Source of the DNA: Clostridia bacterium
Lineage (GTDB): Bacteria; Bacillota; Clostridia; UBA1212; UBA1255
Direction: 5' to 3'
DNA length: 64,000 bases
Assembly (NCBI GenBank): GCA_046952735.1
Contig: JBKUJR010000009.1
Span: forward strand, 4,747-68,746
The translations under genes and the position numbers were made by a program. Numbering within the stretch: the stretch's first letter is position 1; each line of letters opens with the position of its first letter. Shown here piece by piece: positions 1-64,000 of the stretch. Below the pieces are notes generated by a model. That model was not told where the DNA came from, did not search any database, and saw nothing but the letters and a program-made list of their open reading frames with translations.

Positions 1-282
1 AATATTCATATGCGGAAACAGGGAATATTTTTGAAAGACGGTATTGACCTTCCTTTTATGCGGCGGCAGATCCGTAATATCTTCGTTGTCGAACAGGACG
101 CGCCCCGAATCCGGTTTTTCAAAACCGCTGATGATCCGAAGTGTCGTCGTCTTTCCGCAGCCGCTCGGACCGAGGAGCGTAATAAATTCGTTCTTCCGGA
201 TATAAAGCGTCATGTCTTTGATAACTTCCGTATCGCCGTAGCTTTTTGTGATATTGTATAAATCGATGATATGCTGTGACAT
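1..282 (-). CDS. potA: Spermidine/putrescine-type ABC transporter ATP-binding protein, N-terminal part (gene continues beyond the left edge)
   Basis: Absent from the ORF track because there is no stop in the window. My reverse-strand translation from ATG 282-280 gives [94 protein letters not shown]. It has Walker [10 protein letters not shown] and a PotA-type N-terminus. A GAAGGAG RBS lies just upstream. Confidence 0.85.
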
Positions 283-306
283 CTGCTCGCTCCTTCTCTT
301 GGCGGA

Positions 307-855
307 TCAAAAACTCGGCGGGGTCGAAACCCATAAAAATTTCGCCGGCCGCTCGTTTTTATTTTCTATATAGTGCTCTTTTTTGGGGTCAAAATAAAAG
401 CTTTCGCCCTTTTTGACTTTGTAAACGGCCTCCCCGAGATGTAAAACCAGGGAACCCTCGAGGACATATCCGAATTCTTCCCCCTCGTGCGGGTCGTGCA
501 GATCGGAACGGCCGCCGCCTGACAGCGTCACCAGAATGGGCTCCATTTTGTTTTTCTGCGCGTTCGGAACCACCCACGTGATATTCTGCCCCAGTTCTTC
601 GTTTTCACTTGAAAAGTAATCCTCTTTTTCGAAAACGATTTGTTCGTCCACCGTTTCATTGAAGAAATCGCGGAGATTGGTCCCGAGGCATTCGAGAATG
701 TCTACGAGCGTAGCGATCGACGGCGAAGTCTGTTCGCTTTCCACCTGGGATATAAAACCCTTGGACAATTCGCTGCGGTTTGCAAGCTCTTCCTGCGTCA
801 GACCGTTTTTGACGCGCAGCTCCCTGATTTTACTGCCGATCGCAAAACCCGGCAT
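307..855 (-). CDS. XRE-family HTH plus C-terminal cupin transcriptional regulator (PuuR-like), directly upstream of potA
   Basis: Track ORF 307..1059 trimmed to the internal Met (MPGFAIGSKIRELRVKNGLTQEELANRSELSKGFISQVE), where the HTH begins. The C-terminus GEEFGYVLEGSL...YFDPKKEHY is cupin-like. The gap to the potA start is 24 nt. Confidence 0.8.
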   Translation of the reverse strand: MPGFAIGSKIRELRVKNGLTQEELANRSELSKGFISQVESEQTSPSIATLVDILECLGTNLRDFFNETVDEQIVFEKEDYFSSENEELGQNITWVVPNAQKNKMEPILVTLSGGGRSDLHDPHEGEEFGYVLEGSLVLHLGEAVYKVKKGESFYFDPKKEHYIENKNERPAKFLWVSTPPSF

Positions 856-917
856 GCTGAATCCCTCCTGTTTCCTATCATACTCTAAAACGGACGAAAA
901 AGGATGTTTTGCAAAAG

Positions 918-944
918 TAAACTTTACGTTTAGATTCACTAAAC
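918..944. promoter_or_regulatory. Candidate operator: three half-sites TAAAC-N5-GTTTAG-N5-CTAAAC at about 10-11 bp phasing in the divergent promoter region
   Basis: Read directly: gTAAACtttacGTTTAGattcaCTAAAC. Adjacent half-sites are inverted repeats of each other. Confidence 0.35.
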
Positions 945-1021
945 ATGCGAGTGCAATTATAGCAAAAAACTGACCGCTGTCAATATAGATTTCGTGCGAA
1001 TAAAAATATTCAAAAAATGAC

Positions 1022-1050
1022 TTGCCAAGCTCTTCCAAATCTCGTATAAT
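1022..1050 (+). promoter_or_regulatory. SigA-type promoter TTGCCA-17-TATAAT for the 1104 gene
   Basis: TTGCCA at 1022-1027, a 17-nt spacer, TATAAT at 1045-1050. It sits about 55 nt upstream of the start codon. Confidence 0.55.
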
Positions 1051-1103
1051 AATGAACAATTGGTGAAACCAGTAAAATTTATTTTAAGTTAGGAGGAACG
1101 AAA

Positions 1104-3755
1104 ATGAAAAAAAGAAAATTATTTTCTTTATTTGTGGCATTTATTATTGCAGCCGTAGGCTTTGCGCCGGGAATTGTTTCTGCACGTTCGTTTACCATAA
1201 ACGGCGGAACGCTGAATGCGAATGGCGTGCGGGAATTCCAATACGGCAGCGCCATATCGTTCAATGTTTCCGGATATGCCCAGAATGACTGGATCGGAAT
1301 CTATTATGCGCATGATTTTGAATTTTTAGAAAGAAATGCCTGTAGAGCTACCGAAACAATCAATACCTGGAAATATATCGATGGGGCGACGATGACAGTC
1401 GATGCAAGCTGGAAACCTGCGCCGCTTTACGGAGGCAGATACGGAGAGATTTCCGCGATCGACGGGGCCGGAAAACTTTCCGTGGGCAGTTATGTAGCGG
1501 TCTACATGACGACGTACGGCGGCAGCGATTATTATGAACCGTTAGATGTAGAAGGACGCATTTATTTTGACGTCGTGCCGAATGGCGCGTTCCTTTCCCT
1601 GAACAAATCGGTATTCGCCCCTGGCGAACGCATTGATCTGAAGTATGGCGGGATCTCCAAAAGCAACACATGGCTGGCCATTTATTCGGATGACGTCGGT
1701 TTCGCGCCGGGATCGAGATATCAGGAGCGGAGCGCTACGCAGCCGTCCCTTCAGTACGTTTATATGGGAGGGGAAAATGCCTCGGAAACTGTGCCGTTCA
1801 ACCAGCTGGATCTTTCAGCCTATCCGCGGTACACGCGGGCCATCACCGGAAACGATACCGCCTTTAGTGAGACGTTTAAGATTTTCTACCGGGATGATAA
1901 TAACAATGGGGTAGATGACAGTTTCGTGCTTCCTGCCGGAAATTATCATGCGGTGGTATTGGGAGGACCGGATTTCTATCAGGTAGTCCCGACGACAGGA
2001 TATATCGGCGGGCACGCTGCTCCGCAGGCGAATTATATCCAGTTCAGTGTCAAAGAAACAGGCATTACAGTTGAAACCGACGGGCCGCTGTTCACCGTAA
2101 ACCTCACCGGTAATTCGTTCGCATCAGGCGACTGGGTTGCCGTATACAGAAGAGGCGAGACGCTGGGCAGCAATGGCTGCAGGTCGCTTTTGTGGTGGTA
2201 TATCAATCGTGATACGAAACAGATCACCTGGCCGATTGACAGCTCCATCGCCAGTGCATCCGTATGGACGGCGATCCCCGGTTCCACCTCCAATAATGCC
2301 GTTACCGGATATAACGGACATACGACGCCTTATACGCCGGAGTCTTATTTTATTGCGGAAAACGGGACTTTAAAGCCGGGCAACTATTCGGCGACGGTTT
2401 TGGATGCAAATTATAATGTAAAACAAGGATATTCCGTTTATGATTTTACGATCGGAACGACGGGGGACAGCACGACTGCGCCGTCGAACGTAACATACCA
2501 TCTCGATAATTCTTATCCGGGATGGGCCGACGGCACGATTACGGTGACGGCAAACAATACGGAATACATCTCCGGATTCGCGCTTTTCTGGGGTACCGAC
2601 ACGGGATTGCTGCCTGGATACAGCGATCCGTTTGGTATGGCGGTCCGCACACAAGGGTCCGCGTATGTCTATGAAGTTCCGAAAGGTCTCGTGATTCCGC
2701 AGGGTGCGACGCATTTATGGGTTTATAACAAAGACAATGCCGCAAGATACGCGACGATTGCGATTCCGCCGCATACGGCAATGCCCTCCGTCTCTCATCC
2801 GCTGTATACTTTCTCCGTGCTTTCGGATATCCATGTTGCTTCGGAGAAGGCCACACAGCGCACGAATCTGGCCAACGCGCTCGATTACGTGAAAAATAAA
2901 ACACAAGCTTCGGCGATCATTACGGTAGGAGATAATGTAGATAACGGAACGGACAGCGCATGGGAAACGTTTAATAATATCAGGAGCAATTATATTTCTG
3001 AAAGCCTGCCGATGTTCTGTGCGATCGGGAATCATGAGTTCAAAGATGCAAACGGCACATCCAGCGATACGGCCGCGCTCGACAGCGCCTATCTGGCCAA
3101 ATTCAAAAATAACGCCGTATCCGGCATCATTGGAATGACTTCCGTCGACAAGGTCTATTATTCTTTTGAACTGAACGGGTGTAAATATATTATGCTCGGT
3201 TCGGAAGGCCAGTCGACCCTTTCTCCCGGCATGCCGCGGGAACACGCGTACATTTCCCAGACGCAGATCAACTGGTTCCAGAGCGAAGTAAACGCAGCAA
3301 AAGCGGCGAATCCCAACATGCCGATTTTCGTATTTTTACATCAACCCCTTAAAAATACCGTTTCCGGCTCGCTGGAAGCGAGAAATCCCGTGATCCAGGA
3401 TTGGTGGGGGATTGCGGAAAGTACCTCGGCGGAAGCGCAGATCCGCAGCATTATTGAAAACAATACCAATATGATTCTCTTTACCGGCCATACGCACTGG
3501 GAATTCAGTTCGCTGAACCCGATTCTGCTGGACAGCAGCAAATCCTCGGCGTATATCAATACTGCCTCGGTGGGATACCTGTGGAACGACAACAATATCG
3601 ACGAATACAGCATCGATGGAAGCCAGGGGTATATCGTAGAAATCCATGACGGCTTTTTATATCTGCGCGGCCGCGATTTTGCGAAAAACACGTGGAATCT
3701 GGCGACGCAGTATATTATTCCGATCCGGACGGGTCCTTCCGGACCGGCAAGGTAA
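1104..3755 (+). CDS. Secreted multidomain protein: signal peptide, three N-terminal beta-rich repeats, C-terminal calcineurin-like metallophosphoesterase
   Basis: RBS AGGAGGAA. Signal peptide MKKRKLFSLFVAFIIAAVGFAPGIVSA. Repeat motifs are NDWIGIYY, NTWLAIYSDD and GDWVAVYRRG..LLWWYI. Phosphoesterase motifs are LSDIHV, GDNVDNG, GNHEF, LHQP and GHTHW. Confidence 0.8.
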   Translation: MKKRKLFSLFVAFIIAAVGFAPGIVSARSFTINGGTLNANGVREFQYGSAISFNVSGYAQNDWIGIYYAHDFEFLERNACRATETINTWKYIDGATMTVDASWKPAPLYGGRYGEISAIDGAGKLSVGSYVAVYMTTYGGSDYYEPLDVEGRIYFDVVPNGAFLSLNKSVFAPGERIDLKYGGISKSNTWLAIYSDDVGFAPGSRYQERSATQPSLQYVYMGGENASETVPFNQLDLSAYPRYTRAITGNDTAFSETFKIFYRDDNNNGVDDSFVLPAGNYHAVVLGGPDFYQVVPTTGYIGGHAAPQANYIQFSVKETGITVETDGPLFTVNLTGNSFASGDWVAVYRRGETLGSNGCRSLLWWYINRDTKQITWPIDSSIASASVWTAIPGSTSNNAVTGYNGHTTPYTPESYFIAENGTLKPGNYSATVLDANYNVKQGYSVYDFTIGTTGDSTTAPSNVTYHLDNSYPGWADGTITVTANNTEYISGFALFWGTDTGLLPGYSDPFGMAVRTQGSAYVYEVPKGLVIPQGATHLWVYNKDNAARYATIAIPPHTAMPSVSHPLYTFSVLSDIHVASEKATQRTNLANALDYVKNKTQASAIITVGDNVDNGTDSAWETFNNIRSNYISESLPMFCAIGNHEFKDANGTSSDTAALDSAYLAKFKNNAVSGIIGMTSVDKVYYSFELNGCKYIMLGSEGQSTLSPGMPREHAYISQTQINWFQSEVNAAKAANPNMPIFVFLHQPLKNTVSGSLEARNPVIQDWWGIAESTSAEAQIRSIIENNTNMILFTGHTHWEFSSLNPILLDSSKSSAYINTASVGYLWNDNNIDEYSIDGSQGYIVEIHDGFLYLRGRDFAKNTWNLATQYIIPIRTGPSGPAR

Positions 3756-3772
3756 ATCATAGCGGAACCGCT

Positions 3773-3811
3773 GAAACGGATCTCTGGACAACAGAGGTCC
3801 GTTTCAATTTT
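3773..3811 (+). terminator. Intrinsic terminator after the phosphoesterase gene
   Basis: Hairpin GAAACGGATCTCTG-gacaa-CAGAGGTCCGTTTC followed by AATTTT. Confidence 0.7.
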
Positions 3812-3814
3812 AAC

Positions 3815-3842
3815 TTGCATTTTGCCTGCGCCGTTGTATAAT
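3815..3842 (+). promoter_or_regulatory. Promoter TTGCAT-16-TATAAT for fba-pfp
   Basis: TTGCAT at 3815-3820 and TATAAT at 3837-3842, about 60 nt upstream of the fba ATG. Confidence 0.5.
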
Positions 3843-3901
3843 ACAAAAGATATGAATAGTATCATTTCAAATATTATCACGTTATAAGGAGATGTTCATT
3901 T

Positions 3902-4837
3902 ATGCCATTGGTTACATCAAAGGAAATGTTCAAAAAGGCCTATGAGGGCGGGTATGCGATCGGCGCTTTCAATGTCAACAACATGGAAATCATTCAGGGA
4001 ATCACGGAAGCGGCGAAAGAAGAAAACGCGCCTCTGATTCTGCAGGTTTCCGCAGGAGCCAGAAAATATGCGAATCATACGTATCTGATGAAGCTTGTGG
4101 AAGCTGCGATTATCGAGACGGGGCTTCCGATCTGCCTGCATCTGGACCACGGCGATACCTTTGAACTTTGCAAATCCTGCATCGACGGCGGTTTTACTTC
4201 CGTCATGATCGACGGCTCCCACCATTCGTTCGAGGATAATATTGCTTTGACGAGACAAGTCGTAGAGTATGCGCATGCGAAAGGCGTAACGGTAGAAGGC
4301 GAGCTTGGACGTCTTGCAGGCATCGAAGATGCGGTGAATGTTTCGGCGGAGGACGCTTCCTATACGAATCCGGCGCAGGTACAGGAATTCGTAGAGAAAA
4401 CAGGCGTCGACTCCCTGGCGATTGCAATTGGTACGAGCCATGGCGCTTATAAATTCAAACCGGGTCAGAAGCCGCAGCTCAGATTCGATATCCTCGAAGA
4501 AGTGGAGAAGAGACTTCCCGGCTTCCCGATCGTTCTGCACGGCGCTTCTTCGGTAATTCCGGAATATGTGGAAACAATCAATCGCTACGGCGGTAAAATG
4601 CCCGATGCAATCGGTATTCCGGAAGACATGCTCAGAAAAGCCGCTTCCATGGCTGTCTGCAAGATCAATATCGACTCCGACCTCCGTCTGGCGATGACGG
4701 CTGCCATCAGAGAACATTTTGCAGAAGCTCCTTCGGATTTCGACCCGAGACAATACCTGAAGCCTGCAAGAGAAAACATCAAAAAGCTTGTAAAACATAA
4801 GCTTGTAGACGTTCTCGGATGCAATAACAAGGCATAA
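3902..4837 (+). CDS. fba: Class II fructose-1,6-bisphosphate aldolase
   Basis: 311 aa. GAFNVNNMEI, LHLDHG, GELG..GIED and HGAS motifs typical of class II FBA. RBS AAGGAG. Confidence 0.92.
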   Translation: MPLVTSKEMFKKAYEGGYAIGAFNVNNMEIIQGITEAAKEENAPLILQVSAGARKYANHTYLMKLVEAAIIETGLPICLHLDHGDTFELCKSCIDGGFTSVMIDGSHHSFEDNIALTRQVVEYAHAKGVTVEGELGRLAGIEDAVNVSAEDASYTNPAQVQEFVEKTGVDSLAIAIGTSHGAYKFKPGQKPQLRFDILEEVEKRLPGFPIVLHGASSVIPEYVETINRYGGKMPDAIGIPEDMLRKAASMAVCKINIDSDLRLAMTAAIREHFAEAPSDFDPRQYLKPARENIKKLVKHKLVDVLGCNNKA

Positions 4838-4867
4838 TCGATATTTTACAGGAGGATTCGGAAATCT

Positions 4868-6094
4868 ATGGAAAAACTTGTTGGTGCTGCCATATTCGGA
4901 CAGTCCGGCGGGCCTACGTCGGTAATCAATTCCAGCGCGGCCGGCGTTATCATCACGGCGCTCAAGCAGGGATGTATTACGAAGGTATACGGAGCCGCAC
5001 ACGGGATCAAGGGCATGCTGGAAGAAGATTTTTACGATATGTCGAAAGAAGATCCCTACGAGCTGGAACTGCTCAAGACGACGCCGTCGTCTGCGCTTGG
5101 GTCCGTGCGGTATAAACTGAAAAATGCGGAGGAAGATCCGACGGATTATTTGCGGCTTCTCGAAGTATTTCAAAAATATAACATTCGTTATTTCTTTTAT
5201 AACGGCGGGAACGACTCGATGGACACCTGCAATAAAATCAGCAAATTTATGCAGAAATCCGGCTATGAAATGAGAGTCATGGGCGTGCCGAAAACGATCG
5301 ACAACGATTTGTTCGGTACCGACCACTGCCCGGGATACGGAAGCGCGGCGAAATATGTCGCGACGTCTACGATGGAAATCTACCATGATGCAAGAGTTTA
5401 CGATACCGGTATGGTATGCGTACTGGAAGTGATGGGACGCCATGCGGGGTGGCTTACGGCCGCTACGGCTCTGGCGGGAGTCAAAGGGCAGGGACCGGAT
5501 CTTATTTACGTACCGGAACTTCCGTTCAGCCAGGAGCAGTTTTTAGATGACGTATCCCAGATTTATAAAGAAAACGGGAAAGTTATCGTTGCTGTTTCGG
5601 AAGGCGCGCAGTATGCGGACGGCAGATTCGTTGCCGACAGCGGCGTGCGCGATGCTTTCGGACATGCCCAGCTCGGCGGCGTCGCAACGACGCTTGCGAA
5701 TCTCGCCAAGGAAAAAATCGGCTGTAAAGTCCGCGGTATCGAATTCAGCCTGCTGCAGCGGTGCGCCGCACACTGTGCTTCTCTGAACGACGTGAATGAA
5801 GCGTACATGGCAGGAGAAGCGGCCGTGCTGAATGCGGTAGACGGCAAAACCGACTACTGTGTCGGGTTTGAACGGGGAACTGCCGGCGGCTATCACTGCG
5901 GCGTGAAACTGATTAAATTGGATGACGTTGCAAATACGGAGAAGAAACTTCCCAGAGAATGGATCAACAAAGAAGGCAACTTCGTAACGCAGGAGTATAT
6001 CGACTATGCGCTCCCGCTGATCCAGGGAGAATCGCGTCCTCCGATGGAAGACGGGCTCCCGCGGTTTGCAAAACTTGCGAAAATCAAGGCTTAA
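4868..6094 (+). CDS. pfp: 6-phosphofructokinase, probably pyrophosphate-dependent (diphosphate--fructose-6-phosphate 1-phosphotransferase)
   Basis: 408 aa. GQSGGPTSVINSS N-terminus, GGNDSMDT and PKTIDNDL. Asp at the position equivalent to E. coli PfkA G104 and Lys at G124 form the classical PPi-PFK signature (from memory). Confidence 0.7.
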   Translation: MEKLVGAAIFGQSGGPTSVINSSAAGVIITALKQGCITKVYGAAHGIKGMLEEDFYDMSKEDPYELELLKTTPSSALGSVRYKLKNAEEDPTDYLRLLEVFQKYNIRYFFYNGGNDSMDTCNKISKFMQKSGYEMRVMGVPKTIDNDLFGTDHCPGYGSAAKYVATSTMEIYHDARVYDTGMVCVLEVMGRHAGWLTAATALAGVKGQGPDLIYVPELPFSQEQFLDDVSQIYKENGKVIVAVSEGAQYADGRFVADSGVRDAFGHAQLGGVATTLANLAKEKIGCKVRGIEFSLLQRCAAHCASLNDVNEAYMAGEAAVLNAVDGKTDYCVGFERGTAGGYHCGVKLIKLDDVANTEKKLPREWINKEGNFVTQEYIDYALPLIQGESRPPMEDGLPRFAKLAKIKA

Positions 6095-7416
6095 CTTTTT
6101 GATCTGTTCCGCAGCCTATTGAAAAAAATCGCACATGCGAGGATCAGCTCGCACAGGACAAGCACCGATATCAAAAAAAAGATATCGGTGTTTTCTTTGA
6201 TAAATCTGTAGAAAATGTTGATCGTTCTGCTGTCCGAACGGATGCTGTTCCCGGCAACTAAACTGACCTTATGTATACTGCCGTCTTTCAGGAGATAATT
6301 TGCCGTGCCGATGACGCTCCCCTCTTCGATCGGAGGAGCAAGCTCGTCTAAAGACAGCGCTTTTCCCGGCGCGGCAGCGTTTTTATCGGCGATATGATAA
6401 CTGACATTTTCTATATAATCCGTCACATCGACCGGCATCATGCAATAGCACGCTTCACCTGCTTTGAGAAGCAGCTCGCCGCCGCCGATTTCCGCCGTTA
6501 CCACGAGATCTTCTTTCCCGACCAGCGTCGTTTTCTTGAAATTCGTCAGGACGTTATCGATATAATTATTTCCCAGATCATACGCGGAATCGTTGGGGAC
6601 TCCCGTGATTACCAATGTCAGATTCACGGAAGGAGCGTTCTCTGAAATTTTACCGATCATATAGAACAGCAGCGTTCCCAATTCGTTGGCGCTGTCGTAT
6701 ACCGTGTAAGCGCCTGCGGTCAGAGCTGCGTTTTGAAAAACATTGTTAGTCATCATTCTGCACTCGTTGAGCACCGCGGTGCCTCCCCAGATATGCGCCG
6801 CCGAATTGGAAGCGATATCCCGGAACTGCGCGTTCGTCATCGCATAGGACCAGAAGAGCGACATGTCGTAAACCGTCGTCCGCTGCAGTTTATCTGCGCT
6901 TCCGTCTACATTGGTAAAATATGTATTTTTCATGCCGAGTTCACCCGCCTTCTGATTCATGACGGTGACAAAATATTCCGTGTTGGGATTGAAATGGACG
7001 GCAAGGAGACGGGCCGCGTTATCAGCGTTGCATAATATTACGGACTTGATGAGATGGTCTACCATATATTGATTGGCAGCCAGCAACGTATACCGCCCCG
7101 ACGCGGACACGCTGTCCTCCGAAGGCGATATATAATCCGTAACCGAGATCGAAGGATTTTCTAAAATGAGGAGGCACGTCATCAGGCGCGCCAGCAAAGA
7201 ACAGTCTGCCGGGAGCTCCGTATTTTGCTTTAGAAGCGTCTGCTTCGTATCACACTCATAAACCATGTAGGAAATCCCGATAGATTCATTGGAAGGGAGC
7301 GTATTTGCCGCAGCAGAAACGCTTCCCATTTCCACACAAACGATTGTTACAGCGATACAGAGCGCAATGACTGCTGCGAATATTGTTTTTTTCGTATAAA
7401 AGAATGCTTTTATCAT
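6091..7416 (-). CDS. Peptidase S11 (PBP5/DacB-like D-Ala-D-Ala carboxypeptidase) homologue with apparently degenerate catalytic motifs; N-terminal signal/anchor and C-terminal TM helix
   Basis: Track ORF trimmed to MIKAFFYTKKTIFAAVIALCIAVTIV (RBS GAAGGAC). Family-typical stretches are LGMKNTYFTNVDG and LARLMTCLLILEN. The SxxK, SxN and KTG positions read SLLAR, NAD and TAG (see finding). Confidence 0.65.
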   Translation of the reverse strand: MIKAFFYTKKTIFAAVIALCIAVTIVCVEMGSVSAAANTLPSNESIGISYMVYECDTKQTLLKQNTELPADCSLLARLMTCLLILENPSISVTDYISPSEDSVSASGRYTLLAANQYMVDHLIKSVILCNADNAARLLAVHFNPNTEYFVTVMNQKAGELGMKNTYFTNVDGSADKLQRTTVYDMSLFWSYAMTNAQFRDIASNSAAHIWGGTAVLNECRMMTNNVFQNAALTAGAYTVYDSANELGTLLFYMIGKISENAPSVNLTLVITGVPNDSAYDLGNNYIDNVLTNFKKTTLVGKEDLVVTAEIGGGELLLKAGEACYCMMPVDVTDYIENVSYHIADKNAAAPGKALSLDELAPPIEEGSVIGTANYLLKDGSIHKVSLVAGNSIRSDSRTINIFYRFIKENTDIFFLISVLVLCELILACAIFFNRLRNRSKS

Positions 7417-7567
7417 TTGAAAAGTCCTTCGAATAACAAAATCTATTATATTGAAGAAAGTATAGCATATCTGCTGCGGGAATGCCAAAAAATTTTTCGT
7501 GGAAAAATCTTCCACCGTTTTTCCATTAATTTTCAGTATGAAATCCGGATCTCGTCTGTTGACAAAC

Positions 7568-7596
7568 TGGTTGTCTGTGAGTATACTGTGGACAGT
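7568..7596 (+). promoter_or_regulatory. Promoter TTGACA-17-TATACT for the 7633 gene
   Basis: TTGACA at 7568-7573, a 17-nt spacer, TATACT at 7591-7596. Confidence 0.55.
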
Positions 7597-7632
7597 AATT
7601 CAATTACTACATTACATAGGAGGTTATACAGT

Positions 7633-8688
7633 ATGAAGAAAAAGATTATGGCTCTTGTACTCGTAGTGGCGTTAGCCGTTTCTGCAATGAGTATATTAGC
7701 CGTGCAGGCAGCAGGACTGGAAGTAACGGTCGAAGGTTCCAATTTAAAGGTTACCGTTTCCGGTGAAACTTCAGAAACCGATTGGGTCGGCATTTATAAA
7801 GATGGCGAGAAATATGGTGAAGGGGAAGGTACGGCTACCTCTCTTCTTTGGTGGTATATTAAGGATACTACCAAGACGGTAAACTGGCCGGCGGATAAAG
7901 CAACGGCAGATGCTACGATCGGAGCAAACGGCGACTCGGCCGGCAACAGAAAAGGGGATATCAATGAAGATTATACCTTAAAGCCGGGTAAATATTATGC
8001 GATCATCCTGGGCGGAGCGGATTCCTACACGCCGGTAGCCGGCTTCGAAAAAGTGGAATTCGAAATCAAAGAAGCAGGTTCTTCGGATAACAATAATACC
8101 GACACCCCTTATACGGAAGAAATAGAATTCCAGTTTTCTGTGGATAAAGTGGACGAAGACATGACGGACGGCGCTTACGGCGGAACGACATTCATGGTAA
8201 TGGGCGACCACACGTTTGCGGATTCGACTTTTATGGACGGTTGGGTTGCCGTGGAAAATGGTATCCAGAAATACCAGTACAGTGTCGACGGCGGCAAAAC
8301 ATGGAAAGATGTGGAGTCATGCAATATAAATAACAGACCGGATCTTGGAACGGCAGGAATGCCTCATGAAAGCGGCCATTCCACCGCAGGCTTCACGATG
8401 ACGATCAACGGTACGAAAGACTGTGAAACGTTATATATCCGTGCGATTTCCAAGGATAACAAAGTGGCGAATTTCTTCGCGATTACGACCGGCGCTGCCG
8501 ACAGCGTGGAAGCTCCTTCCCTCGGAACGGTTGACGGAAACAATAACAATAATAACAATAACAACAACAATAATAACAATAACCAACCGAACACGAATAC
8601 GGGCGACGTTTCTTATCTCGTTGTTGTAATCGCTATGGCGGCTGTTCTTGCAACGGTCGTGCTCAAAAAGAAAAGAGCGGAAGCTTAA
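7633..8688 (+). CDS. Cell-surface protein: signal peptide, one copy of the WxGIY/LLWWYI domain, a second globular domain, poly-Asn linker, C-terminal hydrophobic anchor with basic tail
   Basis: Track ORF 7417..8688 trimmed to MKKKIMALVLVVALAVSAMSILAVQA (RBS TAGGAGG at 7617-7623). DWVGIYKDGEKYGEGEGTATSLLWWYIKD. The C-terminus is NTNTGDVSYLVVVIAMAAVLATVVLKKKRAEA. Confidence 0.8.
   Translation: MKKKIMALVLVVALAVSAMSILAVQAAGLEVTVEGSNLKVTVSGETSETDWVGIYKDGEKYGEGEGTATSLLWWYIKDTTKTVNWPADKATADATIGANGDSAGNRKGDINEDYTLKPGKYYAIILGGADSYTPVAGFEKVEFEIKEAGSSDNNNTDTPYTEEIEFQFSVDKVDEDMTDGAYGGTTFMVMGDHTFADSTFMDGWVAVENGIQKYQYSVDGGKTWKDVESCNINNRPDLGTAGMPHESGHSTAGFTMTINGTKDCETLYIRAISKDNKVANFFAITTGAADSVEAPSLGTVDGNNNNNNNNNNNNNNNQPNTNTGDVSYLVVVIAMAAVLATVVLKKKRAEA
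8539..8583 (+). repeat. Imperfect (AAY)15 trinucleotide tract encoding 15 consecutive Asn
   Basis: My codon-by-codon read is aac aat aac aat aat aac aat aac aac aac aat aat aac aat aac. Confidence 0.9.
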
Positions 8689-8725
8689 TTCTGAAAGAAT
8701 CTTGTAATACGTTCAAATAAAGAAA

Positions 8726-8770
8726 GCTGCTTCGGAACATTTCGCAGAAAGTTCCGGAGCAGTTTTTTTT
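8726..8770 (+). terminator. Intrinsic terminator after the surface-protein gene
   Basis: GCTGCTTCGGAAC-loop-GTTCCGGAGCAG (one mismatch) followed by TTTTTTTT. Confidence 0.75.
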
Positions 8771-8790
8771 GCGGGGAGGGAGCAATCGCA

Positions 8791-10488
8791 ATGGAGGAGC
8801 GGAAGCTGAACGCAGCGCAGCAGGAGGCGGCGATGCATTTTACAGGGCCGGCCCTGACACTGGCGGGACCGGGGAGCGGAAAGACGACGGTTCTGACGGA
8901 ACGGACGCTGAATCTTGTCCGGAGGACACGTACGCCGGAACAGATCCTTTCCGTTACGTTTACGAATGCGGCGGGAGATGAAATGCGAAAGCGATACAGA
9001 AAGGCGTCCGGCGCCTGCATTGAAGAATTGCAAACGGAGGCGGAACCGGTCTTTCAAACGGTGCATAGCTATTGCAACGGCCTGATTCGGGAATATGAAC
9101 GCAACAGCGCGGTCCGCTATGAAAGAATCGATGAAAAAACGGGCGGGAAAATGGAGATTTTACGCAAGCTTTATGCGGAAATCAATGGAGAGGAAGCAGA
9201 TCCGTATCTTCTGAACCGCATTGGAAACAGCAGAAGCGGCTCTCCGGATCCGGAAATCAAAAATTGGAGGAAGATCCGGAAATGTTATGATGCGTATAAA
9301 AGGCAGCGCAGACTGATCGATTTTGACGATATGATCGATCTGGCGTCTGAAATTCTGCATTCGGATTCTTGTGATAAGAAAAGAATCCGCGAACAAAATC
9401 AGGAACGGTTCCGGTTTCTGCAGGTGGACGAAGCGCAGGATCTTACAAAAGAACAGTTCGATATTTTACAGATTATTGCAGCTTCCCGGAATATTTTCGT
9501 AGTAGCGGATGACGATCAGAGTATTTACGGCTTCCGCGGCGCTTCTCCTGTCTGCGTTCGTGTTTTTTATCAGAGCCATCCCGATTGTAAATTGTACCGC
9601 CTTTCCAGAAATTACCGCTCTGCGCACAAGCTCGTACGCGTCTCAGCAGCGTTCATATCCAAAAATTCAGACCGGTTTGATAAAACGTTATATAGTGAAA
9701 AAGAAGAGGAAGGAACGCTGCGGATCAAGGCATGCGGAAACAGCATTTTACAAGCCTCGTTCCTCCGGAAGGAAATTCGGGATCTGCGCCGGAAAGAAGA
9801 CGGCCTTACAGTGGGGATTTTATATCGTAATAACATTTCCGGCCTGCTGCCGCGCGCGCTTTTTACAAAAGAAAACATGCCGTATACGTTGATGGGAGAG
9901 AAAACTGAAATCGACAGTCTTCCGTTCCTCGACGGTATTTTATCCGCAATCAGGATGCGGGAACGTGAAAGCAGGTGGATTCTGCCGCCGCCTGCGGAAA
10001 CGCTCCGGCGCCTCTTGGAAGAAGGTCTTGAACATCGATTTGAATCGTATTGCAGAGATACGAGGCAGCACATGCGTTATAAAGACGCTGTTTTATCGTT
10101 TGTGTTTTATTTATGCGACGTCTGCGGTTCCTGGAAGGAGGCCGTCCGCTTGCTGGACCGGCTCGATGCGGCTGCAAACAATACGAACGAAGGCAGCATA
10201 TGTTTTACGACGGTGCATTCGGCAAAAGGGCTGGAGTATGATGCCGTATTTATTATTGACGCCATCCTGGGGGAGTTCCCCGGCTGCGGCGCTGCTGAGG
10301 GGAAACTGCTGGAAGAAGAACGGCGCCTTTTTTATGTTGCGATGACGCGTGCGCGAAAGTACCTTTATATCACATATCCTTTGCGCAGAGGCAATTTATA
10401 TGCGGACAGGCGCCCGGAGAAAGAGAGTATTTTTCTATCGGAAATAAAAGCCTGTATGCAGGCCGCGGCGGAGGAAGCGCTTACTTGA
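8791..10488 (+). CDS. UvrD/PcrA/Rep-family ATP-dependent DNA helicase (compact, 565 aa)
   Basis: All helicase motifs are visible: GPGSGKTT, TFTNAA, VDEAQD, VVADDDQSIYGFRGA, LSRNYRS, TVHSAKGLEYDAVFI and LFYVAMTRARKYLYI. RBS GGGGAGGGAG. Confidence 0.85.
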   Translation: MEERKLNAAQQEAAMHFTGPALTLAGPGSGKTTVLTERTLNLVRRTRTPEQILSVTFTNAAGDEMRKRYRKASGACIEELQTEAEPVFQTVHSYCNGLIREYERNSAVRYERIDEKTGGKMEILRKLYAEINGEEADPYLLNRIGNSRSGSPDPEIKNWRKIRKCYDAYKRQRRLIDFDDMIDLASEILHSDSCDKKRIREQNQERFRFLQVDEAQDLTKEQFDILQIIAASRNIFVVADDDQSIYGFRGASPVCVRVFYQSHPDCKLYRLSRNYRSAHKLVRVSAAFISKNSDRFDKTLYSEKEEEGTLRIKACGNSILQASFLRKEIRDLRRKEDGLTVGILYRNNISGLLPRALFTKENMPYTLMGEKTEIDSLPFLDGILSAIRMRERESRWILPPPAETLRRLLEEGLEHRFESYCRDTRQHMRYKDAVLSFVFYLCDVCGSWKEAVRLLDRLDAAANNTNEGSICFTTVHSAKGLEYDAVFIIDAILGEFPGCGAAEGKLLEEERRLFYVAMTRARKYLYITYPLRRGNLYADRRPEKESIFLSEIKACMQAAAEEALT

Positions 10489-10563
10489 CGAAAAGCGGCG
10501 TTCGGGTTATAGTATTACAGAATTTAAAATACGAATTTTGCAGAATACAAAGGATTGGATCGA

Positions 10564-12021
10564 ATGAAGTTCAGAATCGACTATACCAAAAAAGGCAGCG
10601 AAGAAGTGATCGACAAGCTTTCGGCATATGTGGAAAAATGGAGGCTCCGGAAAATGCAGGCGTCCCGCAATCATGCCGCTGCTTCGCAGGAAATGAGAAG
10701 GAGAAAAACGCATCGGGTTTTGACGGAAAAAGCCGCCGGTGAGACGCCGGCTGCCGGCAGGCGCAATCCTGTATCCGCAAACGGGCAAAGCGACGCATAT
10801 CGCGGCAGAAACACGAACCGGGCGATACCGGGCGGAGGCCGGCAGACACAGAACAACCGCCGGAATCCCGCGGCTGCGGCGCCGCAGCAATCGCGGCAGA
10901 GCCGTACGAACGCTTCCAGGCCTCCGAAAGCGGTCTTGCAAAAAGAGCGGATTTCAACAAAAAAGATTTTTTCCCGGCTTGGAATTTCGCTGCTCACGTT
11001 TCTGCTTGCCGTCGTTCTGCTTGCGATTTGCGCGGATCTCGTTGTCCTTCACGGGCCGTCTAAAGCTGCGAGGGACCGGTTTGTACTTACCGTAACGGAA
11101 ACGAGCGCAGGCAAATTTCTGGCCACCTGGTTTTTATCCGATACGACAGTGAAAAATATTATAGAAGGAAACGCCGTTATCGACAGCGGCACGCAAACGG
11201 ATACCACATTGATCAAGCTCCCGGGGGAAACCAGCAATGACCCTGAAAATCCCGGCGGGAAAACGGATATAAACAGCGTACAGCTGATCGATATCGAGGG
11301 CAAAACATATAAAGGGAAATTATTGATCGTGCAAAATCCGAAACGCGTGTTTATCGGAACGCCTGCATCTTATGGCAGCGACAAAGAAGGCGTTTCAACG
11401 ATCGATATGGTGCGGAATGCGAATGCGCTCTACGGCATAAACGGAGGCGGATTTTACGATACCGGCAAGGGAAACGGCGGAATTCCGACGGGACGTGAAA
11501 ATTCGGATGGCATCGTTATTTCAAAAGGAAATCTGATGTGGGGAGAGCGCAGCCGGGAATATGAAATCATCGGCATCAATAAAAAGGGAATCCTGGTCCT
11601 CGGAAAGATGACGGGCCAGCAGGCGCTGGACAACGGCATCGTAGAAGCGCTCAATTTTGGGCCGTATCTCGTAATGAACGGCGAAGCCTGCGAGGTGGGC
11701 GGTTTTACGGAGGCAGGGCTTAATCCGCGGACTGCGATCGGACAGCGTGCCGACGGCGCAATGCTCCTTCTGACGATCGACGGAAGACAGCCGTCCAGTA
11801 TGGGGGCTTCTTATGAAGACCTGATCGAAATCATGATGAACTATGGCGCGGTGAATGCCGCAAATCTGGACGGGGGCTCCTCGACTTATATGGCGCAGAA
11901 TGCGGAATCCGGCAACGATCCGCAGATTATTACGCAGTGCGCTTCTTTGTATGGCCCCAGAAAAATGGCAACGTCTATTTTAGTTGCAAGGACCGATCAA
12001 AGCAACAGCCAGTACGAATGA
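10564..12021 (+). CDS. Phosphodiester glycosidase (NAGPA/DUF2233) family protein with an Arg/Pro/Ala-rich N-terminal tail and one TM helix
   Basis: YGINGGGFYD...NFGPYLV...RTAIGQRADG...NLDGGSSTYM are typical of the family. TM helix LGISLLTFLLAVVLLAICADLVVL. I prefer the ATG at 10564 (RBS AAAGGA, 9-nt spacer) over the track TTG at 10555. Confidence 0.7.
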   Translation: MKFRIDYTKKGSEEVIDKLSAYVEKWRLRKMQASRNHAAASQEMRRRKTHRVLTEKAAGETPAAGRRNPVSANGQSDAYRGRNTNRAIPGGGRQTQNNRRNPAAAAPQQSRQSRTNASRPPKAVLQKERISTKKIFSRLGISLLTFLLAVVLLAICADLVVLHGPSKAARDRFVLTVTETSAGKFLATWFLSDTTVKNIIEGNAVIDSGTQTDTTLIKLPGETSNDPENPGGKTDINSVQLIDIEGKTYKGKLLIVQNPKRVFIGTPASYGSDKEGVSTIDMVRNANALYGINGGGFYDTGKGNGGIPTGRENSDGIVISKGNLMWGERSREYEIIGINKKGILVLGKMTGQQALDNGIVEALNFGPYLVMNGEACEVGGFTEAGLNPRTAIGQRADGAMLLLTIDGRQPSSMGASYEDLIEIMMNYGAVNAANLDGGSSTYMAQNAESGNDPQIITQCASLYGPRKMATSILVARTDQSNSQYE

Positions 12022-12039
12022 TGCAAAAGGGGAAGAACA

Positions 12040-13680
12040 ATGGGTAAAATCAAAACATTGATGTTAAAATCCAAATTCTGGAAAATATATTTTTATGCGA
12101 TCGGTGTATTCCTCTGCCTTCTCGTCGTCGGGCTGATCCTGTTTTCCATATGGCTTTCGGATTATGAAAGCAGTCAGAATACCATAGAAGTGGACAAAGT
12201 CCTCGCGATGTTCGAGCAGAAGCAATACGCGGATATCATCGCGAAAACGGACGTGGTGATGACCGGATTCGCGGAGAAGGAACCATACGAGGCAAAACTG
12301 CGGGAAGCGGTAGAGGGCAAGCACATTACGTATGTCAAAGCGTTTTCCTACGACCGCTTCGCAAGCCCTTCGTACATTATCAAAGCAGATGAGGAAGATT
12401 TATGCAAAGTGACATTGAAAAAATCCTCCAAAACGAGCAAATTCGGATTTAGTCTGTACGAATTCGACTACATCTCCGAATTTTCCTTTGCGGACATCAA
12501 CGTGGTCTTTTTAGCGCCGGAGGGCGCTGCGCCGTATATCGACGGAAAAGCTGTCGGGGATGTTTTCAAAAAGACGCTTGCAAAAGATCAGCCTGCAAAA
12601 TCTCAATATACGCTTACCGCAGAGAAGCTGGTCATCAACCGATACGAGATTTGCGGTCTTCTCGCCAAACCGGAAAGCGTGGAGGTCAGGAGCCGGGAAG
12701 GAGCGCCGCTTGCGCTGCAAAGCAACAGCAGCAATGAAATCGTCGCGGCGCCTCTGGATATCACCATTCATGCGCCAGCCGGCTTTTCCGTTTCCGTAAA
12801 CGGCGTCAAATTAAGCGAGAAATACATGACCGACCAGTCAAAAGAGAACCAATCTATCAAATATATGTTGAACGAAGCGGATAAAAACGCGCTGAGCCTT
12901 TTTAATACGTATAAAGTAGAGCAGCTGACGGCAAAGCCCGAGGTGAAGGTGCAGGATGCGTCCGGAAAGGATATAGAGTGTACTTATAATTCCGAAACGA
13001 AAACATTCGATGTGGGCTTCAAGCTGTTCACATTGAAGCTTCCGTCCAATTATAAAGCGACGGTGAACGGTACGGAAATCACGTCTTCCGACAACTGGAT
13101 TGCGGAGAAGAACCAAGAGCTCACGGAATTGAAAAACATTCCGGAAAATTATTTTACGAGACCGTATCTGAATACATATAAAGTTGCCGTCCTTTCCGGG
13201 GATCTGACCGTAGAGGCGAAAAATTACAGCGGAGAACAGGTGGCGCTCGATTATGACGAAAGCAATATGACGTATACCGGAAATTTTGCGGTTCCCGCGG
13301 CCGCCAAAGAGGCGTACGCACAGATCGCAATCGACGGCGCAAAAGCGTATGCGGGCTTCATGTCGAACGATATTTCCATGAGCGCCTTTTTATCCCGGAT
13401 CATAAACGGGACGCAGATGTACAAAGATATGAGCGAATACCGGCAGTATTGGTATACAGATCACGATTCCACGTCTTTTGAAAATATAGAAGCATACGAT
13501 CTGCGGGTATATGGAGAAAACTGTTTTTCGTGTGCGGTCTACTTCGATTACTGGATCTATGGGCAGCGGGGAAAGCCTGATTTTCAAACGAAGCTGGAAA
13601 CGAATACGCGGATCTGGTATGTCAATACGGGCGGAAAATGGTATATGGCGGATATCGAAATTTTTGAACGCAAGCCGTAA
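12040..13680 (+). CDS. Membrane-anchored protein of unknown function (single N-terminal TM helix, large extracytoplasmic part)
   Basis: 546-aa ORF with RBS AAAGGGGAAG, 18 nt after the previous gene. TM helix FWKIYFYAIGVFLCLLVVGLILFSIWL. I recognise no family motif. Confidence 0.6.
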   Translation: MGKIKTLMLKSKFWKIYFYAIGVFLCLLVVGLILFSIWLSDYESSQNTIEVDKVLAMFEQKQYADIIAKTDVVMTGFAEKEPYEAKLREAVEGKHITYVKAFSYDRFASPSYIIKADEEDLCKVTLKKSSKTSKFGFSLYEFDYISEFSFADINVVFLAPEGAAPYIDGKAVGDVFKKTLAKDQPAKSQYTLTAEKLVINRYEICGLLAKPESVEVRSREGAPLALQSNSSNEIVAAPLDITIHAPAGFSVSVNGVKLSEKYMTDQSKENQSIKYMLNEADKNALSLFNTYKVEQLTAKPEVKVQDASGKDIECTYNSETKTFDVGFKLFTLKLPSNYKATVNGTEITSSDNWIAEKNQELTELKNIPENYFTRPYLNTYKVAVLSGDLTVEAKNYSGEQVALDYDESNMTYTGNFAVPAAAKEAYAQIAIDGAKAYAGFMSNDISMSAFLSRIINGTQMYKDMSEYRQYWYTDHDSTSFENIEAYDLRVYGENCFSCAVYFDYWIYGQRGKPDFQTKLETNTRIWYVNTGGKWYMADIEIFERKP

Positions 13681-13681
13681 G

Positions 13682-14104
13682 CTATCCGCGTATGGCTGAG
13701 AAATATTCCTTGAGGAGCGACGCGCAGTCGCTCTTTTTAATGCCGCCGAACACTTTTACCTGCGGATATAAGAGATTATATACCGTGCCGGCGGCGCCTT
13801 CGCGCAAGTTATAAGCGCCGAAATACAATTCGCGGATCTGTGCGGCGCGCAGCGCGCCTGCGCACATGGGGCAGGGCTCCAGCGTCACAAACAGTTTACA
13901 GCCTGTAAGATACCGGCTTCCGGTTGCGGCCGCGGCGGCATTCAGCGCGTTCAGCTCCGCATGTCCGGTGATGCGATCCTGCGTTTCTCTCGTATTGATG
14001 CCGTATGCGATGATTTGACGATCGCGCACGATCACACAGCCTACGGGAACGTCGCGCGGATTCTTTTCCAACGAAAAACGGGCATACTCCAGCGCTTTGC
14101 CCAT
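13682..14104 (-). CDS. tadA: tRNA adenosine(34) deaminase
   Basis: HAELNAL and PCPMCAGAL zinc-binding CDA motifs. Start taken at MGKALEYA. A GTG at 14125 is an alternative. The track ORF to 14233 is over-extended. Confidence 0.85.
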   Translation of the reverse strand: MGKALEYARFSLEKNPRDVPVGCVIVRDRQIIAYGINTRETQDRITGHAELNALNAAAAATGSRYLTGCKLFVTLEPCPMCAGALRAAQIRELYFGAYNLREGAAGTVYNLLYPQVKVFGGIKKSDCASLLKEYFSAIRG

Positions 14105-14276
14105 AAAGAACCATATATCTGACACAGTTTGTTTACACACCTCTATTACAATAGGATAAGACAAAAGCCGGGCGGAGCGGAAATAATATTTGCTCTTGTC
14201 CGCATGTTGTATTATAATCAGGCAGTATCGCATTGTGCAACATATATTTTATTTTGAAGAAACGACAGGTGCTTTC

Positions 14277-14927
14277 ATGATAACAATGGAACCAAAACAA
14301 CAAGGGGAGCGGTATACATTCGAAGAACTTTATCATATCATAGAGCTTTTGCGCACCCCGGAAGGCTGTCCCTGGGACCGTGCGCAGACCCATCAGACGC
14401 TTGTCAAGCCGATGATCGAGGAAGCGTATGAAGTGGTCGACGCCATCAACAAAAAGAGTTCTGAAAAGCTTTGCGAAGAATTGGGAGACGTGCTGCTCCA
14501 GGTTATTTTCCATACGATTCTGGCCGGAGAGGAAGGCAGCTTTACGTTTGAAGACGTCACGGACCGCTGCGCGCGGAAAATGCTCTTCCGGCATTCCCAT
14601 GTATTTGGAAACGCCGCGGCGGATACGGCCGGAGAAGCGCTTGCGAATTGGGAAAGCCGGAAATTCCAGGAAAAAGGCTTCTCGTCTCTGCGGCAGGATC
14701 TGGAAGATATCCCGGACGTTCTGCCCGCATTGATGCGGGCGCAGAAAGCCGCGAAAAAGATCCGCAAAGCAGGACCGGCACTGCAAGATGCGGAAGAGAC
14801 GGTCTCGGAACAGGAAATCGGGAAGATGCTGTATCAAATCTGCAAGAAAGCGGATATTTCCGGCGTAGACGCCGAAATTGCGCTGAATCATTATCTCGAA
14901 GGGGTTATCAAAAATGAGAATCGATAA
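14277..14927 (+). CDS. mazG: MazG-family nucleoside triphosphate pyrophosphohydrolase
   Basis: Trimmed to MITMEPKQQGERYTFEELYHIIELLRTPEGCPWDRAQTHQTL..EEAYEVVDAI (EExxE motif). Followed by yabO, as in the Bacillus yabN-yabO arrangement. Confidence 0.8.
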   Translation: MITMEPKQQGERYTFEELYHIIELLRTPEGCPWDRAQTHQTLVKPMIEEAYEVVDAINKKSSEKLCEELGDVLLQVIFHTILAGEEGSFTFEDVTDRCARKMLFRHSHVFGNAAADTAGEALANWESRKFQEKGFSSLRQDLEDIPDVLPALMRAQKAAKKIRKAGPALQDAEETVSEQEIGKMLYQICKKADISGVDAEIALNHYLEGVIKNENR

Positions 14928-15159
14928 ATTTTTAAAAGTTTCCCGCGTCATCAAACGGCGTACCGTAGCAAACGAAGCTTGCGACGGCGGGCGCGTCGCC
15001 ATTAACGGCAGGCCGGCGAAAGCCGGCGCCGATGTAAAGCCGGGCGACGTGGTAGAGGTCTCTTTTGCAGGCAATAAAATGAAATTTGAAGTTCTGAGCG
15101 TCGCGGAAACGGTCCGGAAAGACGATGCAAAGGATATGTATAGAATTATAACGGATTGA
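14914..15159 (+). CDS. rqcP: S4-domain RNA-binding protein (YabO/RqcP, Hsp15-like)
   Basis: 81 aa. MRIDKFLKVSRVIKRRTVANEACDGGRVAINGRPAKAGADVKPGDVV is a typical S4 fold signature. It overlaps the mazG end by 14 nt. Confidence 0.8.
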   Translation: MRIDKFLKVSRVIKRRTVANEACDGGRVAINGRPAKAGADVKPGDVVEVSFAGNKMKFEVLSVAETVRKDDAKDMYRIITD

Positions 15160-15172
15160 TACGGAGGAATCT

Positions 15173-17440
15173 ATGAAAAAGTACACGAAGGTAATCGCGC
15201 TCGTATTGTCCTGCGCGATGGCGGTCGGTCTGCTGTCAGGCTGCAAGAAGAAAAAATCCATCGTCGGTATGGTAAACGGCGTCGTAATCCCGGATGGATT
15301 ATTTATCAATAATTTTGCCACAAAGGTTTATGAAGCGGAGTCCGCCGGGGATACGGATATCGATTTCGAGCTGAAGGGCGAAGAATTATATAACGCGGTC
15401 AAAGATGCAAAAAAGGATGGAAAGTCGTATTTTGATCTTTTTGTAGACGAAGCGCTGGAAAATTCCAGAAAATTCATGATACAATATCAGATTTATTCCG
15501 GGAAAGAGGGATGGCCTTCCGAGTCGGAGATCGCAGATCTCAAAAAATCGGCGGAGTCCTATATCTCACAGATGCTTACTTATTACGGCTCGTCCATGGG
15601 CGCCTCCACCGTACAGGATCTGGCGAAGAAAGCTTATAGTATGACGTATGACGATCTGATCGAATATTTTACCATGTCGAGCACGCTGGAAAAATATAAA
15701 GCGTCGCTTCAGGAGAAAATCACGCCTTCCGACGATGAATTGGCGGAATTTTACGCGGCGCATGAAAGCGACTATCGAACGGTGAAAGTCCGGCATTCGC
15801 TGATCAGCACCGAAGATATGGACGACGCGGAAAAAGAGGAAGCATATCAAAAAGCGCAGGAGCTCGTAACGCAATATAAAGAGGGCAAGATCACTTTTGA
15901 AGATATTTTGAAAGAATCGGACGATGTAAACAGCAATACGGGCGAGGTAAATAACGACGGATATTATTCCGTAAAGAAAGATTCCGGTCTGGTACAGGCA
16001 TTCAAGGATTGGGCGCTGGCGCGGACGGAAGCATCGGACGAGGTTGAAATTGTCGAGACAGAGTACGGATATCATATCATGCAGTGTACGGAAATTCTCG
16101 ATATCACGGACGATACCGTGAAGGAATCTGTGGAGTCGGCGTACAAGGTAGAACTTGTCGATCAGCAGATCGAAGAAGAAACGGCGCCTTATCTGGATCA
16201 GAAAGAGTATCAAATCAAAAAACTCGATGAGAAATACGTCGATAAGATCGCAAAGCGTACCTTCACAGGAGATTTTTCCGATGTGGAGGAGGCAACTCCG
16301 ACCGCGGCCGTATCCGCAGAGCCTACGCAGAAGCCGGAATACAACGATGCGGCGGCGGATACGACGGAAATCGCAAAATACCGGGGAAATCCCGTCCTGA
16401 AGGTCTATTACGTACAATTCTTTTCCCAGGCGATGAACGAGATCCTGGGAGACTACGATTTTTCCGCAGCCGGGGATTCCGAAGAAAAATTTTATGAAAT
16501 TCTGAACGAGGCTGTCCAGAAAGAGTATAAAGACGGCAAGACCTATCTGGAATATGCGAAAGAATACGGTCTGGAACTTCTTACGAATTTCCTTGCAACG
16601 AAAGATATGGCGGCCGAAGCGGGAAAAACGCTTTCGGATGAAGATAAAGCAAAGGAACTGGAAGAACTCGATACGCAGATCGATTCCATGCTGCAATATT
16701 ACGGCACTTCTTACGGCGTATCGACGCGGGACGAACTCATCCAAAAGCTGGTCAGCGTCAATGTGAATGATTATAAAGCTATTTATGCAGACCAGATGCT
16801 TGTTTCTGAGTATGCAAACGGCGTCATAGAAGAGATGAAGCCGGAAGAAAGCGATTTGAAAGCGTTTTATGAGAAAAATCCGGACGATTACAGAATCGTG
16901 ACGATCCGGCACATTTCTAAAAGCCTTCTCGACGAAGACGGCAATGCGCTGCCGGAGGAAGAGCAGAAAAATGTGTTGAAACTGATGGAAACCTTAAAGA
17001 CGAAACTGGAAAACGGCGATTCTGTGGAAGCCCTCGTGACGGGCTATTCCGATGCGTCGGACGTCTCGTCCTCCAAAGGACTTCTGGACCTGAAAAAGGC
17101 TTCTGCGGCTGCAAAAAAAGAGGTAATCGACTGGGCGTTTTCCCAGACGGAGACCGGCGCGGTTTCGATCCTCAAAACGGATTCCGCTTATGAGCTCGTG
17201 ATCATCGAAGGACTGACGGACTATACGTCGTCTGCCGGAACGGTTGCGAACAGCACGAATACGAGCACGAAAGCTGTTGTAACCGCGGTTACGACGGCCT
17301 ACAAGAATGAGGCGTTTGAAGAAAGCGTCAAAAAATATATTGCGGATAACGATATCGCGCTTACGGATGTGAAAAACGACGTGATCGAAGCCGTCGCAAA
17401 AGACTTTCTGTCCTATAAAGCAAGCGGAACGGAAAAATAA
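15173..17440 (+). CDS. PrsA/SurA-like peptidyl-prolyl isomerase lipoprotein with an internally duplicated module (two parvulin domains)
   Basis: Lipobox LLSGC. Parvulin 1 is VKVRHSLIS...YGYHIMQC. Parvulin 2 is VTIRHISKS...SAYELVIIEG. Duplicated flanks are SQMLTYYGSSMGASTVQDL and DSMLQYYGTSYGVSTRDEL. Confidence 0.8.
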   Translation: MKKYTKVIALVLSCAMAVGLLSGCKKKKSIVGMVNGVVIPDGLFINNFATKVYEAESAGDTDIDFELKGEELYNAVKDAKKDGKSYFDLFVDEALENSRKFMIQYQIYSGKEGWPSESEIADLKKSAESYISQMLTYYGSSMGASTVQDLAKKAYSMTYDDLIEYFTMSSTLEKYKASLQEKITPSDDELAEFYAAHESDYRTVKVRHSLISTEDMDDAEKEEAYQKAQELVTQYKEGKITFEDILKESDDVNSNTGEVNNDGYYSVKKDSGLVQAFKDWALARTEASDEVEIVETEYGYHIMQCTEILDITDDTVKESVESAYKVELVDQQIEEETAPYLDQKEYQIKKLDEKYVDKIAKRTFTGDFSDVEEATPTAAVSAEPTQKPEYNDAAADTTEIAKYRGNPVLKVYYVQFFSQAMNEILGDYDFSAAGDSEEKFYEILNEAVQKEYKDGKTYLEYAKEYGLELLTNFLATKDMAAEAGKTLSDEDKAKELEELDTQIDSMLQYYGTSYGVSTRDELIQKLVSVNVNDYKAIYADQMLVSEYANGVIEEMKPEESDLKAFYEKNPDDYRIVTIRHISKSLLDEDGNALPEEEQKNVLKLMETLKTKLENGDSVEALVTGYSDASDVSSSKGLLDLKKASAAAKKEVIDWAFSQTETGAVSILKTDSAYELVIIEGLTDYTSSAGTVANSTNTSTKAVVTAVTTAYKNEAFEESVKKYIADNDIALTDVKNDVIEAVAKDFLSYKASGTEK

Positions 17441-17467
17441 AGAATTTTATCAGGAGGAAAGCGTATT

Positions 17468-18607
17468 ATGATCAAGCTTACGCCGCCTATGGGGTGGAAT
17501 TCATGGAATACGTTCGGCGCAGAGATCCATGAGGCGCTGATCCGGGAAATTGCGGATACGATGGTAACGACAGGGCTCCGGGAAGCCGGTTATGAATATG
17601 TCGTGCTCGACGATGCCTGGGCGGAATGGGAGCGCGGCCCGGACGGCAGGTTGCAGGCGAACCGGGAGAAATTCCCCTCCGGGATGAAAGCGCTTGCGGA
17701 GGATCTCCATGCAAAAGGACTGAAATTCGGCTTGTATTCTTCCTCCGGCCACAGAACCTGCCTGGGGAATGCGGCGAGCTATGACTATGAGTTTGAGGAT
17801 GCGGAAATGTTCGCTGCGTGGGGCGTAGACTTTCTGAAATATGATTTCTGTCACAGGCCGGAAACGCCGAGCGCCGCGTATACATACCGTAAAATGGGCG
17901 CCGCGCTTGCAAATTCCGGCAGGGATATTTTATTCAGCGCCTGCAGCTGGGGTATGGAGGAAACGCATCAATGGATCAAAACGACGGGCGCTTCCATGTG
18001 GCGTTCTACGGGGGATATCAACGATTCGTGGGAGAGCATTAAAGATGTTGCGGCGGCGCAGATTGCATTACAGCCCTATAACGGGGTCGGCTGTTTCAAC
18101 GATATGGATATGCTCGTGGTCGGGATGAACGGCAGCGGCAATGTCGGCTTAAACGGCTGCAGCTATGAAGAATACAAAACCCATTTTTCCCTCTGGGCAT
18201 TTTTGAATTCTCCGCTTATGATCGGCTGCGATGTGCGGAGCATGTCGGAAGAAACCAAAACGATCCTGATGAACCGGGAGATCATTGCAATCAACCAGGA
18301 TCCCGCAGGCCGCCAGCCGTACCTCGTGGGAGGCGTCCATTCCATGTTCGGGACAAAAACATATTGCTGGGTCAAATTATTGAACAACGGCGATTTTGCC
18401 GTAGGACTGTTCAATCTGGAAGACGTGCCGTCCCATTTGTCTTTCTCGGCGGTGGATATCGGCCTTTCGCGTGTTTCCGGGAAAAAACTCCGGCTGACCG
18501 ACCTCTGGACGGGAGAGCCCGTCATGCTGCTGGGCGGAATCGAAGTCAGCGAAATATTGCAGCCGCACTGCTGTAAAGTCATGCGGGGCAGCATCGCCGG
18601 CGCATGA
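17468..18607 (+). CDS. GH27 alpha-galactosidase (cytoplasmic, no signal peptide)
   Basis: LTPPMGWNSWNTFG, GYEYVVLDDAW and DFLKYDFC motifs characteristic of GH27 melibiases. Confidence 0.85.
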   Translation: MIKLTPPMGWNSWNTFGAEIHEALIREIADTMVTTGLREAGYEYVVLDDAWAEWERGPDGRLQANREKFPSGMKALAEDLHAKGLKFGLYSSSGHRTCLGNAASYDYEFEDAEMFAAWGVDFLKYDFCHRPETPSAAYTYRKMGAALANSGRDILFSACSWGMEETHQWIKTTGASMWRSTGDINDSWESIKDVAAAQIALQPYNGVGCFNDMDMLVVGMNGSGNVGLNGCSYEEYKTHFSLWAFLNSPLMIGCDVRSMSEETKTILMNREIIAINQDPAGRQPYLVGGVHSMFGTKTYCWVKLLNNGDFAVGLFNLEDVPSHLSFSAVDIGLSRVSGKKLRLTDLWTGEPVMLLGGIEVSEILQPHCCKVMRGSIAGA

Positions 18608-18798
18608 TATGCAGGAATTGTTTTAAAAATCTGTCGGCGGACGAAATCGCAATTTACAGGCGTCTCATACATAGAGGCGCCCAAACCTTTTTATGCCGGG
18701 AATGCCTGGCGGAAAAACTTGGATGCGGCGTAGAGAAAATAGACGAAAAAATCGCGCATTTTAAAGAAATCGGATGTACCCTATTCATCAAAAATTAA
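18604..18798 (+). CDS. Small four-Cys (CxxC...CxxC) zinc-ribbon-like protein, translationally coupled to the alpha-galactosidase gene
   Basis: 64 aa, MICRNCFKNL...FLCRECLAEKLGC. The ATGA start/stop overlap with the upstream gene is 4 nt. Confidence 0.55.
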   Translation: MICRNCFKNLSADEIAIYRRLIHRGAQTFLCRECLAEKLGCGVEKIDEKIAHFKEIGCTLFIKN

Positions 18799-18808
18799 TC
18801 CTCCTTTA

Positions 18809-18837
18809 TTGACAATTCGTTCCGTATATGGGATAAT
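18809..18837 (+). promoter_or_regulatory. Promoter TTGACA-17-GATAAT in front of the 13-gene redox operon
   Basis: TTGACA at 18809-18814, a 17-nt spacer, GATAAT at 18832-18837. Confidence 0.6.
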
Positions 18838-18859
18838 CAATCAGTGTGCGCAGACGCTT

Positions 18860-18873
18860 TTCCATATGTGGAA
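18860..18873. promoter_or_regulatory. Perfect 14-bp palindrome TTCCATATGTGGAA in the operon leader (candidate operator)
   Basis: Read directly. It lies about 23 nt downstream of the -10 element. Confidence 0.3.
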
Positions 18874-18926
18874 AATGCTGGAAAAAACGTTGCGGCGCGA
18901 TTAAAAATGAAGAAAAGAGGATGTAT

Positions 18927-19877
18927 ATGAGCAATAAGGTAACAATTATCGGAGCAGGCAGCGTCGGCTCGACAATCGCCTATACTATGACCGTAAAGGG
19001 AATTGCTTCTGAAATCGTACTCATTGACATTAACGAAGAGAAGGCGCTCGGAGAAGCGATGGATATTAAACAAGGCACTCCTTTCTGCTGTCCGGTAACC
19101 GTTTATTCCGGAACCTATGAAGACGCGAAGGGATCCGATATCGTGATCATATCCTCGGGACTTCCGAGAAAACCCGGTCAGTCCCGGCTCGACCTTGCTC
19201 AAACAAATGTCAACATTATCAAACAGATCGCGCCGGAGATCGCAAAGCATGCGCCGGAAGCGCTTTATATCATCGTCAGCAATCCTGTGGACATATTGAC
19301 ATACGCATTCATGAAATATTCTGGACTGCCGGAAAGCAAAATCGTCGGTTCGGGAACGATCCTGGATACGGCGCGCCTGCGCTATTATCTGTCCGATTAT
19401 TTTGGAGTCAGCCAGAAAAATATACACGCTTACGTCATGGGCGAGCACGGGGATTCCTCCTTTATTCCCTGGTCCCTGGCAAAAGTTGCGGCGGTAGGAA
19501 TCGAAGATTATTGCAAGGGCGTCAAATACAGCGGCAAAAACACGATGAACCCTCCCAACTACAACGAAGTCATCGACTATGTGAGAACTTCGGGAGGCAA
19601 GATCATCAAATACAAACAAGCGACGTATTACGCCGTTTCCGTATCGGTGAGCAGCGTCTGCGAATCGCTGTTTTCCGGAAAAGATACGATCATGACGCTT
19701 TCTTCGATGATGCACGGAGAGTACGGTCTCAGCGACGTATGCCTGAGCCATCTGTTCGTCGTTGGAATCGACGGCGTGAAAGGCTGCGTAACGCCTACGC
19801 TCACGGATGAAGAAGTCGCGCTGATGCATAAGAGCGGGAACGTCCTGAAAGAATTGATCGCCGGCCTTCAGTTTTAA
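18927..19877 (+). CDS. L-lactate/malate dehydrogenase family enzyme. It has an LDH-type backbone with Arg at the substrate-specificity position, so it is probably a malate dehydrogenase
   Basis: Trimmed to MSNKVTIIGAGSVGS (RBS AAAAGAGG). Aligns with Bacillus LDH throughout (NPVDILTY, GSGTILDTARLR, GEHGDS). The loop reads SGLPRKPGQSRLDL versus AGANQKPGETRLDL in LDH. Confidence 0.85.
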   Translation: MSNKVTIIGAGSVGSTIAYTMTVKGIASEIVLIDINEEKALGEAMDIKQGTPFCCPVTVYSGTYEDAKGSDIVIISSGLPRKPGQSRLDLAQTNVNIIKQIAPEIAKHAPEALYIIVSNPVDILTYAFMKYSGLPESKIVGSGTILDTARLRYYLSDYFGVSQKNIHAYVMGEHGDSSFIPWSLAKVAAVGIEDYCKGVKYSGKNTMNPPNYNEVIDYVRTSGGKIIKYKQATYYAVSVSVSSVCESLFSGKDTIMTLSSMMHGEYGLSDVCLSHLFVVGIDGVKGCVTPTLTDEEVALMHKSGNVLKELIAGLQF

Positions 19878-19910
19878 TACAAGCGTGTAATTTCAAAGGA
19901 GGAAACGAAA

Positions 19911-21275
19911 ATGGAATACCGTATCGAACGCGATTCGATGGGAGAGATGCAGGTACCTGCAGACCGCTATTGGGCGGCACAGACGCAGCGAAGCTACCAG
20001 AATTTCAAAATCGGGGGCGAAATCATGCCCCGGGAAATCACGCATGCTTTCGGAATCCTGAAGAAAGCAGCGGCAATTGCAAATTTCAATCTTGGAAAAC
20101 TGGAAGAAGAAAAGAAAAATATCATTATACAAGCATGTGATGAAGTAATCGCAGGAAAGCTCAACGACCATTTTCCGCTCGTCGTCTGGCAGACGGGAAG
20201 CGGAACGCAGTCGAATATGAATGCAAACGAAGTGATTGCAAACAGGGGGAATGAGCTTTGCGGGGCAAAATTGCTGCATCCCAACGATCACATCAATATG
20301 TCGCAGAGCTCCAACGATACGTTCCCCACAGCAATGCATATCGCGGCCGTCATCGGAATCGAGGACCAATTGTTCCCCGCGATGGACACGCTGATTGAAA
20401 CGCTGAAACGCCTTGAAAGCGAAAACGACGATATTGTCAAAAGCGGAAGAACCCATCTCCAGGACGCGACGCCGATCAAATTTTCCCAGGAAATCAGCGG
20501 TTGGAGAAATATGATCGAAAAGACGAAAGGTATGCTCGAGGCTGCGCTTCCGGGCCTCAAAGAACTGGCCCTGGGGGGCACCGCCGTCGGCACCGGACTC
20601 AACGCGCCGAAGCAATTCGGGCCGGAAGTCGCCAAGGTAGTCAGCGAGCTGACGGGAAAGAACTTTGTCTCTGCCGCCAATAAATTTCACGCGCTTACTG
20701 CGAAGGACGAACTCGTATTTGCGCACGGCGCGCTGAAGGCGCTCGCAGCAGACCTGATGAAAATCGCAAACGATGTGCGCTGGCTTGCAAGCGGCCCGCG
20801 CTGCGGCCTTGGCGAGATCCATATTCCGGAGAACGAGCCGGGAAGCTCCATTATGCCGGGTAAGGTCAACCCTACCCAGTGCGAATCCATGACCATGGTT
20901 GCCGTCCAGGTCATCGCAAACGACGTGGCGGTAGGAATGGCCGCTTCACAGGGAAACTTTGAGCTGAATGTATTCATGCCGGTATGCATTTACAACTTCC
21001 TCCAGTCCGTACGCCTGCTGGCGGATGGAATTCGTTCCTTCAACGATAATTGCGTAGCAGGTATCACGGCGAATCGGGAGAAAATGAAGCACAACCTGTA
21101 TAATTCTCTGATGCTCGTAACGGCGCTGAATCCTTATATCGGATACGATAATGCAGCAAAAACCGCTAAAAAAGCGTATAAAGAGAATATTTCACTGAAA
21201 GAAGCGTGCGTGCAGCTCGGCTTCCTGACTGCCGAAAAATTCGACGAAGTGTTCAAGCCGGAGCAAATGGTATAA
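19911..21275 (+). CDS. fumC: Class II fumarate hydratase
   Basis: 454 aa. [15 protein letters not shown] signature, SSNDTFPTA and [11 protein letters not shown]-like motifs. Confidence 0.92.
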
Positions 21276-21309
21276 AAGCCAAAAAACACAAACTGAAAGG
21301 AAAATGAAT

Positions 21310-22095
21310 ATGACTTACAGTTATTATCCTGGTTGCACATTAAAAACAAAAGCAAAAGACCTGGACCGGTACGCGAGAGCCTCAGCAGAGGCTCTTGGCG
21401 TTACGCTGGAAGAAATAGAGGATTGGCAGTGCTGCGGCGCGGTATACCCCCTGGCACAGGATGAAATCGCGACGAAGCTTTCCGCCGTGCGGGCGCTGGA
21501 CAGCGCAAAACGCCAGGGAAGGGATTTATTGACATTGTGTTCCGCCTGCCATCATGTTATAAAAAGAGTGAACGGCGATATGCTTACCAATGACGATATC
21601 CGCATGAAAGTCAATAATTATTTAAAATTAGACACGGATTACGTCGGGGAAACGAAAGTCGTTCATTATCTCGAAATGCTGAGAGATACGATAGGCTTCG
21701 ACAAAATCCGGGCGGCTGTCAAAAATCCCCTCAAAGGAAGGAAGATTGCGGCCTATTACGGCTGCCTGCTTTTACGCCCGGCGAATGTCATGCAGTTCGA
21801 CAATCCGGAAAATCCTTCGATCTTGGAGGATTTTATTCGTGCGATCGGCGCCGAGCCGGTTCTCACGCCGTACCGGAACGAATGCTGCGGCGGATATGTC
21901 GCGCTGGAAGACCGCTCCATTCCGGTAAAACGCTGCAACATGATCATGGAGTCGGCGTATGCGAAAGGCGCGGATACGGTCATAACGGCATGTCCTCTGT
22001 GCATGTACAATCTGGATGCCAACTGCACCGCAGAGAAAAGACCTGAAGTCCGTTATTTTACGGAATTGCTTGCCGAAGCGCTCGGCGTAAAATAA
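21310..22095 (+). CDS. hdrB: Heterodisulfide reductase subunit B-like protein (two CCG domains)
   Basis: YYPGC...QCCGAVY...LCSACHH and YYGCLLLRP...ECCGGY...ACPLCMYN. The second ATG (21310) has better RBS spacing than the track start at 21304. Confidence 0.85.
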   Translation: MTYSYYPGCTLKTKAKDLDRYARASAEALGVTLEEIEDWQCCGAVYPLAQDEIATKLSAVRALDSAKRQGRDLLTLCSACHHVIKRVNGDMLTNDDIRMKVNNYLKLDTDYVGETKVVHYLEMLRDTIGFDKIRAAVKNPLKGRKIAAYYGCLLLRPANVMQFDNPENPSILEDFIRAIGAEPVLTPYRNECCGGYVALEDRSIPVKRCNMIMESAYAKGADTVITACPLCMYNLDANCTAEKRPEVRYFTELLAEALGVK

Positions 22096-22107
22096 GGAGG
22101 GTTATTT

Positions 22108-22500
22108 GTGACGGAAAACGAAAGGGAATTGGCGGAACGCGTGATTCGGATCAGCGGCGTAAATACGAGGAAATGTATGAAATGCGGCAAATGTTCCGGA
22201 ACGTGTCCTTCCTATAATGAAATGGAATATCATCCGCATCAGTTCGTGGCTATGGTCGAAAAGGGCCAGATCCGGAAACTGATGGAATCCAAGTCGATCT
22301 GGACGTGCCTATCCTGCTTTGCGTGCATCGAACGGTGTCCGAGAAGCGTCGAGCCCGCAAAACTGATAGAGGCGGTACGTCTCTGCGTGATCAGGCAGCA
22401 GGGAGAGAACCATCTCAAGGCGAACCAGGTGCCCGCGCTGCTCGATGAAAACATCCCGCAGCAGGCGATCGTGAGCGCGTTCAGGAAATACAGTAAATAA
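22108..22500 (+). CDS. hdrC: Heterodisulfide reductase subunit C-like 2x[4Fe-4S] protein
   Basis: GTG start 6 nt after AGGAGGG. CMKCGKCSGTCP and CLSCFACIERCP motifs. Confidence 0.8.
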   Translation: MTENERELAERVIRISGVNTRKCMKCGKCSGTCPSYNEMEYHPHQFVAMVEKGQIRKLMESKSIWTCLSCFACIERCPRSVEPAKLIEAVRLCVIRQQGENHLKANQVPALLDENIPQQAIVSAFRKYSK

Positions 22501-22510
22501 GCGGCAAAGA

Positions 22511-24511
22511 TTGGAAGTGAGTAAATTGCAAAAAATCGGAGTATTTGTTTGTTGGTGCGGCAGCAATATTGCCGGCACCGTAGATGTAGAAAAAGTAGCG
22601 CAGAGCGTCGCCGGAGAACCGGGCGTAGTCGTATCGACAGACTACCAGTATATGTGCTCGGAGGGCGGCCAGTCCAGAATCCGGCAGGCCATCCGGGATT
22701 ACGGGCTTACGGGAATCGTGGTCTGTTCCTGTTCGCCGCGGATGCATGAAGCGACGTTCCGGAAAACGGCGCAGGCCGCCGGGCTGAACCCCTATATGGT
22801 GGAAATCGCCAACATCCGGGAACAGTGTTCCTGGATTCATAAAGATAAAGACGAAGGTACCGAAAAGGCAATTATTCTGGCGAAGGCGGCTGTTGCGAAA
22901 CTGAATTTGAATCAGCCTCTGACGGCAGGAGAAAGCAAAGTGACGAAACGTGCGCTTGTCATCGGGGGCGGTATCGCCGGGATCCAGACGGCGCTCGACA
23001 TCGCCGACGCCGGATACGAAGTGGATATCGTAGAGAAATCTCCTACGATCGGCGGAAAAATGGCCCAGCTCGATAAAACGTTTCCGACATTGGACTGTGC
23101 GGCTTGTATCCTGACGCCGAAAATGGTGGACGCCGCTGCAAACGACAAAATCAACCTGTTTACATACAGCGAAGTGGAAAGCGTAGCGGGATTTGTCGGG
23201 AACTTCACGGTAAAAATAAAGAAAAAGCCGCGGTATATCAATTCGGAGCTTTGCAGCGGGTGCGGCGTATGTACGGAGAAATGCCCTTCCCGCAAGGCGC
23301 CCAACGAATTCAACATGGGGCTCAATCATAGAGGAGCGGTCTATATTCCTTTTGCACAGGCGATTCCGAACGTACCTGTGATCGATCCGGAATACTGTAT
23401 CAAATTAAAAACGGGAAAATGCGGCCTCTGCGAGAAAAATTGTACGGCAAAAGCTATCGATTTTACGCAGAAAGAAGAAATCGTAGAACGCGAGTACGGC
23501 GCAATCGTGGCCGCGACAGGATATAAACCGATTTCTCTCGAAAACTTCGAGGAATTCGGATATGCCCAGAATAAAGACGTCATTACGTCGCTGGAACTTG
23601 AGCGCCTGATGAATGCGGCCGGACCTACGAAAGGCGTGTTGCTGCGTCCTTCGGATCAGGCACACCCGCATGAGATCGTATTCATACAATGCGTGGGGTC
23701 CCGGGACGTTTCCGGCTGCGGCAAACCGTATTGCTCCAAAATCTGCTGTATGTATACGGCAAAGCATGCGATGCTGATCCGGGATAAATATCCGGATACG
23801 AAGGTCCATGTATTTTACATAGACGTCCGGACGCCCGGAAAGAATTTCGATGAATTTTACAGGCGCGCGGTAGAGGAATACGGCGTGGATTATATAAAAG
23901 GCATGGTCGGAAAAGTCGCCGAAAAGGACGGAAAATTGCTTGTGCAGGGTTCTGACCTCATTGCGAACGAGCAAATCCTGATCGAGGCGGATCTGGTGGT
24001 TCTGGCAACGGCGATCGAGCCGGATCCGAGCGTTAAGAATTTGGCTACGATGCTGACGGCAAGTATCGATACGAACAATTTCCTGACGGAAGCGCATCCG
24101 AAGCTGCGTCCTGTGGAAAGCCCGACAGCCGGCGTTTTCCTTTCCGGCGTATGCCAGGGGCCGAAGGACATTCCGGAGACCGTAGCGCAGGCGAGCGCGG
24201 CGGCGGCAAAAGTCATCGGCTTGCTTGCGAAAGATAAGCTGACGTGCAATCCCTGTGTCGCCGGCTCCGACGAGCTTCTCTGCAATGGCTGCTCGCAGTG
24301 CGCAAACGTGTGTCCGTACGGCGCGATCGACTATATCGATAAAGAAGTCAACGACCATGGCAGACGGGAAGTCCGCAGTGTTGCAACAGTCCACGAGGCG
24401 ATCTGCCAGGGCTGCTGCGCATGTACCGTAACGTGCCCTTCCGGAGCGATGGACCTGAAAGGCTTTACGACAAGACAAATTATGGCGGAGGTTGATGCAA
24501 TATGCAGATAG
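22511..24511 (+). CDS. hdrA: Heterodisulfide reductase subunit A-like FAD/Fe-S flavoprotein
   Basis: VIGGGIAGIQTAL FAD fold. HdrA hallmark FIQCVGSRDVSGCGKPYCSKICCMY. Ferredoxin inserts CSGCGVCTEKCP/CGLCEKNC and CNGCSQCANVCP/CQGCCACTVTCP. Non-ATG start, TTG at 22511 or 22526. Confidence 0.88.
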   Translation: MEVSKLQKIGVFVCWCGSNIAGTVDVEKVAQSVAGEPGVVVSTDYQYMCSEGGQSRIRQAIRDYGLTGIVVCSCSPRMHEATFRKTAQAAGLNPYMVEIANIREQCSWIHKDKDEGTEKAIILAKAAVAKLNLNQPLTAGESKVTKRALVIGGGIAGIQTALDIADAGYEVDIVEKSPTIGGKMAQLDKTFPTLDCAACILTPKMVDAAANDKINLFTYSEVESVAGFVGNFTVKIKKKPRYINSELCSGCGVCTEKCPSRKAPNEFNMGLNHRGAVYIPFAQAIPNVPVIDPEYCIKLKTGKCGLCEKNCTAKAIDFTQKEEIVEREYGAIVAATGYKPISLENFEEFGYAQNKDVITSLELERLMNAAGPTKGVLLRPSDQAHPHEIVFIQCVGSRDVSGCGKPYCSKICCMYTAKHAMLIRDKYPDTKVHVFYIDVRTPGKNFDEFYRRAVEEYGVDYIKGMVGKVAEKDGKLLVQGSDLIANEQILIEADLVVLATAIEPDPSVKNLATMLTASIDTNNFLTEAHPKLRPVESPTAGVFLSGVCQGPKDIPETVAQASAAAAKVIGLLAKDKLTCNPCVAGSDELLCNGCSQCANVCPYGAIDYIDKEVNDHGRREVRSVATVHEAICQGCCACTVTCPSGAMDLKGFTTRQIMAEVDAICR

Positions 24512-24948
24512 AAGAAAACAACAAAGAATTCAAGCCTCTGATCGTCGCGTTTTGCTGCAATTGGTGCAGCTATGCAGGCGCCGACCTGGCCGGTTCCAGC
24601 AGGCTTTCTTATCCTGCGAATGTGAAAGTCATCCGGGTGCCGTGCTCCTGCCGCGTCAATCCTCTATTCATTTTACGCGCGTTCCAAAGAGGCGCGGACG
24701 GCGTGATTATTGCGGGCTGCCACCCCGGAGACTGCCATTATACCTCCGGAAATTATTTTGCACGAAGAAGAATGGCGCTTTTATTCAGTATGCTGGACTA
24801 TCTGGGAATCGAAAAAGAGCGTACGAGGGTGGAATGGATTTCTGCGGCGGAGGGCGCGAAATTCTCTGCAACGATGAATGAATTTGTAGCGACTATCCAC
24901 AATTTGGGCGAAAATAAGAAATTGGAGGATCTGAGATGCAAAGAATAA
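24502..24948 (+). CDS. mvhD: MvhD-like (methyl-viologen-reducing hydrogenase delta subunit family) protein = FlxD
   Basis: IVAFCCNWCSYAGADLAG...IRVPCSCRVNP...GADGVIIAGCHPGDCHY is typical of MvhD. It overlaps the hdrA end by 10 nt. Confidence 0.85.
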   Translation: MQIEENNKEFKPLIVAFCCNWCSYAGADLAGSSRLSYPANVKVIRVPCSCRVNPLFILRAFQRGADGVIIAGCHPGDCHYTSGNYFARRRMALLFSMLDYLGIEKERTRVEWISAAEGAKFSATMNEFVATIHNLGENKKLEDLRCKE

Positions 24949-25934
24949 GCAACGAAATTTTATCGAAGTGCCGTTCCTTACTGGAGGACGGTACGGCGGA
25001 TAGAGTAATGGCGTGGGAAAACGGCGAGTTTTGTTACGACGTCACGCCGGCTGTTTTTACGAAGGATACTCTGGATCAAATGATCTACGATGATTTCTGC
25101 GCTGCAAACCAGAGTAAATATTGCATCGCGGAATCGAAAAAAGATGGAAAACTCATAGCGCTGCTCAAACCGTGCGATACGTACAGCTTTAACCAGCTTT
25201 TGAAAGAAAATCGGATTAAACGGGAAAACGTTTACGTATTGGGCGTTCCGTGCAGCGGAAAAGTGGATCCGCAGGCAGCGCGCGAGCTTGGGATCAAAGG
25301 GATTACGGGAGTAAAATCCCAGGGGGATCAAGTTGTTTTCGAGACGCTTTACGGAGAAAAGACGTGTGCCAAAAAGGATGTGCTTTTCGAAAAATGCAAA
25401 GCCTGCAAAGGCAAAAAGCATATGGTATACGACGCTCTGTCGGATGAGGCGGAAGAGCCTGCGGAGGCGGTTCCAAACCAGGATTTTGAAAACCGGTTCG
25501 CATATATCGAAAATATCGAACATATGCCGGCGGAAGATCGCTTTGCATTCTGGAGAAATGAGCTTTCGCGCTGTATCCGCTGCAATGCGTGCAGAAATGT
25601 CTGTCCTGCTTGTTCCTGTATGCAGTGCGTCTTCGACAATCCCAAATCCGGCGTTGCCAGCAAAGCGAACACGGATGATTTTGAAGAGAACCTGTTTCAT
25701 ATTATCCGGGCGTTCCATGTAGCGGGAAGATGTACGGATTGCGGCGAATGTACGCGTGTGTGCCCGCAGAATATCCCGCTTCATCTGCTCAACCGGAAAT
25801 TCATCAAGGATATCAATGAATTTTACGGAGACTATCAGGCGGGCGCGGACATCTCGATCGGCGGGCCGCTGACTTCCTACACAAAACAGGACGTCGAGCC
25901 GAGTATTGTATATGAGAAAGGCGGGAAGAAATGA
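24936..25934 (+). CDS. flxC: 2x[4Fe-4S] iron-sulfur protein, FlxC-like (sulfhydrogenase beta / AsrA-related)
   Basis: CIRCNACRNVCPACSC and CTDCGECTRVCPQ motifs. Its position between mvhD and flxB matches the Flx module. Confidence 0.65.
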   Translation: MQRISNEILSKCRSLLEDGTADRVMAWENGEFCYDVTPAVFTKDTLDQMIYDDFCAANQSKYCIAESKKDGKLIALLKPCDTYSFNQLLKENRIKRENVYVLGVPCSGKVDPQAARELGIKGITGVKSQGDQVVFETLYGEKTCAKKDVLFEKCKACKGKKHMVYDALSDEAEEPAEAVPNQDFENRFAYIENIEHMPAEDRFAFWRNELSRCIRCNACRNVCPACSCMQCVFDNPKSGVASKANTDDFEENLFHIIRAFHVAGRCTDCGECTRVCPQNIPLHLLNRKFIKDINEFYGDYQAGADISIGGPLTSYTKQDVEPSIVYEKGGKK

Positions 25935-26983
25935 TGTATAAAATAGCAAAAGAACGCCTGCCCGAATTGTACGCGGCGATTGCGGCGGTAAAGAGCCTGT
26001 ATCTGCCGGTCGAAGATGCGAAGCAGTGTCTGTTCGAAAAATGGGCGCCCGAAAGCAAGGTGCGCCTTGACTGTCTCAATACTGCGAAATCGGCAAAAGA
26101 GTTATTTTTCCCGCAGAGTGAAAATCTGATTTCATTCAAAGTAAGCGGGAAGCAGATCGATCTGGTGGAAGACCGTGATCCGGCGGAGCCTTTCGTTGTA
26201 TTCGGTGTGCGCGCCTGCGACGCGAAAAGCTTTGAGATTCTCGATTCCGTTTTCCTGAGCGATCCGGCGGATACTTTTTATAAAAGCCGCCGGGAGACGG
26301 GCGTGATCGTAACTACCGCCTGTAATGAACCGGAGGAAACGTGTTTCTGCGGTGCTTTTGGAATCGATGCCGCCAGCCCTGCGGGCGGAGACGTAACTAC
26401 CTGGATTGCAGGCGATCTGTTATACTGGCTGCCTGAGACGGAGAAAGGGGAAGCGCTTACAAAGCTGCTCGGAACCCTTCTAGAGGAAACATCTGCAAAA
26501 GATGAGGAGGCGCTGGAATCGGAGAAAGAAGAAATCCGCACGGTTCTCGGCAAACTTCCGCTCGCGGATCTGAGCCTGGAGTATTTCAGCGGCGAGCGCC
26601 TTACGGAAGCGCTGAACGACGTATTTTACGCGCCGCAGTGGCAGGAGCTTTATAAAGCCTGTATTGGCTGCGGAACGTGTACGTTCCTCTGCCCGACGTG
26701 CCAGTGCTACGACATCCGCGACTTCGATACGGGACACGGAATCAAGCGCTTCCGCTGCTGGGATTCGTGTATGTATTCCGATTTTACAAAAATGGCGCAC
26801 GGAAACCCGCGCACGAGCCAGCTGGAACGCTTTCGGCAGCGTTTTATGCATAAACTCGTCTACTATCCGGCCAATAACGGCGGCACGTATTCCTGCGTAG
26901 GGTGCGGGAGATGCCTCTCGAAATGTCCGGTATCCATGAATATTGTAAAAGTAATAAAATCCTTCGGAGGTGAATCGAAATGA
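25931..26983 (+). CDS. flxB: 2x[4Fe-4S] iron-sulfur protein, FlxB-like (sulfhydrogenase beta / AsrA-related)
   Basis: CIGCGTCTFLCPTCQCYD and CVGCGRCLSKCP motifs. ATGA overlaps on both sides. Confidence 0.65.
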   Translation: MMYKIAKERLPELYAAIAAVKSLYLPVEDAKQCLFEKWAPESKVRLDCLNTAKSAKELFFPQSENLISFKVSGKQIDLVEDRDPAEPFVVFGVRACDAKSFEILDSVFLSDPADTFYKSRRETGVIVTTACNEPEETCFCGAFGIDAASPAGGDVTTWIAGDLLYWLPETEKGEALTKLLGTLLEETSAKDEEALESEKEEIRTVLGKLPLADLSLEYFSGERLTEALNDVFYAPQWQELYKACIGCGTCTFLCPTCQCYDIRDFDTGHGIKRFRCWDSCMYSDFTKMAHGNPRTSQLERFRQRFMHKLVYYPANNGGTYSCVGCGRCLSKCPVSMNIVKVIKSFGGESK

Positions 26984-27807
26984 ATCCCGATGTATTGATT
27001 CCGCAGATCGGAATCGTGACCGATATCCGGACGGATACTCCCGATGTAAAAACATTTCGGGTCAATGCTCCGGAAGGCGGAAAGTGTTTTGAACATATGC
27101 CGGGCCAGTGCGCGATGCTTTCGATGCCCGGCGTGGGAGAGGCGATGTTTTCCATCACATCTTCCCCGACGAATAAAGAATTTATGGAATTCAGCATCAA
27201 ACGGTGCGGCGGCCTGACGGAATGGCTCCATCAGATGGAAGTCGGCCAGGCGGTCACGATCCGGGGACCATACGGACGCGCATTCCCCGTGGATACGGCG
27301 CTCAAAGGCAAAGACTTGCTGTTCATCGCCGGAGGAATCGGCCTTGCGCCGCTTCGCTCCGTGATCGATTACTGCCTGGCAAAACGCGAAGATTACGGTA
27401 AAATCGACATCGTCTACGGATCGCGTTCCGCCGACGATCTGGTGGATATCGACCAGATCCGGAATGAATGGGCGCATGCCAAGAACGTGGATGTCCATCT
27501 TACGATCGACAGACCGCAGGAAGGCTGGGAAGGCCATGTGGGATTCGTTCCCGCCTACGTGAAGGAGCTGGATTTTGATACGCATAAAACGGCGCTGCTC
27601 TGCGGTCCGCCGATCATGATCAAATTCACGCTGGCTTCGCTGCAGGAGATGGGCTATGACAAGACGCAGGTTTACACGACCATGGAGCTTCGCATGAAAT
27701 GCGGCGTCGGAAAATGCGGCCGGTGCAATATCGGTTCCAAATACGTCTGCAAAGACGGACCGGTGTTCCGCTGCGACCAGCTCGATGAGCTCCCGAATGA
27801 ATATTAA
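26980..27807 (+). CDS. flxA: FNR-like FAD/NAD(P)H oxidoreductase with C-terminal [2Fe-2S] motif, FlxA-like (HydG/AsrB/PyrK family)
   Basis: FSITSSP, LLFIAGGIGLAPLRS and CGPPIM nucleotide-binding motifs. C-terminal CGVGKCGRCNIG...C. Confidence 0.75.
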   Translation: MNPDVLIPQIGIVTDIRTDTPDVKTFRVNAPEGGKCFEHMPGQCAMLSMPGVGEAMFSITSSPTNKEFMEFSIKRCGGLTEWLHQMEVGQAVTIRGPYGRAFPVDTALKGKDLLFIAGGIGLAPLRSVIDYCLAKREDYGKIDIVYGSRSADDLVDIDQIRNEWAHAKNVDVHLTIDRPQEGWEGHVGFVPAYVKELDFDTHKTALLCGPPIMIKFTLASLQEMGYDKTQVYTTMELRMKCGVGKCGRCNIGSKYVCKDGPVFRCDQLDELPNEY

Positions 27808-27839
27808 TGGATTTTTACAGAAAGTGAAGGCAAAAAGAC

Positions 27840-28514
27840 ATGGAAAAAATGGTTAATGTATTTATAATGGGTAAAAAGTATTCCGTTCCGTCAGAGCTCA
27901 CCATCATGGATGCTATGGAATATGCCGGCTACCAGCTGGTACGCGGCTGCGGCTGCAGAAACGGGTTCTGCGGCGCCTGCGCTTCCGTCTACAGAATCAA
28001 AGGCGATCCGGAACTCAAGGTCTGCCTCGCCTGTCAGACAAAAGTGGAAGAGAACATGTATGTCGCACAGATTCCGTTCTTCCCGGTCGTAAAACAAACG
28101 TACGATATCGAGGAGATCCGTCCTACGGAACAGATTATGATGCAGCTTTATCCGGAAATTTACAGCTGCATCGGCTGCAATGCCTGTACGAAGAGCTGTA
28201 CGCAGGGGCTCAATGTCATGCAATATATCGCGTACGCGCAGAGAGGCGAATACGCGAAATGCGCGGAGGAATCTTTCGACTGCGTAATGTGCGGTATTTG
28301 TTCTTCCCGTTGTCCGGCACAGATTTCTCATCCGCAGGTTGCGCTGCTGGCAAGAAGGCTGACCGGAAAATATATCGCGCCGAAATCCGCTCACCTCGAA
28401 AAACGTGTTGCGGAGATCAACCAGGGCGATTACATACAGCCGATGAAAGATCTGATGGCAAAACCGCTCGACGAGCTGAAAAATATGTACAATAACAGAG
28501 AAATAGAAAAATAA
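27840..28514 (+). CDS. frdB: Succinate dehydrogenase/fumarate reductase iron-sulfur subunit-like protein
   Basis: N-terminal [2Fe-2S] motif CRNGFCGACASVYRIKGDPELKVC, then CIGCNACTKSC and CVMCGICSSRCP. Confidence 0.75.
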   Translation: MEKMVNVFIMGKKYSVPSELTIMDAMEYAGYQLVRGCGCRNGFCGACASVYRIKGDPELKVCLACQTKVEENMYVAQIPFFPVVKQTYDIEEIRPTEQIMMQLYPEIYSCIGCNACTKSCTQGLNVMQYIAYAQRGEYAKCAEESFDCVMCGICSSRCPAQISHPQVALLARRLTGKYIAPKSAHLEKRVAEINQGDYIQPMKDLMAKPLDELKNMYNNREIEK

Positions 28515-28527
28515 GGAGGGCGGTATC

Positions 28528-30156
28528 ATGAGCGATTCATTATATACACAGGAGATGCTGGATTCAATCAAAAAGGTGGAAGCGAGCCGTCCGTCGCGGA
28601 TCGGGTTCGAGCCGAGACGCATGACGGCGGACGAGAAAGAAACGCTGTTAGCGAAATTCCATCCTGATTACAAGAAAGAAAACTTCGATACGCTTGCTAT
28701 GGGTCCGAACAAAGGAGAACGCGTTCCGAAGGAGCTGGCGGCTCTGTTGCAGGCGCACAGCCGCGTCAATCCGAAAGACGTCGATTTAAAGCATGCCGAC
28801 TACGATGTAGACGTGCTCGTAATCGGCGGCGGCGGGGCAGGGTCTTCCGCTGCGATTATGGCCCATGAGAACGGCGCGAACGTTATGGTCGTCACAAAGC
28901 TCCGCCACGGCGACGCCAATACGATGATGGCGGAAGGCGGGATCCAGGCTGCTGACAAGGAAAACGATTCGCCGATGACGCATTATGTGGATGCGCTTGG
29001 CGGCGGACATTTTAAAAATATACCGGAGCTTCTTTATAAATTGGTTACGGAAGGACCCGGCGCCGTAAAATGGCTCAATGATTTGGGCGTAATGTTCGAT
29101 AAAGAAGCGGATGGCACGATGATTACCACCCATGGCGGCGGAACCTCCAGAAAACGGATGCACGCCGCAAAGGATTATTCCGGAGCGGAAATCATGCGCG
29201 TACTGCGGGATGAAGTAATCAACAGAGGCATCCCGGTGGTAGATTTTACTGCGGCGGTGGAATTGATTCTCGATGAAAATGGGAAAGCCGCCGGCGCTGT
29301 CCTCATGAATATGGAGACAAAAGAAATTCTGATTGCGAAGGCGAAAACGGTAGTCATTGCGACAGGTGGAGCAGGCAGGCTGCATTATCAGGGTTTCCCG
29401 ACGTCCAACCACTACGGCGCTACGGCGGACGGCCTCGTGCTTGCGTATCGCGTAGGCGCTCCGCTGCTGTATGCTTATACGCTGCAATACCATCCTACCG
29501 GCGCCGCTTTCCCGGCACAGATTTTCGGCGCGCTCGTCACGGAAAAGGTCCGCTCCCTGGGCGCGATGCTGATCAACGTGGATGGCGAAGCGTTCATGCA
29601 TCCGCTGGAGACGCGGGACGTGTCGGCCGCCTCCATTATTCGGGAATGCCAGGAAAGAGGGAAGGGGATTCCGACGCCTGAAGGTTTTGGAATCTGGCTC
29701 GATACGCCGATGATCGAAGCGATCCACGGACAGGGAGCGATCGAAAAAAGAATTCCTGCGATGCTTCGGATGTTTATGAAATATGGTTACGATATGCGGG
29801 AAAAACCGATCCTCATTTACCCGACGCTCCACTATCAGAACGGGGGAATCAAGATCGGCGCAGACGGCATGTCCGAAGTGGAGAATCTCTTTGTGGCAGG
29901 GGAAGCTGTCGGCGGGATCCACGGGGAAAACAGGCTGATGGGCAATTCGCTTCTCGACATTATCGTGTTTGGCAGAAATGCAGGCATCAATGCGGCGGCG
30001 AAAGCAAAAACGGTTCAGAAGCCCGGAAAGCTTACGCTGGAACATGTGGAACGTTTCGATAAAGAACTTGCGGCAGCCGGCATCGTGACTGATAAAGTCT
30101 CTCCGCAGCTCCTTCCGCGGTATACGCACGGGAATCCGAAATACGAAGCGAAATAA
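28528..30156 (+). CDS. frdA: Fumarate reductase/succinate dehydrogenase flavoprotein-like subunit (soluble type, about 95-aa N-terminal extension)
   Basis: DVLVIGGGGAGSSAA FAD fold, ANTMMAEGGIQAA, LQYHPTG and GENRLMGNSLLDIIVFGR match SdhA/FrdA family motifs. Confidence 0.75.
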   Translation: MSDSLYTQEMLDSIKKVEASRPSRIGFEPRRMTADEKETLLAKFHPDYKKENFDTLAMGPNKGERVPKELAALLQAHSRVNPKDVDLKHADYDVDVLVIGGGGAGSSAAIMAHENGANVMVVTKLRHGDANTMMAEGGIQAADKENDSPMTHYVDALGGGHFKNIPELLYKLVTEGPGAVKWLNDLGVMFDKEADGTMITTHGGGTSRKRMHAAKDYSGAEIMRVLRDEVINRGIPVVDFTAAVELILDENGKAAGAVLMNMETKEILIAKAKTVVIATGGAGRLHYQGFPTSNHYGATADGLVLAYRVGAPLLYAYTLQYHPTGAAFPAQIFGALVTEKVRSLGAMLINVDGEAFMHPLETRDVSAASIIRECQERGKGIPTPEGFGIWLDTPMIEAIHGQGAIEKRIPAMLRMFMKYGYDMREKPILIYPTLHYQNGGIKIGADGMSEVENLFVAGEAVGGIHGENRLMGNSLLDIIVFGRNAGINAAAKAKTVQKPGKLTLEHVERFDKELAAAGIVTDKVSPQLLPRYTHGNPKYEAK

Positions 30157-30176
30157 AACGGAGGAAAACGGAGAAG

Positions 30177-31445
30177 ATGGATATATTAAACAAAATTTTT
30201 TCCTTGAGCGGCATGACGGTGGTGATATTCGGCGCGTTCCTGATCGCCGTTGTAGGGTATGCTTTGGGAAGAATCACAATCAAGGGCGTCTCGCTGGGCG
30301 CCGCCGGCGTTTTTCTGATGGCGCTGCTGTTCGGGTATCTTTTTACGCTATCGGGTCTCGTCGATATTCCGGTGCTGAAGAATTTCTTTATTGAAGATTC
30401 CGCGGCAATGAATGTAAAATATTATAAAATGATCGAGTCTGTCGGGCTCGTTCTCTTCGTCACCTCGGTCGGCTTTATCGCCGGACCGAGTTTCTTCCGA
30501 AATCTGAAAAAAAATGCGAAGTCATATGTGCTCCTGGGCGTACTAATCGTAGGCGCAGGCGCTTTGCTGTGCGCGTTGTTTTCCATGATTCCGGGAATCG
30601 GTTCGCCGTTTGGAACAGGAATCTTGTCCGGCGCGCTGACGAGTACCCCCGGTTTTTCCGCCGCAAAATCTGCGGTTGCGGAAAACGCGCAGGGCCTTGT
30701 TTCCCTTGGCCATGCGGTCGCCTATCCTTTCGGCGTGGTAGGCGTGGTTTTATTCGTTCAGTTGATTCCGAAATTCCTGAAAGCAAATATGGAAGAGGAA
30801 CGCAAAATCATGAAGAAGGGGATCGAAGCGCCTGTCGTGAAAGAAGAAACCGGCAAGAAACTTCTCTCCCTCGATGAATATGGATTGGGAACATTCGGAA
30901 TTGCCATGGTACTCGGGATCATTTTGGGTTCCATTACGATTCCGCTGTCTTCCGCCGGATTCGACGGCGCGAAATTTTCTTTGGGAAATACGGGCGGGCC
31001 TCTGATTATCGCTTTGATTCTCGGTCACTTCGGAAAAATCGGCAGACTGAGTCTGAAAGTTTCCGATAAAACTTTGAAAGTATTCCGCGAATTCGGGCTG
31101 ATGCTGTTCCTGATCGGCGCCGGCGTCGAAGGCGGCGTGGAGCTTGTTTCCCAGGTGCAGGCTTCGGAATACGGCGCTATGCTTTTGCTGTACGGATTCC
31201 TTGGCGGCGTCGCCATGACGATCGTTCCGATGTTCATCGGGTTCCTGTTTGCGAAGAAAGTATTGAAGATTAGCCTTCTCAACAATCTTGGATCTATCAC
31301 AGGCGGTATGACGAGCACGCCGGCTCTCGGCACGCTGATCGGCGTTTCCGGTACGGATGATGTGGCATCTGCGTATGCCGCTACGTATCCCGTAGCGCTC
31401 GTTTTAGTGGTACTTGCATCGCAATTGATTGCGGTATTGATTTAA
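30177..31445 (+). CDS. AAE-family (aspartate:alanine exchanger / YidE-YbjL / SucE-like) transporter without central RCK-C domains
   Basis: 422 aa and polytopic. Two homologous halves (VGFIAGPSFF... and FLIGAGVEGG...) are joined by a short hydrophilic loop, KANMEEERKIMKKGIEAPVVKEE. Confidence 0.65.
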   Translation: MDILNKIFSLSGMTVVIFGAFLIAVVGYALGRITIKGVSLGAAGVFLMALLFGYLFTLSGLVDIPVLKNFFIEDSAAMNVKYYKMIESVGLVLFVTSVGFIAGPSFFRNLKKNAKSYVLLGVLIVGAGALLCALFSMIPGIGSPFGTGILSGALTSTPGFSAAKSAVAENAQGLVSLGHAVAYPFGVVGVVLFVQLIPKFLKANMEEERKIMKKGIEAPVVKEETGKKLLSLDEYGLGTFGIAMVLGIILGSITIPLSSAGFDGAKFSLGNTGGPLIIALILGHFGKIGRLSLKVSDKTLKVFREFGLMLFLIGAGVEGGVELVSQVQASEYGAMLLLYGFLGGVAMTIVPMFIGFLFAKKVLKISLLNNLGSITGGMTSTPALGTLIGVSGTDDVASAYAATYPVALVLVVLASQLIAVLI

Positions 31446-31458
31446 AAGGAGGTACGAC

Positions 31459-31779
31459 ATGCGAATCGAGGAAAATTTATGCGGCGGGGAAGGACGCACC
31501 CGGATCAACGATCTGCTGGATGCAAAACAATTGAACGGGAAATGCGGATTATACGCTGAAATCACCGTAGAACCAGGATGCTCCATCGGATATCACGTCC
31601 ACCGGCAGGAAAGCGAAACGTATTATATTCTCGAGGGCGAAGGGGAATACGATGATAACGGAACGTGCCGGACGGTGAAAAAAGGCGACGTTACGTATAC
31701 GCCCGACGGCTGCGGCCATGCTTTGAAAAATACGGGAGCGCAGGATCTGCGGTTCATGGCATTGATTATTAAAGACTGA
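31459..31779 (+). CDS. Small cupin-domain protein
   Basis: 106 aa. GYHVHRQESETYYILEGEG...GCGHALKNTG fits the two-motif cupin pattern. RBS AAAGGAGG. Confidence 0.7.
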   Translation: MRIEENLCGGEGRTRINDLLDAKQLNGKCGLYAEITVEPGCSIGYHVHRQESETYYILEGEGEYDDNGTCRTVKKGDVTYTPDGCGHALKNTGAQDLRFMALIIKD

Positions 31780-31796
31780 TTTGAACATCCAACATT

Positions 31797-31828
31797 AAAG
31801 CCCGGCAATTTCTGCCGGGCTTTTTTAT
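31797..31828 (+). terminator. Strong intrinsic terminator ending the redox operon
   Basis: GCCCGGCA-atttc-TGCCGGGC followed by TTTTTT. Confidence 0.85.
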
Positions 31829-31899
31829 TCCTGTAATAAAAACATGGCGCCGCTTCATATCATAGGATAATATGGGGAGAAGATTGGAGGCTGTTATTT

Positions 31900-32133
31900 A
31901 TGTACCATGAAAATACAAAAATCCGGGAGATCATGCATCTGCCCGGCATTTTACAGCTCGTTGAAAAATACACGGGCAAAAGAATGAGCATGTCAACGCT
32001 GAAAATGGGCGCAAATCTCACGATCCGAACCGTAGGATCTCATCTTCACTGGACGGCTGCGCAAATGCAGGACGTCCTCGGGGAGCTCAATAAGATAGCG
32101 GAACAGCACCCATCCGCAGGCAGACAGAGATAA
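31900..32133 (+). CDS. Small hypothetical protein (loosely DUF1858-like pattern, no cysteines)
   Basis: 77-aa ORF with RBS GGAGG 7 nt upstream. It has its own position between the operon terminator and the convergent aro operon. Confidence 0.45.
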   Translation: MYHENTKIREIMHLPGILQLVEKYTGKRMSMSTLKMGANLTIRTVGSHLHWTAAQMQDVLGELNKIAEQHPSAGRQR

Positions 32134-32155
32134 TCACGTTTTTGCATGTTACGAT

Positions 32156-33412
32156 TTACGATTGCGGGATTAAATGCGCAATAATACTGCGCGTCGTTTC
32201 CTCAGGATTTCCGGATTTGACAGAAATATCCTTCCAGGCTTTATAAATCGGCAGCCGGTCTTTTTCGAGGCGTACGAGGTCGCAGGACATTGAAATCGGC
32301 CGGCCTGCCACCGGAAGCTCATGGAGCGGTCGGTTCAGCATGACGATCGTACCGTTTTGCTTCATAAGCGGCAAGTTGCGGGGGATCGTTACGATTCCTC
32401 CGCCCGTTGCGATAATCTGTCCGCTCTGTTTGGAATATTCGGCAAGCGCCTCTGTCTCGATATCCCGGAAAGCCTGTTCCCCGTGTCTTTTGAAAAATTC
32501 ACAGATACTCATCCGGATCCGGTCTTCGATTTTATTGTCGATATCGATAAACGGTCGGCCGAGCCTTTTGGCAAGATTTGCGCCTACGGTGCTTTTCCCG
32601 CATCCCGGCATTCCGATCAGTATGATATTTTTTGTATTTGCTTCTATTTCCCGGGCAATCGTTTCGATCGCCTCGTCGCCGATTTTTACGCCCGTGAAGA
32701 TTTCACAGGATTGTTTGGCCTGTGCCGTCAGCATGGAAAGTCCGTTTACGGCGATCATTCCTGCGGATTCCGCATCCAGCAGCAGCTTCGTTTTCGCAGG
32801 ATTATAGATTAAATCGATGACGCCGGCGCAATGCGGCAAACAACGCAGGTCTAAAGGAGTGCTTCCGTTATTAGGGTACATGCCTACCGGCGTCGTATTT
32901 ATGAGATACCGCGCGTCGCTGTGAAGCGTGCCGAGATTTGAATAATTATCTGCGCCGGTGCGGGAGACGACGACGATTTTACCCGCGCCCAGGTCTTTCA
33001 GTACGGCGCAGACGGTTCCGGAAGCGCCGCCGCTTCCCAGAACGAGAACTTTTTTTCCGGAAACCTCGAACCCTGCTTTGCGGACAAGGTAGGAAAATCC
33101 GAAGTAATCGGTATTATAGCCTTTTAAAAGGCCGTTTTGCAGGCGAAGAACCGTGTTGACGCTTCCGGTCTTTTCTGCGGCGGGGGAGACTTCGTCGCAA
33201 AGCGCATACGCCGTTTTTTTATATGGTATCGTGACGTTTAATCCGTCGTAATCGCCGTTTTTCAGAAAATCCGCAACTTCTTCAGGTTCCTTTTCATATA
33301 AATCGTATCGGTAATCAAAAAGACGGCTGTGAATCAGGGGAGAAAAGCTGTGCCCCAATGTTTTTCCTAACAAACCGCATTTGAGCTTTGAAGGGATAGC
33401 AGGACCTGTCAT
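32156..33412 (-). CDS. aroE/aroK: Bifunctional shikimate dehydrogenase / shikimate kinase fusion
   Basis: N-terminal half GLLGKTLGHSFSPLIHSRL...VLVLGSGGASG (AroE). C-terminal half NIILIGMPGCGKSTVGANLAKRLGRPFIDID...ATGGGIV (AroK). Start at MTGPAIPS, 2 nt after the pheA stop. Confidence 0.85.
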   Translation of the reverse strand: MTGPAIPSKLKCGLLGKTLGHSFSPLIHSRLFDYRYDLYEKEPEEVADFLKNGDYDGLNVTIPYKKTAYALCDEVSPAAEKTGSVNTVLRLQNGLLKGYNTDYFGFSYLVRKAGFEVSGKKVLVLGSGGASGTVCAVLKDLGAGKIVVVSRTGADNYSNLGTLHSDARYLINTTPVGMYPNNGSTPLDLRCLPHCAGVIDLIYNPAKTKLLLDAESAGMIAVNGLSMLTAQAKQSCEIFTGVKIGDEAIETIAREIEANTKNIILIGMPGCGKSTVGANLAKRLGRPFIDIDNKIEDRIRMSICEFFKRHGEQAFRDIETEALAEYSKQSGQIIATGGGIVTIPRNLPLMKQNGTIVMLNRPLHELPVAGRPISMSCDLVRLEKDRLPIYKAWKDISVKSGNPEETTRSIIAHLIPQS

Positions 33413-33414
33413 AT

Positions 33415-34569
33415 TTAGATCATCTCCGAATAGCTGCCGAGGTAGCGGAACTCTTCGCACAGACTGTCAAGCTCGCAGACCAGCTGGATAAACTCTTTGG
33501 AATAGACAGGGGTATCGAGATCAAAGTAAAACATAAATTCAAAATCGCGGTCCGGGATGGGACGGCTTTCCAATTTTACCAGATTGATGCCGAGCGCATA
33601 AAAGCGTGCGAGCACCCGGTAAAGCGAACCCGGCTTATGGGAAATAATCATCATCAGGCTCGTTCTGTCCGCACCGGGATAGATTTCCAGATTTTTGGAG
33701 ATACAGATAAAACGCGTATAATTATTTCCTTTATCCTGAATCGAGGAGGCGAGGCAGTCGAGGCCGTAAAGCGGCGCGCAGGAACGAGATGAAATCGCGG
33801 CGATATCGGTGCGGGCAGAATCCGCCACCATTTTTGCGGCGATGGCCGTATTTTCCACCACGTTTATTTTAACGTTGCCAAGCGAATTGATAAAATTCGT
33901 ACACTGCGCAAGCGCATGTTCGTGGGAATAAATTTCTTTGATATTGCCGAGCTCGGCGCCTTTCTTGGCAAGAAGGTTATGGTCGACTTTCACGCGGACG
34001 CTGCGGACGATATAAAAATTATAGTACATCATCAGATCGTAGATCTGCTTTACGGAACCGGCGGTGCTGTTTTCGATCGGCAGCACGCCGTAATCGCACA
34101 TCCCCTTGTCGATAGAAGAAAAAATGCTTGCAAAATTGTTAAAATACATGATGCGCGGAATATGGAACAGCTTTTCACAGGCGTATTGGGAATAAGCGCC
34201 TTCCACGCCCTGGCAGGCTACGGTCGCACAGGGAGGAAACACTTTATTGGTATTGTCGATCGCTGCGGAAATTTTATTTTTCAGATCCGAAGAGGGATAT
34301 ATGATTTTGTCCTGGTAGGATCGGCTCAGCTCGAACAGCAGGGAATAGAGGACGCTGGTATACGATTTAAAATCCTCTTCCGATTTTGTAATCAAATCGC
34401 TGATTTTTTCCCGTTCCCGCTGCACGTCCTGCACGGGCAGCTGCTGTTCCTTTTTGACCGCGGCGATGTCGGATGAAATATGCATCCGCTCTTGAAAAAG
34501 CCGTATGATCTCGTCGTCTACCGCATCGATCTTGGAACGTAAATTTTCTAAATCCTGATTTTCCAACAT
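33415..34569 (-). CDS. pheA: Bifunctional chorismate mutase / prephenate dehydratase (P-protein) with ACT domain
   Basis: Trimmed to MLENQDLENLRSKIDAVDDEIIRLFQERM (CM_2). PDT core VACQGVEGAYS...PIENSTAGSV. C-terminal ACT-like TSLMMIISHKPGSLYRVL. Confidence 0.85.
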   Translation of the reverse strand: MLENQDLENLRSKIDAVDDEIIRLFQERMHISSDIAAVKKEQQLPVQDVQREREKISDLITKSEEDFKSYTSVLYSLLFELSRSYQDKIIYPSSDLKNKISAAIDNTNKVFPPCATVACQGVEGAYSQYACEKLFHIPRIMYFNNFASIFSSIDKGMCDYGVLPIENSTAGSVKQIYDLMMYYNFYIVRSVRVKVDHNLLAKKGAELGNIKEIYSHEHALAQCTNFINSLGNVKINVVENTAIAAKMVADSARTDIAAISSRSCAPLYGLDCLASSIQDKGNNYTRFICISKNLEIYPGADRTSLMMIISHKPGSLYRVLARFYALGINLVKLESRPIPDRDFEFMFYFDLDTPVYSKEFIQLVCELDSLCEEFRYLGSYSEMI

Positions 34570-34579
34570 AAACACATCC

Positions 34580-35662
34580 TTATTTCGTATTGCGCAATAT
34601 ATCGTAAACGGCGATTGCCGCCGCAGCTTCCACACAAGGCACGGCCCGCGGTAAAATGCAGGGGTCATGCCTTCCTTTTACGATCAATTTTGTATTTTCC
34701 AGGGCGGAAAGCCGGACGCTGTCCTGTTCCAGCCCGATCGACGGCGTCGGCTTCACCGCGACGTTGAACAGAACCGGCATCCCGGAGGAAATTCCGCCCA
34801 GTATCCCGCCGTGACGATTCGTTTTTGTTCTGATCGCACCGTTTTCTATATAAAAAGCGTCGTTATTTTCAGAACCTTTTCTGGAAGAACCTGCGAAACC
34901 GCTGCCGAATTCGATCCCCTTGACTGCGGGAATTGCAAAAATGCAGCCGGAAATTTTATTTTCCAGGCCGTCGAACATCGGATCCCCGATTCCCGCAGGC
35001 AGGCCTATTATAGCACATTCGATCACGCCGCCGATAGAGTCCCCGGCCATTTTTTGCTCTAATATCATACGTTCCATTTCCGCTTCTGCTGCGGAGTCGA
35101 TTACCGGCAGAACTTTTCCGAAAATTTTCCGGAAATCTTCTTCCGAGACGCGGCACGGATCAAACGGCACATCCTCGCACGCGCCGAGCTTTCGAATATG
35201 CGCGCCGATCCTGATCCCTTCGTCCCGGAGAAGCTGCAGGCAAATCCCTCCGGCGATGCACAGCGGCGCTGTCAGACGGCCGGAAAAATGTCCGCCGCCC
35301 GTCGGATCCTGAAAACCGTTATGTTTTACGTGGGCAGTGTAATCGGCATGTCCGGGACGCGGGACATCTGATAAATTCTGATAATCGCCCGGCCGCGTAT
35401 TGGCGTTACGGATAATGGCGGTTATGGGAGCTCCGCAGGTAACGCCGTTTATGAGGCCGCAAAGGAACTCCGGTTCATCGCTTTCCCGCCGCGCTGTTGC
35501 AAATGCGGAGTTTCCCGGCGCGCGGCGCGCCAGAAAAGCCGCCAGCTGCTGAAAATCGATCCGGATTCCCGCAGGAATTCCGTCTAAGGTCATGCCGATG
35601 GCCTCGGAATGCGATTGCCCGAAAATGGAGAGCTGAATATTTTTTCCAAAAACAGAAGACAT
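34580..35662 (-). CDS. aroC: Chorismate synthase
   Basis: 360 aa. FGQSHSEAIG, RPGHADY and GGGHFSGR motifs. Confidence 0.9.
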   Translation of the reverse strand: MSSVFGKNIQLSIFGQSHSEAIGMTLDGIPAGIRIDFQQLAAFLARRAPGNSAFATARRESDEPEFLCGLINGVTCGAPITAIIRNANTRPGDYQNLSDVPRPGHADYTAHVKHNGFQDPTGGGHFSGRLTAPLCIAGGICLQLLRDEGIRIGAHIRKLGACEDVPFDPCRVSEEDFRKIFGKVLPVIDSAAEAEMERMILEQKMAGDSIGGVIECAIIGLPAGIGDPMFDGLENKISGCIFAIPAVKGIEFGSGFAGSSRKGSENNDAFYIENGAIRTKTNRHGGILGGISSGMPVLFNVAVKPTPSIGLEQDSVRLSALENTKLIVKGRHDPCILPRAVPCVEAAAAIAVYDILRNTK

Positions 35663-35666
35663 TGGC

Positions 35667-36959
35667 TCACTTCCTATTTAAACTGTTATAATCGTTCCAA
35701 AAATTCGGATATGATTTGTTCACGGCTTCCGCCTGTAAAATCGTTACCGGGTCACGGGAAACGGTTCCGGCAATTCCGGCGGTCATTGCGATCCGATGAT
35801 CGTTGAAACTGCCGACCGTCCCGCCTTGCAGCGGAAAACCCTGGTATTTGCGCGTCCCGTTTATGATCAGGCCGTCGTCCGTTTGCCGGATATCGGCGCC
35901 GAGGCTGCCGAGCACCTCAGATACGGCTTGCAGTCTGTCGCTTTCTTTTAAACGCAGCCTGCCGGCTCCCCGGATCACGGTCGTTCCTTCTGCGGCCGCT
36001 GCGGCGAGCGAAAGAATCGGAACGAGATCCGGAATATCGGCGGCATCGATTTCAATGCCATGCAATTTGGAAGGGAATACCGTAATATCGCAAAGCCCGT
36101 TCTTCGTCTGCGTGACCTGCGCAGCGGCGCCGAAGCGTTTTAGAAGGTTTAAAATGGCTTTGTCGCCTTGCTTTGAAGAAAGCGAAAGACCGGTTACGCA
36201 GATTTTTCCCGTGCCGATCGCGCCTGCCGTCAGCCAGAACGCCGCGTTCGACCAGTCGCCGTCCGCATAAAATATTTGCTTCCCTACTTGCCGCGCTGCC
36301 GGGCAGATTATAATAGAGGAACCGCTTTCCGCGATCTGCACGCCGAACCGATCCAGCACGTCGCGCGTCATATCGACGTATGGCCGGGATTCCAGTTTTC
36401 CGATGATCCGAATTTCACTTTCGGTTTTCAGTAAAGGAAGCGCCAGCATCAATCCTGTAATATACTGGGAAGAAACGCCGCCGGTAATCTCAAAGATGCC
36501 GCCGTTCAATCTGCCGCGTACCGTCAGCGGTACGGCGCCCGGCTCTGCGATTTCACAGCCATGCCCGATCAGTTCTTCTCGCAGCGGGGAGAGCGGCCTG
36601 CGGGGCAGACGCCCTTCCGGATAAAATTCCGCCGGAATGCCAAGCGCGCAGACTACCGGCAGCAGAAAGCGAAGCGTGGAGCCGCTTTCTTTGCAGAAGA
36701 GACGGTGAATCTCTTGCGGACATACCGTACCGATCCCCCGTATCCGCAGCCTCGACGGTTCCGAATCGTCGATTTGACACTGTAGAGCGCGCAGGCATTG
36801 GAGCGTAGCGGTAATATCCTCCGACTGCCCGCCCCGGTAGAAAATTTCCGTATCAGATCCGTACAGCGCTGCGGCGATCATTAACCTGTGGAGATGCGAT
36901 TTGGAAAACATTGCATCGACACTGCCGGATAAAAATGGGGTACTTATCGTATAAGTCAT
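35667..36959 (-). CDS. aroA: 3-phosphoshikimate 1-carboxyvinyltransferase (EPSP synthase)
   Basis: 430 aa. KSHLHRLMIAAAL, LKESDRL and NDHRIAMT motifs. Confidence 0.9.
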   Translation of the reverse strand: MTYTISTPFLSGSVDAMFSKSHLHRLMIAAALYGSDTEIFYRGGQSEDITATLQCLRALQCQIDDSEPSRLRIRGIGTVCPQEIHRLFCKESGSTLRFLLPVVCALGIPAEFYPEGRLPRRPLSPLREELIGHGCEIAEPGAVPLTVRGRLNGGIFEITGGVSSQYITGLMLALPLLKTESEIRIIGKLESRPYVDMTRDVLDRFGVQIAESGSSIIICPAARQVGKQIFYADGDWSNAAFWLTAGAIGTGKICVTGLSLSSKQGDKAILNLLKRFGAAAQVTQTKNGLCDITVFPSKLHGIEIDAADIPDLVPILSLAAAAAEGTTVIRGAGRLRLKESDRLQAVSEVLGSLGADIRQTDDGLIINGTRKYQGFPLQGGTVGSFNDHRIAMTAGIAGTVSRDPVTILQAEAVNKSYPNFWNDYNSLNRK

Positions 36960-37921
36960 TTTACGCTGTCCTTCCGCGCTACGTTATGAATCGGAGCTCC
37001 CCGGAGAAATGCCTCTAAATTTTCATAAACGATCCGGACAAGCCGTTTCCGCGCTTCTGCGGACGCCCATGCGATATGCGGCGTTATAATACAATTCGGC
37101 GCCGTCGCATACGGATGACCGCTTTGCATGGGCTCTGCGGCGAGCACGTCGATTCCGGCGCCCGCGATTCTGCCGTTTCGCAGCGCTTCTGCGAGCGCGT
37201 TTTCATCGATCACACCACCGCGGGAAGTGTTGATGAGATATGCTGTTTTTTTCATTTTTGAAAGAGCGCCGCTGTCGATCATGTGTCTCGTCTGTTCCGT
37301 CAGCGGACAGTGCAGCGTAATAAAATCGGATTCTTCTAATAGCTTGGAGAAGGAAACGAGCGGGAACGGACAATTTTCCGGTTTTGTTCTCGTATTGATC
37401 AGCGGAAGCATACCGAATGCGCGCCCGATTTCCGCAACAGCGCGGCCAATCGCGCCGTACCCGACGATTCCCAATGTCTTTCCGGCAATTTCAACGATCG
37501 GAAAATTCAAATACGTAAACGTATGGGAGCGAATCCAGTCCCCTTCGCGTACGGATGCATCGTAAGCAATGGTATTAGAAGCAAGGTTCAATAAAAGGGA
37601 AAAGGTATGCTGTGCGACGGACATCGTGGAGTATCCCGGCGCGTTGCAGACCGCAATTCCGCGCCTGCCGGCTTCCGCGATATCGATATTGTCATATCCT
37701 GTTGCAAAAAGGCCGATATATTTTAATTTCGGGCATTGCGCCATAACCTGGGCGGTAAATTTCGCTTTATTGCATATTACGGCTTCCGCGTCTGCGATCG
37801 TTTGGACGAGCCGCTCTGCCGGAACGACGTCATAAATACGCACCTCACCCAAATTCCCGAAAAGATTCAAATCGACGTCTCCGCGCGTTACCGTACATCT
37901 GTCTAAAATTGCGATTTTCAT
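36956..37921 (-). CDS. D-isomer-specific 2-hydroxyacid dehydrogenase (glycerate/hydroxypyruvate reductase-like)
   Basis: Trimmed to MKIAILDRC. GKTLGIVGYGAIGRAVA NAD fold, RGGVIDENAL, PHIAWAS. 4-nt overlap with aroA. Confidence 0.8.
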   Translation of the reverse strand: MKIAILDRCTVTRGDVDLNLFGNLGEVRIYDVVPAERLVQTIADAEAVICNKAKFTAQVMAQCPKLKYIGLFATGYDNIDIAEAGRRGIAVCNAPGYSTMSVAQHTFSLLLNLASNTIAYDASVREGDWIRSHTFTYLNFPIVEIAGKTLGIVGYGAIGRAVAEIGRAFGMLPLINTRTKPENCPFPLVSFSKLLEESDFITLHCPLTEQTRHMIDSGALSKMKKTAYLINTSRGGVIDENALAEALRNGRIAGAGIDVLAAEPMQSGHPYATAPNCIITPHIAWASAEARKRLVRIVYENLEAFLRGAPIHNVARKDSVK

Positions 37922-37943
37922 ATTGTCCCGCTCCTTCCGGTTT

Positions 37944-38672
37944 TTAGGAATGTAAAAGGTCGATCTCACATTGCGCCATCTCCCGATCCGGAAGATCCGC
38001 CGTATAAAAATATGCTGCCAGACGGATTTTCTCGATTTCCCCGATTTTGTTTCCGGCTGTAAATTTTATGGATGTCGCAATGGTTTCTTCCGTGAGATCT
38101 CCGGTTTCGAGATGACTGTACCACTGGCCGGGCGTCTGATGGACGTCGTCATAAAGATACGTCTCGACATATTCTCTGTTTCTTTTGGTATCTTCCGGCG
38201 TTTTCACATCATAGGAAATGGTTTCGCCTGTTTTTAAGCGGATATCGACATGATATCCGATCTTGACGCGCTTTGTGTTCGTATATTTATTCCAGCATGT
38301 ATTCCAGATTTCAGCAAAATTCGCCCCTGTAAGGGAGGCTTCCCGAGAGGCAACCGCTTCGTAGCATTTGATGTCTTGCCCTGCCGTCCAATCCGCCGTA
38401 TGAGAATCGCGGATCAATTTTCTGACGCCGTTTTCATTGACGTAAAGACCGAGCTGATCCGGCATACCAGGTTCCGGCGTAGGAACCGGAGCAGTTGCGG
38501 CAGGAGTGCCGCCCGTCGGAACGGCAGACGTCTGTCCGGCGCTGCCGGCAGGAATCGTAGGAGGCGCCGCGCTTCCGGCCGGATCGGATTTACAAGACGA
38601 TAATCCGATGGAAAATGCAAATAAACACGACACGGCAATTAAAAACTTATATATTTTATTTGTTTTCCGCAT
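37944..38672 (-). CDS. Lipoprotein of unknown function
   Basis: Trimmed to MRKTNKIYKFLIAVSCLFAFSIGLSSC (lipobox LSSC, RBS AAAGGA), followed by a Pro/Ala/Thr-rich linker. Confidence 0.65.
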   Translation of the reverse strand: MRKTNKIYKFLIAVSCLFAFSIGLSSCKSDPAGSAAPPTIPAGSAGQTSAVPTGGTPAATAPVPTPEPGMPDQLGLYVNENGVRKLIRDSHTADWTAGQDIKCYEAVASREASLTGANFAEIWNTCWNKYTNTKRVKIGYHVDIRLKTGETISYDVKTPEDTKRNREYVETYLYDDVHQTPGQWYSHLETGDLTEETIATSIKFTAGNKIGEIEKIRLAAYFYTADLPDREMAQCEIDLLHS

Positions 38673-38823
38673 GCAAACCATCCTTTTCTGCTTCGATCGA
38701 AAACCGCAGCGCATACATCGCTATTTTCAAATTATATCATGCTCTGACGGAAAAATCATCTCCCGCGAATCTTGCAAATTAAATTTTGCATAAATTTTAT
38801 ATATTAATCTTTTTGATAAATTA

Positions 38824-38852
38824 TTGCATGAAAAAATTTTATCATATATAAT
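38824..38852 (+). promoter_or_regulatory. Promoter TTGCAT-17-TATAAT for the 38902 gene
   Basis: TTGCAT at 38824-38829 and TATAAT at 38847-38852. Confidence 0.55.
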
Positions 38853-38901
38853 GGCCACATACAATTAATATGGCCTATTTTGGCCGGATGGAGGTTGTGA
38901 A

Positions 38902-39891
38902 ATGAAAAAGATTTGTGTGGCAATACTCAGTATGATCATGCTTCTTACCGTTACGGGAATTATGACTGTGGGCGCGGAAGGGGATACATACACCTATGAG
39001 CGGAACGAGGATATCCTTTCCGAAGCGGTATACCAGGACTTTGAAGATCTCGAGCCAATGGAGGACTATGCGACGACGAAGCATGAAGCTGACGTCACAG
39101 GGCGCGTATATGGATTTTTCTCCCATGTCAGCGGCGGCGGCAGTGTGATGATAACAAATGAAAACCCGATTACGGGGGATCAGTCGATCCGTTTTAAGGA
39201 TCTTCTCGATGCGAGAAGGTGGACGATCGATGCCGAAGCGGAATTCGACGCCGACGCCTATGTTCTGGAATTTAAAATCAGGATCGACGATATGCCGGCC
39301 GGCGGTAAATTTGCAGTTAAAATCTCCGATGTGAATTCGAAGGAGCACGATAATGAAGGTGCTGATGGACCGATCCTCTCCATCAAGAACGTTGATGGGA
39401 AAATCGGCATTTACAATCTCAGCGACAAGCTGCTCACGGAAGTGGAAGCGAACAAAGTATATACCGTTGCGATCGTATGCGAGACGTTATCTTCGGATTA
39501 TTACGTATTTCTGGACGGCAAGTATATTCCGGACAGCAAAGCGGAATTCAATGTGGAATTTGCACAGCTTACGGCGTTCCGTTTTGATCTTTCCGGAACG
39601 GGCACGATTATCACGATGGACGATATCGTAGCCGACGGCTGCGAAGTAGGAAAAGGAAGCGGCAGCACGGCGGAAGCGACGGCTACCCCGGAAGCTACGG
39701 AAGCGCCTACAAAAGCGCCTACGAGCGCGGCCACGGTCACTCCGAAACCGGCTACGCCGGCCCCGACCAATACTGCCGATTCCGACTCTGACGGCGGCTT
39801 CCCGACCTGGGCGATCGCCGCAATTGCTGCAGGCGTTGTCGTCATCGTTGCTGTTGTCGTCGTGGTCGTTGTGAAAAAGAAGAAAAAATAA
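38902..39891 (+). CDS. Cell-surface protein: signal peptide, globular beta-rich domain, Pro/Thr/Ala linker, C-terminal TM anchor with KKKKK tail
   Basis: MKKICVAILSMIMLLTVTGIMTVGA. Linker TAEATATPEATEAPTKAPTSAATVTPKPATPAPT. C-terminus WAIAAIAAGVVVIVAVVVVVVVKKKKK. Confidence 0.75.
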   Translation: MKKICVAILSMIMLLTVTGIMTVGAEGDTYTYERNEDILSEAVYQDFEDLEPMEDYATTKHEADVTGRVYGFFSHVSGGGSVMITNENPITGDQSIRFKDLLDARRWTIDAEAEFDADAYVLEFKIRIDDMPAGGKFAVKISDVNSKEHDNEGADGPILSIKNVDGKIGIYNLSDKLLTEVEANKVYTVAIVCETLSSDYYVFLDGKYIPDSKAEFNVEFAQLTAFRFDLSGTGTIITMDDIVADGCEVGKGSGSTAEATATPEATEAPTKAPTSAATVTPKPATPAPTNTADSDSDGGFPTWAIAAIAAGVVVIVAVVVVVVVKKKKK

Positions 39892-39917
39892 TTAGAGCAA
39901 GCGTATTTACAATAATA

Positions 39918-39958
39918 AACCGCTCCGATCGGAAACAGATCGGAGCGGTTATTATTTT
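39918..39958. terminator. Bidirectional intrinsic terminator between convergent genes
   Basis: AACCGCTCCGATC-ggaaaca-GATCGGAGCGGTT, flanked by A-rich sequence on the left and T-rich sequence on the right. Confidence 0.8.
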
Positions 39959-39965
39959 ACCGATA

Positions 39966-40427
39966 TCAAACGGATTCCAGTAAGCGTTCCAGCAATGCGG
40001 CGGCGCCGCCGATGATTTCCGGACACGGCCTTTTTCGATAGTATTCTTCCGTTCTGGGCGCAGGCGGCGTGTCGGGCCGCAGCGCATCCGGAGAAACGCT
40101 GCCGCGCAACAATTCCCGGCAGATGATACTCCCGTTTTGATCTTTAAAATCGTTGGCCAGCTGTTGCACGAGCCGGTAATGCGCGGCTTTCGCCGCCGGA
40201 TCCCTGGGATCTGCATATCCTTTGATCAGTCCTGCCGCCATCAGCATCCCCGAGACTGCGCCGCACACTTCCCGCATTTTTCCCATACCGGCTCCAAAAG
40301 AGGAAGCGACCAGCGCGGCCTGCTCGTCCGTAAGTCCCGTGAGATCTGAAAATGCCAGAAGAACAGACTGCGCACAATTGTAGCCTTCTTTGAACAGTTT
40401 GATCGCCGTTTCTTTTCTGCTCATCAT
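39966..40427 (-). CDS. C_GCAxxG_C_C family protein
   Basis: Trimmed to MMSRKETAIKLFKEGYNCAQSVLLAF...GAG...CGAVSG. ATGA overlap with the upstream Mrp gene. Confidence 0.75.
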   Translation of the reverse strand: MMSRKETAIKLFKEGYNCAQSVLLAFSDLTGLTDEQAALVASSFGAGMGKMREVCGAVSGMLMAAGLIKGYADPRDPAAKAAHYRLVQQLANDFKDQNGSIICRELLRGSVSPDALRPDTPPAPRTEEYYRKRPCPEIIGGAAALLERLLESV

Positions 40428-41254
40428 TTCTCGAGACTTTCTGTGATTTGGTCGAGCGCGCCGCATTCAAAAAGCTCGATTGTGCCTCTGTCGCATGCGG
40501 CTGCAAGCTTCGGGTCGATGGGAAGCTTTGCGACGATGGGAATTCCATGCTTTTCGGCGATTTCTTCGATATGGCTTTCTCCATAGATATGATGCTCGGT
40601 TCCGCAATCGGGACAGGTGTAATACGACATGTTTTCGATGATGCCAAGCACCGGAATGTTCATCAGCCCTGCCATATTGACCGCTTTTTCAACGATCATG
40701 GATACAAGCTCCTGCGGAGAGGTGACGATCAGGATTCCGTTTACCGGAAGCGACTGGAAAACGGTCAGAGGTACGTCGCCGGTTCCGGGAGGCATGTCCA
40801 CAAACATATAATCCACATCTTCCCAGACGACATCCGTCCAGAATTGTTTTACGGTGCCCGCAATAATGGGCCCGCGCCATACGACGGGATCCGTATCGTT
40901 TTCCAATAAAAGGTTCAGGGACATGATCTTGATACCGGTTTTCGTCAGGACCGGATAAATTCCGGATTCGTCTCCCGTAGCTTTTTCTTTGATCCCGAAT
41001 GCTTTGGGAATCGACGGACCGGTGATATCCGCATCCAATATGGCGGTCTGATAATCGCGCCGCCGCATGTTGACGGCCATCAATGATGTTACCAGTGACT
41101 TTCCGACGCCGCCTTTGCCGCTGACAACTGCGATTACCTTCTTGATCTCCGAACCGGCATGCGGCTTTTCAATCAGGGATTCCGGCTGCGTCTGTTCGCG
41201 GCTGGGGCAGTTCGCGCCGCAGCTGCTGCAGTCATGGGTACATTCTTCGCTCAT
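40424..41254 (-). CDS. Mrp/NBP35 (ApbC) family Fe-S cluster carrier ATPase with N-terminal Cys-rich segment
   Basis: Trimmed to MSEECTHDCSSCGANCPS (RBS AAGGAG, 9-nt spacer). KVIAVVSGKGGVGKS deviant Walker A. CPDCG motif near the C-terminus. Confidence 0.85.
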   Translation of the reverse strand: MSEECTHDCSSCGANCPSREQTQPESLIEKPHAGSEIKKVIAVVSGKGGVGKSLVTSLMAVNMRRRDYQTAILDADITGPSIPKAFGIKEKATGDESGIYPVLTKTGIKIMSLNLLLENDTDPVVWRGPIIAGTVKQFWTDVVWEDVDYMFVDMPPGTGDVPLTVFQSLPVNGILIVTSPQELVSMIVEKAVNMAGLMNIPVLGIIENMSYYTCPDCGTEHHIYGESHIEEIAEKHGIPIVAKLPIDPKLAAACDRGTIELFECGALDQITESLEK

Positions 41255-41345
41255 TGCATACATCTCCTTAAAATAAAATACTGATATAGTATAACATATT
41301 TTTGCCGGATATCCATCCGAATCCATTTGACCGGCCGGAAGAAAA

Positions 41346-41374
41346 TTGACAAGAACGGCAGGCGTGTATATAAT
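41346..41374 (+). promoter_or_regulatory. Promoter TTGACA-17-TATAAT for the 41410 gene
   Basis: TTGACA at 41346-41351 and TATAAT at 41369-41374. Confidence 0.6.
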
Positions 41375-41409
41375 TCATAAAACTTCATCGAAAACGCAGG
41401 AGGATATTT

Positions 41410-42462
41410 ATGAATTATTTAGCGGATGTTAAAGATTTCGGAATCGTTTTATCTCCCGACAGAGAAGGCGGCCCGATGTATCGGTGGGATGGCGGCGGTA
41501 TGCGGGAAGCGATCGTGAACCGGGAAGGGGAGTTCTATTATCTTTCTTATGACGGCGCAATGCCCGGAAAAACGCCGCACAGCTATTGGAATGCCTGCAC
41601 CGCCCGCAGCAAAGATCTCATTCATTGGGAAAAACGCGGCGTGAGCCTTTTCGCGTCTGCTCTGACACATCCGTATACGGATTGCAAGGATTTCTGCAGC
41701 GCCAGTTCTCCCTGGAGTTTCCGGGAGGACGGGATCTGGTACCGATATTATCTGGGCGCCGACCATTGCTCCGCAGAGGGAGTACCGGCCTTTTTGTATT
41801 CAACGATGCTGGCGACCGCCGCTTCCATGGAAGGCCCGTGGACGAAGAAATGCGATCAGCCGGATTGTGCCGGCCATGTATGCTTCCCGGCCGGGGAGCC
41901 GGGTACATGGGATGATGTGACGGTTTCTCCCGGGGAAGTTCTGCGGAATCCGAAATACGGTATGGCGCCCGGCAGTAAAAAATATATGATGTTTTACAGC
42001 GGCTCCTGTTCGGGGATGACGCAGCGCTCCATCGGTATTGCGCGTACCGACGATCTGCATGCGACCGACGATTATCATCGAAAAACGGGTAATTTCTGGA
42101 TTAAAGATCGCGATCCGATTTTACCGCCGAGCGAGGATATTGAAAATTCTTCGATTTATTTTGACGAGGAGAGGAAACTGTACTGGCTTTTCACCAATCA
42201 TGTGTATCAGAATTCTTATACCGATGCCGTATGGGTCTATTGGACTTCGGACCTTGACCGCTGGAATCCGGAAGATAAGGCCATCGTGATCGACCGGAAT
42301 GTCAGCATTTGGGCAAAAGGCGCGATTGGTATGCCTTCCGTGTATCCGACCGATCATGGGACGCTGGCTGTTTTTTACGACGGGGTTCCGGGAGAGGGGA
42401 CCGGACATCTGGATCGCCATATCGGCCTTGCGGAGATTCTGCTGCCGCTGAAGGTGCGGTAG
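41410..42462 (+). CDS. Cytoplasmic glycoside-hydrolase-like beta-propeller protein (GH43/32/130-type fold; family not resolved)
   Basis: 350 aa with RBS AGGAGGA. It has repeated W/Y-rich blade-like segments (FYYLSYDG, IWYRYYLG, YMMFYSG, LYWLFTNH, LAVFYDG). The assignment is by pattern only. Confidence 0.4.
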   Translation: MNYLADVKDFGIVLSPDREGGPMYRWDGGGMREAIVNREGEFYYLSYDGAMPGKTPHSYWNACTARSKDLIHWEKRGVSLFASALTHPYTDCKDFCSASSPWSFREDGIWYRYYLGADHCSAEGVPAFLYSTMLATAASMEGPWTKKCDQPDCAGHVCFPAGEPGTWDDVTVSPGEVLRNPKYGMAPGSKKYMMFYSGSCSGMTQRSIGIARTDDLHATDDYHRKTGNFWIKDRDPILPPSEDIENSSIYFDEERKLYWLFTNHVYQNSYTDAVWVYWTSDLDRWNPEDKAIVIDRNVSIWAKGAIGMPSVYPTDHGTLAVFYDGVPGEGTGHLDRHIGLAEILLPLKVR

Positions 42463-42572
42463 TGGCTGTGAGGCACAGCCTGTAATCCGGCATATACCCT
42501 TTATTTTTATTGCGATATTTGCGCATTGCTGTATAATATCTGGGATCCTATTTTTAGAAAGGAAGATGCTCA

Positions 42573-43373
42573 GTGATTATAGATGCGCACGTCCATACGT
42601 TTCCCGATGCGATTGCAGGAAAAGCCCTCCACAAGTTAGAGGTCATATCCGGTCTTACGCGCGTCACGGACGGGACGGTTTCCGGCACTGCCGAATTTAT
42701 GAAAGAACAGAAGATAGACAAATTTATCAATCTCAATATCGCTACGGCGCCGGGGCAGCAGCATACGATCAATACGACTGCTGCGGAAAACAACAAACAA
42801 TATTCCGATATGATTTCTCTGGGTTCCGTGCATCCGGAGAATCCGGAGGCCGTCCGGGAGCTTTACAGGATCAAAGCGCTCGGCATAAAGGGAATTAAGC
42901 TGCATCCGGATTATCAGGAATTTTTTATCGATGAGAAAAGGCTTTATCCGATTTATGAGGCTTGCTCTTTATTGGAACTACCGATCGTGTTCCATGCGGG
43001 GTGGGATTGCTACAGCCCGGACGTTGTCCATGCGGTTCCTGCTGCAAGCGCAAAAGTTGCTGCCGATTTTCCGAAGCTGAAAATGGTATTGGCGCATTTC
43101 GGAGGGCTGCATTTATGGGAGGACGTCGAGACGTATTTGACCGGCATGGAAAACGTGTATTTTGATACGGCGATGGCCGCGACTTACATGCAAAGTTCTG
43201 CGACCGCAATGAAGCTTTTGAACAGGCATCCGATCGAAAATATTTTTCTGGGAAGCGATTGTCCATGGGAATTGCCCTGTCGTTCCATCGCATTCGTCGA
43301 ATCCCTGCCGATTTCCGATGACCGGAAGGAAAAAATCCTCGGCGGCAATGCGGCGGCATTTTACGGTTTATAA
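42573..43373 (+). CDS. Amidohydrolase-2 (TIM-barrel metal-dependent hydrolase) family protein
   Basis: GTG start after AAAGGAAG. MIIDAHVHTFPD, IKLHPDYQ, VFHAG, LAHFGG and the LGSDCPW metal-ligand pattern. Confidence 0.65.
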   Translation: MIIDAHVHTFPDAIAGKALHKLEVISGLTRVTDGTVSGTAEFMKEQKIDKFINLNIATAPGQQHTINTTAAENNKQYSDMISLGSVHPENPEAVRELYRIKALGIKGIKLHPDYQEFFIDEKRLYPIYEACSLLELPIVFHAGWDCYSPDVVHAVPAASAKVAADFPKLKMVLAHFGGLHLWEDVETYLTGMENVYFDTAMAATYMQSSATAMKLLNRHPIENIFLGSDCPWELPCRSIAFVESLPISDDRKEKILGGNAAAFYGL

Positions 43374-43447
43374 AGAGAATAAGATTTTAGCATAAGCTTG
43401 TAAACCAGTTCATATATTTTACCAAATGCCAATAACGGAGATTTTAT

Positions 43448-43942
43448 ATGAACAACGATTCCAATATGATTGTAAAAAGCCGTTACGCAAGGAAAGCGGC
43501 GCGGGCAAAGACAAAAGAGATCCGCAAAAAATACGGTCAGGAGGTACATGGCAGATATTATTATCTGATAAAAGGATTCCTTATTTCCGTTTCAATTTCC
43601 GTCCCCCTCTTCTTTATCATCGCGCTGGCCATGCGAATGACGGATTTCCCGGAGGAATATATGCCGCCTGCGCTTCTGACGGCGGTTCTTACGAGCATTG
43701 TGATCGCTTCGTTTTATGCAACTGCCGCTGCGAAAGCAAACGGCTGGTTCAACGGTACGCTGATCGGATTCTTTTATATGCTGATCCTGATCATCGTCCG
43801 CTGGGGGTATGAGGGCAGGATCTCTTTTAACAAAGACGTGCTGACTATGCTGCTTGCCGGCTTGCTGATCGGGTCGATCTGCGGGATGGCCGGCCTCAAT
43901 CTCGGCGATCGGATCCGTCATCTTTCCCGCAGAAATAAATGA
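43448..43942 (+). CDS. Small integral membrane protein (4 predicted TM helices; YrzE/TIGR04086-like)
   Basis: 164 aa. Basic N-terminus followed by four hydrophobic stretches. Confidence 0.45.
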   Translation: MNNDSNMIVKSRYARKAARAKTKEIRKKYGQEVHGRYYYLIKGFLISVSISVPLFFIIALAMRMTDFPEEYMPPALLTAVLTSIVIASFYATAAAKANGWFNGTLIGFFYMLILIIVRWGYEGRISFNKDVLTMLLAGLLIGSICGMAGLNLGDRIRHLSRRNK

Positions 43943-43964
43943 CCGGGAAAAGTAAAATTAAGTA

Positions 43965-43993
43965 TTGACAATCCCGCTCCCACCTCGTATAAT
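43965..43993 (+). promoter_or_regulatory. Perfect consensus promoter TTGACA-17-TATAAT driving tRNA-Leu
   Basis: TTGACA at 43965-43970 and TATAAT at 43988-43993, about 30 nt upstream of the tRNA 5' end. Confidence 0.75.
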
Positions 43994-44024
43994 AGCACAT
44001 GCTGTTTCTATCAGACAGCAAGAT

Positions 44025-44109
44025 GCGACCGTGGCGGAATTGGCAGACGCGCACGTTTGAGGGGCGTGTGGATAACCCCGTACGAGTTCAAGTCTCGTCG
44101 GTCGCACCA
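44025..44109 (+). tRNA. tRNA-Leu (anticodon GAG), type II with long variable arm, CCA encoded
   Basis: Acceptor GCGACCG/CGGTCGC. D-arm GCG-GAATTGGCAGA-CGC. Anticodon stem CACGT/GCGTG with loop TTGAGGG. T-arm ACGAG-TTCAAGT-CTCGT. 3' end ACCA. Confidence 0.85.
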
Positions 44110-44272
44110 TCTTTGTTCCACAATATAGAACCCATCTGAAAAACTCTTGATTTTCAAGGGTTTTTCTTGGTTTATGGGCGTATGCCCCATAGTACCGACC
44201 GAATTTAACGGGAACATTTAATATGCTTCTCTCTTCGGAATGACGGCGCACAAAATGACCTGCTATTTCAAA

Positions 44273-44312
44273 GGCGGCGCAGGAGAATTTTCTCCTGCGC
44301 CGCCGGATTTTT
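44273..44312. terminator. 14-bp perfect hairpin, probable bidirectional terminator
   Basis: GGCGGCGCAGGAGA-attt-TCTCCTGCGCCGCC followed by GGATTTTT. It lies 60 nt downstream of the minus-strand gene end. Confidence 0.65.
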
Positions 44313-44363
44313 GGCCTGTAAATACCACCGAAAACATTGACTGAAATATTCTCAGAGGTATTT

Positions 44364-44867
44364 TTACTTTTTAACACCCCAAACACAAAGAGGTGTTCTT
44401 TTGTTCGGAACAATCAATTTGTTCTCTTTAATAAGCTCCTCTAACAAGAAAGCTGCAACGTCAAGACGATGGTGAATTTTTGCAATGTCGCCGCATTGTT
44501 CTTTGAGTGAAGCGGGGGCGTGTTTGACAAGTATCTTTTCTGCCTTGTTTGAAATGTCAATCATACAGTTCGCCGCTTCCTCTATAATATCTGAAAGGAT
44601 GTAAGCGACTTGTTCAAATACGTCGCTATCGAAAACAAGGAAGTTTGCAGAAAGCTTATTATCTTCGCAAAGAATGAATTTGTGCTCGATCAACCACGGT
44701 AGCGTAGGATTATCTCTGTTTGCATCCTTGCATAAAATTGCATCACAAAGCAAAGCCCCAAAAGGCTTCCTCGTTTTGCAGATAGCGCGCCGAAACTTTG
44801 AAAAAGCGTAGCCGTAAATTGCTGTCAGATTTTCGGACAGTAGCTTGGATGCTCTTTTGTTGGTCAT
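44364..44867 (-). CDS. Hypothetical protein
   Basis: Trimmed to MTNKRASKLLSENLTAIYGYAFSKF (RBS AGGAGAA, 5-nt spacer). 167 aa with no motif I can name. Confidence 0.5.
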   Translation of the reverse strand: MTNKRASKLLSENLTAIYGYAFSKFRRAICKTRKPFGALLCDAILCKDANRDNPTLPWLIEHKFILCEDNKLSANFLVFDSDVFEQVAYILSDIIEEAANCMIDISNKAEKILVKHAPASLKEQCGDIAKIHHRLDVAAFLLEELIKENKLIVPNKRTPLCVWGVKK

Positions 44868-45197
44868 AGTTGTTCTCCTGTGTTTGAAAGCTTTCACCTA
44901 TATAGTGTCAGCGAAGATATTTCGGTTAATTGTTTTATACAAATTTTTATAATTATTATATCATACAGCCATTCACATTTCATCCTATCAGCAATCGTAT
45001 TTTTACCTTGCTCAAAAATTTTTCGAAAAATTTCGTAAAAGTACTTGCCAAATCGAAAAGTATGTATCATATTTCCTCCACTTTCATTGAAAAAGGCAAA
45101 TTTCAAAGGAAAGAGGAACCCCTATGGCTAAACTCACGGAAGAACAAACAAAGGTCATTGCGGTGCGTAAAGTAGGATAGTTTTATCAAAACGGCAT

Positions 45198-45213
45198 AAT
45201 ATAGTCCAATAAA
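45198..45213 (+). promoter_or_regulatory. 16-nt motif AATATAGTCCAATAAA, copy 1 (75 nt upstream of the BadF-kinase operon)
   Basis: Identical to 50473-50488. Confidence 0.5.
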
Positions 45214-45287
45214 ATACAAGTATTGTACTATTGATTTACCGGAAAACTGATATACTGAAAACGATAATAAATAAACGGGTGATCGTA

Positions 45288-46274
45288 ATGAGTGCAGTAA
45301 TAATCGGAATAGACGGCGGGGGAACAAAAACCAGAGTAACGATTGTAGAAACTGGCGGCAGGGTAATGAAAACATTGGAAGGCGGTAGCATCAATTATAA
45401 TAATATCGGCGTAGAAAAAGCCTTTGCAAATTTTAAATATATTATGGATCAATTAAATCCGGATTATAATCTGATTCAGGCGATCTCGATTGGAGATCCT
45501 GCGCAGGATGATATCTGCATCAATCCGTATACGGAAATATTCCTGCATAAAATAAGAAAGAACCTCCCGATAAACCCGCGTACTAAAATTTTTACAAGAA
45601 GCGATGTGTATATGGCATTATATGGCCTGACACAGGGTCAGCCGGGCGTGCTGATGATAAGCGGCACAGGATCCATGGGGGCAGCAATCGACGATGGCGG
45701 CAATTATTATGTTTCCGGTGGCTGGGGGTTCCCTGTAAGCGATACGGGAAGCGGCTATGACATTGCTGTTGATGCTTTTAAATATATTTTTGCCGCATAC
45801 GACAAATATGGTTACAATAATATCAAAAAGCCAGGCGGAATGCTGGCTGTGTCGGTTTTGGATTATTACGGAGTATCCCATCCCAGAGAACTGATCAATT
45901 GTTTTCATGGGGAGCATAATAGCAGAGCGCGCGTTGCCGAATTTTCAAAAGTAGTCTACTACTGTGCGGAAAAGGGATGTGTGAAAGCCGTTCGTATTCT
46001 GGAAAATGCAGGAAAAAAACTCGCGCTATGTACCGGGAACCTGATCGATAAGATCAAATATCCACCCGGGAGGCCTCCTTTCGTCGGAATATATGGAAGC
46101 GTATTCCTCCATAATCATTTTGTAAGAGAAAGCTTTGAACAGGCGATTCTACGAAAATATCCCTCCGCTGAGATTGTGAAGGCCAAAACGGCGCCGGAAT
46201 ATGCGGCAGCGATTTATGCCAGACATGCCCTGGAAGAAAATATACAGGAGGAACAACGTGCATTATATAGATAA
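45288..46274 (+). CDS. BadF/BadG/BcrA/BcrD-type ATPase (N-acetylglucosamine-kinase-like sugar kinase)
   Basis: Trimmed to MSAVIIGIDGGGTKTRVTIVE. MISGTGSMG and GGWGFPVSDTGSG motifs. Confidence 0.75.
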   Translation: MSAVIIGIDGGGTKTRVTIVETGGRVMKTLEGGSINYNNIGVEKAFANFKYIMDQLNPDYNLIQAISIGDPAQDDICINPYTEIFLHKIRKNLPINPRTKIFTRSDVYMALYGLTQGQPGVLMISGTGSMGAAIDDGGNYYVSGGWGFPVSDTGSGYDIAVDAFKYIFAAYDKYGYNNIKKPGGMLAVSVLDYYGVSHPRELINCFHGEHNSRARVAEFSKVVYYCAEKGCVKAVRILENAGKKLALCTGNLIDKIKYPPGRPPFVGIYGSVFLHNHFVRESFEQAILRKYPSAEIVKAKTAPEYAAAIYARHALEENIQEEQRALYR

Positions 46275-46992
46275 AATTGATATTCTTATAAAGAAAGTCC
46301 GTGATTCGCAGAATCAGAATATAGAGGCGGCAGCAAACGCAATTGCGAATGCAATCTCTGCGGGCAGACTGATATATGCTTTTGGCACGGGCCATTCCCA
46401 CATGCTTGCGGAAGAAATATTTTACCGGGCAGGAGGACTTGTTTCGGTTTATCCGATTTTGGAAGATGCGATTATGCTGCACAGAGGGGCCTTCCGAAGC
46501 AGCCGTATCGAACGTATTTCGGGATACGCAGAAGTGCTGCTTGAAAATTATAAAGACATTTTACCGGGGGACGTCATGCTGCTCTTTTCAAATTCCGGAA
46601 GAAATACCGTAATCGTCGAAATGGCGCAGGAAGCAAAGAAACGAAAAATGCTGACAATTTGTATCACCAGTCTCAGACATTCCCGATCCTGCGGATCCAG
46701 AGCCCCGGAAGGCTTAAAATTGCATGATATCTGTGATATTGTCATCGATAATTGCGGCGAACCGGGAGACGCTTGTATGGATATTTCCGGCGTAAAATGC
46801 GGACCGACTTCAACGGTCATCGGCGCCACGATCCTGCAGGAGACGGTCTGCCGTGCAGTCGAAATGATGATGTCTCCGCAGAGCAGCGCAAAAGGGCGGC
46901 CGGAGGTCTTTCAAAGCAGCAATATCGATGGGGGAGACGAAGCAAATGCCGCATATTACAACAAGTACAATGGCAAAATAAAAATACTGTGA
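46258..46992 (+). CDS. SIS-domain (sugar isomerase/phosphosugar-binding, UPF0309-like) protein
   Basis: GTG start 4 nt after AGGAGGAA. GRLIYAFGTGHSHMLAEE, LLFSNSGRN. It overlaps the kinase gene end by 17 nt. Confidence 0.65.
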   Translation: MHYIDKIDILIKKVRDSQNQNIEAAANAIANAISAGRLIYAFGTGHSHMLAEEIFYRAGGLVSVYPILEDAIMLHRGAFRSSRIERISGYAEVLLENYKDILPGDVMLLFSNSGRNTVIVEMAQEAKKRKMLTICITSLRHSRSCGSRAPEGLKLHDICDIVIDNCGEPGDACMDISGVKCGPTSTVIGATILQETVCRAVEMMMSPQSSAKGRPEVFQSSNIDGGDEANAAYYNKYNGKIKIL

Positions 46993-47010
46993 TAAATAAA
47001 GCGATTTGAT

Positions 47011-48396
47011 ATGACGATGGAACATTCTGTAAAATTTGGGTTTTCTCAAACGGTCATTACGCCTCCTCCCCAAACTGTTTTTTTAGATGGTTTTGGCGAA
47101 AGAATTACGCCTGCGGAAGGAATCCGGGATGACTTATATGTTAAGGCTTTTGTGATACGCTCCGATTCTTTTAAATATGCGCTTGCCGTATTTGATGCAT
47201 GCGGATTTGAACAGCGAATTGCTGTCGGCATAAAACGTCGGATTGCTATGAAAAATGGATTATCTCCGAAAAATGTGACGATTTGCGCGACGCACACACA
47301 TTCGGCTCCTGCCAGCGGCATTTTGGGAGATCTCCCTGTCAATTATTTCTGGTGGGATCAGGTTGGGGAAATCGCGGCAAGTACCGTTCAGGAAGCTTTC
47401 CGTAAAGCAGATTTCTGTCGCGCTGATTTCCTGAACGCGGGAGAATTGTGTTCTGTTAAAAATAGGCGCGGACGGGAATCTTGCAACAAAATCATAAAAA
47501 TATGTGGATTTTACAGCGATCAGGATAGATTGGCCGGCGCAATTGTACTTGCTTCCTGCCATGCTACTTGCTATTCCGGAATGAAAATTACAGCAGACTA
47601 TCCGGGGGTACTCACACGAAACATGCAGGAAGTGTATCCGGATGTTCCTGTTTTATTTTTACAGGGCAGAGGAGCAGACGTTGATCCTTTTCTGCCAAAT
47701 GCTTTCAATGACGAAGAACGGCTTGCGCAGCTTGGCGGGGAATTATCGGATCAGGTACTTTCTGTCCTGTCGAAAGAGCAGCGTTGCAATCGAGCCGATA
47801 TAGATACTCCGCGCATCCATACAGGCGCCTTTAAAATACCGATGCACCCTTATGCTGCCAAAGAGACGCTTTGGAAAACGATAAATTTTTTTGAAGAAAA
47901 AAGATATGGCGTTACGGATGTTTTCAGCCAACGACAGATTGCGAGAGAGATTTACTGGCATCAAAAGGCATTTTACCTGACAGCGCATCGCGGCTGCAAT
48001 GAAAATAATTTATTCGTAGAAATGCAGATCCTGAAATTATCGGAAAGTGCGGTATTTGTTTTTTTGCCTTTTGAAATATTCAGTGAAACTGGCGGCCAAA
48101 TCGAAAAATATTGTATTGCGCATGGGTATCATCCAAACGCTGTTTTTATCGTTAGCCATGCTAATGGCACAAATGGCTATCTTGTTCCTGAATCTGAATT
48201 TTTGCGGGAAGATTATGAGCGTTATGATATGGAATATTGGTATCAAAAAACGATGCAGACGCAAAAATGCGGCGCGGATGCGTTGATAGGCGGACATTAT
48301 GAAATTATCAACGCGCCGCATTGGTATGACTTACCGCAATGCAGCAGGGAGAGCGAAAGAAGCGTTATTCACAATATAACAAAATTATTATCATAA
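47011..48396 (+). CDS. Neutral/alkaline ceramidase-like N-terminal-domain hydrolase (family call tentative)
   Basis: FGFSQTVITPPPQTVFLDGFGERITPAEGIRDDLYVKAFVI...ICATHTHSAP matches the pattern I remember for this family. Confidence 0.5.
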   Translation: MTMEHSVKFGFSQTVITPPPQTVFLDGFGERITPAEGIRDDLYVKAFVIRSDSFKYALAVFDACGFEQRIAVGIKRRIAMKNGLSPKNVTICATHTHSAPASGILGDLPVNYFWWDQVGEIAASTVQEAFRKADFCRADFLNAGELCSVKNRRGRESCNKIIKICGFYSDQDRLAGAIVLASCHATCYSGMKITADYPGVLTRNMQEVYPDVPVLFLQGRGADVDPFLPNAFNDEERLAQLGGELSDQVLSVLSKEQRCNRADIDTPRIHTGAFKIPMHPYAAKETLWKTINFFEEKRYGVTDVFSQRQIAREIYWHQKAFYLTAHRGCNENNLFVEMQILKLSESAVFVFLPFEIFSETGGQIEKYCIAHGYHPNAVFIVSHANGTNGYLVPESEFLREDYERYDMEYWYQKTMQTQKCGADALIGGHYEIINAPHWYDLPQCSRESERSVIHNITKLLS

Positions 48397-48433
48397 AAGA
48401 AACGAAAAATATATATTGCAAAAATAATACAAT

Positions 48434-48480
48434 AACCAGGCAATATTGATCTAACGCAAGGATCGTGCCTGGTTTATTAT
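48434..48480 (+). terminator. Hairpin AACCAGGCA...TGCCTGGTT followed by TATTAT (weak terminator)
   Basis: 9-bp stem with a long loop and a poor T-tract. Confidence 0.35.
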
Positions 48481-48521
48481 AGAAATATCAAGTTTATTTC
48501 ATAAAGGGAGGTACTTTGAAA

Positions 48522-49532
48522 ATGAAAAAAATCTTTTTTGTAATGCTGACATTCGCATTGCTATGGGTATTCTGTACAAGCGCTTTCGTAAATGCTGCGG
48601 TAATCACAGCAGACGGCAGCTTTGAAAAGGAATCCGTCGGAACCATTTCGAATGAAACGGAAGACTTTGCAAAGGATTGGGTGGAAAAGAACGGTTTGGG
48701 AGAAACAGCTACCAGCACTGTGGAAGAAGAAAGTGGCAATAAATACTTAAAGGCTTCCGGCTTACTGGAACTCCAATCGATGAAAACGGTCAGCAAACCG
48801 TATACTTTTTCTGTTGACCTTAGGACAAATACCCCTGCTGCAGACTGGTTGGGCGTCTTTATCAGAACGGGAGACGTGTTTAATCTCTACGAATGGGATT
48901 TCTATGTAGAAAAAGGAGGGACGGAAGGAACCTCGTCCATTGGCGCTGCGGGCATTGTGATTTACCCTGTAATAGATGGAATCCGTCTTGCTGTTAAGAC
49001 AAGAGCAGACGGCCCCTGGGGAATCAGCTGCGCATATACGGACATCCTTGTAGAGGGAAATCCGGACTGGAAGACTTTTACGAATCTGAAAGTAGAAGAT
49101 GACGGCTCCACTGTTAAAATTTATGTGGGAAACGCGCTTACGGCTACGGTAGAAATGTCGGGCAAGGGGACGTATGAAGAAGACTCAAATACAGAAATAC
49201 CAGAGTATCTTGATCTTGTCTTTTATAAAAATATCGTTGTCAAGGACGCGTCCGGAACAGAGCGCTTCCGTGTCGATAACGCTCGAGTTGTGGCGGAAGA
49301 CGCTTACCTTGGAATCGGCGTACGAGAGAAAGCAATCGATATCGATAATATTTCGATTTCCGAGCCTGACGGAACGCCGAACACGGATGAGAGGCCAAAT
49401 CCGGACGAAAGTCAAAAACCGGACGAGACGCCAAAACCGAATCCGGGGACAGGGGATTTGGGATTATGCGCCATATCAGCGGTCTTTCTGTTTACAGCGA
49501 CCTTCTTAAAGAAACAAATCAAATCTTTATAA
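48522..49532 (+). CDS. Surface protein, paralogue 1: signal peptide, about 270-aa globular domain, Pro-rich linker, NPGTGD + hydrophobic + basic C-terminus
   Basis: MKKIFFVMLTFALLWVFCTSAFVNA. Core FSVDLRTN...NLYEWDFYVEKGG...IRLAVKT. C-terminus PNPGTGDLGLCAISAVFLFTATFLKKQIKSL. Confidence 0.75.
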   Translation: MKKIFFVMLTFALLWVFCTSAFVNAAVITADGSFEKESVGTISNETEDFAKDWVEKNGLGETATSTVEEESGNKYLKASGLLELQSMKTVSKPYTFSVDLRTNTPAADWLGVFIRTGDVFNLYEWDFYVEKGGTEGTSSIGAAGIVIYPVIDGIRLAVKTRADGPWGISCAYTDILVEGNPDWKTFTNLKVEDDGSTVKIYVGNALTATVEMSGKGTYEEDSNTEIPEYLDLVFYKNIVVKDASGTERFRVDNARVVAEDAYLGIGVREKAIDIDNISISEPDGTPNTDERPNPDESQKPDETPKPNPGTGDLGLCAISAVFLFTATFLKKQIKSL

Positions 49533-50405
49533 AGGATCTGATTTGCGCCGGATTTCCAGAGGGGTTGCATTAAAATAACGTTTGAAACACCTATTGAAAT
49601 AACAAGTGTCTGTAAATCCCACTTTTCCGGCAATATCGGATACGCCGAGGTTCGTAGTCGTAAGTAGTAATTCTGCTTTCTGCATACGAACCTCATTTAT
49701 ATAATGAACGGCTGTTTGGCCTGTAACCGCTTTAAATAAACGGCAGAAATGAGAAAGATTGAAATTGCAGCTGTCTGCAAGCTCTGATAAATTGATTTCT
49801 TCATCATAATGTTCATAAATATAAGTAAAAGCATTTTTCAGCTTATCAAATTTCTGCGCCGTTCTCAAAATTTCGTCTTTTGTATATTTTGTATTGATTT
49901 CATGGCGAAACAGCCATGCAAAAAGACTCAACAGCAGACTTTTGACTTTCAGCTCATATGCCATTTCTTTTTGCGCGCATTCGTTCAATAATTCCGTTAT
50001 GATAGCCACCGGTTCTTTTGTGGAACGGACTTTATTGTTAAAACAAAGTTTGCGGTTTTCTATTTGCGATAAATATTTTATTTCGCAGACTTCATCCTGT
50101 GCCCCGTGATAAATCCGCGGATCCGCCATGATACAATCGAAAAAAAGCGCTCCGCTATGGTAGGCGATATCGTGAATTTCGTAAGGGTTGATTATAAAAA
50201 TATCGCCTGGAGCGGTAATCTGTTTATTGATACCGCAGGTGATCGTGGCGCTCCCGGAATGAAAATAAAGGATTTCAATTTGTTCATGCCAAGTCAGATA
50301 TTCCTTTTTCGGAGTATTCGGCGTAATATTTTTATTCGGCAAAAGCCGGATGGGAAACATGGCGTCTTCAAAAGGGATCTCTTCGTACATCGAACAACCG
50401 TTCAT
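49527..50405 (-). CDS. AraC-family transcriptional regulator (N-terminal cupin sensor, C-terminal double HTH)
   Basis: 292 aa. EILYFHSGSATI...PGDIFIINPYEIH (cupin). LSELADSCNFNLSHFCRLFKAVTGQT...ISDIAGKVGFTDTCYFNRCFKRYF (HTH_AraC). Confidence 0.85.
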   Translation of the reverse strand: MNGCSMYEEIPFEDAMFPIRLLPNKNITPNTPKKEYLTWHEQIEILYFHSGSATITCGINKQITAPGDIFIINPYEIHDIAYHSGALFFDCIMADPRIYHGAQDEVCEIKYLSQIENRKLCFNNKVRSTKEPVAIITELLNECAQKEMAYELKVKSLLLSLFAWLFRHEINTKYTKDEILRTAQKFDKLKNAFTYIYEHYDEEINLSELADSCNFNLSHFCRLFKAVTGQTAVHYINEVRMQKAELLLTTTNLGVSDIAGKVGFTDTCYFNRCFKRYFNATPLEIRRKSDPL

Positions 50406-50472
50406 ACGTTCACCTCACGGTCTATTTTATAAAACATGATTTCCCGAGTCAAGTTCCGGTTTTGTAAATGCA

Positions 50473-50488
50473 AATATAGTCCAATAAA
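50473..50488 (+). promoter_or_regulatory. 16-nt motif AATATAGTCCAATAAA, copy 2 (80 nt upstream of the paralogue-2/DUF4838 operon, in the AraC divergent region)
   Basis: Identical to 45198-45213. Confidence 0.5.
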
Positions 50489-50567
50489 CAGGTAATATTA
50501 ATCTATGAAGCCTCTGTGTTATCAGATAAGATAGCATCAAAAGAAAAAAAGAAAAAGGAGAACGACT

Positions 50568-51656
50568 ATGAAAAAAATTCAAATTTTATTTATTGCTGTC
50601 ATGTTGGCTGCCGGCGCCGCCATTTTGAATTTAAGTGCTGCTTCTATTCAGACAAAGGGGAGCATTGAAGATGATGATGTCGGTACGGTATTGGAAGAAA
50701 CGTTGGATTTTGGCACGTATTGGGAAGCGAAAGCAGGACTTCCGGAATCTTCATATGGTAAGATCGCAGAAGATGAAGAAGGCAAGTATATCGATATCAC
50801 GGGAATCTATTCGTTCATTTCATACGACGAGATTACTTCCCCAAGTGAATTTGCAGTCGATTTGCGGGCCAATGCGCCGCGTGAAAATATTGGCGTGTGT
50901 TTCCGGACAGGTTATGTGTTTAATTTGTATGAATGGGATTTCCATGTTGAAAAAGGAGGTCAAGATGGATTGTCCTCGATCGGCGCAACCGGAATTGTGT
51001 TATCCCCGATAGAAGGCGGTATCCGCTTAACGATTAAGACGCAGGATGATAACAGCACCTGGGGGATTTCCTCTGTATTCCATGATTTTCTGATCGAAGG
51101 AATCGACTATTCCAAATTTGTCCCGCTTCGCTTCAAAGACGATGGTAAAACAACGGAAATCTATGTGAATAATAAGCTCCTTGCTACAGTACATATGGAA
51201 AATGAAGGTGATTATGAATCCGATTATGATACGGAAATTTTTGAATATCTGGATTACACATATTATAAAACCGTTTCAGTGAAAGATGCACAGGGCAGTG
51301 AAGTGCTGAAAACAGAAAAAGCGCGCCTTGTTTCCGAATCCTTTTTTGCAGGTGTTGCCGTCAGAAATACAGAAGCACATTTTAAAAATGTCGAATTGAC
51401 TTTTACGACAGCAAATGCTACAGAAGAACCGCAGCAGACTCCGGAAGAAACGGCCCGGGGAACGGCAGAAACCCCGGCAACAAAAATTCCGGAGAAAGCA
51501 ACTGCAACGGTGACGAAAGCTCCTCTGAACACGCCCGCAGGCGATTCTTCCGGAGAAAATGGCGCCAGTATCGGGACGATTATAGGAATCTCAGCCGGAA
51601 TCGTCGTCATCGGCGCAATCATAATCGTGGTTGTTATTCAGAAAAAAAGGAAGTAA
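50568..51656 (+). CDS. Surface protein, paralogue 2: signal peptide, homologous globular domain, Thr/Pro/Glu linker, C-terminal TM anchor with QKKRK tail
   Basis: Core FAVDLRAN...NLYEWDFHVEKGG...IRLTIKT aligns with paralogue 1. C-terminus IGTIIGISAGIVVIGAIIIVVVIQKKRK. Confidence 0.75.
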   Translation: MKKIQILFIAVMLAAGAAILNLSAASIQTKGSIEDDDVGTVLEETLDFGTYWEAKAGLPESSYGKIAEDEEGKYIDITGIYSFISYDEITSPSEFAVDLRANAPRENIGVCFRTGYVFNLYEWDFHVEKGGQDGLSSIGATGIVLSPIEGGIRLTIKTQDDNSTWGISSVFHDFLIEGIDYSKFVPLRFKDDGKTTEIYVNNKLLATVHMENEGDYESDYDTEIFEYLDYTYYKTVSVKDAQGSEVLKTEKARLVSESFFAGVAVRNTEAHFKNVELTFTTANATEEPQQTPEETARGTAETPATKIPEKATATVTKAPLNTPAGDSSGENGASIGTIIGISAGIVVIGAIIIVVVIQKKRK

Positions 51657-51659
51657 CAT

Positions 51660-53489
51660 ATGAAAAAATATATCGTATTTACTATGTTGATGCTTTTGAT
51701 TGGAGTGTGTGGAATTATGAACGGCTGCAAAGATCCCGATAAGCTTCCGGATATGGAAGACGGTAAAAGGCTTCTTGTAAAAGATGAAATGAGCAAATAT
51801 AAAATCGTAATTTCCGACAAAGCGGAAGCCGCAGAAATAACGGCGGCAAATGAACTTAAAAAGTACATCAAATCGATGTCGGGATGCAATATGAAGATTA
51901 CGAATGATACGACGGAACATGGGAAATACGAAATCGTAATCGGCCGTACCGCCAGAAGCGAAGCATACGAGGGCTTTGACTGGGAATGGATGGGAGAAGA
52001 AGGTTATACAATTAGATGGAAGGATGATATGCTTGTAATTGCAGGCGGCAGCGGGCGGGGAACGCTTTATGCTGTTTATGGATTTTTAGAAGCCCTGGGC
52101 TGCAGATTCTTTGCCCCGGATTGCGAAACCATACCGTCTCTTGAAACCATCCGAATCGAAACGGATTTCAATGACAGACAGAGACCGGCTTTTTCTTTCC
52201 GGGATGTATTTTGGGCATGTGCTTTTGACGAAGCGTGGAGTGTAAAGCAACGTGTTAATAGCTGTTTTAATCTTTTTAACAGGACGCTGGGACGTTCTAT
52301 TTCACCGGAGTGGGGCGGTGGAATTTCCAATGCCGGACCGCAGCATGTGCATAATTTTGAGATGCTGGTGCCGGTGCAGGAATATTTCGACAGCCATCCT
52401 GAATATTTTTCTGAAATTAACGGGAAGCGCACATCGGAATTTCTTTACAGCCAGCTTTGCCTGACGAACGAAGATGTATTGGAAATTGTTGTCAATAAAA
52501 TCAGAGATTGGCTGCGGGAAAATCCGGAATCAAGAGTTGTCCCGATTTCCCAAAATGACAGCTATGTCATCGAATCCTATTGTACTTGTAAGGAATGCAA
52601 AAAAATAAACAGGCAGGAGCGGTCTAATGCCGGTACGTTAATCCGTTTCGTCAATTTGGTAGCGGAATCCCTGAAAGAAGAATTTCCAAATGTGATCTTC
52701 GAAACGCTTGCTTATCAATTTTCTGCGTTGCCGCCGAGAAATATTAAGCCTGCGGACAATGTCGTTGTCCGGTATTGTATCAGCAGCTGCGCGCCGCATG
52801 CGCTAACGGAATGCCCGGCAAACGCGTCGGCACGGACGAATATAGAAAAGTGGCTAGACGCCGGATACCGTTTATACGTATGGGACTATACGACGAATTT
52901 TGCCCAATATCTCTGTCCGATGCCGAATATGGAACGCCTTCAGAAAAATGCGCAATATTTCTATGAAAGTGGTATCATAGGCGTTTTCGAACAGGGAAAT
53001 TATCAAGATCCCGTCAGCGGTGAATTTGGCATGCTGCGGTCTTATCTTCTTGCAAAACTTTTATGGGATCCGTATACAGACATTGAGACACATAAACAGG
53101 AATTCCTAAAAGCTTATTACGGAGCAGGCGGCGACAAGGTCGGAGCGTATCTGGATATACTCCATAAAATAGTGCTGGAAAATAATCGTGATTTTAACCT
53201 TGTTTCCAATGCCGCCGATATATTTAAGGGATTGATTTCAGATGAAATGCTGGAACAGATGGATCAATTGTGGGAAGAGGCAATTTCAGCCGTAAAGGAA
53301 GATGAAACGGCTCTTCTGCATGTGCAGCGTTCCGAGCTTCAATTCAGATATTATAAGATGATGTCGAAACGTGGAGAATTCTCTGACGCAGATACTTATG
53401 AAAATATGGTTTCAGAATTCACTCGGGATTGTGGGAAGCGCGGCGTATCCTATTTCAACGAAGGAAATCCGATTCCCTGGAATAATTAA
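51660..53489 (+). CDS. DUF4838-like lipoprotein (GH20/alpha-glucuronidase-related fold; putative glycosidase)
   Basis: Lipobox IMNGC. GTLYAVYGFLEALGCRFFAPD is the hallmark stretch I associate with DUF4838. It starts 3 nt after paralogue 2. Confidence 0.55.
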   Translation: MKKYIVFTMLMLLIGVCGIMNGCKDPDKLPDMEDGKRLLVKDEMSKYKIVISDKAEAAEITAANELKKYIKSMSGCNMKITNDTTEHGKYEIVIGRTARSEAYEGFDWEWMGEEGYTIRWKDDMLVIAGGSGRGTLYAVYGFLEALGCRFFAPDCETIPSLETIRIETDFNDRQRPAFSFRDVFWACAFDEAWSVKQRVNSCFNLFNRTLGRSISPEWGGGISNAGPQHVHNFEMLVPVQEYFDSHPEYFSEINGKRTSEFLYSQLCLTNEDVLEIVVNKIRDWLRENPESRVVPISQNDSYVIESYCTCKECKKINRQERSNAGTLIRFVNLVAESLKEEFPNVIFETLAYQFSALPPRNIKPADNVVVRYCISSCAPHALTECPANASARTNIEKWLDAGYRLYVWDYTTNFAQYLCPMPNMERLQKNAQYFYESGIIGVFEQGNYQDPVSGEFGMLRSYLLAKLLWDPYTDIETHKQEFLKAYYGAGGDKVGAYLDILHKIVLENNRDFNLVSNAADIFKGLISDEMLEQMDQLWEEAISAVKEDETALLHVQRSELQFRYYKMMSKRGEFSDADTYENMVSEFTRDCGKRGVSYFNEGNPIPWNN

Positions 53490-53532
53490 TACAAAATATG
53501 TTGCTAAAACTTAGGGGTTTGCCAGCAGTCTG

Positions 53533-53564
53533 AGGCCGTCTATATAAATCGACGGCCTTTTATT
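53533..53564 (+). terminator. Intrinsic terminator after the island's last gene
   Basis: AGGCCGTC-tatataaatc-GACGGCCT followed by TTTATT. Confidence 0.65.
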
Positions 53565-53895
53565 ATGCCTGTTTATGAGTATTGTGGTAGATAAATTGAC
53601 AGAAGATGAGTTTAAACGTCCTCAATAACAATCATTTCGATCGCGCTGCGCTCTTTTTTCTGTTATTTTATGAAACGACGCTTGCGGGACGATGAAGTGA
53701 AATCATATTTTTATCTTTTCTCCAACAGAGAATTTAGAAGAGAAATTCATTGGCGAAGCGCGAAAACACCATTGTCATCCCAATCATCTAAAAACCGGTT
53801 CACAATGGCGTTTTCGTTTTCTCTTGCTTTATGCGGATTTTTTGACTATATCCATGACGTATGGATAAAAAGCCGATTCCGTTGGATTTGCAGGC

Positions 53896-56511
53896 TCATG
53901 GAAGCTCTGTGTTTGAAAATTTTTCCATCATCTGATAAAGCCGCTCCGGATCGATCGGTTTTGCGATGTGCCCGTTCATACCGGCCTCGCTCGCCCTCAT
54001 AACATCCTCGTGGAACGCGTTTGCGGTCATGGCGATAATAGGAATCGTTTTTGCTTTCAAATGATCGGATTTCCGGATGGCCTGCGTAGCCTCATATCCG
54101 TTCATTATAGGCATCTGCACATCCATTAAGATCAGATCATAATGATCCCCGTTGGTGAGGAACGATTCCAGCGCCTCCTGTCCGTTGGTCGCGCAGGAGA
54201 CCTCCATGTCAACCATCTTCAATAATTCTATGGCGATTTCCCGATTGAGCGCATTATCTTCTACCAGTAACACCCTGCACCCGGAAAGGGCGGGGCGCGC
54301 GCGGTTTTCTTCTTTATGAGACCGGAGCGTTTTTTCGATGCCTGTTACGGAAAGCAAGGTGTTATAGAGCGTGGAAGCGAAAATAGGCTTTGAAAGAAAT
54401 GCGTTTGCCCCGGCTTTCCGGGCATTCTGTTCGATGGCGCTCCAATCATAGGCAGTTATAATAATAATGGTAGTGTCTGGCCCTACAAACTCTCGAACGC
54501 GCCTGGTCACTTCGATCCCATCCATATCCGGCATTTTCCAGTCGATGAGGCATACGTCATACGCTTCTCCGCCTTTGTGCGCATTCAGCACCTCTTCCAC
54601 ACATTCTGCGCCGGTCAGCACCCAATGCGATACGATTCCCAGGTTTTCCAGAAGCAGAGAGGTGTGGATACAACTGTCCCGATCGTCGTCGGCAACGATC
54701 ACCTTTAACGATTCCAGTCCCTGCTGATTTCGCAAAGAAATTTGCTCCGCTGTTTCGGCGATATCGAAATCCAATTCTACGGTAAAGGAGCTTCCTTTCC
54801 CGCACTCGCTCTTTGCCGAAATCGTACCGCCCATCAGCGTGACGAGATTTTTGGAAATCGACAGGCCCAGACCTGTGCCGTTGTATGTACGGTTTGTGGA
54901 AACATTTTCCTGCTCGAAGGGCAGAAAGAGGCGTTCCATAAATTCTTCACGCATGCCAACGCCGGTGTCGCTGACTGTAAAACGCAGGCGCACACGCCCG
55001 TTTTTCTTTTGCAATTGCCGGATTTCCAAGCGAATAGAGCCGCCGCTTGGCGTGAATTTAAGAGCGTTGGAAAGAAGATTCAGCAGGATCTGATTGAGCC
55101 GCAGAGAATCTCCCGCCAAAACGGTATCGGTAAGATCTACAAGAGGAATGGTAAAGGTTAGTCCTTTTTCTGCGGCCTGCGGATAAATGATCGATGTAAT
55201 GGACTCCGCCACGCTTTCTAAATTGAACGTTTCGTGTGCGATCGTCATTTTTCCTTCATCGATCTTGGACATATCCAATACGTCGTTGATGAGCGTCATT
55301 AAATGCTTAGAGGAATAACCGATTTTCTCCAGACAGTCTTCCACCCGCTTCCGGTCTTCTATGTAAGCGGCAGCAATGGTCGTCATGCCGATGATCGCGT
55401 TCATAGGGGTGCGGATTTCATGACTCATACGGGATAGGAAATTCTGTTTTGCGGCATTTGCGTTCTGCGCGTTCACAAGAGCGTCTTTCAGCGCCTGCTC
55501 TCTGCGCCGCTCTTCCGTCTGATCGGAAATTGAAATAATATAGCGGTCTGCCTTCTGGCCGATGATTTCCGGGAAGCTTTGAAACCGCACCCAGCCGATT
55601 TCTCCGGAAGGGACGCGCATCCGCAAATCACATCTTTTACAAACCGGTGCGCTCGTAGCCTGCATGAATTCCGTAAAATCAGCTCGATTCTCTTCTGCGA
55701 TCTGTTCTGCCAGTATGTCCGGATTCTGTAAGAAAGCGTTCTCTTCGATCCCCAGGACGCGTTTGATATTGGAACTTACATACTCTAACTTATTTTTTTC
55801 CTGATTGAATATCAGAAAAACCTCGTTTACATTCGTTGAGAGAATATCGAACAAATGCTCCCGATAACGAATTGCCCGCGTGCTTTTCCGCTCGCGCCAG
55901 AAGACGACAAGGAAATAAGCAGGCAGGAAGACCGTAAGCAGCGCAGCGGAGATAATGGCATTTTTCGCCATATCCTCTGATTTTTGTTCCAGCCCCTGAA
56001 CTTTGTTGTCCGCAAAAGAGATGATTTTCGTAAGAGCGGCATCCACCGCATCATATTTTGGGTAAAGATATTTTTCTACATATTGTGCGGTTTCCTCCCG
56101 ATCCATGGGAAGGACCAGAGGAAGCGCTTCATTCTGCGTTTTCTCCAGATCCTGCATCGCTGCGAGGAGTTCGCTGGAATCTGCATCGGATCCAAAATAT
56201 CGGTCTGTAATGACTTTTATGGAATCGTATTGCATGGAATACCGTTCATTGAGCAGCTGCTGTATATCCTCCGCATCATGATTGGGTTCGGAAATGAAAT
56301 CGAGCAGGAAGCTCCGCATGTCCAACAGGCGGGAGCGCATGGCCCGGCTTTCATTGGAAACGGTATAAGGATGATCATAGATCATCGACGCTGTCCGGGA
56401 CATTTGATACGTCGAGAATATGCTGAATCCGGAAAGGCAGATCGCAAGCAGACAGACAAGCGCCATGCCGATCTCCGTAAGTTTTTTTCTTTTGTTTCGA
56501 TATTCCATCAT
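53896..56511 (-). CDS. Hybrid sensor histidine kinase with two C-terminal receiver domains
   Basis: Start MMEYRNKRKK (RBS AAGGGAG). One TM flanking a helical sensor region, a second TM, and a PAS-like region. HisKA SHEIRTPMN. HATPase GTGLGLSI. REC1 VADDD...IDWKMPDMDG. REC2 VEDN...MDVQMPIMNG. Confidence 0.85.
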   Translation of the reverse strand: MMEYRNKRKKLTEIGMALVCLLAICLSGFSIFSTYQMSRTASMIYDHPYTVSNESRAMRSRLLDMRSFLLDFISEPNHDAEDIQQLLNERYSMQYDSIKVITDRYFGSDADSSELLAAMQDLEKTQNEALPLVLPMDREETAQYVEKYLYPKYDAVDAALTKIISFADNKVQGLEQKSEDMAKNAIISAALLTVFLPAYFLVVFWRERKSTRAIRYREHLFDILSTNVNEVFLIFNQEKNKLEYVSSNIKRVLGIEENAFLQNPDILAEQIAEENRADFTEFMQATSAPVCKRCDLRMRVPSGEIGWVRFQSFPEIIGQKADRYIISISDQTEERRREQALKDALVNAQNANAAKQNFLSRMSHEIRTPMNAIIGMTTIAAAYIEDRKRVEDCLEKIGYSSKHLMTLINDVLDMSKIDEGKMTIAHETFNLESVAESITSIIYPQAAEKGLTFTIPLVDLTDTVLAGDSLRLNQILLNLLSNALKFTPSGGSIRLEIRQLQKKNGRVRLRFTVSDTGVGMREEFMERLFLPFEQENVSTNRTYNGTGLGLSISKNLVTLMGGTISAKSECGKGSSFTVELDFDIAETAEQISLRNQQGLESLKVIVADDDRDSCIHTSLLLENLGIVSHWVLTGAECVEEVLNAHKGGEAYDVCLIDWKMPDMDGIEVTRRVREFVGPDTTIIIITAYDWSAIEQNARKAGANAFLSKPIFASTLYNTLLSVTGIEKTLRSHKEENRARPALSGCRVLLVEDNALNREIAIELLKMVDMEVSCATNGQEALESFLTNGDHYDLILMDVQMPIMNGYEATQAIRKSDHLKAKTIPIIAMTANAFHEDVMRASEAGMNGHIAKPIDPERLYQMMEKFSNTELP

Positions 56512-56577
56512 TTTACTCCCTTCGCGCAATACCATGAACGGCTCCCGTACGATTTCCGTATTATTTCTGTTTGATTT

Positions 56578-59499
56578 CTAATGAAAAAATTTCTTCTCAA
56601 ATTCTTCTGCAGGGATAGGCCGCCCAAGCAGATATCCCTGGATATAGCTAAGAGACATGGGACGTACCGCTTCGAATTCATCCTCAGTCTCTACGCCTTC
56701 CAGGCACGTATCGATGCCGAGCACACTGCACAGCTCGACGACCAGATGCAAAAAAGCATTGTCGAACGGACTGGATTGGATATCTTTTACAAAGGTACGA
56801 TCGATCTTTGCGATATCGATCGGCGCCTGCTTCAAAATGCCAAGCGAGGAATAGCCGGTACCAAAATCGTCCATTGCGATCCGAATTCCACAGTGACGGA
56901 TCCCCACGAGCTGCTGCGCGATCCTCGTCATATTAGAAGCAAGATAACTTTCTGTTAATTCCAGAATGATATGTTTGGGATCGACGCCTGCCTTCCGCAC
57001 CGCGTCTGTCATGAACGCATAAAAACCTTCGTCTTCCAGCTGTATATAGGAAAGGTTGATGCCCATCTCGAAATCAGGCATTTGTTTTTCCCATCGCGCG
57101 CACGTCCGGAGAACTTCTTCCAAAATCCAGCGGCCGACAGGTAAAATCAATCTGCTTTGCTCGAGAAGGGGAATGAATTCATCGGGAGCGACTGCCCCGT
57201 ATTTGTCACAACGCCATCGTGCCAGGGCTTCGGCGCCTGTCAATTTACGGGACGCACTGAAAATCGGCTGGTATACCATCTGGAATCCTGTAAATCCCTG
57301 TTCGATGCTTTCCCGCAGCAGCTCGGTCAGTTCAAGTCTCCGGCGGCGGTTCGTCACGATCTCATCCGTGTAATACTCCATACGGTTTTTGCCGCGCGAC
57401 TTGGCGTAATCGAGGGCATAGGATGCACAGCGGGCGAGATCGGGATAAGTGATTCCGTCCTCCGGAGCAAACGCGCAGCCGCCCGACAGCGTACAATAGA
57501 ACTTCTTGCCGTCGAATATCTGCTGCGCATCAAAAGTATCTCGTATCAGATAAAAAAGCTGATCCGCTGCGGTTCTGGCGTTGCCGCGGAGAAGAATCGC
57601 GAATTCATCGCCATCCATCCGATAAACGGCAGCATTGGGCGGCAGCAGGGAACGCAGACGCTGCGCCGTAATACGAAGCACCTCGTCGCCGAACACACGG
57701 TCATAAAGCGAATTGATCCGTTTCAGCCCATCGACACCGAGCAGTATAAAAGTCAGCGGCTGCGGCGCGGCAGTGTCCAGCATATGCAGAACATCGTTTT
57801 CTAATTCAAATTTATTATATAATCCCGTCAAAGAATCGATTTTATTCTTCTTGCCGAGATCTGTAATAAATCCGGCGAATAATATCGGTTCTCCGTTTTG
57901 ATCACGCTCTACATGCCCCCGGCAGCGCAGCCATACCCATTCGCCATGTATGTTCTGCGCGCGGTATTCTACGCAGTGCGTATCTGTCCGGCCGTCCATA
58001 ATCTCCTGGTTGGATTCCATAAAAATACGCTTGTCGTGCGGATGGACTTTAGCGCCCCAGACTGCGGCGGCATTCGGGACGATTTCGCCCGGCAGTCCGA
58101 ATTCTTGGACCATTGCCGGCGGATAACGGAAAATACCTGTTTTCATATTGCATATATAAACGTAGTCGTCCGTACTTTTCCGCAGCGCATCGTAAAGACG
58201 GTTCGAATCATACGCAAACCGTGCGGCAGTACTGTTTTCCTGCGGCTGAGAGAGGAGCGCTTCAGCACGGCGGATGTGCAGATTGCGTTTTTGCTGGTAC
58301 ATCCGTTCATCTGCGCGCTCCAGTACGTCCCGCAGCGGGATACGTTCCCGTATTTCGACTACACCGTAACAAAATGCATCTCCCGCGGGGAAATTTTCGG
58401 GGCGTTCTTTCTCAAAATCGGCAAGCGCCTTCTGCATACGTGCCGCAGCGTCAGCCTGCGTGACTCCGGGCATTACGACGACGAATTCATCGCCGCTCAG
58501 GCGCATAAGATATTCGCGGCCTTTCAGCAAACGGCGGATCGTGGCGGATATTTGGGCGAGCAGCGCGTCGCCGGCAGCGTGCCCGTACAGATCGTTGATC
58601 GTTTTCAACCCATTGATATCGAGCATGCAAACGCATAGCGGTTCCTCTGCCGAATCGATTTTGCCGAGCAGCCGGGAAAGCGCTTCCTTACCGGCCAGAC
58701 GGCTGAGCGCGCCGGTCAGTTCGTCTGTCATGGCTGCTTTATAAAGCCGGCGTGTTTCGGTTACATCCGTAGAGTGCTGGAAATGTACGAGCCGGCCGTC
58801 TGTCCATTTCATTAAACTATCGTAATTTTCATAAATCCGTCCCGTTATGGGGTTTTGTTCTTCCCATACATAAGAGGGGATGCTTTGGTCTTTTATCAGC
58901 ATCCGTACGGGACAGAAATTACATCTGCCTTCCTGTCCTTTCTGAAGCACCTTCCAGCAGAGCTGCCCTTCCGGCGCCTCTATGCCGAAAACGCGTTTCA
59001 TAGACCGGTTCATAAATAAAATTTCATCTGTTTCAGGATCGGTTACGTAGATGCAGGCATGCGTACTGTCCATCATCTGATTCCAGACCCAATTCTGCAC
59101 CGAGGCGTCGCGCCTGTCTCGTTCGGCGCGCAAAGCATACGTATAAACAGCGGCGATGCTTTTTAGAAGCGTGTGCTCGGCCTCCTCCCATGCGCCGCTG
59201 CTTCGTTCAAAGCAAATTGCGCCGAAGGATTCTCCTTCCGGAGAAGAAAGCCGAACGAGAAAGAGAGGATCGTTCCGCCTGCATGTAACGTTTGCATCGC
59301 GGATTTGTTCCCGGAGCGCCTCACGGACGGCCTCCGAAATTTCTTCTCCCTCCGGGTATGTCAGAAAGACGCCGTCCTCTTCTCCCTGCAGCGTGAAAAA
59401 CATATCGATCCGTCTAAGACCCTGCACCGCATGCATCGCAAATTTTCCAAGATTGTTAAATTCCAATATAAATGGGGAAAGCCCTTCCCTTGCTTCCAT
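56578..59499 (-). CDS. Multidomain c-di-GMP protein: sensor/PAS - GGDEF(SGDEF) - PAS - degenerate GGDEF(DGDEF) - EAL
   Basis: I move the start to MEAREGLSPF (59499). It has AAAGGAG 9 nt upstream and a TGATATAAT extended -10, and the coat-operon terminator overlaps the longer track ORF. Motifs: RLSGDEFVVV, RMDGDEFAIL, EALARW, DDFGTGYSS, EGVE. Confidence 0.8.
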   Translation of the reverse strand: MEAREGLSPFILEFNNLGKFAMHAVQGLRRIDMFFTLQGEEDGVFLTYPEGEEISEAVREALREQIRDANVTCRRNDPLFLVRLSSPEGESFGAICFERSSGAWEEAEHTLLKSIAAVYTYALRAERDRRDASVQNWVWNQMMDSTHACIYVTDPETDEILFMNRSMKRVFGIEAPEGQLCWKVLQKGQEGRCNFCPVRMLIKDQSIPSYVWEEQNPITGRIYENYDSLMKWTDGRLVHFQHSTDVTETRRLYKAAMTDELTGALSRLAGKEALSRLLGKIDSAEEPLCVCMLDINGLKTINDLYGHAAGDALLAQISATIRRLLKGREYLMRLSGDEFVVVMPGVTQADAAARMQKALADFEKERPENFPAGDAFCYGVVEIRERIPLRDVLERADERMYQQKRNLHIRRAEALLSQPQENSTAARFAYDSNRLYDALRKSTDDYVYICNMKTGIFRYPPAMVQEFGLPGEIVPNAAAVWGAKVHPHDKRIFMESNQEIMDGRTDTHCVEYRAQNIHGEWVWLRCRGHVERDQNGEPILFAGFITDLGKKNKIDSLTGLYNKFELENDVLHMLDTAAPQPLTFILLGVDGLKRINSLYDRVFGDEVLRITAQRLRSLLPPNAAVYRMDGDEFAILLRGNARTAADQLFYLIRDTFDAQQIFDGKKFYCTLSGGCAFAPEDGITYPDLARCASYALDYAKSRGKNRMEYYTDEIVTNRRRRLELTELLRESIEQGFTGFQMVYQPIFSASRKLTGAEALARWRCDKYGAVAPDEFIPLLEQSRLILPVGRWILEEVLRTCARWEKQMPDFEMGINLSYIQLEDEGFYAFMTDAVRKAGVDPKHIILELTESYLASNMTRIAQQLVGIRHCGIRIAMDDFGTGYSSLGILKQAPIDIAKIDRTFVKDIQSSPFDNAFLHLVVELCSVLGIDTCLEGVETEDEFEAVRPMSLSYIQGYLLGRPIPAEEFEKKFFH

Positions 59500-59654
59500 C
59501 TGCCGCGTCTCCTTTGCACGTGCTGTCAACCTTTTTATTATATCATGTATTTCCTTTATGTGCCGAAAGATTTTTTTTGAATCCTTCTGGTGAAAATGAG
59601 ATGCGATCTTCCGATCGGATTTTTGACAAGCCTTGCTTTTCAATAGGATAAAGC

Positions 59655-59690
59655 AAAAACCGCACAGTCCGTTTCACCGGACCGCGCGGT
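59655..59690 (-). terminator. Intrinsic terminator of the coat-protein operon (minus strand)
   Basis: The minus-strand RNA forms ACCGCGCGGUCCG-gugaaa-CGGACUGUGCGGU (two G-U pairs) followed by UUUUU. Confidence 0.7.
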
Positions 59691-59739
59691 CGTATGTGCC
59701 TGTATTACGCTCAGGCAAGCAAAGCTTTCTTCAGGAGCG

Positions 59740-59991
59740 TCATTGCCCGCTGAATTTTTGTTTTGCAGCATTGATTTTCTGCTGTTCCGCCTGCTGCATC
59801 GGATACCAGCCCTTCTGCGACATCTTTTTGTAGATCTCATTTTGCATACTAAGCGTATCGTTGAATGCCTGCGTAAACGCACAATGCACATTCGCGGTCG
59901 AAGATTCGATCGCCCCGTGCATCATCAAATCGCATGCGCCTTTCGTCGTGGATAAGATATTATCCATAATCACTTTATCGTCCATTGCCAT
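59740..59991 (-). CDS. Spore coat protein, CotF-like
   Basis: 83 aa. DKVIMDNILSTTKGACDLMMHGAIESSTANVHCAF...LSMQNEIYKKMSQKGWYP matches the Coat F pattern. Confidence 0.75.
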   Translation of the reverse strand: MAMDDKVIMDNILSTTKGACDLMMHGAIESSTANVHCAFTQAFNDTLSMQNEIYKKMSQKGWYPMQQAEQQKINAAKQKFSGQ

Positions 59992-59998
59992 TCTCCTT

Positions 59999-60184
59999 TC
60001 AGTTGCTGCCCAATAAGCTGTAAAAACGGTTGAAATTCTGCTGGTGCTTATTGCAAAGCTCCTGTACGAAGCCTTTCAGCTCCGCATCCTGCAGCTGGTT
60101 TGCAAAATCGGTGCATGCCTGCTTCATCTGCTGTTCATGCCCGAGCGCATCTTCAATATAAAGAAGTTCCTTTGGTGACATCAT
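59999..60184 (-). CDS. Small helical protein co-transcribed with CotF-like gene (coat-associated, unnamed)
   Basis: 61 aa, 7 nt upstream of the CotF-like gene. RBS AAGGAGGAA. Confidence 0.55.
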   Translation of the reverse strand: MMSPKELLYIEDALGHEQQMKQACTDFANQLQDAELKGFVQELCNKHQQNFNRFYSLLGSN

Positions 60185-60277
60185 TCAATTCCTCCTTGTT
60201 TTTTTGTTGTATTGCTACGTAAAATAGTATCGACCGGAAATTGCCGATCTATACAAAAAAATAATTTTAAAATCCGC

Positions 60278-60305
60278 TTGACAAATAAAATAATCGTGTT
60301 AAAAT
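60278..60305 (+). promoter_or_regulatory. Promoter TTGACA-16-TAAAAT for csp, with a leader of about 120 nt
   Basis: TTGACA at 60278-60283 and TAAAAT at 60300-60305. Confidence 0.55.
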
Positions 60306-60432
60306 AAAAAACGTATTCAGCATAATTGCTTTGTTCTCACATGTGAATGCGATCAAATTGTAGTTTCGATCTGCAAGCAGGAGATTTTTTTGTTTTTATA
60401 TGGGTACAAATAATTATCAGGAGGTACCCATA

Positions 60433-60645
60433 ATGAATAAAGGTACAGTAAAATGGTTCAACGCAGACAAAGGATTTGGATTTATTTCCAATGATAACGG
60501 TGGGGAAGATGTATTCGTGCATTTCTCGGCTATCGTTTCGACAGGATTTAAAACGCTCATGGAAGGACAGAGCGTTACGTTTGATACGGAAGCAGATCCT
60601 AAGAACAGCAGAAAAGTCAGAGCGGTCAACGTTTGCGTAGCGTAA
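60433..60645 (+). CDS. csp: Cold-shock protein (CspA family)
   Basis: Trimmed to [34 protein letters not shown] (RNP1/RNP2 motifs). RBS AGGAGG. Confidence 0.92.
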
Positions 60646-60686
60646 GCGGCCGGAAACGATTTTTTTGTTCATAAGAACAGACGCAA

Positions 60687-60720
60687 AGCGGAAGAATGAA
60701 AATTCTTCCGCTTTTCTGTT
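60687..60720 (+). terminator. Intrinsic terminator after csp
   Basis: AGCGGAAGAAT-gaaa-ATTCTTCCGCT followed by TTTCTGTTT. Confidence 0.8.
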
Positions 60721-60804
60721 TACGAAATGGAAACGAATCGCTCCTTGATCCGGTAAAATGCGCATGCTATAATCCGAACGTATGGCAGCTCACAGGAGGA
60801 TTCT

Positions 60805-61512
60805 ATGAAATTTATCATCGAACATTTGTCTAAAAGCTTTGAAAAAAAGGAAGTACTGCGGGATATCGATTTTACGTTTGAAAGCGGGAAAATCTACGGC
60901 CTTTTGGGCAGAAACGGCGCCGGAAAGACCACGCTGTTCAATTGCGTCAACCGTGATTTGAAGGCGGACGCGGGACGGTTTTATATCGAAGAAGCCGGTA
61001 CGCGCAGAGCGCTGGCGGCGGAGGATATCGGGTATGTCCTTTCGACGCCGACCGTGCCGGAATTTTTAACAGGGCGGGAATTCTTAAAATTTTACATCGA
61101 AATCAATGAAAAAAGCATTCGCGATCTGCAGCCGGTCGATGCGTATTTCGATCTGATGAACATCGGAGCGGACGACAGGGACAAGCTGCTGAAAGATTAC
61201 TCCCATGGGATGAAAAATAAAATGCAGATGCTGGTCAACATTATCTCGCGGCCGAACGTACTGCTGCTTGACGAGCCGCTGACTTCGTTAGACGTCGTCG
61301 TGGCGGAAGAAATGAAACAGCTGCTCCGAAGCCTGAAGACGGATCAAATCATCATTTTTTCCACCCATATTCTGGAACTGGCGCTCGACCTTTGCGATGA
61401 AATCGTGATCCTCAACCGCGCGGAGCTGGAAATCGTGGATAAAGCCGACCTGGATAACCAGGAATTCAAAGAGAAAATCATCCATACCTTACGTGAGGAA
61501 AGCCATGATTAA
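60805..61512 (+). CDS. ABC transporter ATP-binding protein
   Basis: GRNGAGKTT Walker A, YSHGMKNKM signature-like region, LLLDEP Walker B. Confidence 0.85.
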   Translation: MKFIIEHLSKSFEKKEVLRDIDFTFESGKIYGLLGRNGAGKTTLFNCVNRDLKADAGRFYIEEAGTRRALAAEDIGYVLSTPTVPEFLTGREFLKFYIEINEKSIRDLQPVDAYFDLMNIGADDRDKLLKDYSHGMKNKMQMLVNIISRPNVLLLDEPLTSLDVVVAEEMKQLLRSLKTDQIIIFSTHILELALDLCDEIVILNRAELEIVDKADLDNQEFKEKIIHTLREESHD

Positions 61513-63082
61513 ATCGTTCCGCATTTCCTTTGCATTGAAAAATACGTGCCGGGTCAACGGAATCCTTTATTCGTTAAAGCAAATCCCGTTGATCGGCAAA
61601 TTGCTCCCCGTTTCGCTTTACGGCAGCAGGGGCCTGAAAATTTTTGCAACGGTCCTCTCTGTGATCTGGGAAATCCTTTCCATGTTTGCAGGCAAGCTCC
61701 TCTATCTTGCATGCGTAGCGGGCCTGCTCCAGCTGTTCAGCGATGCGCCCGATGCGCGGATGTTTCTCCATCTCCTGTTCTTCTTTACGGTGATCGGCGC
61801 TTATCTCAACACCTATCTCTTTAATCCCACCAATGAAAAATATTATGCCGTCATCTTGATGCGAATGGATGCCAGAGCCTATACGGTATCGAATTATCTT
61901 TATTCAATGCTGCGCACGGCAGTCGGCTTTTTACCGTTTACGATCCTGTTTGGCCTGGATTGCGGGGTACCGCTGTGGATTTGTATTTTACTGCCTTTTT
62001 TTATTGCGGGCGCAAAGCTTGCCGCCGCTGCGCTTTTACTTTTCCGTTATGAAAGGACAGGGAAGAGCATCAATGAAAATCTGCCGCCCAAGCTGGTCTG
62101 GCCGCTGACCGGACTGCTGCTTGCCGTTGCTTTCGGACTTTTGTATCTCAAAATCATACTGCCGGTTCCCGCCTTTCTCGCGCTGGCTTTCCTTGCGGCC
62201 GCGGCCGGCGGCTATGGAGCGGTGCGTATAGCGCGCTTCCCGCATTACCGGGAAATCTGCCGGCTGCTTCTTGCGGAAAAAAAGTTCGGGACCGATTATA
62301 ATCAGGCGCTTCAGAAAGCGAATGAAGACAGGCAGAAGAAAATTATCACCCACGACGCCGGCATTACGAGCAGCAAACGCGGTTTCGAATATTTCAACGA
62401 GCTGTTCATCCGGCGGCACCGTAAAATATTATGGCGTTCCGCTCAGAGAATCGCATTGATTTTACTGGCGCTCCTGGCAGGCGTGCTGATCCTGATCGCG
62501 GCGAACGCGGACGTCCGGGAGAAGGTCAACCGGTCCATGATGATTTTACTGCCGTATTTTTCGTTTGTGATGTATCTCATCAACCGCGGAACGATTTTTA
62601 CAAGCGCTTTGTTTATGAATTGCGATCACAGTATGCTGACGTATTCCTTTTATAAAAAACCGTCGTTTATTCTGAAGCTGTTTCAGATCCGCCTGCGGGA
62701 AATTATTAAGATCAACCTTCTGCCTGCCGCGGTGATCGGGGCGGGGCTGCCGCTGGCGCTGTACTTCTCCGGGGGCACGGATAACCCTCTGAATTATCTG
62801 ATCCTTCCCGTGACGATCCTCGCGATGAGTATCTTTTTCTCCGTCCACTATCTCGTATTGTATTATTTGCTGCAGCCGTACAACGTGCATACGCAAATCA
62901 AAAGCGGCGCCTATATGGCCGTTATCTGGCTGACTTACATGGTTTGCTATCTGTTTTTACAGCTGCGCCTCGAAACGCTGGCCTTTGGAATCGCAGCAAC
63001 GGCTTTTTGCATTCTTTATTGTGCCGCCGCCTGTATCCTCGTATATAAACTGGCGTATAAAACGTTCCGTCTGCGAAATTGA
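61505..63082 (+). CDS. Polytopic membrane protein, putative permease partner of the ABC ATPase (ABC_export-like; not FtsX-type)
   Basis: Start ATG at 61505, overlapping the ATPase stop (ATGATTAA). At least 10 hydrophobic segments. No large extracellular domain. Confidence 0.6.
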   Translation: MIKSFRISFALKNTCRVNGILYSLKQIPLIGKLLPVSLYGSRGLKIFATVLSVIWEILSMFAGKLLYLACVAGLLQLFSDAPDARMFLHLLFFFTVIGAYLNTYLFNPTNEKYYAVILMRMDARAYTVSNYLYSMLRTAVGFLPFTILFGLDCGVPLWICILLPFFIAGAKLAAAALLLFRYERTGKSINENLPPKLVWPLTGLLLAVAFGLLYLKIILPVPAFLALAFLAAAAGGYGAVRIARFPHYREICRLLLAEKKFGTDYNQALQKANEDRQKKIITHDAGITSSKRGFEYFNELFIRRHRKILWRSAQRIALILLALLAGVLILIAANADVREKVNRSMMILLPYFSFVMYLINRGTIFTSALFMNCDHSMLTYSFYKKPSFILKLFQIRLREIIKINLLPAAVIGAGLPLALYFSGGTDNPLNYLILPVTILAMSIFFSVHYLVLYYLLQPYNVHTQIKSGAYMAVIWLTYMVCYLFLQLRLETLAFGIAATAFCILYCAAACILVYKLAYKTFRLRN

Positions 63083-63114
63083 AGCGGCGGGGCGCCGGAA
63101 AGGGGAGCTATCCT

Positions 63115-63786
63115 TTGTATAAAATATTGGTGGTTGAGGATGATATGGCGATTGCCGGAGCGATCCGGAAACAGATCGAAACCTGGGGGCTGGAGGTCAG
63201 GTGCGCGGAAGCGTTCCGCGACATTCTGTCTTTGTTTCTGGAATTTTCGCCGCATCTCGTCCTTCTGGATATTGCGCTGCCTTTCTACAACGGGTATTAT
63301 TGGTGCGGAGAGATCCGTAAAATTTCGCAGGTGCCGATCGTTTTTATTTCTTCTGCTTCCGATAATATGAATATCGTTATGGCGATGAATATGGGCGGCG
63401 ACGATTTTATCGCGAAACCTTTCGATTTGAATGTACTGACGGCTAAAATACAGGCGATCCTGCGGCGCACGTATGATTTTACCGGAAAAAGTCCGTTGCT
63501 GGAACACAGGGGCGCCGTCTTGAATCCTGCCGATGCGGTTCTGACGTACCGTGAAAACCGCATCGGACTGACAAAAAACGAACTTCGGATTTTACAGACG
63601 CTTTTAGAACAAAAGGGACGCGTTGTTTCGCGGGATACGCTGATGCAGCGCCTTTGGGAAACGGATAGCTTCGTCGATGAAAATACGCTCACGGTAAATG
63701 TCACGCGCCTGCGCAAAAAACTGGACGGCGCCGGGCTGCCGAATTTTATCATTACAAAAGTAGGGATGGGATATCTTGTCGAATAG
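63115..63786 (+). CDS. OmpR/PhoB-family response regulator
   Basis: TTG start (RBS AAAGGGGAG). YKILVVEDD...LLDIALPFYNG...K receiver. C-terminal winged helix LTKNELRILQTL...TLTVNVTRLRKKL. Confidence 0.85.
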   Translation: MYKILVVEDDMAIAGAIRKQIETWGLEVRCAEAFRDILSLFLEFSPHLVLLDIALPFYNGYYWCGEIRKISQVPIVFISSASDNMNIVMAMNMGGDDFIAKPFDLNVLTAKIQAILRRTYDFTGKSPLLEHRGAVLNPADAVLTYRENRIGLTKNELRILQTLLEQKGRVVSRDTLMQRLWETDSFVDENTLTVNVTRLRKKLDGAGLPNFIITKVGMGYLVE

Positions 63787-64000
63787 AACGCCGCTTTTTG
63801 TCCGGTATCTCAAATCGCATTTCAGGACGATCGCAGTTTTTATGCTTTTCGCTGCCGTTTTTGCCGTATCTTTTGCGCTTTACCGCCTGCCGGCAGCTGC
63901 AGTCTGGTATGCGGCTGCAATTTGTATTTTTATCGGAAGCATTTTTCTTTTCTTCGATTACCTGTCTTTTTATAAAAAACACAAGGCGCTTCGGAAGCTT
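63776..64000 (+). CDS. Sensor histidine kinase, N-terminal part only (runs off the right edge); two TM helices with a minimal loop (intramembrane-sensing type)
   Basis: My translation is LSNRTPLFVRYLKSHFRTIAVFMLFAAVFAVSFALYRLPAAAVWYAAAICIFIGSIFLFFDYLSFYKKHKALRKL. It overlaps the regulator gene end by 11 nt. Confidence 0.6.
   Translation, partial: MSNRTPLFVRYLKSHFRTIAVFMLFAAVFAVSFALYRLPAAAVWYAAAICIFIGSIFLFFDYLSFYKKHKALRKL

Follow-up and report, generated by a model that had tools for sequence, protein, structure and literature searches.

A conserved hdr-flx-frd gene cluster in a Clostridia bacterium as the probable source of a soluble, electron-bifurcating NADH:fumarate reductase

A thirteen-gene operon of a Clostridia bacterium combines a soluble FrdBA pair with a complete FlxABCD-HdrABC module, and its products probably make up an NADH-dependent, ferredoxin-reducing bifurcating fumarate reductase in the oxaloacetate-to-succinate branch. 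This interpretation had been proposed in a sequence-only reading of the window (the whole 64,000-nucleotide stretch of DNA analysed), and all of its parts that are testable in silico held and are thus supported; complex formation, the hand-over from HdrB to FrdB, bifurcation, ferredoxin reduction and stoichiometry we infer. If the interpretation is true, a gut-type Clostridium would probably gain extra energy while making succinate.

Organization of the operon

The thirteen genes, all on the + strand between 18927 and 31779, form a real and tightly packed operon. Recomputation of the ORFs reproduced the positions and spacing previously claimed, with gaps of, in order, 33, 28, 12, 10, −10, −13, −4, −4, 32, 13, 20 and 13 nt, the second of which (fumC-hdrB) becomes 34 nt if HdrB begins at the second ATG (21310). 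The single front promoter and single strong rear terminator described earlier are both the best-scoring elements in their scans: a sigma-70-type promoter-like site (18809–18837, + strand; TTGACA-17-GATAAT with a TG-extended −10, 11/12 matches), unsurpassed across 18000–33000, lies ~85 nt before the first gene, and an intrinsic terminator (31797–31833, + strand) consists of a hairpin (31797–31823) with an 11-pair stem, including 7 GC pairs, and a T-run (TTTTAT) after it. The total of consensus sites is near chance, and only this promoter and this terminator are notable, by quality and position. A GGAGG-like ribosome-binding site is found 6–12 nt before the start in most of the genes but not, as had been stated, in every one: the TTG start of HdrA is preceded by aagcggcaaaga only, and the corresponding elements of MDH and HdrB are AGAGGA and GAAAGGAAA, respectively. 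The operon is flanked upstream by an alpha-galactosidase and downstream by shikimate-pathway genes on the opposite strand, both unrelated to it; other products of the window include PFK, aldolase and glycosidases.

Domain and family profile matches agree with the identities originally assigned to all thirteen products. The sole membrane protein among them is an AAE-family transporter, and a domain scan of the thirteen genes detected no membrane anchor for FrdBA, in line with the reported absence of an FrdC/FrdD-type subunit.

The HdrBCA and FlxDCBA modules

HdrB (21304–22095) carries two complete CCG motifs (C11..C43C44G..C79xxC82 and C154..C194C195G..C230xxC233), which are predicted to ligate two non-cubane [4Fe-4S] clusters; its family scores lie under the respective cut-offs for both SdhE (140 bits) and HdrB (138 bits), and it matches methanogen HdrB (8rvv_B) with 119 bits. 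The HdrC-like subunit (22108–22500, GTG start; Fer4_8, CoB_CoM_SS_C 70 bits) contains two CxxCxxCxxxC motifs for 2x[4Fe-4S]. HdrA (22511–24511), the FAD/Fe-S subunit that constitutes the bifurcation site of methanogen Hdr, is full length: it is covered by the HdrA2 model over residues 8–664 (791 bits), contains the hallmark CVGSRD..YCSKICC, confirmed like the HdrB motifs by a motif check, and matches solved, structurally characterized bifurcating HdrA (8rvu_a, 5odc_A) over its whole length with 684 bits.

The start of flxD overlaps the 3' end of hdrA by 10 nt and opens a second module, whose members are an FlxD/MvhD-like [2Fe-2S] adaptor to HdrA (24502–24948; FlpD 188.6 bits), an FlxC-like 2x[4Fe-4S] protein with a Cys-rich N-terminal part, assigned by domains and motifs (24936–25934), an AsrA/HydB-like FlxB, also 2x[4Fe-4S] (25931–26983; Fer4_22 105 bits, ShyB 174 bits), and an FlxA-like NAD(P)H-binding flavoprotein (26980–27807). 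The latter is HydG/AsrB-like, with an FNR-like FAD/NAD/[2Fe-2S] architecture (FAD_binding_6, NAD_binding_1, DHODB_Fe-S_bind). In Desulfovibrio, bifurcation by Flx-Hdr is a proposal.

Identity of the reductase

FrdB (27840–28514; Fer2_4 and Fer4 domains) combines an SdhB-type [2Fe-2S] motif with two full CxxCxxCxxxC ([4Fe-4S]) motifs, and its twelve cluster cysteines are all invariant among homologues down to 30% identity; its matches to the TfrB N-terminus (40 bits) and dhsB (33 bits) are weak, and SdhB is matched at E=4e-5. A natural FrdB-FrdA fusion is present in P0122. Methanogen TfrB naturally unites FrdB-like, HdrC-like and HdrB-like parts in one protein, and the analogy drawn earlier with it finds confirmation in the NCBIfam TfrB model, successive segments of which are matched by FrdB (19–93), HdrC (131–221) and HdrB (262–487); in the known enzyme, these parts thus make up a single electron wire leading to a TfrA-type flavoprotein.

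TfrA (324 bits) is the nearest family of FrdA (28528–30156; FAD_binding_2), ahead of generic SdhA/FrdA (264) and NadB (258), with every curated family score under its cut-off. The protein has a family-specific N-terminal extension of ~90 aa and, by domain scan, no Succ_DH_flav_C domain, typical of the SdhA/FrdA C-terminus; its active site is retained (HPTG, TE, RD, HY, NRL), with H322-P-T, E339, R342, R363-D, H435 and R469 unchanged in all family members. A predicted structure (pLDDT 88) has the FrdA/SdhA fold, with E. coli FrdA as the nearest match (TM 0.70), and NadB is absent from the top 50 fold matches, all of which are FrdA, SdhA or flavocytochrome c fumarate reductases, so that both profile and fold comparisons side with the original assignment as a fumarate reductase. 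The position of the His that binds FAD covalently is occupied by N131, which is Asn in all family members, and the FAD is accordingly predicted to be non-covalent. Enzymes of the Sdh/Frd family that lack this linkage do not oxidize succinate but still reduce fumarate, as E. coli FrdA His44 mutants and flavocytochrome c3 have established; the missing FAD-linking His hence speaks for fumarate reduction and against succinate oxidation.

Accessory genes

The first gene encodes an LDH-like MDH, an NAD-dependent malate dehydrogenase (18927–19877, alternative ATG at 18921; Ldh_1_N and Ldh_1_C domains). Both LDH and MDH subfamily models exceed their cut-offs, and the Q102/R102 specificity position, Gln in LDHs, is Arg within GLPRKPGQSR. 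It is followed by the class II fumarate hydratase FumC (19911–21275; TIGR00979, 737 bits against a cut-off of 665). At the opposite end lie the AAE transporter (30177–31445; Asp-Al_Ex x2), whose gene context suggests succinate export or dicarboxylate exchange as candidate functions, and a small, accessory monocupin (31459–31779; Cupin_2) matching T. maritima TM1287 (1o4t, "putative oxalate decarboxylase") with 84 bits.

Conservation across genomes

The linkage of frdBA to the hdr and flx genes extends beyond this window, as the order HdrB-HdrC-HdrA-FlxD-FlxC-FlxB-FlxA-FrdB-FrdA is collinear, in differing neighbourhoods, in 56 of 57 informative GTDB species genomes (those with at least 7.4 kb of upstream DNA), making these genes one conserved unit. 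Only this nine-gene core of the thirteen-gene set put forward earlier is conserved, however: fumC (70–89% identity) is found in 35/52 informative loci, mdh adjoins the core in 35/52, the transporter gene lies 3' of frdA in 40/67, and the cupin, in 0/67 related loci, is peculiar to this window. A further, more remote arrangement, in which FrdA is 56% identical, has HdrA-MvhD-HdrC-HdrB directly 5' of FrdB-FrdA and, ahead of these, a 4-subunit 2-oxoacid:ferredoxin oxidoreductase; related FrdBA in L085/L086 has a NuoF-like protein as partner, a related pair with 49%-identical FrdA having nothing but such an NADH dehydrogenase subunit beside it, and in L070, L089 and L091 no partner genes were found nearby, indicating that FrdBA has no intrinsic need of Hdr. 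The hosts are sugar-fermenting gut and rumen Clostridia.

Proposed electron path and alternatives

In the bifurcating scheme, the operon would provide a cytoplasmic reductive branch in which MDH converts oxaloacetate to malate, FumC malate to fumarate and FrdBA fumarate to succinate, which could then leave through the exporter; FlxABCD-HdrABC would replace a quinol-oxidizing membrane anchor as the electron source of FrdBA. NADH would be oxidized at FlxA, the entry point, and the Fe-S clusters of FlxB, FlxC and FlxD would carry electrons to the FAD of HdrA, where the pair would be split: one electron would move uphill to ferredoxin, and the other would take the downhill route by way of HdrC and HdrB to the three FrdB clusters and the FAD of FrdA, at which fumarate would be reduced. 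The net reaction would be 2 NADH + Fd(ox) + fumarate -> 2 NAD+ + Fd(red) + succinate, and the reduced ferredoxin could feed Rnf or hydrogenase for energy conservation.

The potentials of NADH (about −320 mV) and fumarate (about +30 mV) lie far enough apart for a simple enzyme to work with no coupling, so that the same complex might oxidize one NADH per fumarate, with HdrA no more than an Fe-S/flavin wire and ferredoxin left unreduced; the pairing of the 49%-identical relative with only a NuoF-like subunit suggests that simple NADH-linked versions plausibly exist. We nevertheless consider this rather unlikely here, as a NuoF-type input would do for such an enzyme, whereas conservation strictly links frdBA to seven additional genes, one of which encodes a full-length HdrA with an end-to-end match to HdrA proven to bifurcate. 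Moreover, succinate formation in Pseudoclostridium thermosuccinogenes is, according to the authors, suppressed by H2, as expected for a ferredoxin-coupled reductase (PMC7282089).

It is less probable still that electrons travel in two steps, with Flx-HdrABC reducing a DsrC-like or low-molecular-weight disulfide carrier and a TfrAB-like assembly of FrdBA and a CCG protein then reducing fumarate. Carrier reduction has been proposed for Desulfovibrio Flx-HdrABC, HdrB has its two CCG motifs intact, which in methanogen Hdr form the site of disulfide reduction, and the closest curated relative of FrdA is TfrA; delivery by reduced ferredoxin plus a DsrC-like protein has also been raised as an alternative for the Endoriftia rTCA cluster (PMC11636981). 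Yet HdrB is the single CCG protein of the operon and FrdB lacks a CCG domain of its own for thiol oxidation, no DsrC-like, lipoate-binding or thiol-cofactor/carrier gene was detected in the operon or among the window ORFs scanned, and a diffusible intermediate leaves the strict gene-by-gene synteny unexplained.

Flavin-based bifurcating enzymes are generally reversible, MDH and FumC are reversible too, and the system could in principle work in confurcating mode, succinate and reduced ferredoxin reducing NAD+ to drive the difficult oxidation of succinate to fumarate as in syntrophic propionate/succinate oxidizers; this is very improbable given N131, the sugar-fermenting hosts, the PFK, aldolase and glycosidases of the window and the excretion of succinate by P. 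thermosuccinogenes (PMC7282089). Least credible is that FrdA is an L-aspartate oxidase or an enoate reductase acting on another substrate (urocanate, acrylate or cinnamate type): its sub-threshold scores, including the one for NadB, and unusual C-terminus are outweighed by the invariance of all C4-dicarboxylate-binding and proton-transfer residues, an obligate Fe-S partner unlike NadB, its fold matches, and co-located fumC, mdh and dicarboxylate-type transporter genes.

Comparison with known systems

In agreement with the sequence-only reading, a literature search found no biochemical characterization of an Flx-Hdr-Frd complex. Similar tfrAB/flx-hdr clusters are known from rTCA-cycle Gammaproteobacteria (PMC6315080), and the co-regulated "succinate operon" of P. 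thermosuccinogenes, compared on gene order and gene sizes alone, equals the present one in both and is highly expressed (FPKM 2,400–12,700) (PMC7282089). A bifurcating fumarate reductase was already proposed for that operon, as recounted in PMC7282089 with reference to a 2019 preprint, and the hypothesis has been put forward for rTCA clusters as well; neither the operon type nor the bifurcation idea is therefore new, and the operon analysed here extends this predicted type by genes for an MDH, an AAE-family transporter and a cupin.

Operon architecture and gene identities

Thirteen consecutive ORFs on the plus strand (18927-31779), all of them assigned, make up the operon. Their coordinates in the window reproduce the intergenic gaps of the sequence-only reading, none of which exceeds 34 nt, except that the second gap measures 28 nt at the first ATG of hdrB (21304) and takes the 34 nt reported there at the second ATG (21310). 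A promoter-like TTGACA-17-GATAAT site (18809-18837, plus strand; 11 of 12 matches, TG-extended -10 element) lies in front of the genes and a terminator, an 11-pair hairpin followed by a T-run (31797-31823, plus strand), lies behind them; both had been proposed earlier, and both rank first within 18000-33000 by quality and position. The totals of consensus promoter and terminator sites in this interval are close to shuffled expectation, and what counts is how good these two sites are and where they lie, not how many sites there are. A GGAGG-like ribosome-binding site precedes most genes; the claim that every gene has one is slightly overstated, since that at the TTG start of hdrA is weak. In neither the 5' leader nor the rest of the window does Rfam detect a regulatory RNA. 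The neighbouring genes are unrelated to the operon: upstream lies an alpha-galactosidase gene, and downstream, on the opposite strand, lie shikimate and aromatic amino acid genes.

The gene assignments of the earlier reading are borne out by Pfam and NCBIfam domains, cysteine motifs and PDB matches. The product of the first gene passes both LDH and MDH subfamily models; because it carries arginine at the Q102/R102 specificity position (GLPRKPGQSR), we reject an LDH identity and regard it as an LDH-like malate dehydrogenase. It is followed by a class II fumarase (737 bits). HdrB, which scores 119 bits against a solved HdrB, has two complete CCG motifs, which comprise ten cysteines, and HdrC contains two CxxCxxCxxxC motifs. 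HdrA (666 aa) is full length, with an FAD domain, all Fe-S-binding domains, CxxCxxCxxxC motifs and the sequence CVGSRD..YCSKICC, and aligns end to end with methanogen HdrA 8rvu_a (684 bits, residues 6-663 on 12-652). FlxD is an MvhD/FlpD protein (189 bits), FlxC and FlxB each have a 2x[4Fe-4S] complement, and FlxA is an FNR-type FAD/NAD protein with a PyrK-type [2Fe-2S] domain. All seven FlxABCD-HdrABC subunit types are thus encoded together, as judged from domains and cysteine motifs and, for HdrA and HdrB, from PDB matches.

At 422 aa, the AAE transporter (30177-31445) is a short protein in which only the two Asp-Al_Ex membrane repeats are seen; of the full-length models for the aspartate:alanine antiporter and for YidE/YbjL (553-562 positions), only the two ends match it. 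The cupin (31459-31779) is similar to TM1287 of T. maritima (84 bits; PDB 1o4t, 'putative oxalate decarboxylase'); a role with a dicarboxylate, oxaloacetate for instance, is no more than a guess. Elsewhere in the window, some 10 kb behind tRNA-Leu(GAG) (44025-44109; region 44025-54000) have a markedly lower G+C content of 41-43%, compared with about 50% elsewhere. Proteins of BadF/BcrAD-type ATPase, SIS-domain, ceramidase-like and DUF4838/GH67N glycosidase-like type are encoded there, and the stretch is a possible genomic island with the tRNA gene as its insertion site. On the minus strand (53896-59643), a PAS-GGDEF-EAL protein (1021 aa) lies beside an 879-aa hybrid histidine kinase that has two receiver domains.

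The FrdA flavoprotein and its iron-sulfur partner

FrdA (28528-30156; 542 aa) consists of an N-terminal extension of 90 residues, predicted to be ordered in the AlphaFold model, and an FAD_binding_2 domain at residues 95-475; Pfam does not find a Succ_DH_flav_C domain. The highest of its curated-family scores, none of which reaches a cut-off, is that for TfrA, the flavoprotein of methanogen thiol:fumarate reductase (NF004900; 324.5 bits, cut-off 718, with model positions 5-409 of 546 covered), followed by generic SdhA/FrdA (264 bits) and by L-aspartate oxidase NadB (TIGR00551; 257.6 bits, cut-off 452.75). Alignments to 7d6v_A, 1nek_A and 8gs8_A show the HPTG, TE, RD, HY and NRL motifs in place, and H322, P323, T324, E339, R342, R363, D364, H435 and R469 are invariant in the family alignment down to 39% identity. 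The FrdA model (pLDDT 88, pTM 0.89) finds E. coli FrdA as its best PDB fold match in Foldseek (1kf6_A, TM 0.70), with SdhA and flavocytochrome c fumarate reductases next.

NadB was named beforehand as an identity that would count against a fumarate reductase. We reject it: its score lies below the cut-off and is exceeded by that of TfrA, the fold is FrdA/SdhA-like with no NadB among the first 50 PDB matches, and FrdA is always paired with FrdB, in a fumC/mdh setting, unlike the stand-alone NadB of NAD-biosynthesis settings. A classical anchored quinol:fumarate reductase would share the flavoprotein fold, and is rejected on two grounds. One is the position aligned with H45 of E. coli SdhA, which is Asn131 in FrdA and asparagine in every family member; in SdhA and FrdA this position is taken by the histidine to which FAD is covalently bound (8-alpha-N3-histidyl FAD). 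The other is the lack of an anchor gene: none of the 13 operon ORFs encodes a membrane anchor subunit, and with every ORF assigned the AAE transporter is the sole membrane protein, in agreement with the earlier statement that FrdC and FrdD are missing. A urocanate-type reductase is dismissed by the invariance of the dicarboxylate-site residues.

FrdB (27840-28514; 224 aa) combines an SdhB-like C-x4-C-x2-C...C motif with two full four-cysteine motifs, and all of its cluster cysteines are invariant down to 30% identity. Its [2Fe-2S] motif and cluster order fit an SdhB/FrdB-type subunit, with weak sequence similarity (Fer2_3 20 bits, cut-off 27; dhsB 33 bits, cut-off 88; SdhB E=4e-5); the AlphaFold model, built from a two-sequence alignment (pLDDT 44, pTM 0.28), is too poor for comparison. 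In one database protein, P0122 (727 aa; NCBI-derived contig, 7.7 kb), the two subunits are naturally joined: a complete FrdB-like domain, which shares 36% identity with FrdB of the window and keeps the cluster cysteines, is fused to an FrdA-like protein that includes the N-terminal extension.

Conservation of the Hdr/Flx-Frd block

Close homologues of FrdA number in the thousands in gut metagenomes. In a genome scan with each GTDB species represented once, the best 80 loci (FrdA 68-78% identical) belong almost without exception to MAGs of gut or rumen Clostridia, the two isolates among them being Yeguia hominis NSJ-40 and Ohessyouella blattaphilus PAL227. When their neighbourhoods are searched by tblastn with the 13 operon proteins, 56 of the 57 loci informative for the core (at least 7.4 kb upstream) contain a collinear HdrB-HdrC-HdrA-FlxD-FlxC-FlxB-FlxA-FrdB-FrdA block. 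The expected co-occurrence of frdBA with hdr/flx genes is thereby upheld; that with fumC and mdh stands only in part, both MDH and FumC being encoded at 25 of 52 informative loci, FumC without MDH at 10, MDH without FumC at 10 and neither at 7. The AAE transporter lies downstream at 40 of 67 informative loci and the cupin at none of these 67. From these counts, and because the surroundings of the block vary between genomes, we conclude that the operon has a core of nine genes to which reductive-branch genes and an exporter are frequent additions. The single exception (L070, a Congzhengia sp. MAG, 8079-11605) has FrdB-FrdA (71% identical) without hdr/flx genes within 9 kb, preceded by a CitMHS-family transporter and, further upstream, by pyrimidine-biosynthesis genes. 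Human, ruminant, rodent and insect guts are the sources of the genomes with this nine-gene core, which number at least 56 at species level.

Five operons with FrdA 69-74% identical (L012, L025, L028, L081 and L083) lie in MAGs that carry the labels Planctomycetota, Synergistaceae, Bacteroidaceae, Bacteroides uniformis and Phascolarctobacterium; either the block was transferred horizontally as a whole, or the contigs were misbinned.

More distant relatives have other partners. On a metagenome contig, L087 (811-9771) encodes KorD-KorA-KorB-KorG-HdrA-MvhD-HdrC-HdrB-FrdB-FrdA (FrdA 56% identical), where Kor is a 2-oxoacid:ferredoxin oxidoreductase, so that ferredoxin-consuming and fumarate-reducing enzymes flank an Hdr core as in rTCA clusters. 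On contigs of marine sulfur-oxidiser-type Gammaproteobacteria (L085 and L086, 9366-12891), genes for FrdB-like (212 aa) and FrdA-like (545 aa, 49% identical) proteins precede, in the same orientation, one for a NuoF-like protein (Complex1_51K and NADH_4Fe-4S domains, 418 aa) that overlaps frdA by 4 nt; this trio looks like a three-subunit soluble NADH:fumarate reductase. Others have FrdAB alone or a lone flavoprotein; for example, Prochlorococcus sp. MIT 1201 (L089; CP138947.1, 10001-12357) encodes FrdA-like (41% identical) and FrdB-like proteins in reversed order, in a region where small unannotated ORFs abound and the pair has no obvious partners. Because relatives outside the window's subfamily and the Kor-Hdr type have a NuoF-like partner or none, the Hdr link is specific to these two.

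Proposed electron path and probable bifurcation

Three products of the operon cover the NCBIfam TfrB model NF004898 serially, FrdB at 19-93, HdrC at 131-221 and HdrB at 262-487, all far below its cut-off of 385; a known soluble fumarate reductase thus has the same three parts fused as an electron wire to a TfrA-type flavoprotein. In the window they are separate genes, and HdrBC also form part of an HdrA set with NADH-oxidising Flx input. Electrons would pass from HdrA through HdrC/HdrB and FrdB to FrdA, and such direct transfer is the simplest reading because the operon encodes one CCG protein and no thiol carrier; no thiol-carrier gene was found among the other window ORFs scanned either. The predicted non-covalent FAD points to the fumarate-reducing direction, on the basis of established work on E. 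coli FrdA His44 mutants and flavocytochrome c3. A complete HdrA of the bifurcation type, in a place where a NuoF-like input would otherwise suffice, suggests bifurcation, and bifurcation to ferredoxin, at about -45 to -50 kJ per 2 NADH as calculated from standard potentials, would be thermodynamically easy.

We hold with high confidence that the operon serves succinate formation through a soluble, NADH-linked fumarate reductase; that this enzyme truly bifurcates electrons to ferredoxin is a less secure claim, which we consider probable. The observation made from the sequence is confirmed, and the reaction then proposed, 2 NADH + Fd(ox) + fumarate -> 2 NAD+ + Fd(red) + succinate, is the best-supported interpretation. 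We lean slightly towards a broader picture, in which a true flavin-based bifurcating NADH:ferredoxin/fumarate oxidoreductase would be the standard succinate route of quinone-independent gut and rumen Clostridia (Oscillospiraceae, Acutalibacteraceae, Lachnospiraceae, Christensenellaceae, Ruminococcus), yielding extra ion-motive energy via Rnf, and evolution would have plugged FrdBA, as a portable 'soluble fumarate reductase cassette', into at least three different electron-input modules (Flx-Hdr, Kor-Hdr and NuoF-like).

If the enzyme does bifurcate, fumarate joins crotonyl-CoA, heterodisulfide, pyruvate and caffeyl-CoA, the high-potential acceptors that drive ferredoxin reduction, and energy conservation with fumarate reduction is explained in fermenters with no encoded membrane anchor. 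Given its core in so many gut species, the operon may shape succinate, propionate and H2 fluxes in the gut, and it is of interest for engineering bio-succinate production. The hypothesis is important, widespread in its reach among gut Clostridia and directly testable.

Comparison with known systems

The closest counterpart is the 'succinate operon' of Pseudoclostridium (Clostridium) thermosuccinogenes (CDQ83_RS03315-RS03365; Koendjbiharie et al. 2020, PMC7282089), which consists of genes for a fumarate hydratase, seven Flx-Hdr proteins and two fumarate reductase subunits together with a small ORF, and for which a ferredoxin-reducing NADH-dependent fumarate reductase was proposed; that paper cites a preprint (Koendjbiharie & van Kranenburg 2019, doi 10.20944/preprints201912.0288.v1), and its supplement reports all operon genes as highly expressed and co-regulated. 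Compared by gene order and gene sizes (supplement against window coordinates), both operons have fumC, hdrB, hdrC, five genes (hdrA and flxDCBA), frdB and frdA in order and at nearly equal lengths, spanning 1366, 784, 325, 5348, 676 and 1603 nt in P. thermosuccinogenes and 1365, 792, 393, 5297, 675 and 1629 nt in the window. The former ends in a 250-nt ORF where the window has the 422-aa AAE transporter, and is reported with neither mdh nor cupin, its neighbouring 928-nt RS03370 not being co-regulated, whereas the window has both. P. thermosuccinogenes, whose locus is not among the best 80 genome loci, is a thermophile, whereas the window's relatives are gut and rumen Clostridia.

A similar proposal exists for the rTCA clusters of tubeworm symbionts and Thioflavicoccus, which contain tfrAB, flx-hdr and kor genes (PMC6315080; PMC11636981). 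In 'Ca. Endoriftia persephone' and Thioflavicoccus mobilis, which have tfrAB, korABCD and flxABCD-hdrABC, the fumarate reductase genes and hdr/flx genes lie interspersed, and direct electron shuttling from Hdr-Flx to fumarate reductase and OGOR was suggested (same sources). L087 resembles these clusters in gene arrangement (kor-hdrA-mvhD-hdrC-hdrB-frdB-frdA); they serve autotrophic CO2 fixation and include a 2-oxoglutarate:ferredoxin oxidoreductase, whereas the window's setting is fermentation. The literature yielded proposals only, with no characterised bifurcating fumarate reductase and no purified or assayed Hdr-Flx-Frd complex. The window's operon is thus a further case of an already proposed kind, with MDH, AAE transporter and cupin added; the hypothesis is not new, and with the concept already published as such, the value of the present analysis lies in breadth and a cleaner comparative case, not in discovery.

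FlxABCD-HdrABC of D. vulgaris, for which NADH-driven bifurcation at HdrA was proposed (Ramos et al. 2015, cited in PMC7282089 and PMC6315080), shares with the window an FNR-like FlxA, Fe-S proteins FlxB and FlxC, an MvhD-like FlxD and HdrA, HdrB and HdrC; relative to it, the window's order hdrBCA-flxDCBA is inverted. Its proposed high-potential acceptor is the DsrC disulfide, in ethanol metabolism, whereas the window has a dedicated FrdBA in the operon and no thiol carrier.

Methanothermobacter TfrAB (Heim et al. 1998, cited in PMC6315080) is, like the window's Frd, soluble, with no anchor and no quinone; its donor there is CoM-SH + CoB-SH, that of the window presumably HdrA. TfrB is one polypeptide ([2Fe-2S], 2x[4Fe-4S] and two CCG domains), whereas the window has three genes, two of them 5 kb from frdB. 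Compared with TfrA, FrdA of the window has an extra 90-aa N-terminal domain and is without the C-terminal 130 aa.

To our knowledge, methanogen MvhAGD-HdrABC is the only structurally proven bifurcating Hdr. Its HdrA, HdrB, HdrC and MvhD (PDB 5odc, 8rvu) are homologous over their full length to those of the window, but its input is a [NiFe] hydrogenase or formate dehydrogenase instead of an NADH module and its acceptor the CoM-S-S-CoB heterodisulfide instead of a fumarate reductase. Finally, E. coli FrdABCD (PDB 1kf6) shares with the window the flavoprotein fold, the catalytic residues and an Fe-S subunit that starts with a [2Fe-2S] domain; unlike it, the window has no FrdC/FrdD anchor, no covalent FAD and no FrdA C-terminal domain, and the third cluster motif of its FrdB has four cysteines in place of the 3Fe-4S pattern.
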